A stretch of DNA of 63,573 bases, the filler included, from Hausera hauseri (taxonomy: Eukaryota), in the NCBI GenBank assembly GCA_046269625.1. It is 11 parts of 11 records of this genome, joined end to end, with 100 filler letters (N's around TTAATTAATTAA, not from the genome) between each part and the next. Parts side by side here need not be neighbours in the genome. Positions count along the whole stretch, not along the records: positions 19,748 to 26,411 come from JBJURY010077326.1; 10 more parts are not named here. One strand, given 5' to 3'. Below the pieces are notes generated by a model. The model was given only the letters and a program-made list of their open reading frames with translations. It searched no databases and was not told the DNA's origin. A program made the translations under genes and the position numbers. Of this stretch, positions 1-63,573 are shown piece after piece; position 1 is the stretch's first letter, and every line of letters begins with the position of its first letter.

Positions 1-145
1 AGCAACGGTGCCTAGCGGCACCGTTGCTAGGCACTTTATGGATCGATAGAGCACAGTGTGCACTATCGATCGGCACAAGTGCAAAATCGATTTATCGATT
101 ACCCCCCCACCGGGTGGGGGGTGGGGCAGAAAGCACATTTTCCCC

Positions 146-1059
146 CTACTTAAGTAGGGCACGATTTTGGATAGGCAACGCATTGAGAAAGTTGTGGCGA
201 AGCAATTCTGGATTGTATTCTTTCGTGACGCCGAGGGTTTGTAGATGTGCCAAAGAAGTACGTAGAAAGTCTGATGATCCTTGTGTACCTATGGCGTTGT
301 CGTGTAAAAAGCGTTGTATGATAGTGTCCATTGAGGGTTCTGTGATCTTAAGAACGGCATTGGAGAGTTGTGAATACGGATCAGGAAGTTCGAAGATTTT
401 AATGATGTTATGAATTTGTTTTTTGATATTGTTAGGAAGTAAGAAAAGGAGGTTGTGTGCTTTAGTTAAGGGATCGGTAATATTGTTTGCTCGTAGCCAC
501 AGTTGAAGGAATTACAACCAAGTTTTGCTGGAGCCTTGGTTGTCTATAAAGAATTCGGTGCAGTGAAGGAAAGGAGCGGAAGTAGTGGTCGAAGGGTTAT
601 TAGCAGAAGTAGTAGTGGATTTTTGGAGTAGTATAACGGGTTTTGGTTTCATGTTGGTTTTATCCGTGTGTCTATGGTTGGGAGGAATTCATGCCGCCAC
701 GGATGAGAAGGTGTATATGGAGGTGGATATGAAGCGAAGAAGGATGTGGGGTCCCAGAGATAGGTACTGTAGAGCCGTTGTACATGATTTAAAAATCGGA
801 TGAGCGGAGAAGAGTGAAGATAGTGTTGTATATATCTGTAGTGTTTATGTGTGGTGATGTAGTTGTGTAGGTATGTCTGTTATTTAAAAAAAGAAAAGGG
901 AAAATGGTGTGGATGTATAGCCAGGGGCGTGTCGCGGGGCGTTAGCGAACGATGCCGTCCGACCCAATGGCATAGGGTAAGCGGCCGGGAATTCAGCCCC
1001 GCCGCAACGAATCGGAAATCTCGCGGTGACCGAGGCCCCAGCATCGAGCTCCGCCGCAT
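146..1059 (-). mobile_element. Ty3/Gypsy remnant: probable 5' LTR (~757-1059), degenerate tRNA-Trp-like PBS (~741-755) and decayed gag
   Basis: The ORF 146-331 (DTIIQRFL..SSDFLRTSLAHLQTLGV..ELLRHNFL) resembles the gag at 29022-29363. The minus strand reads TGGGACCCCACATC, close to the Trp PBS TGGTGACCCCGAC. The upstream block starts TGCGGCG. Confidence 0.55.
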
Positions 1060-1075
1060 ATTTAGTACCGATTGA

Positions 1076-1860
1076 AGGTATTTCATTTTTTTGGTTCGAT
1101 CTATGTTCGGGAAGCTTCTCGTACAGAGTATCTAGCCTTAAGTTTTCACATTTGTAACAGATGTTACGTTCCGGTTTAGTTCCTTTAAGGGTACTTAAAA
1201 ATAGGGATAATTCATCGGTGACAGGGCTTTTAATAAGGTTTCCAAATATTGTTCGAGGAACCGATGTTACAACATTGATCCACATCGTTGGGTTCCTCAG
1301 TTCAAAAATGTACACATTGTTATCGCGTTGTAACAATCTGGAGTACTATTGAAAGACTGGGATTATTAATAAAACTGGCAGAATAATCTATGGTAGATAA
1401 CCCAAAATAACTGCAAGGGAGCGCAAACAGCAGAAGAGCACTGCTCAATACATCAGATTTCAGCCAGTCGGGCATCAAATTTATACGAATTATACGCGAC
1501 AAACTTTGGCAGCGAGCGTCTATTATTTGTAAATAAACACACAAATTCCGGGTTTGAGATTCAAATGAAACGCGAAGTACCGAAGTATAGTGATACACAA
1601 TAAAACGTTCAAAAAATGTACATGATAATATTTAACCAGAGCATTGGTAATAGTGTTATAACAAAACTCATCTGATTTACATGCAATTATAGAAATTACC
1701 CCGTCCAACTCTGCACGTCGCCGGCGAGTATGTAAGATGACTGCGTTTGACCGCCGGAAGGCCTCTGGATGTAGTTTCTGACACCATTTGTTGTCTTTGA
1801 TGTTAATGATTGTTATGTCCAACAGAGATGACTCCGGCAAAAATTTCGTGATAGAAATTT
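1076..1860 (-). pseudogene. Frameshifted coding-like remnant, product unknown
   Basis: Three overlapping protein-like ORFs in shifting frames (1523-1840, 1320-1598, 884-1336). No motif recognised. Confidence 0.3.
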
Positions 1861-2051
1861 GACAAATTTTTATAGGTATTTTTCAGTTTCTTCCCTCAAA
1901 ACTTTTAAATAGACTTCGAATATTTTTTCGAATATTCTTCTACGCACTGACTGAGAAAAAGGAATTAAAAACATCGCAATAATCATTATAATGGTTGTAT
2001 TACAAAATCTTCAAAATGGAGAAAACAGAATTTAGTAAGAATTTTGTCAAT

Positions 2052-3850
2052 TTATTTCGGCAAAACAAAATTATTGCATTTCGCATCAATTTCAGTTGCT
2101 CTTGTACTGCATATCATTGACTTACTCATCTCACCCATTTGCTTATAAATCAGACTCATCAGCAAATGCACTTTCGCTTCTTTGACCATTTGGTTATCCA
2201 ATAACTTTAAATTATTTAGTGGTTCTTGGTACTGACCAATCTGGAATAAAATTTGCGCTTTGTAAAATCGACATAGTGGATCCTTTGGATAAAGACATGT
2301 TTTCTCTAATATTTCTAGCGATTCGTCGGGTGGAAAATATTGTTTCAATTTTGATCTATCAACTGCCAAATTTGTCAGCAAAGAACAAGAATCAAAAGAA
2401 ATTCTAAGAGCTTCTTTCAGAGCTTTATCGGCCTCGGGATAATTCTCCTAACGTTGATAGATCATTGCAATTCCATATAATGCAGCATATTCATAGGAGT
2501 CGTACTCGAGCTTTACGGAAACGCGTCGTTGTCTTTTCCAATTCATCTTCCGAAAAGTACTCACGACCTAATAATATGAATCCGTAGGCAAATCGAGGAT
2601 TAACCTGTACGGCTCTTCGGAAAAATCGTTTAGCCGTTTCTGTTTCTCTTTGTAAAGACATTGAATTGCCAAATACAAACCAGACTTCAGGACTCTCTCG
2701 ATCCATATCCATCATTTCACTTGCCAATGACAAGAGGGCAACATCTTTATTCAACTTCCCCAAAATACTGGAATATAATACAACACTGTATAGTTGCCAC
2801 GGTTCATTTTTATGAGCAGTTGTCAAGATATCGTATGATTGATTTCGGTCATTTATCTGGAAATATGCCTTAGCCAACCAACTTTAAACCAATGTCGTTT
2901 CGATGTGTCGCTTTGGTAACTGTCGAATGTGGGTGATCGCTGCAATGCATCGATATTGCCGCAGAGATCGATAGCACTTTCCCATCCCAATGAGCAACTG
3001 AAGATAACTAAGTGAACTGTGCATTCTACTGTCAGTTTCGTAAGTCCTTTTCGAATGGGGCATATTAGGAATTTCAGAAAGCGATTGTTTGGCAACAGTG
3101 TTATACTCGTCAACAACAGCCATTAATTTTTTTCGTTGGAGTTGACTTTTTGTGCGGCAGCAGCTTTTACCTGACTTTGAGTTCGAGGTGCCGACATGTG
3201 CAAATCAACAGACATAGAATTACGATCAACATCTGGTGAATGGTTTGATGAAATTATCCCTCGCGATTTATTCAGATTTATTGCATTATGACTAACATTG
3301 TGACTCAACCGTGACGGCGTAATCATATTGAAATTAAAGACTTCGTTCTTTTTAAAATCGGTGTTTCTAATGGAGAATTGAATGTTTGTCCCGATCTCAG
3401 TGGAACTTTAATAATTGGCGTTGATATATCAGGTCGTTTCGACGGACTAAACAATAATTTCTTATCGTTATTTCTGATTTTCTTCGAGCTATTAATAGTG
3501 TCTGGGCTTCAGATTGGCGAATTGTAGGTAGGAAAATATATCTGAAGTGTCAGTTGAATCTGAACTTACCACATTGAAAACCGGCACACATGCACACATG
3601 GCAAGTTGAACAAAAGCATTTCCGAACATTGGCTTAATCGGCTCAGTATAAGGATCCTCATCCTTGCAATGTTTCGAGTAAAAGTTTTTTGCTTCGAATG
3701 GAAAAACTAGTATCACTTCTGACATAATCCATTGCATTTAGATTTAAATGTTCATTGTTTGAATTTGCATCTGAATCGAATTGTGATACACATGAGAAAC
3801 GTTCGGGAGGTAGATAACTCATCAGCTCTTCTTCTGAGTTCATTGATTCA
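2052..3850 (-). pseudogene. CDC27: CDC27/APC3 (APC/C TPR subunit), decayed copy
   Basis: Matches the CDC27 C-terminal TPRs: AKAYF..YSSIL..L.KDVAL..L..MDRESPEVW..GNSMSLQRE..A..FF.RAVQVNPRFAY..LLG.E and PKDPLCRFYKA..KEAKVHLLM..YKQMG. It has an in-frame stop at 2884-2886 and frameshifts near 2500 and 3125. The 5' boundary is uncertain. Confidence 0.85.
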
Positions 3851-3994
3851 ATAATCTTCTCGTCCAACCCAACGGATAAAATTCTTGAGGCAGAGAGTCG
3901 GACCCGACTATTGATCCGACGCGGCGATAACGGACACCCGGCCGTGCCCAACCAGGACGAACCGGAAGGCGCCGGCCGCGGTGGGCACCATACA

Positions 3995-5043
3995 TACAAA
4001 ACAGTTAATATTTTGATAAACGTCCCGATTTGACTTTAATACCTCCTGGATGCGTTTGGGCATCGACATCACCAAATTTCTGAAAGTTTCAGGAGGAAAT
4101 GAACACCATGTTTCTCTAATTATCTTCATCAAATCAAGAATGGATGATGGCTTGCGTTCAGCAACAAGACATTTTATCAAAACCCACAAGTTTCCAATCG
4201 GATTTCAATCGGAAGAACTCGGGGGCCAAAGTAAAAGGGAAATTCGTTTGCCTGAAAACCATTTCTTACTGACCTTGGCAACATTGCAAGGTTCTGGGTC
4301 CTGTTGGAAAACAGCGCAGTTATGGATACGCATGCAATTTTGTAGTGTGTCATTCAAAATGCCAATATAACCAGCAGCATTTGGAGTATCATCTGGAGGT
4401 AAAAATCGCAAAGGCCCACGGCTATGTGCTGAAAAACAGCCTCACATAATAAGCTGCCCCGGATGTGTGACAGTGGGCACCGTATACCTACATTCAGTGG
4501 GAAAGGAATCATTTGGTCTACAAGTCCACCTTGTATAATTGACCATTAATCAAAAAGTTGATTTGTCACTGGACATCACCTTATTCCACTCATTGGCAGT
4601 CCAGTAACGATACATTTTACAAAAGGCTATTCGCTTTTTCTTCTGAGCTTCAGATAACAATGGCTTCTTTAAGGGTTTTCTTGCTGGTAAAGACAGTCTA
4701 TCACAGAGAACTCGACGAATGTGACGGGTACTGACCGTTAAATTTAAGTTTTTCTTGATAACTGAAGTGATAGGTGGAGTCTTGATTACTTCCCTCCTAA
4801 TGAAGCGTTCATGATGCACAGAAATGCTTCGAGGCCTGCTGAACGATCCTTTGATTCCACAGATTCAGACGACAAAAATAATTTCACCTTTCTGGATGTG
4901 GCGGACTGGAAAATATTCAATCTTGATGCAATTTGCCGAGAACTATAACCGTCCTCATGCAATAAAATAATGTTAGACCTAACAGAATCACTAAGAGTTG
5001 TTTTCTTGCCCATTATTTCTTGAGAATGCACAAATTAAAATAA
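3995..5043 (-). mobile_element. Tc1-family (DD34E-type) transposon remnant
   Basis: N-terminal HTH (MGKKTTLS..GYSSRQIASRL), then RKPLKKPLL..KRIAFC..W..VMSSDKSTF, FQQD..P, WPPSSSD*NPIGNLW and LVMSMPKRI. Multiple frameshifts. Confidence 0.85.
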
Positions 5044-5143
5044 NNNNNNNNNNNNNNNNNNNNNNNNNNNNNNNNNNNNNNNNNNNNTTAATTAATTAAN
5101 NNNNNNNNNNNNNNNNNNNNNNNNNNNNNNNNNNNNNNNNNNN
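5044..5143. other. Artificial contig-joining spacer (Ns + TTAATTAATTAA + Ns). It recurs at 10808-10907, 15407-15506, 19648-19747, 26412-26511, 31410-31509, 38804-38903, 46927-47026, 55016-55115 and 59129-59228.
   Basis: An identical 100-nt design with six-frame stop codons occurs ten times, with unrelated sequence on each side. Confidence 0.98.
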
Positions 5144-5984
5144 GTCAAGTATAACTTGTCCTTCGTCTTTGCCTTAAAATTCTACTAACCTTTTAAGAGT
5201 GAGGAAAAAATATACAGTACACTAAATAAATAATAAAATCATTCTTTTGCCAAGTTTAGATCTTTGACTCTGACAGTTAAGTGATCGTACAATAAAAAGT
5301 CTGTACTACACGTAAGTAATAATTAATAAAATCTACAATGGGTTTACATACCTAATAAAGTAACCAGAGCCAACCATTAATCGAAACCTTAGAAATAGAA
5401 CTTTAGTCAGGTTTGATGATAAATTGCTTAGTGCTCCATTGAAAAAAGATAGAAGTTTAATAAAATTACCTATTGTTTTGCTAGAGAAAATTCAAATTGA
5501 CAAATAAATGGATAATAGAGATAAAAATTTAAATGTTTGACTTTAGAAACTTTAAAATTAATGTGGAAAAATATAATGGACAATGAGATAAGTTGTTACT
5601 ATTCTTAAAAGCATACGAATCACAGAGCACTGCTCTAGAAGTAAGTAAAAAGATCAAATTAGACGTTTGCCTTTATATTTAACTAATATAGCTATAGATG
5701 CTTACGATTTAAGTGAAGCTGAACAAAAAAATCAGAATACCATAAACATAGCAATAATAGATAGATTTCTGCCGAATACGGAAATTCTTTTGGAGCAACA
5801 TTTAATGATATAATAAAAAGTGATAAATCTTTTTGAGGACGATAATGTTGCAAATTTTTCGAAGCTGATATTTCGATCTTATTAAGATTTTCGTCAAAGT
5901 ACAGAAGAAGATCTTAATAAGATCGAAATATGAGCTTTGAAAAATTTGCAACATTATTGTCCTCAAAAAGATTTACCACTTTAT

Positions 5985-7173
5985 ATTATAAATATTAAAT
6001 CCCCCATAATTGGCTCAGATTTTCTGGCCGCACATGACCCGCTAGGTGACTGCAAGTATTGCTGTCTACTGCGTAGAGATTCCGTCGTAAATCCCAACAA
6101 ACATCTCCTAAACAGCCCAGTAGAAACTCCATTGTTTTCGGCTGTTAACTCACGTGAGAAGCTGAAACCTTGTTCGTCGACTAACAACGGTACATTAGTA
6201 ATCTATCCATTTCTTCCATTACATCAAACGCATTTAAATCGGCTTTAAAACAGCCGAGTAAACGGAGTGTTGATGGTGGCATTTGCGGCTCTTCTTCGCT
6301 TATACCATCCACTGTCGCATCTGATGATATGCATCAATCATTCTCATCGCTGGATTCCAATCTCAAATCCTATATTACGACTTCTTGCTTCTGCACACTC
6401 AAAAAGGACGTCAACTTCAAGCCACCTTCTACAACCTATTACCACATAGTTACCGAACACCAAAGACCTATCAGACAAATGGTCAGACCACTGTCACCTC
6501 GTAGGCGAAAGGCCGTTGAATCAGAGTTCAATGAACTCGAAAAGGCTGGAATCATTCGAAAATCAAAATAACCATGGGCTTCACCACTGTATGTAGTAAC
6601 AAAGAAAGATGGCACTTACAGACCCTGTGGTGACTATCAACAGTTAAACAACCTAACAGCCCTGGATGCTTACCCTTTACCTCTCATAAAGAACATCCTG
6701 CACAGCCTTACCAATACTAACACGTACTCAACAATTGACTTGCATAAAGTCTATCGTCAAATTCCGGTTACAGCTGATGATATTCCCAAAACTGCTGTTA
6801 ATACTCCATTTGGCCTCTATGAATATATCTTTATGCCATTTAGTTGACGTAGCGCTTTCCAAACTTTTCAACGACACATTGGTACCGTTCTCTCAGGCCT
6901 TGACTTTGCTCATCCATACATTGATGACATATTAGTCGTCTCAACATCTGTTAAACAACATCAAGAACACCTCCGTATTATCTTTCACAGACTACATCAC
7001 AGAAATTTGCAAGTCAATTTCGCCAAGTGTCATTTCTTTCAAAAACGTCGATTTCCTAGGCCATGTGATCACTCCTCACGGCCACTCTCCACAACCGGAT
7101 CGACTACAACAATTGAAAAACATAACGTTACCAACGATTACTACGGATATGACGAGTTTCTTAGGCACACTCT
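5985..7173 (+). mobile_element. Ty3/Gypsy pol remnant (protease end and RT)
   Basis: Motifs PIIGSDFL, PWASPLYVVTKKDGTYRPCGDY, LYEYIFMPF and PYIDDILV, with frameshifts. Same family as 26512-29560. Confidence 0.9.
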
Positions 7174-10100
7174 GTGGTGCCGCGGGCTGGGGCACCACCA
7201 CAATTCATTACAATCTGAGAGAAATTGGGAATTATTTCCCGTTCAAAAAACTTTGAACCGACCTCCAGATCTCTAAAAACGAAAACATGTCTCCAACTGA
7301 AAAGTAGTGATAATCAGTCAAAAGAATCTTTGAAAATAAAGCACGACATTGTCGGATACCAATGTGAATTGAAGATAGCTAAATTCAATCTCTACCAATA
7401 GACATGTCAGCCATCAGCACAGGAATTTTATTGCGAACATCAAATTTGAAGATGTTTCAGATCAATTGTTTTATGAAAGAGAAAAAAGAGAACAAGTTGA
7501 AGTTGAATTGTCGAAAATCCGACCACTATTTCTTAAGTTAAAAGATGCTCTCTATGCAAAAAATGTTCTAGATGATATCGAAGTACTTCTGTGTCATTTC
7601 AACCCGCAATATGTGTTGAGATATGGCAACTTTAGATTTGACATCCAGTGACTGTGCGAAGAAATTTATTATAAATTTTGACATTGATCGTTGTATAAGA
7701 ATAAGAATTACAAGATTTATCTGTTATCCGAAACTAAGAGAAAATTCTGAAACCATTTTAATAAATTTTACTGAACGCCAATTTATTCATCTCATAATGT
7801 TTAGGATAATCAAAATCGTGGAAGATACAGAATTAAGAAACGACGACGACACCAAAAACGAAGAGGAACACCAATGTTGAAAGGGAACATTTATATACCG
7901 AGGCGATAAACTGAACTGATTCTAACATGATAATTAATGATTGAATATTCATAAATAAATGATTTAGTCTTAATTTTATACGATTATATTACACAATCGT
8001 TTTAAATTGCCTCATGTAAGAACGTCTGTGACTGGAATTGTAAGATCTGTGATTGAAGTAAACTTCTGAGTTCCATACGTCATAATTAGACTTCGGACTT
8101 TTAGGTGCTATATATCTTTTTTAGAAATAAATATGCTGGATGTTTTGGGAATGCCATTATATGCATTGGTTAGTGAATTTTTACACAGAAGAGTAATAAT
8201 TCGGCACTTATTTGCACCTTAATAACAATGAAACCTATTTTAAACATAAAAATTAAATCATTATAACATTGGGATATTTAAATGACTTGTAACAAAAAGT
8301 TATGCAGCAACCTTTAAAACTGCACACGATGATAAAATTTTAACAATATTCTAACATTCTATATAGTATATTATTCATATTGTATGAATAGGTACGTAAA
8401 TAAAAATATTCTAATATACGTTAAATATACCATATACAATGTTAAATTATTGTAAAAAATTTATCATCATTTGTGAATACTCCTAAAACTATTGTTATGT
8501 TTCGGTGGGCTCCTAAATAGCTCCCGAAACTAACAATAGTTCAACACTTTAATCAAATTTTAAGTTGCAGTTAAGGACTGTAGTTCTCGATCAGTCGATA
8601 AGTCTCTACGCGAGTTTAACGTGCTGGTACTGAATGCTCCAAACAGTTACTGCGTTGCGCTTTTGAAAGAAACATCTACGACCTATAACATTTATAAGTT
8701 AAGTATGAGTTTAGCTTCATGTAGACGAACCCTCCTTAAGGTACGATGAAAAGAAAAACTATTGAAATTTTTGATGATGAAAACAAATATACTATGATAA
8801 AACAATACAAAAACTTAACCGACGTATCGCGTCAGGAATTCGTACAATTACAATAAGCCTTCCAGAGATTAAACCTATCACATTTCAAATGTCTCGTGAT
8901 CGAAATTTTCTCCACTTGTACTATTTCTCTCTGGATTATCCTTTAGTAACAACACAAATTATTTTCTTTTTATCTACTACTATGGGCCGAAATTTATACT
9001 AATGTCGACATGTGGGTGTTGTCATTTTCTTTACTTCAATCGAGTTGTTTTCAATTTCACTTCGATATTGAGGAATTGTTGGTGGTCTTATGTCAGCTGT
9101 CTGAGGAAATTAATTTGTTTTTCCACCAATATAATTCGGGAAATTTAATTTATTTTTCAGCAATATCGTGGATTCTTTGAAATAATTCTGACTATCATGC
9201 TTTAGATTTACAATTAAATACAACCTTTTCCTAATTATAACATATACACTTGTTCATTACAGCTCGATTTCACAACAGTGTTGTGTAATTAAAAATATAC
9301 TTTTCTAACATAATCCCAATTTATTGCTGTAACAAGTATTTTTGATTGGTTAACTATAAATGAATTTTCGTCGTACAATGTTCCGTTTTGATAATTCACA
9401 TCTGTGGAATTGGATTACGGAGGTTTTTTAGAATTTACAGTATTACTGTTAAATGTGTCGGAATTTTTAAATCCATGGGGCTCTAACAGTCATGTCAATG
9501 GCACATTGAGGCTGAGAAGAGTGTGAACTCCATTCAGTACTTCTATTTTTACAACCTTGGCATCGACACCACAAAGAACACTATTTCTGCCTCACGACAT
9601 TCACAATAGTTCTTCAAATACTATCTAACGGCAAGATCCTCTGAGGGAGGACAACTAGCCCCGACCAACGGCACAATGGGAGCGAAAATGCCACCAGGCT
9701 GCGCCCGGCCAAAATGAGCCAGGGGGTTAAATGCACGGTGGACGCCACAAATAAGTTTTGTCCTTCAATCGGATTTATCAATGAGTTTGGACCAGTTCCA
9801 TAACTTTCGATCAAATACAACAATTGATGACAGAGTAACAAGTATAACATCGCTGAAGCCGCCTCCATCGCCATCGACTGCAATTTCTAAAGGTGGCCTG
9901 TTGAATTGGCACACAAAATCTTCGAGTAAATTAGAAACGTTTTCGGATTTTTCTGAAGATGAATCTGATTCCAAGACTCAAAGCGTGCATAGTGTTAGTC
10001 AGCGATGAAAGATTGTGTTTCAAATTCCAAAGTTGATCGGGATAATACGTTAATAATTGAAGATAATACGTCAGTGGGAAAATTCTCTGGTAATTCTGAA

Positions 10101-10380
10101 AAGCTGGAATTCGCAGACAAATTAATCAGACTTAGAAATTGAATGGCAATTCAAATAACAACGAGTTAATTGAGTTGCAAGGTAACATTTTGGAATTAAT
10201 TAATTTGAGATAGGAACAACTTTTGGAATTAAAGAAATTAGCGGCTTTGGAAACATGCCAGTCATTGGAAATCGAGTATACAGATAAGGAAGATATTAAC
10301 CTAATATTTAGCACTAACTTTTACAAAAATGGTCAGTTTGGTAGGAGAAATATTGTGAATAAAAAATTATTAAGGACGGA

Positions 10381-10807
10381 AGTAGGGGGAAAATCGCGGT
10401 TTTGAGTAGTTGGAAGGGAGGATTTGGCCCCAACCCCCCCCCGCAGGGAAGGAAGGAAGCCAATAGGAGGAGAACACGTCATCGTTGGGAAGGGAAACAG
10501 GCGAATGGGAGGAAGACACGTCATCGGGGGAAGGGAAATTGACCAATGGGAGTAGAGGACCAATCAGGGAGCATTGGGGCCACGTGGGTTTCACTATTCC
10601 CACCCCGGAACAAAGGATTTTTTGGGGCCAATTGCGTTTCACTATTCCCACCCCGGAACAAAGCGGTTTCACTATTCCCACCCTTATTTATGAAAAACGA
10701 TGAGAAGAAATAAATATTTATTAATATAAGCAATCAAATAGAATAATGTCCATATGCGACACTATGGTTTTTATCAACCCAGTGTCGTTTATCGTCAAAG
10801 GGATCCA
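10381..10807 (+). repeat. GC-rich element terminus starting AGTAGGGGGAAAA, with internal direct repeats
   Basis: Three copies of TTTCACTATTCCCACCC, two copies of ACACGTCATCG, several CCAAT boxes and a CACGTG. It runs into the contig end. Confidence 0.6.
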
Positions 10808-10907
10808 NNNNNNNNNNNNNNNNNNNNNNNNNNNNNNNNNNNNNNNNNNNNTTAATTAATTAANNNNNNNNNNNNNNNNNNNNNNNNNNNNNNNNNNNNN
10901 NNNNNNN

Positions 10908-13790
10908 TGACATTACCGCTCTAATTGTGTCGAGGCTTGCGTCCGTATCGAGGATAAATTCTCTGTTGAAATCAGGGAAACCTAGTAGTGGTGGTGTACC
11001 TAAGGCTCTTTTCATTGACTCGAAAGTCTCATTACATTGCTCGGTCCAAATTAGTTTCTTGTTATTCAATCCGCATAGTTGTTCCAATGTTTTTGCCTTT
11101 GCTGCATAACCTTGGATAAATCTTCAGTAGTATTTGTAGATCCCTAAGAAGCTTCTCAAATTCTTGATACATTTTGGTTTCTGAAATGATTTAATTGCTT
11201 CCAGTTTTGATGGATGTCTGTATCCCCTTGTCATTCACTGTGCCCTAAAAATTTTTCTTCTTTCTTTAAGATGTGACATTTCTCTGCGTTTATTCTGAGA
11301 CCTGCTTGCGTGATCCGTTGCAATGCCTTTTCTAGTATCCTATAATACTTTTCTAAAGTCTTAGAGAAGATTAGTATATCATCTAAGTATACCACTGTTT
11401 GTTCAATATCCCCTTGTACTTTATTCATTAGTTCTTGGAAGGTTCCCGGGGCTGCTGCTATACCCAATGTCATCCTGTTGAAACAGATTTGGTTGAAAAC
11501 GCCGTCTTCAATTTGGAGTCTTCTAACTCGACTTGGTAATATGCATTTCCTAGGTCGATTGACGTGAAAAACGTGGTCCAGTATAACCTGTCCTATATCT
11601 CCACTACGTTAGGCACGGGGAAGGCATGTCGTTCCGTTATAAGATTCAGCTGTCTGAAGTCCAGGCATATTCTGACGTCGTTCTTGTCTTTCTTCCATTC
11701 TCATAACATTGGTGTATTCCATGGTGAGTAACATGGCTTGATAATGTCGTTCTCCCATAGGTTTCGGATGGTCTCGTCGATCTTTTTCTCTAGGTTTACT
11801 GGTTGCCTCTGAGGGTTGATATTAATCGGCGCTCCTGTCGTGTCTATTCGGTGTTTGACGAGAGATGCGCACCCTATGTCCCACTTGTCGGCCATGAATA
11901 CTTCTGGGTATTTCTGTATAATGTTGAGTAGCTCTTTATTGTCACTCACCTGAAGAACTTCCTTCACCCTGTTGACTCGTTCTTGGTTAGTCACCTTACG
12001 GAAGAATGTGGCTTCCAGGTTGCATATCTTGCTGCAATGCTTCCGTTTCCGTGCGTTTCCATCTCTGATCTATCCCGAATGCATTTTGCAGGTCCACACC
12101 ACCTATTATTTCTGGGCATAATTACGAAACCACCGGGAATGTTACACGTCTGCTTGGTCCCTTGACTTCTACATATATTGTCAGTGTGCCCAGGCAATCT
12201 AAGGAACTATTGTTCACACATCGTAGTGTGGTATCTGATTCCTCTGTGTTTGCAAGTTTATCCACGGTCATCTTGCATATGACGTTTACCCTGGCCGCCG
12301 TGTCCAATAAGCAATCTCCCCATATGTCTTGTATCTTTAATTTGATTCCTGGTCGTCCATTAAAGTTCCTGTACGATATGTGTTCGACATACAATTCTTC
12401 TAGCGTAAAAATCTGTGTATCCTTCCAACTTTCCTCCATTCCGTTGAAGGATACTTTATGGAAATTTTCCGCTTTTATAAATTTCCGTACTTTTTCATGT
12501 CCTTTTATCCATCACCATATCTCCGCGTTCCCTTCTTCTTGATCCGTCTATACTGTTTGATATACAACTATTATACATAACGATATTTTGGGAGACTGAA
12601 TCTACTGCAGTGCCCCGATTTGTTCCATTTCTATCGAGGCTCTGCCTTTTGAGACAACTGACTCCTGTTCCGATTCTCTTTCTTCTTCCTCTACGTTTGC
12701 GACTTCCCCCGTCTTCTGTTCAGATTATCACCATACCTTCTTTTCACTTTGTATGTATCCCATCCTGGTTCTATTTTCCCCTCCAGCTTGGTGTAGCACT
12801 TCTTTTCGGTATGTCCCTTATGGTGACATCTCGCACAGCTAAGATTTATACAATTTAATTTGATGTGCCCTAGCTGACCACATCCGTAGAATCTTATTGG
12901 TTTTCTTTCGGGACACAGCCTGTTTATATGTCCTTCTCTTCAGCATCCAAAGCATTTAATCGGTCCCCATGTGGTGCAAGATCTGCTTGTATGTCCTTCC
13001 TTCTGGCATGTCCGACACTTTAATGTATTATATGGTGGTTTAGTAAGGGTCGTGTTGATTCTAGAAACGGGTTTCCTGATATTTTGTGCTGCCACTTCCT
13101 GGTAGCTTCTTCTACTGATCCCTGGATACTCCTTGACCGTGTTGACTTCTACCTTAATCTTTACCTCGTGTTTCTTCCGTATTTTCTCCTTTATTGTTTC
13201 CGCGTCTCGTTTGTCACTGAGGCATATTTCTCTTCTCATCTCTATGTTGTTACAACATTGGAACAATAGTTCCTCTTTCAGAGCTTCGCGTGAAAGATTG
13301 TGTTTCATGACTTTATCCAGAAGTTTCTCGATGGTCTCGAAGTAAGCCTATGGTTCCGCCCCATTCATTCTGTACTCGAGCGCTTCTTTTAAATCTTTGC
13401 ATAGCGTTGAAGGTCGTGCGAAAGCCTTCCGTAGTCGGTTTTGATATCCCTTTATGTTTGAATCTACTGCCTCGTATCTTTCCAGTGCATCTTCTTCCAT
13501 GAGGCATTCAACCATAATTTCCCGTTTCGCCGCCGGTGTGTTCATATATTTGAAGAATTTTTCACAGCCTTTAATGAAATTCTCCACGTCGTCACCTTTC
13601 CTGAATTTGTTGGGCAACAATTGGTTCGCGAAAATGTCCATTGTGGCGTAAGTCGCCATGTTGGCCGCGAGCACATCCACGCCGTCCACATTGTCGCCCA
13701 GCTTGGTCATGGTTGGAAAATCCCCGCCCCTGCTATGTCCTCAGAAGCAGAATTGGATCGTTTGTAGCTACTCATTGAAAAGTTAACACC
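10908..13790 (-). mobile_element. Ty3/Gypsy element, decayed: gag (CCHC knuckles), protease, RT and start of RNase H
   Basis: Motifs CRTCQKEGHTSRSC, CLLDTAA, PCYSPWNTP, VYLDDILIFS and FILDTDAS. Frameshifts throughout. Confidence 0.9.
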
Positions 13791-14222
13791 AGTTGTTGAA
13801 AATTTTATTGTGTCTCAAAATATTCATTTGGAAGCAAATTTTCAGATAATTCCAAAATTAAATTATACTTTTAATGTTACATTTTTAATTGAAATTCATG
13901 GTCGAATTTTAATATTTAAAACCAGTTTTAATTTAATTTTAGAATTCCAGTTCTCGATTATATCTTCACAATCTCCTTGGTTAATTTGATGTCAAATGGA
14001 GCATATTACAGAAAAAATTGTATTCTTCTCAAGATTGAACTTTTTGATTCTTAACTTGTGTTGTCTCGTAATCTTTTTCCAGAGTTCATCATTTTTTGAA
14101 ATATTTTCTTATATTGTTTGAATTAATATTTTATGGACTTTTAGTCTAGTTTACTTGAATAATTATTTGTTACTCTTATTGATGAACATTATTAATTAAA
14201 AATGATTATTACGATAATAATA

Positions 14223-14426
14223 CTCCCTCTGTCACATAATAATAGTAGCAGATAAAGTGAAATTAGAAAATCGTCATAATTCATATTGATTATAGGTCAA
14301 TTACAAATTGGCAGATGTTTGAAAACATGATTTTGATTGAAGGCTACCATTTTGCGTTAAAACTGCATTTGCCAATAATTCCCTCTAAATTATTCATTTG
14401 CTACTATTATTATGGGACAGATGGAG
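14223..14426. mobile_element. Stowaway-like MITE (~204 bp)
   Basis: TIRs CTCCCTCTGTCACATAATAATAGTAGCA and TGCTACTATTATTATGGGACAGATGGAG, with TA on the left flank. Confidence 0.75.
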
Positions 14427-16218
14427 AATTTCTTAATATCTGATGGAATGCAGATACATGTTTAAAAAATAATTATGCTTTTTCCTCAGTAAGTCCACCC
14501 CCCCCGAAAAGTGTCAGTATGCCATGGTAAATATTATTGATAGGATATTTAGTCCAACCGATTCTCTTATTTATGTAAAAGATCTTATTGAAATTTTTAG
14601 AATTTAAACAAGATGAAATTCATCCATATTAAAATTTCAGTGAAAATAGATACCGTCTTTATTTCGGATTTTCAGAAAATGTTATTCTAACCCTTAAAGA
14701 ACTATACGAAACTACTACATCATGAAAATCTGAACACTTTCTGTAGAAAAATGTCAAAGAAAATTGTGGCGATTTTTCAACATTCACATAATTTTAAGAT
14801 AGAACCCGAGAAATGTTAAATTATTTTCACATTTTTTAAATTGTATATTATTGAAATCCTCGGAATTGTTAACTTATAAATTTCTCAGAACAAAACTGTG
14901 ATGGAAACCCCCAAAATTTTGTCTTTACTTTAAATTAAACAAAAGTATCATTTAGTATTATGAAAATAGTATTTGCACTAACCTGAATCAACCTTCTTAA
15001 AAATATCTCATTGGCTATTTTCCCAACTCATTTTTCTACCCCTACAGCATGCAAATGCATCTATATTGTGTAGATGAGTAATTGACAAATTATTGCTCAA
15101 ACTTATTTTTGATAGGAAATATCTATAGGTTTAACTAAGTTGTACTACTCATTTACTTTGATTTTCTATAACAAACCAACTCACAATAATTAATGCAGGT
15201 GTATAATTTCTATTACATACTCATCACTTTTGATAAACGTGACCGGGTATTGTTTTGATTATTAGGCCTATAATAAATGGCCTTTTCATCTGGAATCACC
15301 ATTCCCGTGCAGAATTTCTCGCCTTATTTAACGAATTACCGGTCTATATAAATACCAATCCAATAAATTGTATAATTGATTTTTACTTATAGAAAATATT
15401 CAATTANNNNNNNNNNNNNNNNNNNNNNNNNNNNNNNNNNNNNNNNNNNNTTAATTAATTAANNNNNNNNNNNNNNNNNNNNNNNNNNNNNNNNNNNNNN
15501 NNNNNNCAATAGAAAATTGAATGTGCTCAGATCAGGATCCAGCTCAGATTATAGCTCCGTGTCTGTGAGGCTGACTGAATTACTTCTGCTCTTTTCATAT
15601 CATATAAGTAACATTTGGTTCTTTTTATTTATGGAAGTAAAAGTAACCGTTTTATTTCAAACCTGTCGCCCCAACTCGTGCTGCTCATCGAAGCAGCTCA
15701 TCTCTTTGTTTCATTTATGTCCTTTAAAACAGTTGATATCACTCCTTTTCATTTATTTTGATGTGTAAATACAATTATTAACTTGATTTTAAAGCAGTCG
15801 TCCATTCCAACCCATCTGTTATCAAAGCGTCAAGTTGAGCTCATTGGTTTTGAATTGATTTTATTCTATTTGAATTGACTGTTATTTATTGCTGTGTAAA
15901 TACAATTATTTACTTATTTCAGAGCAGTCGTTCCAACTGATGTGAGTTATGGAGGCAGCTCATCTCTTTGTTTATGGTCTTCCAATTGATTCGTCAATCG
16001 TTTCATTTGCTTTGACATGTAAACGCAAGCGTTTCATCGTTAATACTCAGCTCGTTCAATAAATGTTTGCTGCTCATTTCAAAGCTCCTCTTTCTTCTCT
16101 CTTTGTGATGCTATTTCTGCAGAAGTACTACCAAACTTTGTTCTCTAAAACTGACAGACAGACAGACAGATATATATTTATTTATATATATATATATATA
16201 CATACATGTGTTTGTAGG

Positions 16219-16498
16219 CCAGAGGGGACTCAGCAGGCACTCAGGTGAGCACAGCACGCAGCCTCACCCTCCCACCACGCAGCAGGAGATCCAGACATCG
16301 AGTCGGGACGAGGAGGACGAGGACGGGACAGCAGCAGAACTACAGGCCGCAGCACGAGCGTCCACCCACCTGCATGTGACAGGATCCTCAGGTCCAGAAA
16401 ACAGACCCCCCTCACCCTCACGGCAGCTTCAGGAGGAACGCAGACCACCGCGAGGGATGCAGGCCTGGGTCCATCTGCAACCTCAGCACCACAGATGA
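16219..16498 (+). other. Possible terminal exon of an unidentified vertebrate-like gene
   Basis: A GC-rich coding-like block after a TTTGTAG acceptor and (TA)n/(GACA)n microsatellites. No family recognised. Confidence 0.3.
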
Positions 16499-17211
16499 AC
16501 TCTACTCCAACGTCTAGATCGGAGCAGCACAAGCAGCGGAGGCCTTCGTGAAGACACAGCTGAGCCCCGCGGAGTGGCAAAAACTGAACGGTGATCTACA
16601 ATTAAAAACAAACGTGTCAAACGCTATAAATAGTAGATCATTAAACTGCACAGTTCCATCACAGTACAATATGTACTGAAAATAATGTCAAATATTTCTT
16701 AAAACGACACAGAACGATAACTCTGTATAACCAAGAAGGGTAAAAAAATAAAACAGGAATTCTATTAAACATCAAATAAAGTCAAAATGAACTCATGTAC
16801 AGTTCTCTTTAGAAATTAAAGTGTAATCTATAATTTGTCCAGAAGATGGCGCAACGGGAACATCTATGTTCCTAAACAAATGGATTTAAGCAGGACGACA
16901 GAAAGGGAGTTTAACTGCTCTTCACAAAACACAGACAATTATAATGATCACAAAATCTAATCTGAAACATTAATTAAATATATGTTTAACAAAAGCAAAC
17001 CTTAATTTGGGATTTTGAAGCCTGAGACCTACCTGCTGATGCCTGAGGCACGGATTCCTTCATTTGCACCTGTCCAGGGCAGCAGGCCTAAAATTAACCT
17101 TAGCCTGGACCCGGTCTGACCACGCAGCACTTAGTTTTTGTATTCACTTGTTTGTGAATACAAACAGGCATTACGGGTTGTTTCATATCCCCCATACCAC
17201 CTGAAGCCCAC

Positions 17212-18060
17212 CTCCAGCCAGACCTGGGGTAAGGCTTTCCTTTCCTAAAAGCTTACATGGCTCAGGTGTGTTCTAGGGCCCCCAAGTTGTGTACACTTCA
17301 AATCTGGTGTCCCTACCACTTTCCATGCCAATGTTATGAACTTAAGTTGATTTGTCCCAAAAAACACTCATTTCTGAACATATTTTGTCGTTTTGACCAC
17401 CTGAACGTGCACGTACGTGCACTTTTTTCTCACAGTATCTTTGGCTTATGTCCAGGTGTGAGTGTATGGAATTTGGTGTCTGTATCTCAAACCTGAACAC
17501 ATTTAGAAGCGTTTGAAACTGTGCCTTTTATCTTTTTTTTTTTGCCCTGCAGGTTCCCGCACCCCTAAATCCCCAACACGGGGGTCCAGAGGGGCGGGAC
17601 TACCATGTACGCGTCCTTCCTGACCCCCACAACAACATATTCAAAAATCAGAACTGTAGCTTAAATGTTAAAATCACACCCTCAGATTGAGGACTGCGTG
17701 TGGTCTGGGTGGCGTAGGCACCCTAGACTGTCTTCAGCCAGACCTGGGGTAAGCCTTCTGTTTTCTAAAGGGTTAACGGCTCATTTGACCACACAGCTGT
17801 GTTCTAGGCCCCCCCAAATGTGTGCACCTGAAATATGGTGTTCCAAATACTTTCCAGGCTGAAGTTATGAACTTATGAATATTTTCCTCAAAAAAACGTC
17901 TTTTCTGAACATATTTTGTCATTTTGACCCCCTGAACGTGCACGTACACGCACGCACTTCTCACAGTATCTTTGACATGTGCCCATGTGTGTGTGTGTCA
18001 AGTTTGGTGTGTGTAGCACATTTGTGGACAAAGATATAAGCGTTTGAAGATTTTCCTTTT
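17212..18060. repeat. Diverged direct duplication (~520 bp period) inside a probable teleost interspersed repeat
   Basis: CAGCCAGACCTGGGGTAAG..TTCTAGG..TTTCTGAACATATTTTGTC..CTGAACGTGCACGTAC..TCTCACAGTATCTTTG occurs at ~17214 and ~17735. Confidence 0.7.
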
Positions 18061-19503
18061 TTTCACTGGCTAAATTGCCTCCTGACTTTGGGGGTTCTGT
18101 TCACTACCTAAACGAGCCGCTAGAGGCGCCAAACTTCCAGCGTTGGGGCGGCCCCACCCCAGCTTGATGCCCGTTCAGTTTGGTGAGGACCCGTTGTTCC
18201 TGTGACGAGTTACAAGGCTTTAAGCACCTTAATTGGCATGACGGGAGGCCTGACGACCTGCGGGAATTTGAAGGTTCTTTTAGGTGTCTTAACGTGGAGC
18301 TAGAGACACCAGGTTTACAGAGTGCTATCAGCACAGGTCCAGCTTTGTACCCTGAAAACTTGGTTCACCTAGCTCGCTCCTGTCAGGAGTTACGGCTTGT
18401 TTTACACTCGCAATGTTATTGTAATGGAGGTCAAACAAGATGGCTGCCACCTGGCGACCTCCTGTCAGCTGGAGGACGATTTTGTCAATAAAGAAGCGTC
18501 TAGCAAACCCAGATTAACACAGTACGATCTGCACAAGTCCCTCTTTCACATGAAACCGGCCTGGTGTCTGTGCGTGCAGGAAAAGTGTCAAAATGTGGGC
18601 TCAACAACTCCTATTTCATGCTTGTGAGACAGGTGAAGCAGAAGGGGGCAACTTGTGGTCCAACAGACTAAGCTGATCATGTTGTGATCCTCTCAGCTAG
18701 TGAAAGGTTCCTTGTTAGCTACAAACATGTTGTTTTATTTCACACATGTATACACACACACACATATATATATATAATATAACTTCTGTTCTTTTTATCT
18801 TTTATTTTTATAAATATTTGGTTCCTTTTATTTATTTAAATATTACTCATGTTCTTTTAATTATTATTATTATTTGTTTTATAAATATTTGGTTAATTTT
18901 ATTTATGTGATGATCGGTGTCTTGTGTTTTGTCTCCCTCTGGTGTCCGTTCTCTGGGCTCATATTTCTCATCGTTTTTCTCAGTCAGCCCATGTCCTCAC
19001 ACCAATCTGGCCTTTTTCTTTTCGTAAATCCATATTTTATTCATCAAAATGTATATAATAAAACTATTTTCAGAATATAATTTAACACACCTTTATAATT
19101 AAGTATGGAAATATTTATTTTGAGTATTTTTTCCTAAATCGTGCACATTCCAGAAGTCCATCATTTAGTGCATGCACAAATGAGCTGTATTTCTTTTGTT
19201 TTTTTTATATTTTTTATCTAAACAATATCCCAGAACAGTGACAAAAATAAACATACACGTGTTAACGACCGTTTCACATTTACAAATCTTTTGAAATGAT
19301 TTGTTCTATGTAATTCTTCCTTGACGTCAAATTATGAAAAGTGTAAGACATTACTATGAATAATAAGTAAGTAGACCGACTGACAGAGAAATAAACATTT
19401 AGCACAAATAAAAACAACAACAAACATTTAAACTAAGGAAAAATAAATACAAACAAAACAATAATGCTAAAATAAAAAATGGACCTGTCTGCACTTAGTC
19501 ATC

Positions 19504-19647
19504 AGCGGTGTCGTATAAAGTACCTCAAAGGGATACTTGAGTAAAAGTCTTAAAGTATCAGTTGTTGTTTTTTTGTACTTAAGTATCAAAAGTAAATTTC
19601 TTACATAAATTGTACTTAAAAGTATTAAAAGTAAAAGTACTGAGTAA
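19504..19647 (+). mobile_element. End of a Tol2-like non-autonomous hAT element
   Basis: A CAG start followed by AAGTA/TACTT subterminal repeats (AAAGTAC, TACTTGAGTAAAAGT, AAAAGTAAAAGTACT) typical of fish hAT elements. Confidence 0.6.
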
Positions 19648-19751
19648 NNNNNNNNNNNNNNNNNNNNNNNNNNNNNNNNNNNNNNNNNNNNTTAATTAAT
19701 TAANNNNNNNNNNNNNNNNNNNNNNNNNNNNNNNNNNNNNNNNNNNNATTA

Positions 19752-21527
19752 ATGCCAAAAGCTGTAGGTATCGTGGCCTGCGACTGCGCAAAACCTAGCG
19801 AAGGACAGAGATACTATTTAGTTTATCTGGAGAAGTGCCCGAATGCCGACGCAAAACAGCTAACAACGACAAGTGGTCATAGATATCGTGTTTATCAAGA
19901 ATCCGAGTTTATAAAAGTGAAAGTTCGAGAATGTTACGTAAAGAAGTCATTCTTCCTCTTCAATTGTTCCTATTATTACGGAAATTCTGACATTATCGAG
20001 CCAAAAACGCCTTTCGAACCAATAATAATATCGCAAGCACAATGTCAGGACACTTTTAAGATCGGAATAATAACGATTCAAAATGCACAAATACCCGAAG
20101 TACGTAACAGAATAAAATATACCCGAATTTTTATGGAAGGAAGAATTGATAAAGCCATGGAAGGCACTTGTGTTGGAGTAAATTACGATGTTGGAGGTGC
20201 TATTGCCCTAAGAACAGTAGCAATCGAAGATTATCAAGTCCAATTGAAAGAATACTAAGCACTGTTTCACTCACAAACGAAGTTAATGACGACGATGAGT
20301 GAATGCGAATATGACAACGGCGACTGCGATACTGGGGAATCAAAAATAACATGGGAAGCATCTATAAACAGGTGTCATTTGACGTAGTTGAAAGAAGGAA
20401 GATTTAATAAGACAGGGGGTAAAACGGCTGAGAAAGAAACAGCAACGTACAAAGAAGGAACGAAAAAAGTTAAGATGACGGAAGTAGCTACAATCGTGTA
20501 TTCGGAGAATCCAGAGGAAATGATGTGATTTAAAATCACTGTAACGATAAGGAAATGTAACGAAGAAATATCCAGAACCAATTATAAAGGCATATTTCTT
20601 TCACCAAAAGAGATACCCGGAGCAAAGATGAAGATAGACAAATACGACATAAAGTTAACACAATACTTTGACAAGATTGATTTTTTGATTAATTACGTTA
20701 GAAAAGAGATAAGAAGTTTATACAGAGAAATAATAATGAATGAGTGTAAATTAAATTGTGAAATAATACGAAATAACGAATCCCGATATGGTTGCACCAG
20801 TGATTCCATTCAGCGATGGAGTAATTGGAAGAGTAATGGCCGAAGTACTAATCACCATCGAGTGTAAGAGAGTAGAAGTAACGATATGATCTACTATAGA
20901 ATGGACCACAGAATCGCTAGTGGTCTATCATGCGGAACCAAGATACGTAATGCCAGTAACAAGAATATTGATGGAACCCATCGCTAAACCGACCCAAGTT
21001 GACAACTGTACTTTTAACATGTCACCTATGTTTAAGTTGGATGACAAAACATGGACTAGAATGTTAAAAAGGGAAACAGACCCAAAACCAGAAATGTTAA
21101 GTTTGATTAACTTACAAAGGAACCAAAAGTTTGAACCCCTTACTGGGATATCACAAGGGAGAATCTATACGCAACAAAACTTAGAAGATTACCGAAAAAT
21201 GTTGTTATTTCCTCAGCTGAGACAACGGGTAATAACGGGACTAACCAGGAGAGTAATGTGGGTTGGAGAAGGATCACCGCAGTGTGAAAATTTAATGGGA
21301 AGAGATTATTTGAAAAAGGTAACAAGAAATGTTATGGAAAAGATGTGGAGAAAATTTCTATTTTCGGACAAGCAGCGTCCGGTTTCCTAGCGATATACTT
21401 TATTATTAGCACCTTGTGGATAGTATTTACTGCGCTTGGTACGACATATGCAATATATGCAACAGTAGGCTGTTCATGGAAGATTTTGATAGCAGTGATA
21501 CCTGCAGTAGCAGGTTGTTTTTTATGA
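19752..21527 (+). pseudogene. Chuvirus-type (class III, gB-like) envelope fusion glycoprotein, decayed
   Basis: Colinear motifs recalled from chuviral and retrotransposon-captured glycoproteins: IVAxDC..C..YQES..V.V.EC..F.C; G.I..G.C.G..Y; C.Y..G.C..G...W; KIDFL..Y..I..LY.EI...C.L..EI; AEVL...C..VEV; Y..PVTRIL..C...PMFKL...W; G.IYT...L..Y..L.FP..R. A C-terminal hydrophobic anchor follows (FGQAASGFLAIYFII). Stops and frameshifts are present. Confidence 0.8.
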
Positions 21528-21939
21528 AATCACGACGCACAATTGAAAAGGAAGGTACTCCAAAAATAGAAAGAGATTCGCCACATAGTATGCTAAACGA
21601 AAAGAACAATGATGACGGCAACCTAAATATGAAATTGAAAAAGGGCAAACATTTAGAATTAAGCAATTAGCACTGAAACCGCGAAAGCAGAAATATAGGC
21701 AAAGATTGGTAACTGACGTACCTCAACTAAACCCAACAGATGAATACAACGGACAGGTTCATAACGAACATGTGCTGGTCAACCAGTCAGCTCCTCGATG
21801 TGATATGCGCAGGACTGTACTCCACATATCAAATACAACGGATGAAACAATTTTGATGAAGATCGGACGCCGTATAAGCATTAACCTACGTATAAAACAC
21901 GATAAGAACGAACTGCAGACACCCATAAAACCGGAGGTA

Positions 21940-24900
21940 GAATGAATATCCGTTGACGGCTCTAATAGATACAAGATCTACAACGACAATAATGGGAAAA
22001 AGCCAATTACCGAAAGAATTAAAAAGGAAATTACAAAAACGTTAGTCAATATCGGAGCGTTTGATACAGAATAAATCAAGATGGTTTTGGAAGCCGAAAT
22101 TAAGATTTGTAAACAGACTTTAAAACACACTATAAGGATAGCGGAGAATTTGACCAATGAAATCTTGATTGGATACGATATATTGAATCAAAAGAAAATG
22201 TTTACATCGATGTGATAACAGGCCAGCTCAAGATATTTGATAAGGACCAGAATGAAGGAACGGTCTCATTAGTAAGAGACACCGTGATCCCACCACTCTC
22301 TAAGATAGTGGTGCATGGTAAAATAGAAAGTAAATTAATTGATGCTGTACACTTCGAACCATTCCCACAAATTATGGAGAAATATGAAGTTCCTGTTGCC
22401 GCTCACGTAGATAAAGTAGGAGACGGAAAAGTTCACTTAAGGATTTACAATGCAGGAAATAAAGAAAACGATTATGAAAAGACACTAGTCTATGAAAAGT
22501 GAGGGCTATTGAAAAGTGCTAAAGGAAGAAACTAACTCAGTGATTTCAGACGTAGATAAAAATTAGACGGAAAAATTAAAGGTGCAAAACAAAGACAAAG
22601 GAGAAAAGAAAGTTACCAGCATTAATTGGGAAGAAGATACAGAAATGCGAGGTTCTGACTAAAATCGACCTACAGAAGGGTTATTGGCAAGTAGAAGTAA
22701 AGGAACAAGATAAAACTAAAACAGCTTTGTCAATAGGCGCAGGACTATGGGAATTTAACAGTATGCCATTTGGACTAAAGAATGTGCCACCAACGTACCA
22801 AAGAGGAACGGAACTCTTAATTTTAGATGCCCCCACGCCATGGTATATATCGACGACGTAGTAATAGCATCGTCGAACTTCCGGCAGCATTTAAAGTATT
22901 TACAGGACCTCTTCAATAGATGCGAAATAATGGGCTTAAAAATAAACCCGAAGAAATGATCGTTCGCTCAGGCCGAAGTGGATTTCCTAGGACACCGAGT
23001 TGATAGACATGGCGTAAAGCCTCAAGATAAACTCCTAAGAAAGATAAGAGACTTTCCGAAACCTACTACGGTTAGAGAATTACGTCGATTCCTATGGCTG
23101 GCAAATTATTATTGAAGATTTATAAATGATTTCAGCAAGATTGCGAAACCTTTGTACGAACTACTGCGAGAGGACCTAGAAAAAATATTATGGACAAGCG
23201 AGTGCCCAAAGGTTTCGAACAGTTAAAAGACAGACTTCTCCAGTATTGATCTATCCACGTGACTAAACCATTCATATTTGCAACCGATGCAAGTGACTAC
23301 GGAGTCGGAGCGGTCCTGCCACAAAAGGACGAGGATGGAAAGGAACATCCAGTGGCCTACGCCTCGAGAAAGCTCAATAAACACCAAAGGAAATATGCGG
23401 TAATTGGAAGAGTTATTAGCAGTAAAATTCGCCTAGGAAGTATTTTCGCCCTATATTAGCGAAAATAAATCTCTGCTGATCTATACAGACCATCGACAGC
23501 TACAATGGTTAAAACAACACGAAAATCCAAATAGTAGATTATTATGATGGGCTTTCAAGTTACAACCTTACACGTTAAATTTTCAATACAAACCTGGAAC
23601 GCGAAACGCAAACGCGGACTACTTATCAAGAATGCCCTATAAATTAGAAACAGAAAAAGCAGTAGTAGCAGCATTATGGAGCATGGACGGATATGTGGAG
23701 AAAATCAAGGCAAATCAGAGTGAAGACATTGAGATAAGAGCCATTAAGAAGTATATATAGGATACAACGATACCAGCTAATAAAGAACAAGCTCATCATC
23801 TGGTCCGATTCAGTGAAGCCTAATAAAAAGAAGGATTCCTATATTTTATCCACCAAAACCGACCAGCCCTAGTAATTCCAAAGAAGAACAGAGCAGTTCT
23901 GCTAACCCAATACCATGACGCATTACTTGGTGGATACCAATCAATGAGGAAGACGCTGAATAAATTGAAACGAAAATATTTTTGGTCAACAGTGACGAAA
24001 AATGTTCAAGAATGGTGCGATAGCTGCAAATTATGTGCCACCCGAAAGAAAACTAGATCAAAATTTAAAGCACCTCCCAAAGTATGGGATAAGCCCCCAG
24101 CACCCTTCGAGTTTACCGTTATGGATATAACAGGGCCATTACTGCTAACAAGGAACGGAAATAGATATATCTTAGCTTTATCTATTCTTTCGCTCGTTGG
24201 GTTGTCGCCTTACCTATGGCCAGCATGAAGGCAGAAATACTTGCTGAGAAATTTGTAGAAAACATTGTGTTCAACTATGGAGCTTCTCGAATTCTCTTAA
24301 TTGATCAAGCATCTAATTTAACTGGAAACGTAATACAGGCCATATACGATATCACGAGAATAATAAAACTGTAATCCACACTGGGACACCCGGAGAACAA
24401 CGGAATAGTTGAAAGATACATTGGAGATTTGAAAGGAAAGCTACAAACAGTACTGAATACTAGGCAAGACAAATGGGATGAATACATCATTTCATGCGTC
24501 GGTCCTTGAGGCCATTAAATAGACACCCTTTTATCTTATGTATTTAAGAGACGCAAGATTGCCGATTGACTTATATTTCAATGTATAACCTACTTCACAT
24601 CTGATAGAAGTAGAAGAATACAAGCAACTAATGCAAGAACGCCTCCAACTAGCATACAAGATAATTGGAGATGACCAGAAAGATTACAAGTTGAAATATA
24701 AGAAGTATTACGACTAGAAGACTAAACAACCAAAAATTAAATAGGAGAAAAGATGATGTTATATTTGCCAATGAAAAAGAAGGGTAAAATATCTAAACTA
24801 GATAGACCATATAAAGGACCATACAAAGTGGAAAAAGTGGATTTGCCTAATATCAGCTTAAAGAAAAATAACGTCTCCCTCAAAGTTCGCATCAACAGGT

Positions 24901-25043
24901 GTAAACCAGCAGCCAAAGAAAGTGAGTTGAGAAAAGACGAACAAGAGTTAGTACGAAGTACTAGCGAGAAAGTAGTCGAAGTAAACCCGACATATAAACC
25001 ATATCAGATAAAGAAATATCCGATGTTGATTGTTTCATATTAA
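21940..25043 (+). mobile_element. Ty3/Gypsy pol (PR, dUTPase-like insert, RT, RH, IN, GPY/F), decayed, with an internal RT deletion
   Basis: ALIDT(R)S at 21959, ILIGYDIL, IDLQKGYWQ, MPFGLKN, YIDD at ~22846, FATDASDYGVGAVL, KYFW..WCDSCKLC and KLDRPYKGPYKV. Confidence 0.9.
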
Positions 25044-25204
25044 TGCCCGAAGTTCTAAGCCAAATAACAAAACAGGAAATCGAACAAGCCAAAGTGCGAC
25101 ACGCAACGGCTATAAAAGAGGATGCGCTAGTGAAAAGTTTACAATATAGAATAACATACTCAAGAAAAGGTCAAAAATGTGTGAGTACCTGAAGAAAACT
25201 GACT

Positions 25205-25747
25205 ATGGAGTATATGATAGGAATACAAGTAATATTCTTGGATGACGACAGAAGAAGTCCTAATAAACGACAATATGACTGCTTACTCCACCCATGGGTT
25301 ATCGAAGTACAATGTGTGGTAGAAAACTCAGATGTTCATTATATATATCTCACGTTTATTAAGAAAAGGAGAGATTACTATAGAAGTCAATATACTAAAT
25401 TTTACAGATTTATAAGAATCCATACTAGACATGAAATGAACGAAACATTATTAGATGAAATAATAATTACCCAGTTACCAGCAAGGTCGATTGGATTTAA
25501 AAGTGGAAGATATTGCATCAAAATTGCAACGATAATAGAACTAGAATATATTCGATGGATAACCATAGCTATAAAAGAAATACAGACTCAGGTAGTAACG
25601 AAATGTAGCATCACTGATGAACAACAACGAGTCTGTTGTAACGTGAAAAGAGGAAGAATATATAACGTTGACTATATGCTGTCTCGAAAAGAATATGGTA
25701 AACTCCTAAACAGTTTGAAACGAAAAGGACCAACAATGTATATGTGA
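25205..25747 (+). CDS. Unknown 180 aa ORF 3' of the Gypsy integrase
   Basis: An open ATG ORF with the same A-rich strand bias as the element. Confidence 0.45.
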   Translation: MEYMIGIQVIFLDDDRRSPNKRQYDCLLHPWVIEVQCVVENSDVHYIYLTFIKKRRDYYRSQYTKFYRFIRIHTRHEMNETLLDEIIITQLPARSIGFKSGRYCIKIATIIELEYIRWITIAIKEIQTQVVTKCSITDEQQRVCCNVKRGRIYNVDYMLSRKEYGKLLNSLKRKGPTMYM

Positions 25748-25792
25748 CATCAAAATCAAAAAGAATATGATGAGAAACAAGATAACGTCACG

Positions 25793-26278
25793 ATGCCGGC
25801 TGTGCATTCCCCGCTGACGAAGGCAATTAATGAAAAGAAGATGACTATTTTGATTAAACTCTATGCGTCATATTACCGCCAAAAACGCTCTATATGGAAA
25901 AACTTAACAATTATAGCCGCCTCAACTGCGCTAATAGTATCTATAAAACCGGACTTCGATTTCGCGAAAGTGAATCTTACCTGCAAGATAAGAGATATGG
26001 TAGTTGCAAAAGGAGTTATAACTCCCGACGATCTAGTAGTGCTATGTGCGGCATTAATCCCCAATACCAGGTACACAATCATTCTACAGTTATTTGATGA
26101 TAATAATAAAATAACCTCCACCAAAGAGATATCAGCGCTCACAAAAATGGAAGTAAAAGTAAGGTTACTATATGAGATGGCTACTATCGGCAATAAAATA
26201 ATCATAAGACCCTCAAGTACGATATATAAACACTCCTGTATGGATATAACACTGATAAGCTCGACAGTGCATGAGTAG
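25793..26278 (+). CDS. Unknown 161 aa ORF, possibly an FN3-like beta-sandwich
   Basis: LIPNTRYTIILQL resembles the FN3 L-x-P-x-T-x-Y tyrosine corner. The ORF ends at the AGTAGGGG junction. Confidence 0.4.
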   Translation: MPAVHSPLTKAINEKKMTILIKLYASYYRQKRSIWKNLTIIAASTALIVSIKPDFDFAKVNLTCKIRDMVVAKGVITPDDLVVLCAALIPNTRYTIILQLFDDNNKITSTKEISALTKMEVKVRLLYEMATIGNKIIIRPSSTIYKHSCMDITLISSTVHE

Positions 26279-26411
26279 GGGAAAAAGGCGTTTCTGGCAC
26301 AAGGGTGGGGGGAGGGGGGTCCGCCCACGCATCCCGTGATCCGCTTACTCGTCACGTGCGGCACGTGATTGGTCACGCGATGCGTGCGAAAAGTCACCAG
26401 ACATTTGTTAC
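26274..26411 (+). repeat. Element terminus starting AGTAGGGGAAAAA, GC-rich with CACGTG and ATTGG
   Basis: Same terminal motif as 10381(+) and 138-150(-). Runs into the contig end. Confidence 0.55.
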
Positions 26412-26511
26412 NNNNNNNNNNNNNNNNNNNNNNNNNNNNNNNNNNNNNNNNNNNNTTAATTAATTAANNNNNNNNNNNNNNNNNNNNNNNNNNNNNNNNN
26501 NNNNNNNNNNN

Positions 26512-29500
26512 TTGTCTGTGCCAGAAATATGGCGAATTTTAAAGTTGAATGTTGACAAATATGATATATGGCGTTCTTGTCGCAGTGATGGTTGTTTCAT
26601 GTTTATTACGTAAACGAGAGATGTGTGGTCCGTTTGGATAGTGAAGGAACGGGCGATAAGCAAATGTGAAAAATGTTTCAAAGCTAAAACAATGTCCAGG
26701 AGTTCTCTATCGAAGGTGGAATAACGGCGTTCCTGTGGCTGCAGCTTGCGTGAAAAATTTCTAAGAGTTCATTTATACCTTGAGATATTTGATAAAGAAC
26801 CGCTCCTACTGCTGTAGTTAATGCATCGGTTGTTAAAATGAGGTTAGCATCAGGTTTTGGGTAGGCTAAAATTTCGACTGTTTTGAGCTTGTCGCGGAGT
26901 TCATCGAACTGGTTAATACATTCTGGTGTTTAATATATAAGCTTTTTCTTTGGCCCTGCTCATAGTTGAGCGAAAGGAGCAGTTAACTGGCTAAAGTGTG
27001 GGACGTATTTATGGACAAAATGTAAAGTCCCAAGGAAACTGCGCATGTCAGTAGTGGTTTTTGGTAGCTCAATGTTTCGTAGTTGATGGATTCTATCAGG
27101 CTATGGACTGTGACCGTCAGGTGTGATGACGTGGCCAAAGAAATTGACCTTTTTCTGAAAGAAGGAACACTTAGAAAAGTTCATTTGCAAATTGTAGTTG
27201 TGCAAGCGTTGGAAAACTAGTCTGAGATGTTCTTCGTGTTGCTTGGGTGATGCCGACGCGACGAGTATGTCATCAATGTACGGATATGCAAATGGCAAAC
27301 CTGAAAGGACTGAATTAATGTGCCGTTGAAAAATTTGTGCTGCATTTTTTAAACTAAACCGCATGAATGCATATTCAAAAAGACCAAAGTGTATTATTAT
27401 GGCAATTTTTAGGATGTCTTCTGGTGCTACCGATATTTGGTGGTAGGCTTTTTCGAGATCTATGGTCGAATAGATTGTTGTCCTGTGTAAGGAATGTAAT
27501 ATATCCTTAATCAAACGTAGAAAATAAGCATCCATGGTAGTGACGTTATTAAGTTGGCGATAATCGCCGCATGGACGGAATGTAACATCTTTTTTCGGGA
27601 CGACATAAAGTGGTAACGTCGAAGGCAATTTGGAGCGTTTTATTATGCAAGCTTGTTCGAGTGCAGAGAATTCCGCTTAGACTGCTTGTCGACGGCGTGG
27701 TGAAAGTGGGTGGAGTTTCTGCCTAACGGGCCTAAGGTTTTCTATGATGATATGATGAAACGTCGTGTTAGCCGGTCGAAATGCTGGATCTTTTTTTATT
27801 GTATGGAAACAATACTGGATTAAGTATTGTTGCATTTCTTGTCTAAGCCTAATAAGGGTTTGATTGGACGTAGTGTGAGAAATGGTAGAAATCGGGCCAC
27901 CTAAATCGGACCTCAACAGAAAAGTAGGACTGTTTACATTGGTTTTATCGGTAAGGTTTTTATTCACATTGGTTAATGGTTTCTTCAATATTGATTTTAT
28001 AGTTGAGATAGGTTGCATGATCGGCTGGTTGTTTGTAGGGGTCGGCTTTGTTGAACTGCTTTTAATGATTCGACGTTGTCTACAGTCTACTAGGAGGTTG
28101 TAGAAGGATAAGAAATCAGACCCAAGTATTGAAGATTGTGTATCGGCAACGATGAATGTCCAGTTGAAAATGTCGGAGAATGGTGGTAAAGTGAATTAAA
28201 CTTTTGACTTGCCGAAGATGCGTAAAGCTTGGCCGTTAGCTGTGTATACTTAGTGTTAGATGGCGAAATGGATGGTGTTTTGATAGATGGTGGTAACAAA
28301 GAAACAGCAACCCCTGAGTCAATGAGGAAGTTAATTGGTTGATTGGGTTTGGATGTTAAGAAGGCTTTTAATGTGAAAACAGCATAGGTACGGCTATTAG
28401 ATTGAAGACGTTTGCCTGTGCCAGTATGTGCCAAAACATCTGGCGGCTATGTCAGTTTTTTGGATACAGAATTTGCGGAGTCGGGAGAATTACGATGGAA
28501 TTGGTTAAGTCGACTGGAAAACGTGCAACCGTTGATGCAATTTCGGGCTTTATTGCTGAACGTATTATGGTAAATACAAATGATGTAGGATTTTTGAAAA
28601 GCTGATGTAAAGAATTTACACCCAAAGCAACATTTGTTGGATTGGTCCTTGAATTTAGTGTGATAATAGCACACCATAGGTCGAATAGAAGACCTAGCGA
28701 ATCTCGAATTTTGCGATGAAGCACGGCTATGATTAGGTGTGAATCGACCTCGTCGCGGCATGGATAAATTGTCCAGTTTCGAAGTTAAAGCAGAAATGGC
28801 TTGGCGTATTGCTGTGTTTTCAGCCCGGAGAGCATTTATTTGGTTATTCAGCGCTAAGATTTCAGCGTTAGGTGGTTTCAAAGGTGGTTGTAATGTGGCT
28901 GCGACGATAGGAGTATGGTGTGTATCTAATATTTCATAGCTTTTATCAGCCAGTTGTTCTAACTTTTCTAACGTACCGGTGTCTTCAACGACGGTTAGTA
29001 AAGCGCGTATTTTTTCGGTAACTATTGAAGGAAACATCTACGCAATAAGTCGGCATTGTTTGTCTGATTTACCCCTAACTTGCTTAATTGGGTTAAATAT
29101 GTTTGTAAAAATTCTGAGGGTTTCTGATTTCCTTTTTTGTTGCCGTCAAAATATTTATGGGTAATATTATCCAGAGATGGTTCCGTGATTTTTAGTACAG
29201 AGCTAAAGAGTGTTTTGTATAGGTCACCACTTTGGAAAATTTCCGACAAGTTGGAAAGTTGTGACTTAATGTTGGAAGGCAAAAGTGTAAGCAGGCTGTT
29301 TGCTTTAAGAAAAGAGTCGACAATATTATTCGACTTCAACCAGCCGCATGAAAGTCCAACCACGTTCGGCTGGAATGTTGCTTATCAACGAAGTATTCTA
29401 CGCAATTTAGGTTTACAGTGGATGACGGAGATAAAGGTGGATTTAGAGGTAGGTGAGGCTTTTGGATCAGATCCACCTAGCAGACGATAGTGTACGGTGA

Positions 29501-29560
29501 GTATAGATGTTGAAGATGAATGGGTGTAACTTGTTATAGTGTCGGATTGTCGAAGAAACA
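26512..29560 (-). mobile_element. Ty3/Gypsy gag-PR-RT-RH, decayed
   Basis: gag with CYYHTKF..CC and CIYHNTF..ARNC motifs; FLIDSG; RPCGDYRQLN; PYIDDILV; LTTDA; FTIQTDH. Confidence 0.92.
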
Positions 29561-29595
29561 ATCCGTTATAACTAAGGCGAAAATTAGCGAGAGTT

Positions 29596-30306
29596 GTTTG
29601 TTGCCGTAACGTGTCTAAAAATCTGCAATTGTTATTGATTTGTGTGTGTAGAAGGTTTGCGTATGCTTATTTTCAAATAAGACGAGAGGAACGAAAATGT
29701 CACATAGGTCGGGCGTTCCCAAAATCCTTGCATTGTAATGACTGATCTTTCTAATCGCGAATATGATAGATTTGGTTTGTAATGATTTATCTGATATATT
29801 TTTGACCAACGGTATAGTATAGCTGAGAGATATTGAGTGCAATGGTTGAACAACTTTAATCGGCATTATTTTACAAATTATTACGAAATAGAAATGTAGC
29901 AAATTCACCGACCTTTTTTTAATCCTGGGTCAAGAATAGATGTAGAGTATGGGATTTTTGGGCTTCTTTGCTGTACGACAGCCAGATACGCGATCTGACG
30001 AACTTCATCACTGCTCTGTGCCGTATACGAATTTGCGTTGATGTCTCGTGAACCCTGTCCAACTAAGGACCCACTGATATTCGGATAACATACCGAATGT
30101 TTAGAAGTCAATTTGTTTTTATTATCGATGTTAGAATTTCCTCCAAATGAATGACGAACCATTCGATTCTCTGGTTGAGTATTAAACTTTCTCCTTTCAG
30201 GTTTGGTCTTGATTGCATTCGATCCGATTGTCGGTTCCGGCATTTTTACATTGGGTAACAAACGAGCATTAAATATGTAATCGGCATGAAATTCAGTACT
30301 ACTCAT
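29596..30306 (-). pseudogene. Coding-like remnant, product unknown
   Basis: Adjacent ORFs 29905-30306 and 29615-29908 with no recognised motif. Confidence 0.25.
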
Positions 30307-30494
30307 TCAATACTACCGAACTCATTCAATTTATAAAAGTGATACCGAGATTGTTTCTTCGTATTATTATCATTATTTATTGTTTGTAAACGTCAAAATT
30401 AGATTATGGAGTTTTGTACTGAAATAGATCTGTGAGGAATAATCGTTCGGTATCACTTTTATAAATTGAATGAGTTCGGTTGTATTAAATGAGT
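30301..30494. mobile_element. Small inverted-repeat element (MITE-like)
   Basis: A ~48 bp arm ACTCATTCAATACTACCGAACTCATTCAATTTATAAAAGTGATACCGA at 30301 is mirrored at ~30447-30494. Confidence 0.7.
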
Positions 30495-30702
30495 GATTCG
30501 ATTGTGCTAAATACTTTTCGACCCACGTGGAGTTCATTGTTTTTAAGGTAAACTTGAACATCCTGCTGTAGTTAAATGTCAGAAAACAGATCGGTGTAAC
30601 ATAATGCACAAGTGATAATCGAGGTAGAGAGTCTCTTGATTGTTCAAAACGCTGTTTCTGATTTCTGGACTGTGGTGGCGCCCGAGTCCGAGGCACCACA
30701 GT

Positions 30703-31409
30703 CTTGCAAATCTTTCAAGTGTTGTTTAAAATCCGTTGATGCTACTATTACGTCGTCTATATATACCACTGCATGTGGTGCATCAACAGTAATAACTCCA
30801 TTCCTCTTTGAAAAGTTGGCCGCCCATTCTTTAATCCAAATGGCATTCTGTTAAATTCCCATAGCCCTTCACCGATCGAGAATGCTGTTTTTGGTTTATC
30901 TTCTTCTTTTACTTCTTCCTGCCAATATCCTTTTTGGAGGTCAATGGTGGTGAATATGTTTGAACTATGTAACTTGTCTAATATTTTGTCTATCCTTGGT
31001 AGAGGATACGCATCTGTTTCCGTTATCTCGTTCAATGCTCTATAATCTATACAAAATATTATGGCGCCATCTTTCTTTTTCACCATTACTACTGGAGCCG
31101 TCCACGGGGAGTAACTTGGTCATATTATTTTATTTTCTCTCATTTTGCTTATAATTTTACGAGCTTCCTCTTTTTCGTCGTACGCCAGTCTACATGGTCA
31201 CTTCTTTATGGGTTTACCTTGCCCATATTTTAACATAATAACATGATGTATCGCGTTCATCGTTCCTAGATCATAATCGTTTTGAGCGAAACGTGTTATT
31301 ATTTTTCTCTAAAAATTTTATAACCTTTCTTCTTTTTTTGTTTTATATCTTACAATCTCGTAATTTTTCATCCCAATTAATATTGGTAGTTTCTTTCTCT
31401 TCCTTTTCT
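30703..31409 (-). mobile_element. Gypsy RT fragment, same family as the env-linked element
   Basis: IDLQKGYWQEEVKEEDKPKTAFSIGEGLWEFNRMPFGLKN is near-identical to the peptide encoded at 22664-22800. Confidence 0.9.
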
Positions 31410-32029
31410 NNNNNNNNNNNNNNNNNNNNNNNNNNNNNNNNNNNNNNNNNNNNTTAATTAATTAANNNNNNNNNNNNNNNNNNNNNNNNNNNNNNNNNNN
31501 NNNNNNNNNTTGTGATATTACCTGAAGACGGGTTGTCAAGTCGATTCTTGACGACTCACTAAAATCTTAGACCCCAAGTAACTTCGTAAGTAATAGAAAC
31601 AAGAGATATAGTTTGTGTTTCGCACTCGCGTTGCCTTCCTGATACTAGTGATACGTAGATAGATTGATTCTCGATAATAATCTCGTTGATTCTTATACTC
31701 GAAACAGTAGCTTTGGTATTGAACTCACTATAAGGATAAGACTAGCCTGACCTTTCAACTGTTTAACCACTCAATAAAATAACAAATTTAACAATATGCT
31801 GAATAACAATGTTCTCACCCCTCAATATTTTGCATATATATTCAAGTGATTAGCGTGCAAAATTATTTAGTGATATATTCATATTTAGAGATGGCTCAAG
31901 ACGTCAGAATTTTGCATTAGTATGGAATTTAACAACATGTATTTGTTACAGCGTATTTATTTATTACAAACGTTACTCACATACAGTCAGCTTACTTTCT
32001 AGATAGATTTAGGTCACGTTTAGAGTAGG

Positions 32030-33930
32030 TTAGTCAGCATCGTCCATTTCACACTGAACTATTGTCTCTTTTCGATAATCAGGAAACAATTTTCTATGTT
32101 CCTTGATAACCTGAAGCAAGTACTGTTTCTGGCTTTCTTTCTTGCTCATGAGGCTGTTGTATTCATCAGTAAGGGTAACAGTTCTCTCTGCGTTATCATT
32201 CACTACTTTAAGTCCTTTCACTATCCTTAGTACATATTGATAATCACTTCTTTGATGCCACATATCAAGATCAAGTGCCGGAAAAACTTCTGCGTGCTTC
32301 TTGTGACAAAGTTCGCAATTGTCAATTTATGGCTGCTCCTTATAAACAATTCACGCTGTTTTGGATTTGAATCTGACTCTTATCTGAAGCAGTACTTTTG
32401 CCATTTCATTCTTTGTGTTCACTGGAACGTCTGCATCAAAGAATGATATCCCAACGAGTTCTTCACTGAAATACCATAGATACTTACAAAACTCGTTGCC
32501 AACTGCTTCAGCTACGACTGCATTTTGTTTGTGGTAATCATCAAGTAACTACAAGAGGATGAGATCATTAATAGGAGCAGAAATGGTAACTGGGATTGTA
32601 AACCACGCTCTAACATGTTCGGAAGAAGAAGATGCAAATGTTGTATAATGCACTTGTTTCATGAACGGTCAACTTGAACTGTTCCTTGAACATCCATATT
32701 TTAAATGCATATAGCGCTTCCCCCATCCATCTCGCATGATAAACAACACGAGGACATGAAAAACGAACACTTCTGGGTGGCACATTACCATAAAAAATGA
32801 TAGCTAATTCTAGTAGTTCTCTATAGTCGTTTCTAACGTGACGAAATTCTAGCTGACGTTTAACGAAAGTTATTACGGCGTCTCTGAAATTTCTCACTGA
32901 TTCAGCGTCACAACAGTCTTATTTAGTTTTGTCGAAAGACTTCCACTGTTTTCTAAATCGATTAAAAATCGCAATATCTGGAGCACTTGATGGTCCCATA
33001 AACTTGCAGCTTTGGGTAACAGCTGTTAACGTAATTTCAATAATGTGGTGGCGGCAAGGCAAATACAGCAGCTGTCTGTTTAACTTTCGCTTCAACAAAA
33101 CATGTGCCATCATACTGACCAGTATTAATGGTTGTTGTATCGAAGGACATCGCACAGACTTTGTCAGTTAAATTCCATTCCTGTAAAATGTGTGCAAATG
33201 CTTCAGCTTTGGCTTCACCGGTACCAGCTTTTAATTTCAGAATACCAATTAACTGAGGAACATCTTCACTTGAAATTATTACTGGAAGACGCTCAACTTT
33301 GTCATGTCCAGCTAGATCGCTTAGTAGTTTTCCATCCCAGTGCACAACTAGGGGAACTAATGGCTGAAACTGATCTTTTAATGAGTTTTTTACTTGAGTA
33401 CGAATTTGCTCTCGAGCACGTTTAATAGAGGAGCGTTCGATGTAATATTCTGCTGCGCCATGACCCAGTGTTTTAGCAGCTGCAGTCAAAATAAATGCTG
33501 CTTGACTCTCAGAGACTTTTGATCTATCAAGGGCTTATGCCAAGTGAGAAGTAATAACAGCCTTAGTTACTCTTCTCTTCCTTCGCATTACTGCATTCGA
33601 TTCTGTAATGCTCTTATCACTGTCAGCGGTATCAGCACTAGAATCCTCAGTAATTAATTCACTGTCTGATGTACCATCAATTTGGCATTGACTTGTTCGA
33701 CACTCTCTTTTATCGTAGTTCCTTTTCAGATCAAATTGACGTTTATTCAGATTTTCAGCTCTCTTCTTTAGCAGCCAGCACATTGTCAACCTTACCAAAC
33801 CAGCCTCGTCGACCTGTCTCTCGCTCTCTCTCTTTGAGCAATTAGAAATTCCTTATCTTCTTGAATCTTTAGCATATTCACAGCGTCCATATGCAATATA
33901 TCAAACAAATTATCCGGATTTTTCATGAAA
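32030..33930 (-). mobile_element. hAT-superfamily (hATm-like) transposase, decayed
   Basis: Motifs VVHWDGKLL, MSFDTT..NTG, CRHHIIE, DYRELLEL, HARWM and VVNDNAER. Frameshifted. Confidence 0.75.
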
Positions 33931-34559
33931 TCAACTTTACTTTTTTGGTTATCAGTTTTAATTACGTAATTATTTTTTTGCTGAAAAACTTACTCTGGAA
34001 AATTTGTTGAGATTTACAGTATTTATAATTTCTCACTCATGTTGATAGATACATGATAATACTGGAAAGATTAGATCGAATCTTCATCATACGTCTTATG
34101 TAATTGAATCGGAACAAAATTCTATTGCTGAATATAAAAATACAACATCAATATATTTTTAAGGTTAATCTGATTAAGTCAATGAAATTAGCATTTTGTA
34201 AAGCTTTGAGTCAAATGAACCAATTACCGTTTTCATGAGAACTTCACATCATAATAATCTGGTGAGCGGAACTGCTAATTACCAATGGATAGAGTCTGTG
34301 TGCGTGACATTTCAATTATAGTTTTCATACTTGAAGTCAACAAATGAAAAATGGACATTTTACATGGCATTCCTGAGGACAGAAGATTATGGAAAGAGGA
34401 GAATGTCAAATTGAGGCATTCGAGGCATCGGTTTATGGGACAAATAATGACGTAACTGTAAGATTTCCTCACGTGTCCAAAATAATCATGATGTACTACT
34501 TAACAAGTGCGGGGGTATGGTTCGAAGTGTTGCCCTGTTAGTAAATCCAGTAATAACGT

Positions 34560-35344
34560 GAAGCAAATGGCTTTAGGGATCGCTTTACTGCGGAGTTTCT
34601 TTCTGTTGTAGTAAAATGCTCCCCAAATCATTAGTCTACCATCACAAAAATTTCGACCCATTTTTAATTCTGGAGATTTACGTAAATCGTGCCAGTATGG
34701 TATTCTACTTATCACCATAAACCATTTGCTTTCTAGTAGAGTAAGCTTTGGTTTTCCTTGACATTTCACTCATTCAGCATTCGTACTCTGTTTCAAAATG
34801 TGCCTGAAATTTCTGGCAGTTCAAGGGGGTTGAAGTTTTCAAGGGAGCCTTTCTGAAAATCATGCGTTTGTCTCTTTCACTGATTTTGTGGATAGTCTTG
34901 GATGTAATTTTTGCTATATGTATCGCACAATTTTGTAACGCTATCCACCACAGTTGATGAACGATCGATTAATTTAACAATTTTACGATCGGTTTAGTCT
35001 GCATCTGTGTAAGCCTTGATTTTCCAATTTCTTCATTCAAGGGAGTGTTTTTTCCCATCTGAAAAAAGTTAATGAATTTTCAACAAAACATTCATATGTC
35101 GTAATAAAAATTATTCTATTTATCTTGATTGTTTTAATGTACTGCCACTAACCTTCATTGAACTCAAAAATTACTAATTTTACCTCATTATCTGTAAATA
35201 CCTGCATAGGTAGTCTGGTTTTCACAGATATTTATTACTTTTTGATACTTAATCATTATTTAATAAGTACACGGTTTATTAGAAACAAAAGTTTCTGAGA
35301 AAAGTATAAATTACGTGATTGCCTTTAACCTTTTTTCACAACTG
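34560..35344 (-). mobile_element. Tc1/Tc3-like transposon, 5' remnant
   Basis: TA-CAGTTGTGAAAAAAGG end at 35344 and YWHDLRK..LMIWGAF. Confidence 0.65.
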
Positions 35345-35480
35345 TATTTAACACGTTGACGCCGGCGCAACCCATTCTGTAACCATATATGTACCACGGG
35401 TGGTACACACTGGCATAAACGAGTTAAAGAATATTGCAGTGAAACAAGAATTGTGAATACAATTTCACATAACAACTATA

Positions 35481-36953
35481 CAGGGTGTTCCGGGACTGGA
35501 CCGACAAACTTATACCATATATTCTAGGGGTCATTACGATCAAAAATGTTTATATACACTATAGGTAAATTTCTCTTCGTTTCGCAGATATCGAAGAAAA
35601 TAACAAAAACACATGGATAATAATTATAAACAAAATGTTAATGATTAAATCGTAAAAATGTGATAACCTTGATGGCGTGAGTTATTTGTGACAAATGACA
35701 GTTAAATCACGTGTCTACTGTCGTTAATACTGAATCATTCTTGTGCTGTGTTGTTGCTGTTAGCCATTATGCCACAGTTTATTAACGCAGAATATGCTGA
35801 TATGGTTTTTACAATGAAAGTGGACGTGCTGGTGCAGCGGAGTACCTGAGGTGATACCCAGATCGCATTGTTCCTCACCATACAACATTTTTGAACGTTT
35901 TTCGTTACATGAAAGAGACAGGATCATTCCAACGTCGTCATGCAGAAAGATATGAACATGGGACGGAGAAGCAAGTTGAATTAGTCTTAAATTCAGTTGA
36001 ACGAAATCCTTTTACCAGTATTCGTAGGATATCTCAAATGACGCAAATTCCTGAAACCAAGGTGTGGAGAATTCTGCACCACGATGGGCTTTATCCCTAT
36101 CATTTACAAAAAGTCCAGCATTCACTTCCTTAAGACTTAGAAAATTGTGTACGGTATTGTTAGTGGCTACAAAATAACTTGGACATTATACCACACATAC
36201 TTTTACGGATGAGGTTCAATTTACAAGGAATGGTATTAACAACACACATAATTCTCACATGTGGGCGGAGCAAAAACTACATTCCACAGTCGTAGCTAAC
36301 CATCAGCATCGCTTTTCCGTCAACGTGCGGTGCGGTTTGCTGAATAACCATCTTATTGGGCCTTATTTTATTTAAAGACCTGTTAGGACAGAAAATTACC
36401 GTCGCTTTTTGGAAGATGAATCGCCGATTTACATGGAAGATATTACTCTGGAAGATCGACGTGACACGGTTCCAGCAAGATGGAGCACCATCACATTTTG
36501 AGCGACAAGTGACAACGTTTCTTAATGAAAAGTTTCCAGAAAGATGGGTAGGACTAGGTGGTCCTGTACATTGGCCAGCTCGGTCACCTGATTTATCGCC
36601 CCTATATTTTTCTGTGGGGTTATATGAAATCTCGTGTTTATTGTTATTGTAAACCAGATACACATGAAGAGTTGACTAACTGGATTATTGAAGCCACTAC
36701 ATCTCTTAAAAATGAATCGGCAGGAATTAACTGGCAACATTCCATGATTCGAAGAGGTAGCTGTATGTTCAGAACATGGCTGTTCTTATTTTGAACAGTT
36801 TTTGTAATGTTATTGTTGTAATATATAAATTTTCTTTTCCTAACACGTTTGTGTTATTTTCTTTGATATCTGCAAAACAAAGAGAAATTCACCTTCGTAA
36901 TGACCCCTAGAATATATTGTATAAGTTTGTCGGTCCAGTCCCGGAATATTCTG
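35481..36953 (+). mobile_element. Full-length DD41D (rosa-type) mariner-like transposon, inactivated
   Basis: ~60 bp TIRs (CAGGGTGTTCCGGGACTGGACCGACAAACTTATAC) with TA at both flanks. Motifs FTDE, FQQDGAP and WPARSPDLSPL, with 41 residues between D2 and the third site, which is mutated D to Y. Confidence 0.92.
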
Positions 36954-37111
36954 TATTTTAAATGTCACACGCACAATGTATCCACTGGTGATTGGTAGTT
37001 CCATTTCAACATTATGAGATATTGATACTAAATTGTTTCCAAATGCATAATTTTATGATGATACTGGATTATTGTCAATGACATGAAACAATATTGTTTA
37101 ACATCCTTTAG

Positions 37112-38341
37112 GAATCCCTTCAAGAATCGTCATTCCACGCTTGGTGTCTCAGTCTAGTAACTCGACTGCGTGTTCATCCATCCACCAGAAGTCGGGTAAC
37201 CGATCAACGTTGTCTAGACCAATCATCCGTATTGAGCAGTATCGAATGGACACAGTCAATTGCAGATTCCCAACAAGATCGATGTAGTAATCCTGTGGCC
37301 ATGTATATCGCCGTGGCTACACGTTACTGTAACGAGATGCCGGAAATGACAATGCTATCCATACTTAACAACATAATCGTGCGTCATCAGCAATATCGAC
37401 TTGCTTTAGAACTCATCTGCAGCTATGTTGAGGGATCTCCTAAAGGTCAACTGGAATTTCTCATTAAAGATGAAACATTCAAAGGTTTATGGAGGCAATT
37501 AGTTCATGCAGATGATACATACTACAACATGGTGAAGAGTATTATCACACGAGAGTTCCCTGGGCCTGTACTCAGTCGCATTGGCAATTCCTTCTGTCCT
37601 AGTATCATCATAGGCTCTGGGGATAAGGAACGACAAGAGACTGTGATGCGTTTCTTCCTACGTCTGGTACTAGATCAAACAGGATGGATGGTTGACCATT
37701 GTCTGTTGTGGCTGCTGGACCGGCTGTTGAGATTGAATACGACATTACAGTTACAGTGTGCAGTCGATGAAATGCGTCTGTTTGTCAAATTACACACCGA
37801 TAAACAATTGTCTGATGGGGCTAAACGGTCTGGTCTGGCACAGTTGTTCAAAATTGGAGGAGGGTTTAGTACGGCATTGAGTCAATTGGCAGCAGGGAAT
37901 TATTTCTGGGTGCGTGTGTATGTACTGGAGGGACAGTTGATTACAGAGGATGATATGGGCATATGGAGGACATTTTTATTAAAATTACTCATTCATAAGA
38001 AGAAGAAGAATGATCGAACTGTGGGTACTGCCATGGTTAATGCTTGTAAACAACTCAAATTGAGTCTGTCCATTCCGTGTACTTGTCTTGCCTTGGTCCA
38101 ATCTGCACAACTCATAGGACAATGTCCTCCTGATGAATACGCCATCATTAAGGCAGCCTCTATTTTCTTTCCACGCTATCTTGGAATGGCACGAGCATGG
38201 GACTCAACTTTGACTGACTACGGCAGTGTTGGTCATCACGTGTTTCAGGATGACGCATTGCATCCGATTTTGTTACAGGCTCGCACTGCCATTTCTGCTG
38301 CGCAAGCCAATCAGTCATCTTTGTTGGATTCTGTACCTCAG
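37112..38341 (+). CDS. EPG5: EPG5 autophagy tether, one long internal exon (410 codons)
   Basis: AG acceptor at 37110-37111 and GT donor at 38342, with an open frame between them. Colinear with mid-EPG5: W..L..RL..H, FL...E.F, FPGP, W..D..LL.LLD.L, E..W, A...LKL, FF.RYL, G.VG..F. Confidence 0.75.
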
Positions 38342-39299
38342 GTTATTTGATTTTGTATTGTCTATCAGGGAGGGGTTGCCTTTGAATGATTGGATGGTTG
38401 GTTGTTACTTTTTCTAGAGGAGTTATAGAATGTTACATGAGTTGTGTATTTATATTTAATTTACAACGATAGAAATGTTTGGCGAATTGTTTTGTATAAA
38501 TTCAAATATGAATATAATTTTTGCTCTTATCGAACAATTTTTGAGCTGTTGTTACTTGTTTTCAATATCTGTACTTACTGCATACACAATTATCACGTCA
38601 AGGACAACAACTGTATGTGAGTAATGCCACTCCTGTGACTTATTACAGCAATTGCACATCACAACAGCATTTGATATTGAAACAAATGTCATATTAACAA
38701 GGAATAGCACCTTACTGTTAGTCAGAGTTTTACAAGTTCTATAGGTTCTACATGTACAAAATTTTATAATTGTAAGTAGGAATTTAAACGAATATTAATG
38801 TTTNNNNNNNNNNNNNNNNNNNNNNNNNNNNNNNNNNNNNNNNNNNNTTAATTAATTAANNNNNNNNNNNNNNNNNNNNNNNNNNNNNNNNNNNNNNNNN
38901 NNNCTTACCTTTCCCTGGCAGCAAGGACTTGCCCTGCCTGCAGCACTGGTCTCATCCAGTCCACTGACCTGCATGTGGTGTGAGGGTTGCCTTGGCGCTG
39001 ACCACACCAACCAGGCTTGACAGCGAGGCTGTTCGCCTGGCATGCAGTAAGGTGTCGGTGGAGGAGACACAAGGCGGGTGGTGTTTTTTGCTGACTAGGA
39101 TGAGGGTTTCGAGCTGCTCAACCCTATGCTTGTCCACCGGAGTCGGATTACGGTTGGTCCACCCCTGCTGAAGGGTCGGGCTGGATTCAGGTCTCATGAG
39201 TAAGGATCCAGGGACCTGGACCTTCTGGCTCCGCATCCTTTGGATATTATTCATTTTTTCAACAGGATACGACGAAAATGTGAGTACTTTCTTTCATTA

Positions 39300-42200
39300 C
39301 TGAAAGCAATAGATGTTCAGCATCGGCGAGTTATGACCCGCACACCTTTTGGGGTGCTGGTTTTTTCAGCGGTCACGTTTTTTCTTCGAGAAGATTAACG
39401 TAATTAGCTATTCATATGCTGGCCTGGGCGCTAAACGAGTTGTGCATGCTAGGCTACATCCGGATGAGTTGCCTTCTTATACCGGAGAGTATGACATCGG
39501 GAAGCGCTCCTGCTCCCGTCCTCCAACCGGAGTGACCGGGCACAGTGCTATCCCCATTGTTCATGCTTATACTGATTGCATGCTAGAGCTAGTTAGCTGT
39601 GAGCTAACCAGCCATGCGGGTGAATTGGCGGTGTTAGGGAAAGCCGGCGCGTGGAATTGCGGCCCGCTCTCTTCCTCTACTCGCCCTCAGTGATGGTTGC
39701 ACGGTGAGAATAACAGAATTCTACCGTCGCTGGAGCGCAGTTTGACTGCAGAATTCGGAAGGTTCTGGCACGCCAGACGGCGGCCCGTTCCCCGTCTTCT
39801 TAGCTACCACTGTGCGGTGAGAGACTCTCCCGCCATAAGCGGCGCGGGTTCGGTGGCCCGCTCCGCACACATCACTGTATGAGTTCCCGCTTCGGAGAAC
39901 GATGGCGTCCTGGTCCTCTCAGCCACTATACCGGAGAGTATGACACCGGAAGCGCTCCTGCTCCCGCCCTCCAACCGGAGTGACCGGGCACAGTGTTATC
40001 CGCATTGTTCATGTTTATTCCGATGTCGATGTGTCTGCTTCAAGGATGAAGCATGGATTAGCATGCTAGAGCTAGTTAGCTGTGAGCTAACCAGCCACAC
40101 GGGTGAATTGGCGGTGTTAAGGGAAAGCCGGCACGTGGAATCGCGGCCCGCTCTCTTCCTGCACCAGTCTTCAGTGATGGTTGCACGGTGAGATTAACAG
40201 AAATTCTACCGTCCCTGGAGCGCAGTTTGACTGCAGAGTTCGGAAGGTTCCGGCACGCCAGACGGCAGCCCGTTCCCCGTCCTCTCAGCTAACACTGTGC
40301 GGTGAGAGACTCTCCCGCCATAAGCGGCGCGGGTTCGGTGGCCCGCTCTGCACACATCACTGTTATGACTCTCCGCTTCGGAGAACGACGGCGTCCTGGT
40401 CCACCCGTTCCGAATGGAAGGTTGGATCCAGGGCCCCGGTCTGAGGAAGGACCCTGGGATCTGGGCCTTCGGGACTCCCCATCCATGCAACTGCCACCAT
40501 CGTGGCTCGAGCCAACGTCTTCATACGATGGGCAATGGACGCCAGAGGTCTGGCGATCCATGAGTATGAAGTGGGGGATTATGTGTTGTTTTTATGCTTG
40601 CGCTCTTAATAAAATTAAGACCGTCACCTAAGCATATTCCTAAAATAAGTGTCCAGTTCAGTCAGGTCTCATGACTCTGTCTGTCTCACACACGTTTTTT
40701 CCCCCACTCTGGGTAAGCAAAGCCCGCTAAGCTTATGCCTAGCTGGCCTTCTGGTTTTTTCTCTTTAAAAAAATAAAATAAAATAAAAGAAAAAGAGAGA
40801 GAGAGAGAGAGACTGGGTGAGGCAAAGTCCGCTAAACCTCTGTTTAGCCGCCCTCTTGTTTTTTTCACCAAACACAGTCCTCCTAAAATTATCATGCTTG
40901 CCCTCCCCCTTGTGGCCGGCGAGCTCATTCACCAGTCAATTTTCACTTCACCGTCAGACGGAGGATGTAAGTGAAATCAGGCGACATAAGTTTTGTCACA
41001 AGCAAGGCCGCCTTGACCCCGCCCCGGCTTGAATCTGCAACAGTGCGATGAACGCTGCTCGACGTTCAGTGGGGACAAGCCCGGTTCTGGTCCACAATTC
41101 ATCTGAATGTGGCTCTCCCGGTTTCAGGGCCAAATAAGCAGAAGGCCTGGGAGCTTCTGCACAGCCTTTTTTGGAGCAAAGCCTCCCATGGTCACAGGAG
41201 AGAGTGTGACGGCACCAGAGGCCTACAGTGTCCCGGGTTGTTACAACAACCACCCAACAATTTTTACACCTGTTCTATGAACAGGTGGATGAAGGGTTTG
41301 ATAAAAGTTGGTTACAGACAGCAGTTTGGACCACACCCTTCTGGTTCTGTGAGATCCTGGAGACCCGGCTCTCGTTTTCCCTGACAGGATCTCGCTCTTC
41401 AAGCAGAAATTCAGGAGCTCCTGTCTCTAGGGTTCCTGGTGGGGAGGAATACGAGGGTTTTCTATTCCCGGTATTTCCTTGTCCCAAAGAAATCGGGTGG
41501 ATTGAGACAGATTCTGGACCTCTCCCTCTTCAACAAATGCATAATGAAGAGGCCCTTTTCACATGTTAACCAAACAGTGCTTACATGTGTGGGGAAAGGC
41601 AACTGGTTTACATCAGTTTTTCATGTCCCGGTCATTCCGGTGCACAGAAAATATCCGCGTTTCTCTTCAGAGGATCCAGTTTCCAGTAAACCGACTTCCG
41701 TTCGGTTACACTCTGGCACCACGCATCTTTTCCAGGTGCGTGGAAACTGCTCTGCAGCCTTCTGTGCTCAGTGCGGATGAGAATTCTGTTTTATCTGGAT
41801 GACTTGCTCCTGCTGGCCCGTTCAGACAGGATGCGGCGTCACAGACAGAGAAACTGCTAGCACATCTAAGGATGCTGGGGTTCTCCATAAATTAAATAAA
41901 TAATTCTCTTGTCCTGTCCCAAGTCATCACGTACTTGGGAGTGGACCTGGATTCAGTCTCCATGACAGCGAGACTGTCTCAACACAGGAAACAGGCTCTG
42001 TTGATACTGTTAATCATGTCAGACCCTGCAGATCTGTAACGGCCTTAACCATCATGCATTTGCTGGACATGATGACAGGGGTCCACACAGTGGTTCCGCT
42101 TGGCCTTTTTTGCACACGAGACGCTTACAGCGATGGTTCTCATGGCAAAAGATCAATCCAATTCATACCCTCCTCTGTGGAGGCGGACCTGAGCCACTGA

Positions 42201-43490
42201 AGCAGCCGCACACACTGTCAGTGGGAGTTCCTCTGAACAGTGTGATGCATCACGTGCAGGTTTTTTCACCGACGTATCGCTGACAGATTTGTTAAGTGGA
42301 AGTGGTTTTGTTCGCCAGCAGAGAAAACGCACAGTGCAGCCTGTGGTTCTCTCTGAGCTCGTGGGACATTCCCCCCCTGGGGGTGGATGTTTTATGCGCA
42401 CCGTTCTTGGCAGAACAAGTTCTTATGCCTTCCCACCAGTCCCTCTGATTCCATGTCTGCTGGACCGGATCAGGGAGGTCTGGCACCTGGTGATTCTAGT
42501 CGCCCACAGGCGCACAAGTGCACACAGGTTCCCACTCCTCCACTCTTGCTGTCGGGTTGCCCTGCAACTACCTTGGCAGGAGGACGCTCTCCTACAGGCA
42601 GGAGGAGCGATCAGGAGCTTCCCAGTGCTGGGCCAGCCCCTCTGGGTCTGGCTGCTGAACGGGAACGCCTGGGGAATTTGGGTTGTCCGCTGAAGTGGTG
42701 CGCACCATTCAGGATGCGCACACAGCCTTCACGGTCTCCTCTTACACAGCCAGGTGGTCATCCTTCCAGCGTTGGTGTGTGGAGTAAAATACAGACCCAG
42801 TGTCGTGTCTTTTGCCCTGTATTCTGTCTTGTTTACAGATGTTAACAGACAGAGGTTTAGTTTCAGCATCGTTTAAACGTATGCTGCAGCAATTCCTCCT
42901 GTCACGAGGGTTTTTTGGTGACAGGACGGTCTTTTAATCATTCTTTGGTTAAACCGTTCTGTTATGCGCACGCTCGTGCTGCAGTGGGAGTGACGCTGGT
43001 GTTACGCGCTCTGACAAAGCTTCGCTTTTAGAGCAAGTGTCACTTAAGTTCCTGTCACAACAAATGGCGCTGCTGTTAGCATTATCATCAGCAAGAGAGT
43101 GAGTGAGCTGTCTGCTTTATCAGAATCTTCTTCCTGTCTCAGGATGCGAGAGGGTGGTGGCTCGGCCGTTTTAACGTGCCTACGTGGTTTTTACGCCGAA
43201 GAGCATCACAAGCTCTTACAGCTCCAGAGTCATTATTCTGGATGGCTTTTTCCCCCTCCTCACAGTTCAGAGGAAAAGGCAGTTTCTCATTTTCTGTGCC
43301 TGTTGCGGGCGCTCTCATGTTATGTGACGCGCACAGCAGAGATGAGACACACTCAGTGTCTGTTTGTGCACTACAGAGAGCAGTCTGCAGGACAAGCTCT
43401 GTCTTCACAGAGACTGTCACATTGGATCTGCGAGGCGTTTTCGCAAGCTTACAGCTCATCAGGTGTGCGGCCTCCAGCTGTACTGTCAGC
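39300..43490 (+). mobile_element. DIRS1-type tyrosine-recombinase retrotransposon, decayed (gag, RT, RH, MT, YR), teleost-like
   Basis: FYSRYFLVPKKSGGLRQILDL, LPFG..LAPRIF, FYLDDLL and YAFPPVPLI. YR motifs RVSELSALS, RALSCYVTRT and LSSQRLSHWI..AY. Confidence 0.88.
39478..40402 (+). repeat. Tandem duplication (~450 bp) in DIRS ORF1
   Basis: TATACCGGAGAGTATGAC.. at 39478 and 39927, with highly similar downstream sequence. Confidence 0.9.
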
Positions 43491-43729
43491 TCAAAAGTTC
43501 AGTTTTCTGGATCCTAATAGGTATTTCGACAACAATAACTAAATATTTTCAGCTTGATTTCAAGATTTAATAAGTTGTTTTGTTGACTTCACACAAACTG
43601 TAGCGGGTCCTGATGTAGGCTGTACTGACTCCATAGAAAGACAGTAAATTACCTCTTTGTCCACATTGGTCTCGTTTTCCCCGCGCTTCAACTGGGAGAG
43701 CCACCCTGGCTGCAGGAGGATGGTCGGCG

Positions 43730-43910
43730 CCACTTCTGTTCCAACGTTTTCATGGCTTTTTACAAACCGATCATGCGTTTTCTTCCATGTTTTGTGACAT
43801 TCGAGCTCAACATTGCAGCTACTTCCTTCCAGTTCTGCACCTTCTGATTATCTTCGTGATCTCTCAAGGAGGGATCGTATGAATGCTGATCTGTTCGGCG
43901 AGAGCGCGTT
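43730..43910 (-). mobile_element. MADF/Myb-like remnant (Harbinger-associated)
   Basis: YDPSLRDHEDNQKVQN.W.EVA..L...DRFVK pattern, decayed. Confidence 0.45.
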
Positions 43911-44482
43911 AAGTGTGGCGTGATACAGATGAAAAGTTATAAAAAATCTGCACCTTATTTACCCCTAATTATATTTTTACAATTTTTAATGTTAGACTGC
44001 TATTTCAGATTAATTTGAGCTAAGAGTTTTTTGCAATAAATAACAATACAAACCCTGTAAACACGCACACACACATGCTACAAATACAACACATCACACA
44101 AAGTTAGTGAATAAGTTCCCTCTTCATGATGTTACACATTATGTCAGTTTACCACAGGAGTGTTTTGATTCTTTTCTGTTTCTTTAAACACGATTAAAAG
44201 GTTTTTTCACTGTTAATTTTAACAACATAAATCTTTTTTCTTTTTTGCTTAGGCTATTCTTCTCTATCTAATCCCATCAAACCACGATTCCAAAAATAGT
44301 TATCTAAATGAACATCTTTACATTTAAGTAAAATAAATCAAATGATGTACCAACAATCTTGTTTAAAATATATTTTGTCACGGCAACCATTGATACTATT
44401 TGAATTTTCTTATGCTTAATTTTGAGTTATTCTGCAGATTATAGGACGAGAAGTATTTTAATCTACCGCGTAAACAGTCAGT

Positions 44483-44946
44483 ATGAATCTGAATAAGCGA
44501 TCCAGTCGATTCAATGTGAATTATTGTGATAATCGGGATTTTGCCAGATTATATAAAAGTGCTAAACAAAATTTTGAAGATCGTCGTACCGGCATATTGA
44601 AATTCGAGCCACCAACAACAGCCCAACAATTGCGAGATCAAATTCCAGCAGAGATTTTTCTTGAACCTCTGGTATGTCTGCTATAAATCTAATTTGTTTT
44701 ATACGTTAATTGCAGACAAATTTAAAAGATTTTCAAGAATACAATAGTATTGAAGCAATACAGAAACGATACAAAGAGAAATTGGCACGAAAATCAATTC
44801 CGGACGTGGAGAAAATTGTGAAAAAACGTCGTGTCAGCAATTTGGATCCACTGGATGATATTTGTCCAATGCCAAAATTGCCGGATAAATTACAGGAGAA
44901 ACAGGTGATTGTCGATTTGTATTTCGTCGGTTTTGTACAAATGTGA
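44483..44946 (+). CDS. Unknown spliced gene (exons 44483-44671 and 44716 to ~44904 or 44946)
   Basis: A 44-nt GTATGT..TTGCAG intron (44672-44715) joins two ORFs in frame. Confidence 0.55.
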
Positions 44947-45416
44947 TGTTGGCAACAATTCACCCTAAATTTCCTTACGACTAATTGACGATGCGTATAA
45001 AATTACGAACATTATCGATGAAGTAAACGTGGCAATACACATAATCGTCATTAGAGTAGATGTTTTTTGTTTTCTGTACAAACAGACGTGATTATACGTA
45101 TAGATTTGCGTTGGAAATTCGTGACGTACGTTAAATTGCTTTAAAATGCGTTACAAATGAATTTTCTGTAATAGCGGCACTTTTGCATTATCCCCCCTAT
45201 TTAGTACAGACAAACGCAGTTTCTTTTGTATTTTTTATAAAATTTCAATATATTTGTCGAGCAGGATGTTTTTCATCTTTTCCTGCTCGTATCTCGTCGT
45301 CCTCGTCGTCAGTTTGTTATCATTTTGTCCATCTGATAAATGTCGTCGATTTTATGAGGAATACCAAATTGCCCCGTCGATGGAATAATGACTGGACATT
45401 GGCGTTTGGAATGTCA

Positions 45417-45950
45417 GCAATTCGGTATTTGTGGAATTCCCATGAAAATAGTCATAGAAATATGTGCAGAAGTGGTAAAATTGCTGATAGTCGNNNNNNN
45501 NNNNNNNNNNNNNNNNNNNNNNNNNNNNNNNNNNNNNNNNNNNNNNNNNNNNNNNNNNNNNNNNNNNNNNNNNNNNNNNNNNNNNNNNNNNNNGGGGAAT
45601 AATACACATGTGCCGTTTTGTCTATTTTGTGAATTTTCTCCTCCCTTCTGCAATTCGGTATTTGTGGAATTTCCATGAAAATAGTCATAGAAATATGTGC
45701 AGAAGTGGTAAAATTGCTGATAGTCGGTGGCAGGGGGAGGAGGAGGGGGAATAATACACATGTGCCGTTTTGTCTATTTTGTGAATTTTCTCCTCCCTTC
45801 TGCAATTCGGTATTTGTGGAATTTCCATGAAAATAGTCATAGAAATATGTGCAGAAGTGGTAAAATTGCTGATAGTCGGTGGCAGGGGGAGGAGGAGGGG
45901 GAATAATACACATGTGCCGTCTTGTCTATTTTGTGAATTTTCTCCTCCTT
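45417..45950. repeat. 152-bp tandem repeat spanning a 100-N gap (45494-45593)
   Basis: The unit GCAATTCGGTATTTGTGGAAT..GGAGGAGGGGGAATAATACACATG.. recurs at ~45417, 45650 and 45802. Confidence 0.92.
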
Positions 45951-47026
45951 GTGTAATTCAGCAAATTGCCTTTTAAAAATTCTCATTTTTTATTGTTTGC
46001 CCCTCTGCACGGTTTTAACCAAAAGTGTCCATTTTATTCTAATCGCTTTCACTTTCCGCATAATTGAAAAATCTCACGCACAAAAAAATTTCCGTGCCTT
46101 CTGACAGATTTCCTTAATTTGTCTATTCCTTTTTCCAATTGAAATGAAAATGACATCCTGTCCCATAATCAACAAACTCTACCCAAACTTGTCCAAAAAC
46201 TCACATTCTCATCATCATTATTATTGTGGCATTCATAAACTTATACTTACCTTATCTGCAATATCCTTCCCATAGAGCTCATTTCATGAAATTTCCCACT
46301 ACTTCCATTGCCTGTCGGTAAAAACAATAACAACAACAAAAGACAATTCTCATAATCTACCCCTCCAAACCACCCAAGACCAATGCGCAATTACCGAACA
46401 AAAAAAAGAAATAAAAACCATCGCAACAGTTTCCATAACTTCACCATACATTCCGTAATGACTCATTTTACTTCATAACAATTGCGTCGCCTTTGCAATT
46501 TCCCGAATTGCAATAAAGTTTGGTTATTTTTTTCAGCTTTGCATACAGAGATGAAGACATTTGCAAAAACACTGTTTAAGTGTATCAATTTTTTTAGATT
46601 AGATGTTTGGGAGGAGTTACAGCGACACAGTTCAAAACTGACATCATGACCTGTTGGCTTTTATTAACTTAATCCTGTTTTAAATGAGACAAATGAATGA
46701 ATCTGAGCAGTAAGTATTCAGCAGATGCAACAGCATCACCACTTTTTGGATTGCTGGATGAAGAGTGTAGTTTGCAGCCAGCTAGTGCTCAGAAACTACT
46801 AACCTGGGATTTAAATTTCTACATTTCAGTCGTAATCACACCCAGTTGGATAAAAGGTCATGACTGACAGGTGTTTGAGCCAATAGGATGCAGGTGTAAA
46901 TCCCTCCCATAGGAATAAAGAAGGCCNNNNNNNNNNNNNNNNNNNNNNNNNNNNNNNNNNNNNNNNNNNNTTAATTAATTAANNNNNNNNNNNNNNNNNN
47001 NNNNNNNNNNNNNNNNNNNNNNNNNN

Positions 47027-48035
47027 GGAGACGATGTGGAAAATATCGGTAAAAAAAATCAGCATCCATGAAGGTACGGTCGCTCCCAGTGTCCAGGACG
47101 GCTTCGACGGGATGGTGATCTATCTGTAATATAAGTGAACGCAGGTTGGCCGGCTTGATCGTAACTCGGTTGATTTCGATGGGTCGAGAAAAAGAAACTC
47201 GCTTCCTTCGGTAGTCAAGATACTGGCGAGGTGCAGGTGGTGAAGGTGACCTGGGTGGTGAAAATCGTGACGGTCTCGGCTGGCGGTTAACTGGTGGCAG
47301 TGCCGGACGACGATGAACGTTGTGCTGCCAGCGAGGTGGTGGTCGACTGTCGGACGCTCGAGGATGATAAGCTTGCTGGGGCTGGTGGGACACCGGTACA
47401 GGAGGAGAAGATTGGACGGCATGTCGGCTGTCAAATTCTTTGGCATATTTGAAAAGTTGGTAAGAGGATGAGATCGCTTTGGCGTCGAGTAGGTCTTGAA
47501 TTTCAGGGGTGCATCGTGGGATGATGACCCGTAATTTGTTAGAGTCCGAAATGTCATCACCGAGGGCTTTAAAGAGTTCCATTTTTCGGCTGATAAATAA
47601 TTGGAGAGGTTGGCCAGGTTGCTGCCGGATGGTATATAATTCTTCCTCTAGTTGAAGACGGGGAATGGTTTCTTTAAATATAATTTGCATCTCTTGTTGA
47701 AGATGGTGATAGGGAGTGTGATCCGTACGACCTTCAATTTCGGCTTGGCCGACCACGTCAAACCACAGCTTGGCTTCGCCTTCGAGGGCGGCGGTAAGGA
47801 AGGCGTATTTCTGGGAATCTGGTACGCCATGGGTGAGAAAATGTCGCTCAGCTTCTTGAAAGAAGACCTTGACGGGCGTGGATCCATCATACTTTTCTGG
47901 AAGTGCGGGCGGGCGGGGCGTCAAGGCAATGGCGAGCTTGGATAGTGCCTCTGCGATGTCCATAGATGGGGCGGATGCAGTGCTTTCGGCGGTCCGCAAG
48001 GATAGGCCTTTGAGTTGTTGTTGTAGGGAATCCAT
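47027..48035 (-). CDS. Gypsy gag-protease, second diverged copy, truncated by the contig end
   Basis: Paralogous to the N-terminus of 49515-54227; contains AVLDTGS. Confidence 0.9.
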
Positions 48036-48101
48036 TTAGTTGAAAACTTTTACACAAAATTTGAAGAAGCTGAAGTTACTGACAACTGTGGAGGGCGCCA
48101 G

Positions 48102-48811
48102 TGTAAGGAACCCCTGTTCCTTATATGCCAAGAAGAGTCTTCAGCTTTACCCAGAGTTCGGTCCCAAGTAGCACAGAGTCAGTTTAAGATAAAAAAATAA
48201 AGTTTATTCAGCACACAGTTACATTGGCTTAAACTAAAAAGCCTTTTAATGAATCAAATCAAAATGCCAACTCGGCGAGAACGTTACATAAGTTGATGGT
48301 GAGTTGAACTGACGGGAAGTTTATCAGAAACAAAATCACACACACTAACTATAATAGTCAGAACGACTTAGCTCACTAGCAGAGCGCTAGGATTGAACGT
48401 TATAGACAACTAGTAAAGCACAGTGCAACGCACAAATGACACTCTTACACACTCTCTCACATACTAGACTTTTGAACTCCTTATATACTCTTGCCCTGGG
48501 AATAAATTTCCATCTAATTTGCATAATTCTCCGTTTGTTGTTTCTTTCGTTAATTTTGAATCCGTGAGGCAGTCATGTGACAGGGTGCGGAAAGGAGAGA
48601 TCGTAGGACAGGTAACTAAAAAGTAGAGTGTTAAGTAACTTAAAAATAACAGCGACCCCTATACTTGCCTCCCTCACGGAAAAGAAAACCGAGACATGGA
48701 CCCAACGGTCCAGATGAAGGTTTATTAAAAAGAGTTAAATGTCAAAAAGCGGGATCCCCCCAAAATTTAGAATACTATAGAGCCTAACCATCGAAATAAA
48801 CCAGGGAACCC
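48102..48811 (-). repeat. LTR shared between the two tandem Gypsy copies (U3 boundary undefined), followed by a PBS-like TGGCGCCC at 48093-48100
   Basis: Homologous to 54276-54999. On the minus strand it ends ..CCTTACA, with a TATA box near 48485 and AATAAA near 48205. Confidence 0.8.
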
Positions 48812-49514
48812 ATACCAAAAATTAACTTACCGCAGTTCAACTCTTTACAGGTGTGATTGAAGATATCGAAGGTTTACAGAAGAATCAAAAGATGTACAAT
48901 ACAAATCGTCCTTCCAGTTCATCTGGAAGAAATAAAGTGTTACAAATTTGGTACAGCATAGACAGGAGAGTCATATACAGGAACATATTTCATGCACTGA
49001 ATACAGGGTCGAAAGTGACCATCACATACAATATTTTTCGAATAAGTATAATATCATGTATCCAGTGCCCTTCCTGTACCTTGAAATTTAGTTTTGTTTG
49101 TTTATGTGACAGATATTTTTCTGGATGTTAGTAATTTTATGAGTTAGCAGGGTTGAGTGACTGATATAAATATAGTTTTTAGGATTGAGATAATGTTCCC
49201 AACTGTGTCCCTTCATTCTACATGCATAGATTATCAATGAGATTTTTGTAGAATATATGTGACAATTAATACAATGTGCAAATAACAATTCTAGTAGTAC
49301 AATAAAAAGATATTTGGTCAAACAAAGTGCGAGAGAAAAAAAAAACCATGATCTTACACAACAGAAAAGTCCATCTGGAATCTAACAAAAATAAATAATA
49401 TGCTGCAAACTGTGCAGTCATTACACACAATATATACAATTAAAAACCGAATTTGGTGTCTGAAAAGTAAGCACAGAAAATTGCAGAATTGGAACAAAAA
49501 CAGAAACTTATCTT

Positions 49515-52500
49515 TTAAAAATGCTGGTGCGGAGGAGAAACATATCTCCGCCGTGGTGGACGATGGCGCTGCTGGCGCATAAAGGCAATGTCGGATGCTG
49601 GCGAGTTTTCCGCTGGGCCATCTTGTTTCGGCTGTAATGCTGCGGCAGATCCATCTGGTGGTGGAGGCTGAGGAGGTGAAGTCTTTTTCTCCGGGAGTGT
49701 TCGAGGTCGGAGTTTCTTTTGGTACGGATGAGTGGTCTGTCGGTGCTGCTGGCGAGGAATTCTAGGTACGGAATACGGGAACCTTTTGGTGGGTTTCTTC
49801 AGGATGCTCCGGGGTTCAGACGGGATCTGTGTTGGACCAGCGACCTCTGGAGATGAAGTGGCAGATGGTGGACGCGGAATGACGCCGCGAGGCTGCCGGC
49901 GTCGCTGCGGACGCATTGGTGCACTGGGTTTGGAAGCTGGATCCGGGTTGCTGGAAGTTGCCGAAGGAGTAGGTCGCGGAATCTTTGGTGCAGGAGGACC
50001 GAAGGCTTGTTGTGGGCGCTTCCGTCTGGGTCCTTGAATGGCCGGTAGAGTGCGTGGAGGATGGGATGGAGTTTGTTTCTTCGGCCGAGAGGAGGATGAT
50101 TGCGTTGATGGTTTACGCTTCGTGCTGGCTGTTGCGGACGGTTGAGCGGCCGTGGTCGGTGTAGAATCAGCGGATGACGTACTTGGAGAAGCAGCTGGTA
50201 CGAGGGCATTGGACGGAGCAGTAGCAAATAGAGGCATCTCGCTGCGGGAATAGTACTTCTTTAGCTGGTCTACATTTGCCTTGATCTCCTGCTGACCGTT
50301 GAGTGGCGTGATGGTGGCGTTGTTACCGCGTAAGCGAATAATTTTATATGGCCCGTCAAATTTCTGGCAAAATTTTGCAACTCGTTGTTGAGATGCTGAA
50401 GATTGAAAATGAGTGGCTTTTAGAACAAGATCGTTTAATTTAAGGTTAGGTTCTTGCCGACCTTGGTTATAGTACTTTGCCTGCAGCGCTTGTTGTGCGT
50501 GTGTTTTCTTTAAACATTCTTCGGCTAACTTGGTTACATTTTGAGGTGAAAATTCTTGTGCACGTTCAGGTGTAAAAAATAAGCGATCTAGGGGTGTGAT
50601 AAGCTTTCGGCCAAGAAATATTTCTGCTGGTGTTTTTCCCGTCGTGTCATGTTTCGCGGTGCGTAAGGCAAAAGATAATTCATCTATATACAAATCCCAG
50701 GAGGTATGGTGCTGCTCAATAAACATACTTAAGAAACGAACAATATTACGATTGACACGCTCAGCTATGTTAGACTGAGGTCTGTATGTTACAGTCTGTG
50801 CATGCACAATTTCGAGTCTGTGACACATGTCGGTAAATAAATTTGATATCAGCTGTGCTCCATTATCGGATATTAATTTAATCGGGGCCCCAAATTTTAG
50901 TACAAAATTATGCATAAAAGCATTCGTTACAGCACTAGCTGATGCCCGTTTTAAAGGAACAATTTCTGTCCACTTTGAAAAATGATCGACAATGACTAAA
51001 AGAAAACGATATTTGCCGGCGTTACTACGAGGGTAAGGACCCAAAAGATCTATTCCGACTATTTCATTTGGAAAGGTAGCCTGTACACTGTGTAAGTAAC
51101 CGACGGGTTTAGTATTACGGTAATTATATTTTTGACAAGTGTCACAAGACTTTACGTATTCCATGATATATTGTCTTAATTTTGGCCAAAAGACTGACTG
51201 GCTAGCTCGAGCAAAGGTTTTTCTTATTCCCCCATGCCCAGCAAGGGGGGAATCATGTAATTTATGCAGCACCATTTCTCGTAAGGAATGTGGGATTACT
51301 GGTCGAAGCTCACTGTTGGAATTTAGTTTACCCTTATAGTACAAAAGCTCCTCCACAATTTCGTAATCCTTCGCGCGGCTTTGAATGATAGTTTTATTAA
51401 TCTTAGTGTATTCGTCCGGATTAAGTAGAAAGGCATATATATCGCTAAATTCAGGATCATTTTGTATTTCTTGTTTTAATTTATCGCGTTCTTCGAATAC
51501 AACAGATGTTAAAAGGTCGCATTTAGCATTCGAGCTTTCAACAATTTCAGGGATTCTGGAAAGTGCATCGGCGACTTGGTTTTCCTTCCCAGGTTTATGA
51601 ATAATATTTAAATTATATTCCTGCAATTTAAGTGCCCACCGTATGATCCTGGGAGGGAAATTCTTACCCGTGTGTAACCGGGTTAAAGGAGCATGATCTG
51701 TGATGACAGTAATGGGTTTTTCCGACAAATAGATTTTGAACTTTTCTAGCGCGAAAAGGATAGCTAGAGTTTCTCGTTCTGCTGTGGTATAATTTCGTTC
51801 AGCCGAATTTAAAGTTCTGGATACATATGCTATGGGATGGCCGTCTTGAGCCAAGCAGGCACCGATACCGACGAGACTACCATCACTGTGGATTGTAAAG
51901 GGTTTCGTCGGATCAGGATGTCTCAGAATGGGTGCCTTAACCAATTTCGCTTTTAATTTGTCAAATGCTTCTTGTGCTTTGTCGTTCCAATTAAACTTTA
52001 CTCTTTTACGGCGTAAGCTGTGTAGCGGTTCGGCAATATCTGAAAAGTGAGGAATGAATTGCCTGTAATACGAGCATAAGCCAAGAAAAGAAGCAAGTTG
52101 TTTAGCCGTTTTAGGAGTAGGAAAGTTTTGTACTGCCTCGATTTTGGAATTGTCAGTTTTTAACCCGTCCCGTGTAACAATATAGCCTAGATACTTTAAT
52201 TCCTCCCGAAAGAAATGAGATTTGGAAAGATTGATAGTTAAACCGGCCTGTTGTAATAAAGTAAAGACCTCGCGGAGGTCGGCAAGGTGTTGGGCAAAAG
52301 AAGACGAAGTGACGATGATGTCGTCCAAATAAACTAATGTAGTTTTTCCCAAAACTGGTTTAAGGACCGTATCCATTGTCTTTTGGAAGGTGGAGGGAGC
52401 TCCACTTAGGCCGAAAGGCATTCTTGTGAAAGCGTATGTGCCAGATTTAACGATGAATGCAGTTTTATCAACATCTGACGGGGCCATAGCTATTTGGTGG

Positions 52501-54227
52501 TAACCAGAATTTAAGTCAATGGTGGACATAAATGCAGTAGAATGAATGTTACGGAGTAGATCATCAATGAGTGGCATTGGATATTTAGGATAATGAGTGA
52601 TTTCATTCAGGCGGCGATAATCTACTGCAAAACGCCATGCTTTAGGATCGGTTAAAGGTAAAGTGGACTTTTTCTTGCACAGCACAACGGGGCTGGCGTA
52701 CGGGCTATTGCTGGGCACTATTATGTGTTGTTGAAGCATATCTTTAATATGCTGTTCAAGGATTACTTCTTTAGGTTTAGGATAACGGTATGGCCTGGCA
52801 TGAACAGGTTTGTCGTGAATTAAGTGTATTTCATGCGTGGCTGCATGTGTTAATCCGGGTGTATTGGCAAAAAGGTCGGGAAATGAATGTATGAGGTGAG
52901 ATATTTTACCTTTTTGATAGTCAGGCAAGGAGTCAGGCAGTGGTAGACACAACTGTGCGGTTGGAGTACTAGTGGAACTTCCTAGTTCAAACGAGGCAGA
53001 GTTTGTAGAGAGATCGAGGATCGCCTTGCTACGGTGGAGAAAATCCAATCCAAGAATGACTGGATTCGACATCTGGTCAAATATAAGAAAGTCAAATGGT
53101 AGTTCTTCCTTGTGCAATGTGATGGTGGCTCGAAACTGGCCACGAATCTTGCAGCGAGAGCCGTCGGCGGTCCTGACGTTCATGGGAGGAGCAGGTCGGA
53201 GGAGACGATGTGGAAAATATCGGTAAAAAAAATCAGCATCCATAAAGGTACGGTCGCTCCCAGTGTCCAGGACGGCTTCGACGGGATGGTGATCTATCTG
53301 TAATATAAGTGAACGGAGGTTGGCCGGCTTGATCGTAACTCGGTTAATTTCGACGGGTCGAGAGAAAGAAACTCGCCTTCTACGGTAGTCAGGATACCGG
53401 CGAGGTGCAGGCGGTGAAGGAGACCTGGGTGGTGAAGATCGGGACGGGCTCAGCTGGCGGTCGACTGGTGGCAGGGCCGGACGATGACGAATGTTGTTCT
53501 GCCAGCGAGGTGGTGGGCGTCTGTCGAAAGCTCGAGGACGATAAGATTGAAGGTGCTGATAAGACGCCGGTGCAGGAGTGGGCGGCTGGACGGCATGACG
53601 ACTGTCAAATTCTTTGGCATAGTTGAAAAGTTGGTATGAGGACGAGATCGCTTTGGCGTCGATTAGGTCTTGAATTTCAGGGGTGCATCGTGGGATGATG
53701 ACCCGTAATTTGTTCGCGTCCGAAATGACATCTCCGAGGGCGTTGAACAGTTCCATCTTGCGGCTGACAAATAAGTGGAGAGGTTGGCCAGGTTGCTGTC
53801 GGACGGTATATAACTCTTCTTCTAGTTGAAGACGGGGAATGGTTTCTTTAAATATAATGTTCATCTCTTGTTGAAGATGGTAATAGGGAGTATGATCCGT
53901 GCGCCCTTCAATTTCGGCTTTGCCGACCACGTCAAACCACAGCTTGGCTTCGCCTTCGAGGGCGGCGGTAAGGAAGGCGTATTTCTGCGTATCCGGTACG
54001 CCATGGGTAAGAAAATGTTGCTCGGCTTGCTGAAAAAAGACCTTGACGGGCGTAGATCCATCGTACTTTACTGGAAGTGCGGGCGGGCGGGGCGTCAAGG
54101 CGATGGCGAGTTTGGATAGTGCCTCTGCAATGTCCATAGATGGGGCTGGTGCAGGGCTTTCGGCGGGCCGCAGAGATAGGCCTTGGAGTTGTTGTTGTAG
54201 AGAATTCATTTTAATTGTAGTATGCAA
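49515..54227 (-). CDS. Intact single-ORF Ty3/Gypsy gag-pol polyprotein (likely start 54209)
   Basis: gag, AVLDTGS, VYLDD, IHSDGS RNase H, HHCC, DDE integrase and KFDGPYKI, then a ~240 aa P/S/R-rich tail. No stops. Confidence 0.96.
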   Translation of the reverse strand: MHTTIKMNSLQQQLQGLSLRPAESPAPAPSMDIAEALSKLAIALTPRPPALPVKYDGSTPVKVFFQQAEQHFLTHGVPDTQKYAFLTAALEGEAKLWFDVVGKAEIEGRTDHTPYYHLQQEMNIIFKETIPRLQLEEELYTVRQQPGQPLHLFVSRKMELFNALGDVISDANKLRVIIPRCTPEIQDLIDAKAISSSYQLFNYAKEFDSRHAVQPPTPAPASYQHLQSYRPRAFDRRPPPRWQNNIRHRPALPPVDRQLSPSRSSPPRSPSPPAPRRYPDYRRRRVSFSRPVEINRVTIKPANLRSLILQIDHHPVEAVLDTGSDRTFMDADFFYRYFPHRLLRPAPPMNVRTADGSRCKIRGQFRATITLHKEELPFDFLIFDQMSNPVILGLDFLHRSKAILDLSTNSASFELGSSTSTPTAQLCLPLPDSLPDYQKGKISHLIHSFPDLFANTPGLTHAATHEIHLIHDKPVHARPYRYPKPKEVILEQHIKDMLQQHIIVPSNSPYASPVVLCKKKSTLPLTDPKAWRFAVDYRRLNEITHYPKYPMPLIDDLLRNIHSTAFMSTIDLNSGYHQIAMAPSDVDKTAFIVKSGTYAFTRMPFGLSGAPSTFQKTMDTVLKPVLGKTTLVYLDDIIVTSSSFAQHLADLREVFTLLQQAGLTINLSKSHFFREELKYLGYIVTRDGLKTDNSKIEAVQNFPTPKTAKQLASFLGLCSYYRQFIPHFSDIAEPLHSLRRKRVKFNWNDKAQEAFDKLKAKLVKAPILRHPDPTKPFTIHSDGSLVGIGACLAQDGHPIAYVSRTLNSAERNYTTAERETLAILFALEKFKIYLSEKPITVITDHAPLTRLHTGKNFPPRIIRWALKLQEYNLNIIHKPGKENQVADALSRIPEIVESSNAKCDLLTSVVFEERDKLKQEIQNDPEFSDIYAFLLNPDEYTKINKTIIQSRAKDYEIVEELLYYKGKLNSNSELRPVIPHSLREMVLHKLHDSPLAGHGGIRKTFARASQSVFWPKLRQYIMEYVKSCDTCQKYNYRNTKPVGYLHSVQATFPNEIVGIDLLGPYPRSNAGKYRFLLVIVDHFSKWTEIVPLKRASASAVTNAFMHNFVLKFGAPIKLISDNGAQLISNLFTDMCHRLEIVHAQTVTYRPQSNIAERVNRNIVRFLSMFIEQHHTSWDLYIDELSFALRTAKHDTTGKTPAEIFLGRKLITPLDRLFFTPERAQEFSPQNVTKLAEECLKKTHAQQALQAKYYNQGRQEPNLKLNDLVLKATHFQSSASQQRVAKFCQKFDGPYKIIRLRGNNATITPLNGQQEIKANVDQLKKYYSRSEMPLFATAPSNALVPAASPSTSSADSTPTTAAQPSATASTKRKPSTQSSSSRPKKQTPSHPPRTLPAIQGPRRKRPQQAFGPPAPKIPRPTPSATSSNPDPASKPSAPMRPQRRRQPRGVIPRPPSATSSPEVAGPTQIPSEPRSILKKPTKRFPYSVPRIPRQQHRQTTHPYQKKLRPRTLPEKKTSPPQPPPPDGSAAALQPKQDGPAENSPASDIAFMRQQRHRPPRRRYVSPPHQHF

Positions 54228-54260
54228 TCCAGAAGTAAATGAAGCTGAAGTTACTGACTA

Positions 54261-54274
54261 CTGTTTGGGCGCCA
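54261..54274 (-). promoter_or_regulatory. Primer-binding site, tRNA-Lys-like
   Basis: TGGCGCCCAAACAG lies one base after an LTR ending CA. The Lys3 PBS is TGGCGCCCGAACAG. Confidence 0.8.
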
Positions 54275-54275
54275 A

Positions 54276-54999
54276 TGTGGAGAATCACCCTGATTCTCTA
54301 CCTGAAATGTGTGTCTTCAGCTTCCCAGGATTCAGTCCCAAAAGATGACAGAGTCAGAATTGCCGATAAAAAATAAAAGTTTATTCACTATTCAAGTACA
54401 CTGGCTTGGAAATAAAAGCCTTTTAATTAATCAAAGTAAAATTGCCCACTCGGCGAGAACTGTTACATGAAGTTGATATTGAGTTGAACTACTATAAGTT
54501 GTCAGAAATAAATCACACACACATACAATACTCCGATAGTCAGAACGACTTAGCTCACTAGCAGAGCGCTAGGATTTGAACGTTATAGAAGCAACTACTA
54601 AAGTACAGTGCAGTGCAACGCACAATGACACTCTTACACTCTCTCTCACCCACACTAAGCTTTTACACTTCTTATATACATTTATCCCGGGACTTAAATT
54701 TGCATCTCATTTACATAATTCTCCGTTTACTGTTTCTTTCGATAATTTTGAATCCGTGAGGCAGTCATGTGACAGGGTGCTGGAAGGAGAGATCGTAGGA
54801 CAGATAACTAAAAGTAGAGTGTTAAGTAACTTAAAAATAACAGCGACCCCTATACTTGCCTCCCTCACAGAAAAGAAAACCGAGACATGGACCCAACGGT
54901 CCAGATGAAGGTTTATAAAAAGAGTTAAATGTCAAAAGCGGGATACCCCCAAATTTAGAATACCATAGTGACTAATTATCGAAATAACCCAGGGAACCC
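54276..54999 (-). repeat. 5' LTR of the intact Gypsy element (truncated at the contig end)
   Basis: Homologous to 48102-48811 and abuts the PBS. Confidence 0.8.
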
Positions 55000-55115
55000 T
55001 TGCAAAAAAAAAAAANNNNNNNNNNNNNNNNNNNNNNNNNNNNNNNNNNNNNNNNNNNNTTAATTAATTAANNNNNNNNNNNNNNNNNNNNNNNNNNNNN
55101 NNNNNNNNNNNNNNN

Positions 55116-58100
55116 TCTCTTTTAATTTTTGCTAGTGGTTCGTCTTCTGTGGATGTTTCTGAATCTCGTAATCTTTTCATTCTCCTGACCATTTGGTCCA
55201 TTTCTGACGTTTCAGTTTCTGTATCCTCGACTAAGGTATCTGAACTACTATCTGCAGTTTCATTACCATCCTTCTGTTCGCCTTGCGTTTCTTCATCATC
55301 TCCTTCGTCTTCTCGTGCTAGCCTCTTTTCTCTGTCTTCAAGTCTTCTTTTTCTTTCTAATAATGGGAGATCGCTATCTTCTGATGAGCTACTTAACATT
55401 GTTCTTCTTCTTTTTAGTTGTTGCGCTCTGGCTTCTTCAAATCTCCTTCTCGCTGCTGCACGTGTGTTTTGGTATGGTGCTGTAGTGTCTGTTTCTACTT
55501 CTGTTTTCGTTGGTGTTCTCGTTGGTAGCGGTAGTGCAATTTCATATCTCGTGTCGCTTTCGTCTTCTGACATTTCTTCGCTGCTGGAACTCTCCTCTGT
55601 TGTCATTTTGGTGCTACTTTCTTCTTTCGGTGGTACCACATATCTTGACTTCCTTATTTTGTTCTTGAGCTCGACTTTTGGCTCTTCGAAAAATTTCCTA
55701 TCATCTTTTCGTAATTGACTTGTCGTAACTGTAGCTTCGTGGTTTTCTTTTTGGTTGACTATTACGTACGTTGTTGGACCTTTTTTCTCAATTATTCGAT
55801 ATCCGGGCAACCAGTTATTCTCTAATTTGGAGCTTTTCCTATGTTTCCTATAATAAACCTTATCTCCGATTTCGAAGTCTTGTTGAACCGTTTTCGGGTC
55901 GCTGTATTTTTTTCTTCTCTGGAATGCTGTTTTTAAGTTTCTGCTAACCTTGACTGCGATTTCATGCAGCTTTTGTAACAAGTATCTATGGAATTCTTCT
56001 CCCTGGTATCTAAGTCTTGGGTTGAGTAGATTGTCAATAGGTAGTGTCGGCTCTCTGCCAAACAGCATCTCATATGGAGAAAATCTTCTACTACCATTCT
56101 CCATCACTCGAATCACCATTGCAGCTTGGCTCAGATACAAATCCCATTCTTTCGGCTGATCTTGTGTATACTTAGCAATAACATCGTATATCGTTGAGTG
56201 TTGCCTTTCATTAATCCCGTTCGCTCCTGGATTGTACACTGCTGTTTTTACATGTTTAATATTCATTTCCTTCAACGTATCCCGCATAGCTTGGTTGACA
56301 AATTCACGTCCATTGTCGGTAACAATTATTTTCGGGCATCCATATCGAGGAATGAACTTTTCTAGTAAAATGTCTACTACGTTCTCTGCAGATTTGTCTG
56401 GGACGGCATATAACTCAGGCCAACCGCTATACACATCTACTATGTGTAGTATGTATTTATTTCCTGATGCCGTTAGGGGGTGCGGTCCGGAAAGATCCAA
56501 ACTTATCTTCTCGATAGGGTAGCTCGCATAGTCTGGCTCTTGTATCGGGTGTTTCAGCACCTCCATATTCCGCAGTTTGCACGTTTCACATTTCTTTACA
56601 TAGTTCCCAATTTCCGGCAACATATTTTTCCAATAATATTTTCTACTTATCAATTCTGTCGTCCTGTCTCTGCCAAGATGTCCTAGTTGATCATGGTACT
56701 GCTGTAATACCATTTGCTTCATACTTTGAGGTACACACAGCTGAAAATTTCTCTTCTCTTCTCCACCTACTCGGTATAATTCTCCATCATCTAATATAAA
56801 TTTTTTCAACTTTTTCTGTGTTTCGGGTATTTCTGATTTTAAGCCTTCGATAATGTGCTTTAATTCTTCGTCCCGCTGTTGTTCTTCTCGCATATCTATC
56901 TTGTTTTCTTCGGTCTCACTGTTGTCTGTTTCCGATTCTTGGGTTTCGCTATGTTTCATTTTTGCTGGGTCAACCGCTGATATTTGTAGTGTGTGATCGT
57001 CTATTTCCGGTGTGCCTTCTTCTATCTCTTCTCTCTGGTTGTCTGTCTCATTTTGTTTGTCCGGTATTCGTGACAATAGGTCAGCAATTGTGTTTTCAGG
57101 GCCCGGAATATAGTCGATATTCATATTATACCCTTGCAGATTTATAATCCACGGCTGGATTCTTTTGTTTTGCATATCTGCTCGCAGCATCGCCTTCAGT
57201 GGCATATGATCAGTTTTGACTGTAAATTTGCTGTTATGCAAATAAAAGTTCAATTTTTGTAATGAGTAGTGGATCGCATAGGCTTCTTTTTCGGTTACTG
57301 ACCATTTCCTTTGTGATTTGGTCAGCCTATGGGACAAGAAATAGATTGGTTTCTCCTTGGGTATTTCTTTGCCTTTAACAATCTCCTTGCCGTCTTCTTG
57401 GGCTAATACCGCTCCTATCGCGTAATCTGACGCATCCGTATATAGCACGTATTCTTTGTTGACGTTCGGGTATGTCAGCAGTGGTACGATGGTCAAGCTT
57501 TCCTTCAGATATTCGAAGGCTTTTTGACAGTTTTCGTCCCATCGGAACCTTGCGAATTTTCGTGTTAACGCAACCAGTGGTTCTGCTATTACCGAGAAGT
57601 TGGGAATGAATCTACGGTAATACCCGCATGTTCCGAGGAAGCCTCTAACTTCTTTTGTAGATTTCGGCGCTGCCATCGATCGTATCGCTGTCACTTTATC
57701 TTTATCCGGTTGTACCCCTTGTCTGTTGATCACGAACCCGAGATATTTCGTTTCTTCTTTTAGAAATTCACATTTACTTAGTTTGAGTTTCACCTTGTGT
57801 TCTCTTAATCTATCGAACACTTTCTCTACATGTTCCAAGTGATCTTCAATGTCTCCCTTTGTGAAGATTAAGATGTCATCGATGTAGGCAAGTGCGTACT
57901 GTTGCATGCCTTCTAGAACGATGTTCATTAGCGACATGTAGGTCGCTGGGGATCCTTTCAACCCGAATGGCATGACGTTCCATGCATACAATCCAGTATG
58001 TGTACAGAATGCACTCTTCATCTTCGCATCCGGTGGCATCAGGATGCACCAAAAACCTGACCTCACGTCTAATGTGGTGAAATACGTGGTCCCGTCTAGT

Positions 58101-59128
58101 ACTCCCAGAATGTCATCAATTAAGGGCATCGGATAACTTACATTGGCGGTTATTGCGTTCAGTGCCCTATAGTCGACGCAAAATCGATGACTTCCATCTT
58201 TTTTTGGAACGATAACTATCGGTGACGACCATTCCGATCTAGTCCTTTCTATAATTCCAGCCTGCAACATGTCTTCTATGGCTTTTTCCACAATTTCTCT
58301 ATTTCCAAGTGGTGTTCGATATGGTTTCAAACTAATTGGTGGATGATCACCAGTATCAATTCTCATCGTAACTGTCTGCGTTCTTCCTAGTTCCATATCC
58401 GATAGTGCGAATACGTCAGGGTGTTTCCTAACAAACTTCTCTATTCTCTCTCTATGTGTTGGGTCTACTTTTATTGTTTCTAGTAGTTTCCTTGTTCTTT
58501 CATCATCTTGTGTCACTTCTGCTACTACCTTGCCTTGTTTCTTTCTCCAAAGTCCTTCTCGTATTTCTTTTAGTACATTGTCTCTGTGTATTCTTCTTTG
58601 TCGTCTCTCTTCTGTTTCCATACTTATTCGTGTCTCTAATTTCTTTTCTCTTTGGTTACTTCCCATGTTTCTAGTGATTGTTTCGCATTTCGTTGTCTGC
58701 GGTTTCTCCACTTTCGCTATAATGCAACCTTTTTGCAAAGTGATTGTCTTTCCGGTGTGGTTCGCCACCATCACTGGTATCTCTTTTCTCCTGTTTAACT
58801 TCACTATCCCACATATGGTTTGTAGTCCGGGTTCGTCAATTATGTCTTTTTCTTCTAATGCTGTTACCAGTGTGCTTTCTCCTTCTTCCCAATATTGATT
58901 TCCTTTCATTACGGCTATCACTATGTTCAACGAATTTGGTTTCATACTAATCTTTTGCTTCACCCGAATGATTGACGCTATATGTATGTCGTCTTCCAAA
59001 TCTACATATTCATCTTCTATCCTTATCTTTTTCAAGTCAAAATATATGCGAGCATTGTTCTTTTGCAGAAAGTCTCTGCCTATAATCGCGCTCCGGCACA
59101 TGTTTTTGATTACTAAGAAATGGTGTCT
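55116..59128 (-). CDS. Intact Ty3/Gypsy pol (PR end, dUTPase-like insert, RT, RH, IN, charged tail), partial at both ends
   Basis: Open across the whole contig. Motifs IIGRDFL, AYIDD, LYTDASD, H..LGH..C.TC and IVTDNG. Confidence 0.95.
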
Positions 59129-59295
59129 NNNNNNNNNNNNNNNNNNNNNNNNNNNNNNNNNNNNNNNNNNNNTTAATTAATTAANNNNNNNNNNNNNNNN
59201 NNNNNNNNNNNNNNNNNNNNNNNNNNNNGATACGTACTGCAACACGCGGACGGCAGAATTTTGGAAAGAAATGTGGAAAAGCTGCGGAAATTCTT

Positions 59296-59550
59296 AAAGG
59301 AGGGGAATGTGAGGAGGAATTTAAACGGATATTAATGTTTAAATTCAATTCAAAGTTAATTCATTAAATAACCAATATAAAGTCAGGAAATTCAGAAAAG
59401 GAGGAAAATAAGACTCATTTAATGAGTGAAGGAGATAATTGTTATACAAACTTCTATAATAAATTTCTTATGGATAATTCTATTTTATAATCATCAAGTC
59501 AGGTTGAGGTCGGTATTGTAGAGACGCGATCTACTAACACATACGACATT
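59296..59550 (+). mobile_element. PPT and start of a 3' LTR (TG at 59308); the same LTR start recurs at 38771-38803
   Basis: AAAGGAGGGGAA|TGTGAGG. AGGAATTTAAACG.ATATTAATGTTT is shared with 38778-38803. Confidence 0.6.
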
Positions 59551-59989
59551 TTGTTACATGTAAAAGGAGTAAAAAAACAGCGTGTTATTAAATAAACCTC
59601 GAGATTATAGAGTAAACTGTGTTGGATATTTATAGTGAATACATAATTTCATGTAAGTTGTATTAGTTAATTGGTAATAATATGTAATATTTAAATTGAT
59701 TTATTGGCAATTTTTCTGGCATTAACTGATTACAAAACTATACATATTTAATGATATTTCTACGAACAGACACACGAAATCTCCAGGCATTACGATTTAA
59801 GGTTGTTTGTGAATATGAAACTACATTATTTGGGCACTTTACCAAAGCCTTTCTGAGAGTAATTTCAACGGTTATTTAGTATTTACAATTGAACAATGCC
59901 GCTATACACGAGAGTCCTGATTCATTCTGTGAATGGTTTGGTAAAGTTGACTGGATGAATGGTTATGTCACTGATGAGACCATGTTATG

Positions 59990-60490
59990 GTGAATATACA
60001 GAAGCTGTCAAATTGCTGACCAATAATGGTGCGGATGTCAATGATGACGTATTGATCGGCAAATATTCACGGGCACATGGGATGTATACAATCGTTGGAG
60101 GAACATCTGTGTTTGGGGCTGCAACTTAATGGATAATTGCTATTATCTTCTATATTTCCCATTTTGATAGGATAAAGAATTAACTCTGCCGCCACCCATA
60201 TTTGGAATTTATCTATTACCTCCCCCATACGTCTCCCAGAGGATAAAATCGTCTGGTTCAGCAGACAAATACTCGAGGGATTACGTCACTTACACAACAA
60301 TAAAGTGATTCATAGAAACCTTAAGGGTTGCCATATCAAATGAATGACTCATAATTTAATTATCCCAGGTGATAATGTCCTTCTCGATGACGAATTCAAT
60401 GCGAAATTATCGGATTTTGGAGTATCAAAATTCATGATACGTTACGAATGTACAGCAAATTAGATGCCACCGCAAATGTTGGATGTACCC
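59990..60490 (+). pseudogene. Ankyrin-like plus MAP3K-like protein kinase remnant
   Basis: AVKLLTNNGADVN, then [38 protein letters not shown] across a 42-nt intron (60327-60368). An in-frame TAG follows at ~60460. Confidence 0.7.
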
Positions 60491-60637
60491 ACAAAATAAG
60501 GTCCCAAATCCGATATCTTATACCACCCACCCCAAAGGCGAGAAAAATGAAATCGTCACCCACCTCGTACTGTCATCAGACTGCAGTACAAAATGCCCGA
60601 TGTATTGTACAATAAACATCAATAATAACATTGAACA

Positions 60638-62315
60638 TTACTCCTTCCGTCCATCATTTGCCAACGCCGCAGTCGGTAAACTCGGTGGATACAATTCCGT
60701 AAAGTTATCAACAGCAGCCAATTCCCCATCGAATTTCTTCCGTTTCACCGTCAATTGTTGCTGATAATCGACAGCTGCCATTATTGCATCGCGCAACGTT
60801 ATCATCCCCATTTCTGGTTTCCTTTGTTGTTTTCTACCAGATGTTGCAGTAGAATGTACATGAATACCATTTGTTGATGTTTTGTTGAGTAAATTATTAT
60901 CTGATGTATTTGTCAATTGAGTATTTTGTCGTAATAATTGCCGCAACGGTCCTCCCCCATCCCGTAATAAATCATCCAATCGTGATAAACCGCAATAAGA
61001 TCCAACCTTACCCGTACCCCCCATGGCAGGCGCAGTCGGTACTGTGGAATTGTCGGCATTATTAACAAGACAAGACATATCAACAAGTCCCTGCAGTGAA
61101 GTGGCAAAGACGTCGAACGAATCGACAATTTCCCGATGGGATGGTGATCGATCACGGTACAACCAGAGCAATAATTCCAACTCTGTTTTAAATGCCCGAT
61201 TATCGTACTGCTGCTGTTGTTTCTTTGTCGTACTGCCGACTGTCCCTGTCCCTGTCGTCGTCGTCTTATCGGCCGTTGTCTGGTCGAATATGAGTTGTTG
61301 GAGAAATGCTATACAATTGCTCTTCTCGCTGAATTCCAGATGTTTTTTGACGAGAATTTCGAATACTTTCCCCATTAATGGTTTGTTGAATATGAGTGTA
61401 TCGGTAGATAATTCTGGCCAATATCTTGTATGTTGTTCCATTTCCCGCAATGCTGTACAATGGCAATAATCATGACGTACACGCATACAAACATAAATAC
61501 AGAAATTTACATCGATCCATTGCTGTTGATGATAACTGCATTGGTGATGGTACCAATCGATTACTCAATATCAATTGACAAAAATCACCAGTCCTCAATC
61601 GATGAGACATTTTCTTATTGCCGATTTCTGACAAACATGGCAACCGACCATGAGCATCTAGAAAAGGATCTCGACGAACAGGTAATGAATGAATATGCAA
61701 TGCACCACCGTGACTCGTCAACAACAGTAAATCATATCGAATATCCGGCACACCGGCACTAGACGGCGGCAACAATGATTGGTCGACCTCCAGTACGACA
61801 CTGCGACCCTCCAATACAAAATTAGCCAGACAACAAGATGCACGATGACAGACATCAGCAGTCGTTACTCGATGGACACTCGTCGTGTTGTAATAATCAA
61901 CATCAATTGTTTGCCGCGGTGTGACCCATCGAATGACGATGCAACTACTCAGGCCGCAAATTGGTCGTTGTGGTAACGTCATCATCGGTAATAGACCAGC
62001 CTGTCGAATTTGTCGATGGACATCACGGGAATGGATCAATTCCACCTCGTACATTGCGCTTTGTGTGTTACTTGTGTCCTCCTTCATTGGGATGTTCTGG
62101 ACACGAGTACATGCCAATTGATGTTGTTGTTCACATAATAGCATCAATGCACGATGGAGATCTTTGTTGGCAAATGTCGTTTGTTTGTATACTCGATGAC
62201 GGCACTGAGCTGTTGACTGGACATGAATTCACGGTCAATTTATCATCAGATAACAAAACAATTCTTACTGTAATTATACATTCCGAACAATAACTTCTTC
62301 GGTATCACTGTCCAT
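60638..62315 (-). CDS. INTS13: Integrator subunit 13 (Asunder); exons ~62315-62280, 62216-61511 and 61452-60638
   Basis: NIPMKED..SAMYEVEL.H, W.TP, DV..R.S.CL.NF.L.GRSV.LE, L.SHGG...H.L and E.HTRYWP....T.IFN. A 58-nt GT-AG intron (61453-61510) restores the frame. Confidence 0.9.
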
Positions 62316-63399
62316 TTTTAAGTACGGAAATAATTTATTTTATACTAAAATTTCTTTATTTTTGATTGAGTGAATCAAATTCATTCAACAAGGCAAAATT
62401 TTGAAAACTTTTACTTTTGGAAGAATTATTCAAACAAAGTCTTTGTGAAATTTATTAACACTATAAGGACAGATTTACCGTAAAGGTTATATATATTTTT
62501 GTACATATTGAGAATATTCTACAAGACAGACAAACTGTTATAATTTCGATTCTTTGTTTAACTTGTTTAGTTCGTTTGATGACTTTCAAATTGATTCGTA
62601 GTAGGTCCATTGATGTCTACTTGTGAAACATTAGGGAAATTATGACTTAGTTTAGTAAATTATTGAAACCGGCGATTAGTTGTACAGTATTCAGTTTTTA
62701 TACAAGGAATGAGTAAATAATAAATAATGAGTAATAAAATGTGTCATCCTAAGTTGAAAATAAAAATGATAAGGAAATTTTCCTATCTTCTGTTCTGGGA
62801 TTTGTTCAACGAGAAAAAATTTTTTTCGGAAGAATATTTCATAATTTTCCTATTTTTAAATTAAATTTCGGATCAAGTAAATTTATACATTTTTAAATAG
62901 ACTTTACACACTTCACATAAATGTTAAATACTAAAATCAAATGTTATCTGTCAATTTAAATGTAATTCATATGAAAATTCAGATATTGGATAGACAGATC
63001 GTCACATTCCAATTAGAGTTTTAGAACATTGGCAACAGTAGAAATTTGTCCATATTTTAACATACTTCAAAATGTGCCTACTGAAATTAAAATTTAGATA
63101 TACTGAACTCAAAAATTATAATTCGAAATGAAAGTGACATATGAATCATTGTGAATATACAATTTAAACATCCAAGTTGAAGATTAAAGCTTACTCCGAA
63201 ATTTTAATTGTTGACCGTCATTTTAGCTACGTATACATATTATATTATGTTTTTTGCACATTTAAGGTTATCATTTTAATTTGTGTTGAATATTGGATAT
63301 TTTCTCAGTGAATATTTTAAAGGCATTTGGTACGAAATTGATGAAATCTGACTTTAGTAGACCTCGAACGAGAAAAATAGCAGTTATGACAGCCATGGG

Positions 63400-63573
63400 A
63401 CAATCGGAAATAGCGATAGGTCAATTAGTGGAAGTTGTAAAACGCTACGAGGAGGTGTTTATGAAACAGGATTACGATTTAGGATTTACGGATCTGATAA
63501 AACATAGAATCGAAACGGAGGGTAAACCAATTTTTTTGAATCCTAGAAGGCAATCAGTACATCTGGAAGGTAA
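63400..63573 (+). mobile_element. Gypsy pol fragment related to the 10908-13790 family
   Basis: RYEEVFMKQDYDLG..LIKHRIETEGKPI..NPRRQ resembles KYPEVFMADKWDIG..LVKHRIDT..PININPQRQ. Confidence 0.75.

Follow-up and report, generated by a model that had tools for sequence, protein, structure and literature searches.

A decayed Ty3/gypsy copy in Hausera hauseri with a gB-type envelope glycoprotein encoded ahead of protease and polymerase

Introduction

Does a fusion glycoprotein gene that lies 5' of protease and reverse transcriptase in the genome of Hausera hauseri (assembly GCA_046269625.1) belong to the same element as these enzymes, and does such an arrangement represent an independent capture of env? 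The record in question (positions 19748-26411, 6,664 nt) is one of 11 linker-joined records in the window, by which we mean the whole stretch of 63,573 nucleotides that was analysed. Our results make it very probable that the record carries a decayed Ty3/gypsy copy in which a gB-type env precedes protease and pol, likely as parts of one polyprotein and likely together with gag.

Envelope glycoprotein and its relatives

The env gene spans positions 19748-21527 on the plus strand and comprises the end of a signal peptide, an ectodomain and a membrane anchor. The Pfam family PF24664 (Monjiviricetes_fusion, cut-off 27 bits) is matched over profile positions 17-349 of 653 with 83.7 bits and, in the next frame, over positions 354-545 with 82.3 bits, and hydropathy reveals a hydrophobic anchor at 21354-21527. 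The original prediction of a near-complete glycoprotein of the chuvirus/gB type is borne out by these two successive matches and the anchor. The gene is broken by four in-frame stops in the ectodomain and by changes of frame near 20775 and 21355. The signal peptide is cut by the start of the record, so that the sequence upstream of 19748 is not visible; its predicted end, just ahead of 'xAxDC', is of the same kind as that in the closest relative, P0122.

Relatives of env were collected by a HMMER search that does not depend on a word index. With the N-terminal half of env as the query it returned 77 proteins, the best of them 47% identical, while word-index protein searches with the same half gave no match. 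A profile of 28 sequences, built from 27 of the 77 relatives and the N-terminal half of this copy, was compared with the PDB, and all 32 matches were to herpesvirus gB, each of them weak (best E 0.013, with E up to 10). The proposed comparison with gB came out as expected at the level of profiles; an AlphaFold model from the single env sequence was of low confidence (mean pLDDT 28). Judged by its sequence profile, the env of the copy is of the gB/chuvirus (class III) type.

Scans of viral and metagenome contigs revealed no env relatives, the N-terminal 169 residues of env gave no usable match in the Atlas, and a phage collection yielded no match. Among the 77 proteins, weaker env matches of 650-760 residues resemble stand-alone glycoproteins, as far as can be told from the proteins alone.

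Protease to integrase

As originally proposed, protease, reverse transcriptase, RNase H and integrase follow env on the same strand, documented by Pfam matches and motifs. The degenerate aspartic protease (21946-22191) retains the motifs LIDTRS at 21962 and ILIGYD at 22162; it matches Peptidase_A3B weakly (E 0.088) and can be aligned to the protease of the relative P0125. The region that follows (22197-22500) likely encodes a dUTPase-like domain, three of its seven weak PDB matches being dUTPases (E 0.19-0.34), and it aligns to the equivalent position in P0125 and P0199.

Reverse transcriptase (22580-23200) is recognizable by RVT_1 matches of 39.7 and 36 bits and by YIDD at 22846. Its presence was predicted correctly, but its 5' part has lost about 390 nt near 22635 relative to a sibling fragment on the minus strand of another record of the window (31409-30700; 80% identity over 209 nt). 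The best protein matches of this fragment are four env-pol polyproteins; no env context was seen beside it at 30700-31409.

RNase H of the Ty3/gypsy type occupies 23211-23620, with matches at about 23211-23590 to RT_RNaseH_2 (61.7 bits) and RT_RNaseH (58.7 and 39.3 bits). The integrase (23830-24930) possesses a zinc finger, a core and a C-terminal GPY-type motif. Integrase_H2C2 is matched at 23914-24036 with 57.1 bits and rve with an E value of 0.069; the D, D and E motifs lie at 24121, 24300 and 24402, and the whole is colinear with P0125, P0130, P0131 and P0199. The PR-RT-RH-IN order, the gypsy-type RNase H and the integrase zinc finger assign the copy to Ty3/gypsy (Metaviridae), and the best matches of its pol are all gypsy-type Pol proteins. 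A pol of the BEL/Pao type was also considered and is rejected, since both the Pfam families and the best matches are gypsy-type.

Stops and frame changes are present in all genes, and the copy at 19748-26411 is dead. Its A content lies between 0.36 and 0.43 in all parts except the anchor, in agreement with the A-rich bias noted earlier for env and pol. No long repeat (LTR) was found anywhere within the record, which includes the gap between env and protease, from which an LTR had been reported absent. Gag and a PBS are likewise missing from the record, and gag markers were seen in relatives only. An Rfam search of the window gave no match. Further copies were counted in the contigs of the one sequencing run that contains the stretch, which is possibly source data and beside which no RNA data set is listed: 9,491 contig pieces fall on the record at 80% identity or more. 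As 5,874 of these are less than 90% alike and env, pol and the 3' frame are all covered, the family is old and much repeated. An integrase scan of viral and metagenome contigs led to three loci. Two of these aligned to pol parts only, and neither env nor the 3' frame was matched by any of the three.

The post-integrase frame

The element had been placed at 19748-25043. Its internal order stands, but it continues to at least 26278. Positions 25043-26278 of the plus strand hold a frame of about 410 codons that is interrupted twice by a single stop, including a stop-free run of 184 codons that none of 2000 simulations reached. This frame likely encodes a second membrane protein of the element, as suggested by the relatives. 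In P0125, P0131 and P0199 the polyprotein goes on past the integrase with a hydrophobic, signal-like stretch, then a small domain and a stalk, and after these a membrane anchor. The motif C-x2-L-x-P-x-T-x-Y-x-I, found at 26045 in the copy, occurs in the same three proteins, where it sits between the signal-like stretch and the membrane anchor; P0130 has the signal-like stretch and lacks the motif. Three of 200 stored proteins contain this motif, a count that is circular because the motif was derived by eye from those sequences.

That the frame belongs to a neighbouring gene or another repeat outside the element is the alternative that survives best, and we regard it as unlikely. Taken alone, the frame matches neither Pfam nor PDB entries, pairwise BLAST against the tails of the relatives returned nothing, and a profile of three relatives' tails scores the copy at 8.7 bits only. 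On the other hand, that same piece ranks first among 734 pieces of the window, with a score attained by two of 2000 shuffles; strand and A-rich bias are those of the element, the frame is itself repeated within the sequencing run, and the relatives bear the domain in frame after integrase. EF-hand and spike matches of the frame lay below the cut-off and were set aside.

Read as a part of the element, the post-integrase product weakly resembles fibronectin type III proteins in profile comparisons. In the Atlas the clusters around the tail of P0131 are of fibronectin type III, although the recognition value is low, and a four-sequence tail profile produced 11 weak PDB matches (E 0.18-1.4), ten of which are receptors that we take to be fibronectin type III proteins. 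The AlphaFold model of this part reached a pLDDT of 37. A membrane anchor was not seen in the copy's own post-integrase frame, which stops where a very highly repeated stretch starts. This G+C-rich stretch (26265-26411, no strand assigned) lies at the end of the record and has its highest summed depth (20,635 in the last bin). It represents either a different repeat, by which the element is interrupted, or the beginning of the element's own 3' end.

Env-pol order in the family

Seventeen of the 77 env relatives, chosen for length or rank, were scanned for other domains. A protease follows env in the same frame in ten of them, and in five reverse transcriptase and RNase H follow as well; reverse transcriptase precedes env in none of the 17. 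A zinc knuckle above the cut-off lies upstream of env, in frame, in two, including P0122 (47% identical). With P0199, a cluster member, as the sixth full env-PR-RT-RH-IN protein, six intact relatives that were found with env alone have these domains in a single frame, in some cases with gag before env. Contigs and relatives together show that the family characteristically carries env 5' of pol and no more than about 2 kb away from it, and the original prediction was right to see in this order a property of the lineage.

The proposed expression as one polyprotein is also probably correct, given that the junction of env and protease is in frame in ten of the 17 scanned relatives and that six env-pol proteins are known. 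Since the copy itself shifts frame repeatedly on the way from env to protease, a single open frame is deduced from relatives of 30-47% identity. We judge it very unlikely that the order is real and env and pol are nevertheless separate reading frames, spliced or frameshifted. The two shifts of frame that separate the anchor from the protease here would fit such an organization, but env, reverse transcriptase, RNase H and integrase are themselves interrupted by frame changes and stops about as often, and the in-frame junctions of the relatives argue against it.

Comparison of 198 proteins placed the six env-pol proteins at ranks 1-5 and 9 of 126 for the RT-RNase H part of the copy. For the integrase, which one of the six lacks, they take ranks 1-4 and 16 of 106. 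Proteins found by env are thus the top matches of pol, and we therefore conclude that env and pol travel together. PF24664 was absent from the 120 Pol matches listed, all of which are 22-34% identical to the query. The reverse transcriptase tree that had been suggested gave a mixed answer: the copy falls into a branch of 19 rows (SH-aLRT 85) that contains, besides all six env-pol proteins, 12 others, in a quick, poorly resolved tree of 122 columns that has no outgroup.

The spacer between env and protease (21528-21945, plus strand) likely consists of the env tail and a linker to the protease. It was described as coding-like, and in fact it contains a stop-free run of 109 codons; a run at least as long appeared in 14 of 2000 sequences simulated with matching dinucleotide composition. 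Anchor and protease are about 199 codons apart in the copy, compared to 139-216 residues in the four of 11 relatives in which both motifs were found. One diverged contig links the anchor (to 21441) with 21654, a second links 21897 with the protease (21986), and a third, with 22 differences, lies over 21723-21899. Among the contigs of this one run no diverged contig crosses the whole gap from env to protease, which is spanned only by an identical contig of 642 nt that may be source data. Least probable of all the readings considered is an accident in which the pol of one element became linked, through deletion or nesting, with the env of a different element or with an integrated chuvirus gene: the copy has suffered at least one internal deletion and summed depth drops to 12-120 over most of the spacer versus thousands in env and pol, but the low depth is explained by a fast-diverging linker at a threshold of 80%, the gap is coding-like, has the length seen in relatives and is bridged at both ends by diverged contigs, and the pol of the copy is closest to that of proteins found by env alone, all of which speaks against the junction of two elements considered earlier.

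Proposed expression and entry

From the topology of the proteins and general knowledge of viral polyproteins, we propose that an internal signal peptide would send the env ectodomain into the ER, where signal peptidase would free env from the gag side. At the env anchor the polypeptide would come back to the cytosol, with the viral protease then releasing the enzymes. Budding gag particles are predicted to carry the class III fusogen as a trimer and to pass between host cells. The second signal-like stretch, after integrase, would likely mark the beginning of another membrane protein, one whose domains resemble fibronectin type III.

Herpesvirus gB has gD, gH and gL as its partners. A tentative extension of the model, which we consider rather doubtful, is that two membrane proteins are made from one polyprotein, a gB-type fusogen and a post-integrase type I membrane protein whose fibronectin type III-like domains would be carried on a Ser/Thr-rich stalk and which might serve as the attachment or triggering partner of gB. 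If true, a Ty3/gypsy element would possess an entry system made up of two glycoproteins.

Comparison with described elements

In the available text of Chary and Hayashi, a GAG-ENV-POL order with ENV of the HSV/gB type is described for elements of Nematoda, Bryozoa and Platyhelminthes (PMC13524379). ENV-POL candidates are many in free-living and few in parasitic flatworms, within the available part of their genome table (PMC13524379). The Platyhelminthes C1a errantiviruses of Schmidtea mediterranea, as presented there, share with our copy a Ty3/gypsy pol, a gB-type env 5' of pol and a presence in many copies; as judged by eye, motifs of env domains I-II and the spacing of cysteines are likewise common to both, whereas the copy is decayed and its gag and LTRs lie off its record (PMC13524379). 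In the motif supplement, with 229 rows of env domains I-II, the motifs VYQE, TNYKG and TGES of the copy's env occur in Schmidtea mediterranea rows only (5 of 5, 3 of 3 and 3 of 3), these being motif matches and not identities, with motifs picked after the Schmidtea rows had been viewed (PMC13524379).

The idea of an independent env capture, or of a new lineage, is not supported because the order is published in the available parts of PMC13524379 and PMC6431247 and the env motifs match only Schmidtea rows. Elements with env before pol had been reported from flatworms, nematodes and bryozoans, and the copy is genuine, a decayed example of a kind that was known before. What it mainly adds, therefore, is a high-copy env-pol family in another host, while its intact relatives show that a single frame can hold gag, env and pol together. 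Env similarity alone suggests a flatworm or a related invertebrate as the host.

The only part that is possibly new is the likely second membrane protein after integrase. The main text of PMC13524379, as far as available, mentions neither a polyprotein nor a fibronectin-like domain, and the post-integrase domain was not found in literature searches or in the available text of PMC13524379 and PMC6431247; figures or other papers may show it. The entry route of errantiviruses with gB is given as unknown, because herpesvirus gB needs partner glycoproteins (PMC13524379, available text). A conserved post-integrase surface protein in the same polyprotein would be a candidate for such a partner and could be sought in planarian elements.

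Similar in layout are the planarian Burro/GYPSM1 elements, giant LTR retrotransposons for which the available text of Arkhipova and Yushenova gives env in frame between gag and pol, a dUTPase-like domain between protease and reverse transcriptase, and accessory domains (PMC6431247). The homologies stated there for their env are to gypsy Env and to the fusion proteins of mononegaviruses, and the term gB-type is not applied to it (PMC6431247). Compared by description, gag-env-pol is in frame in our relatives as in Burro, whereas the frames of the copy are broken; a dUTPase-like domain likely lies between protease and reverse transcriptase, with a weak match (best E 0.19), and the linker of the copy is short and single-protease (PMC6431247, available text). 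Set beside the accessory MATH, BIR, BCL2 and ankyrin domains of Burro, P0123 contains a Bcl-2-like stretch before env (below the cut-off) and P0199 contains ankyrin.

Certain nematode endogenous retroviruses reportedly have one continuous gag-env-pro-pol frame and extra ORFs. These non-canonical elements, in which env and pol are flipped (Sacco et al., 2022, as cited in the available text of PMC13524379), differ from the copy in that its three tested env motifs are absent from the nematode rows of the supplement.

Mosquito BEL/Pao elements with a captured glycoprotein are said to have env 3' of pol. The glycoprotein described for them by Dezordi et al., a chuvirus glycoprotein according to the available text, is of the same class as that of the copy, the pol of which is Ty3/gypsy (PMC7642597).

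Polyprotein relatives and the 3' part of the env-pol element

Among the protein relatives of the decayed Ty3/gypsy copy, which were found via its gB/chuvirus-type env, P0131 is a complete env-PR-RT-RH-IN polyprotein that is assigned in the database to a Flavobacteriaceae MAG, where it is labelled a hypothetical protein, and resides on a contig of 9,084 nt. This contig is likely to be animal retroelement sequence that was binned into a bacterial genome. Several further relatives (P0125, P0126, P0127, P0148 and P0199) contain two to five protease-like domains within a single polyprotein. Among these proteins, some of the protease-like domains are located 3' of the integrase and C2H2 or ankyrin domains are found between them.

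In the record of the main element itself (19748-26411), a hydrophobic stretch at 25020-25060 spans a frame change just 5' of the roughly 410-codon frame that follows the integrase, and by eye it is similar to the last part of the signal peptide of env. The cysteine motif of this 3' frame (C-x2-L-x-P-x-T-x-Y-x-I, at 26045) may be present in a second, weaker copy near 25630. The G+C-rich end of the record, 26265-26411, contains a run of purines together with several copies of the hexamer CACGTG, and it is more highly repeated than any other part of the record.

Other elements and genes in the window

An intact gypsy gag-pol frame of 1,580 residues is present at 49515-54257 (-), and the same record contains a second, similar gag-protease start at 46971-48035 (-). 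Another gypsy pol frame, about 1,340 codons long and uninterrupted, occupies an entire record (55116-59128, -). A further decayed gypsy element, the gag of which appears CsRn1-like, lies at 26512-29500 (-) and shares its record with the RT fragment of a sibling copy of the main element (30700-31409, -).

The decayed, G+C-rich element at 41385-43542 resembles a DIRS-type retrotransposon of the kind found in fish, which suggests that the window mixes organisms. For an open frame of 412 codons at 37112-38350 (+), a Pfam scan returned no matches above the cut-off. Two frames with TPR at 2052-2883 (-) are similar to the APC subunit CDC27, with an ANAPC3 match below the cut-off, and a divergent Mat89Bb/Asunder gene at 60638-62228 (-) is split over two frames that overlap and score 130 and 39 bits.
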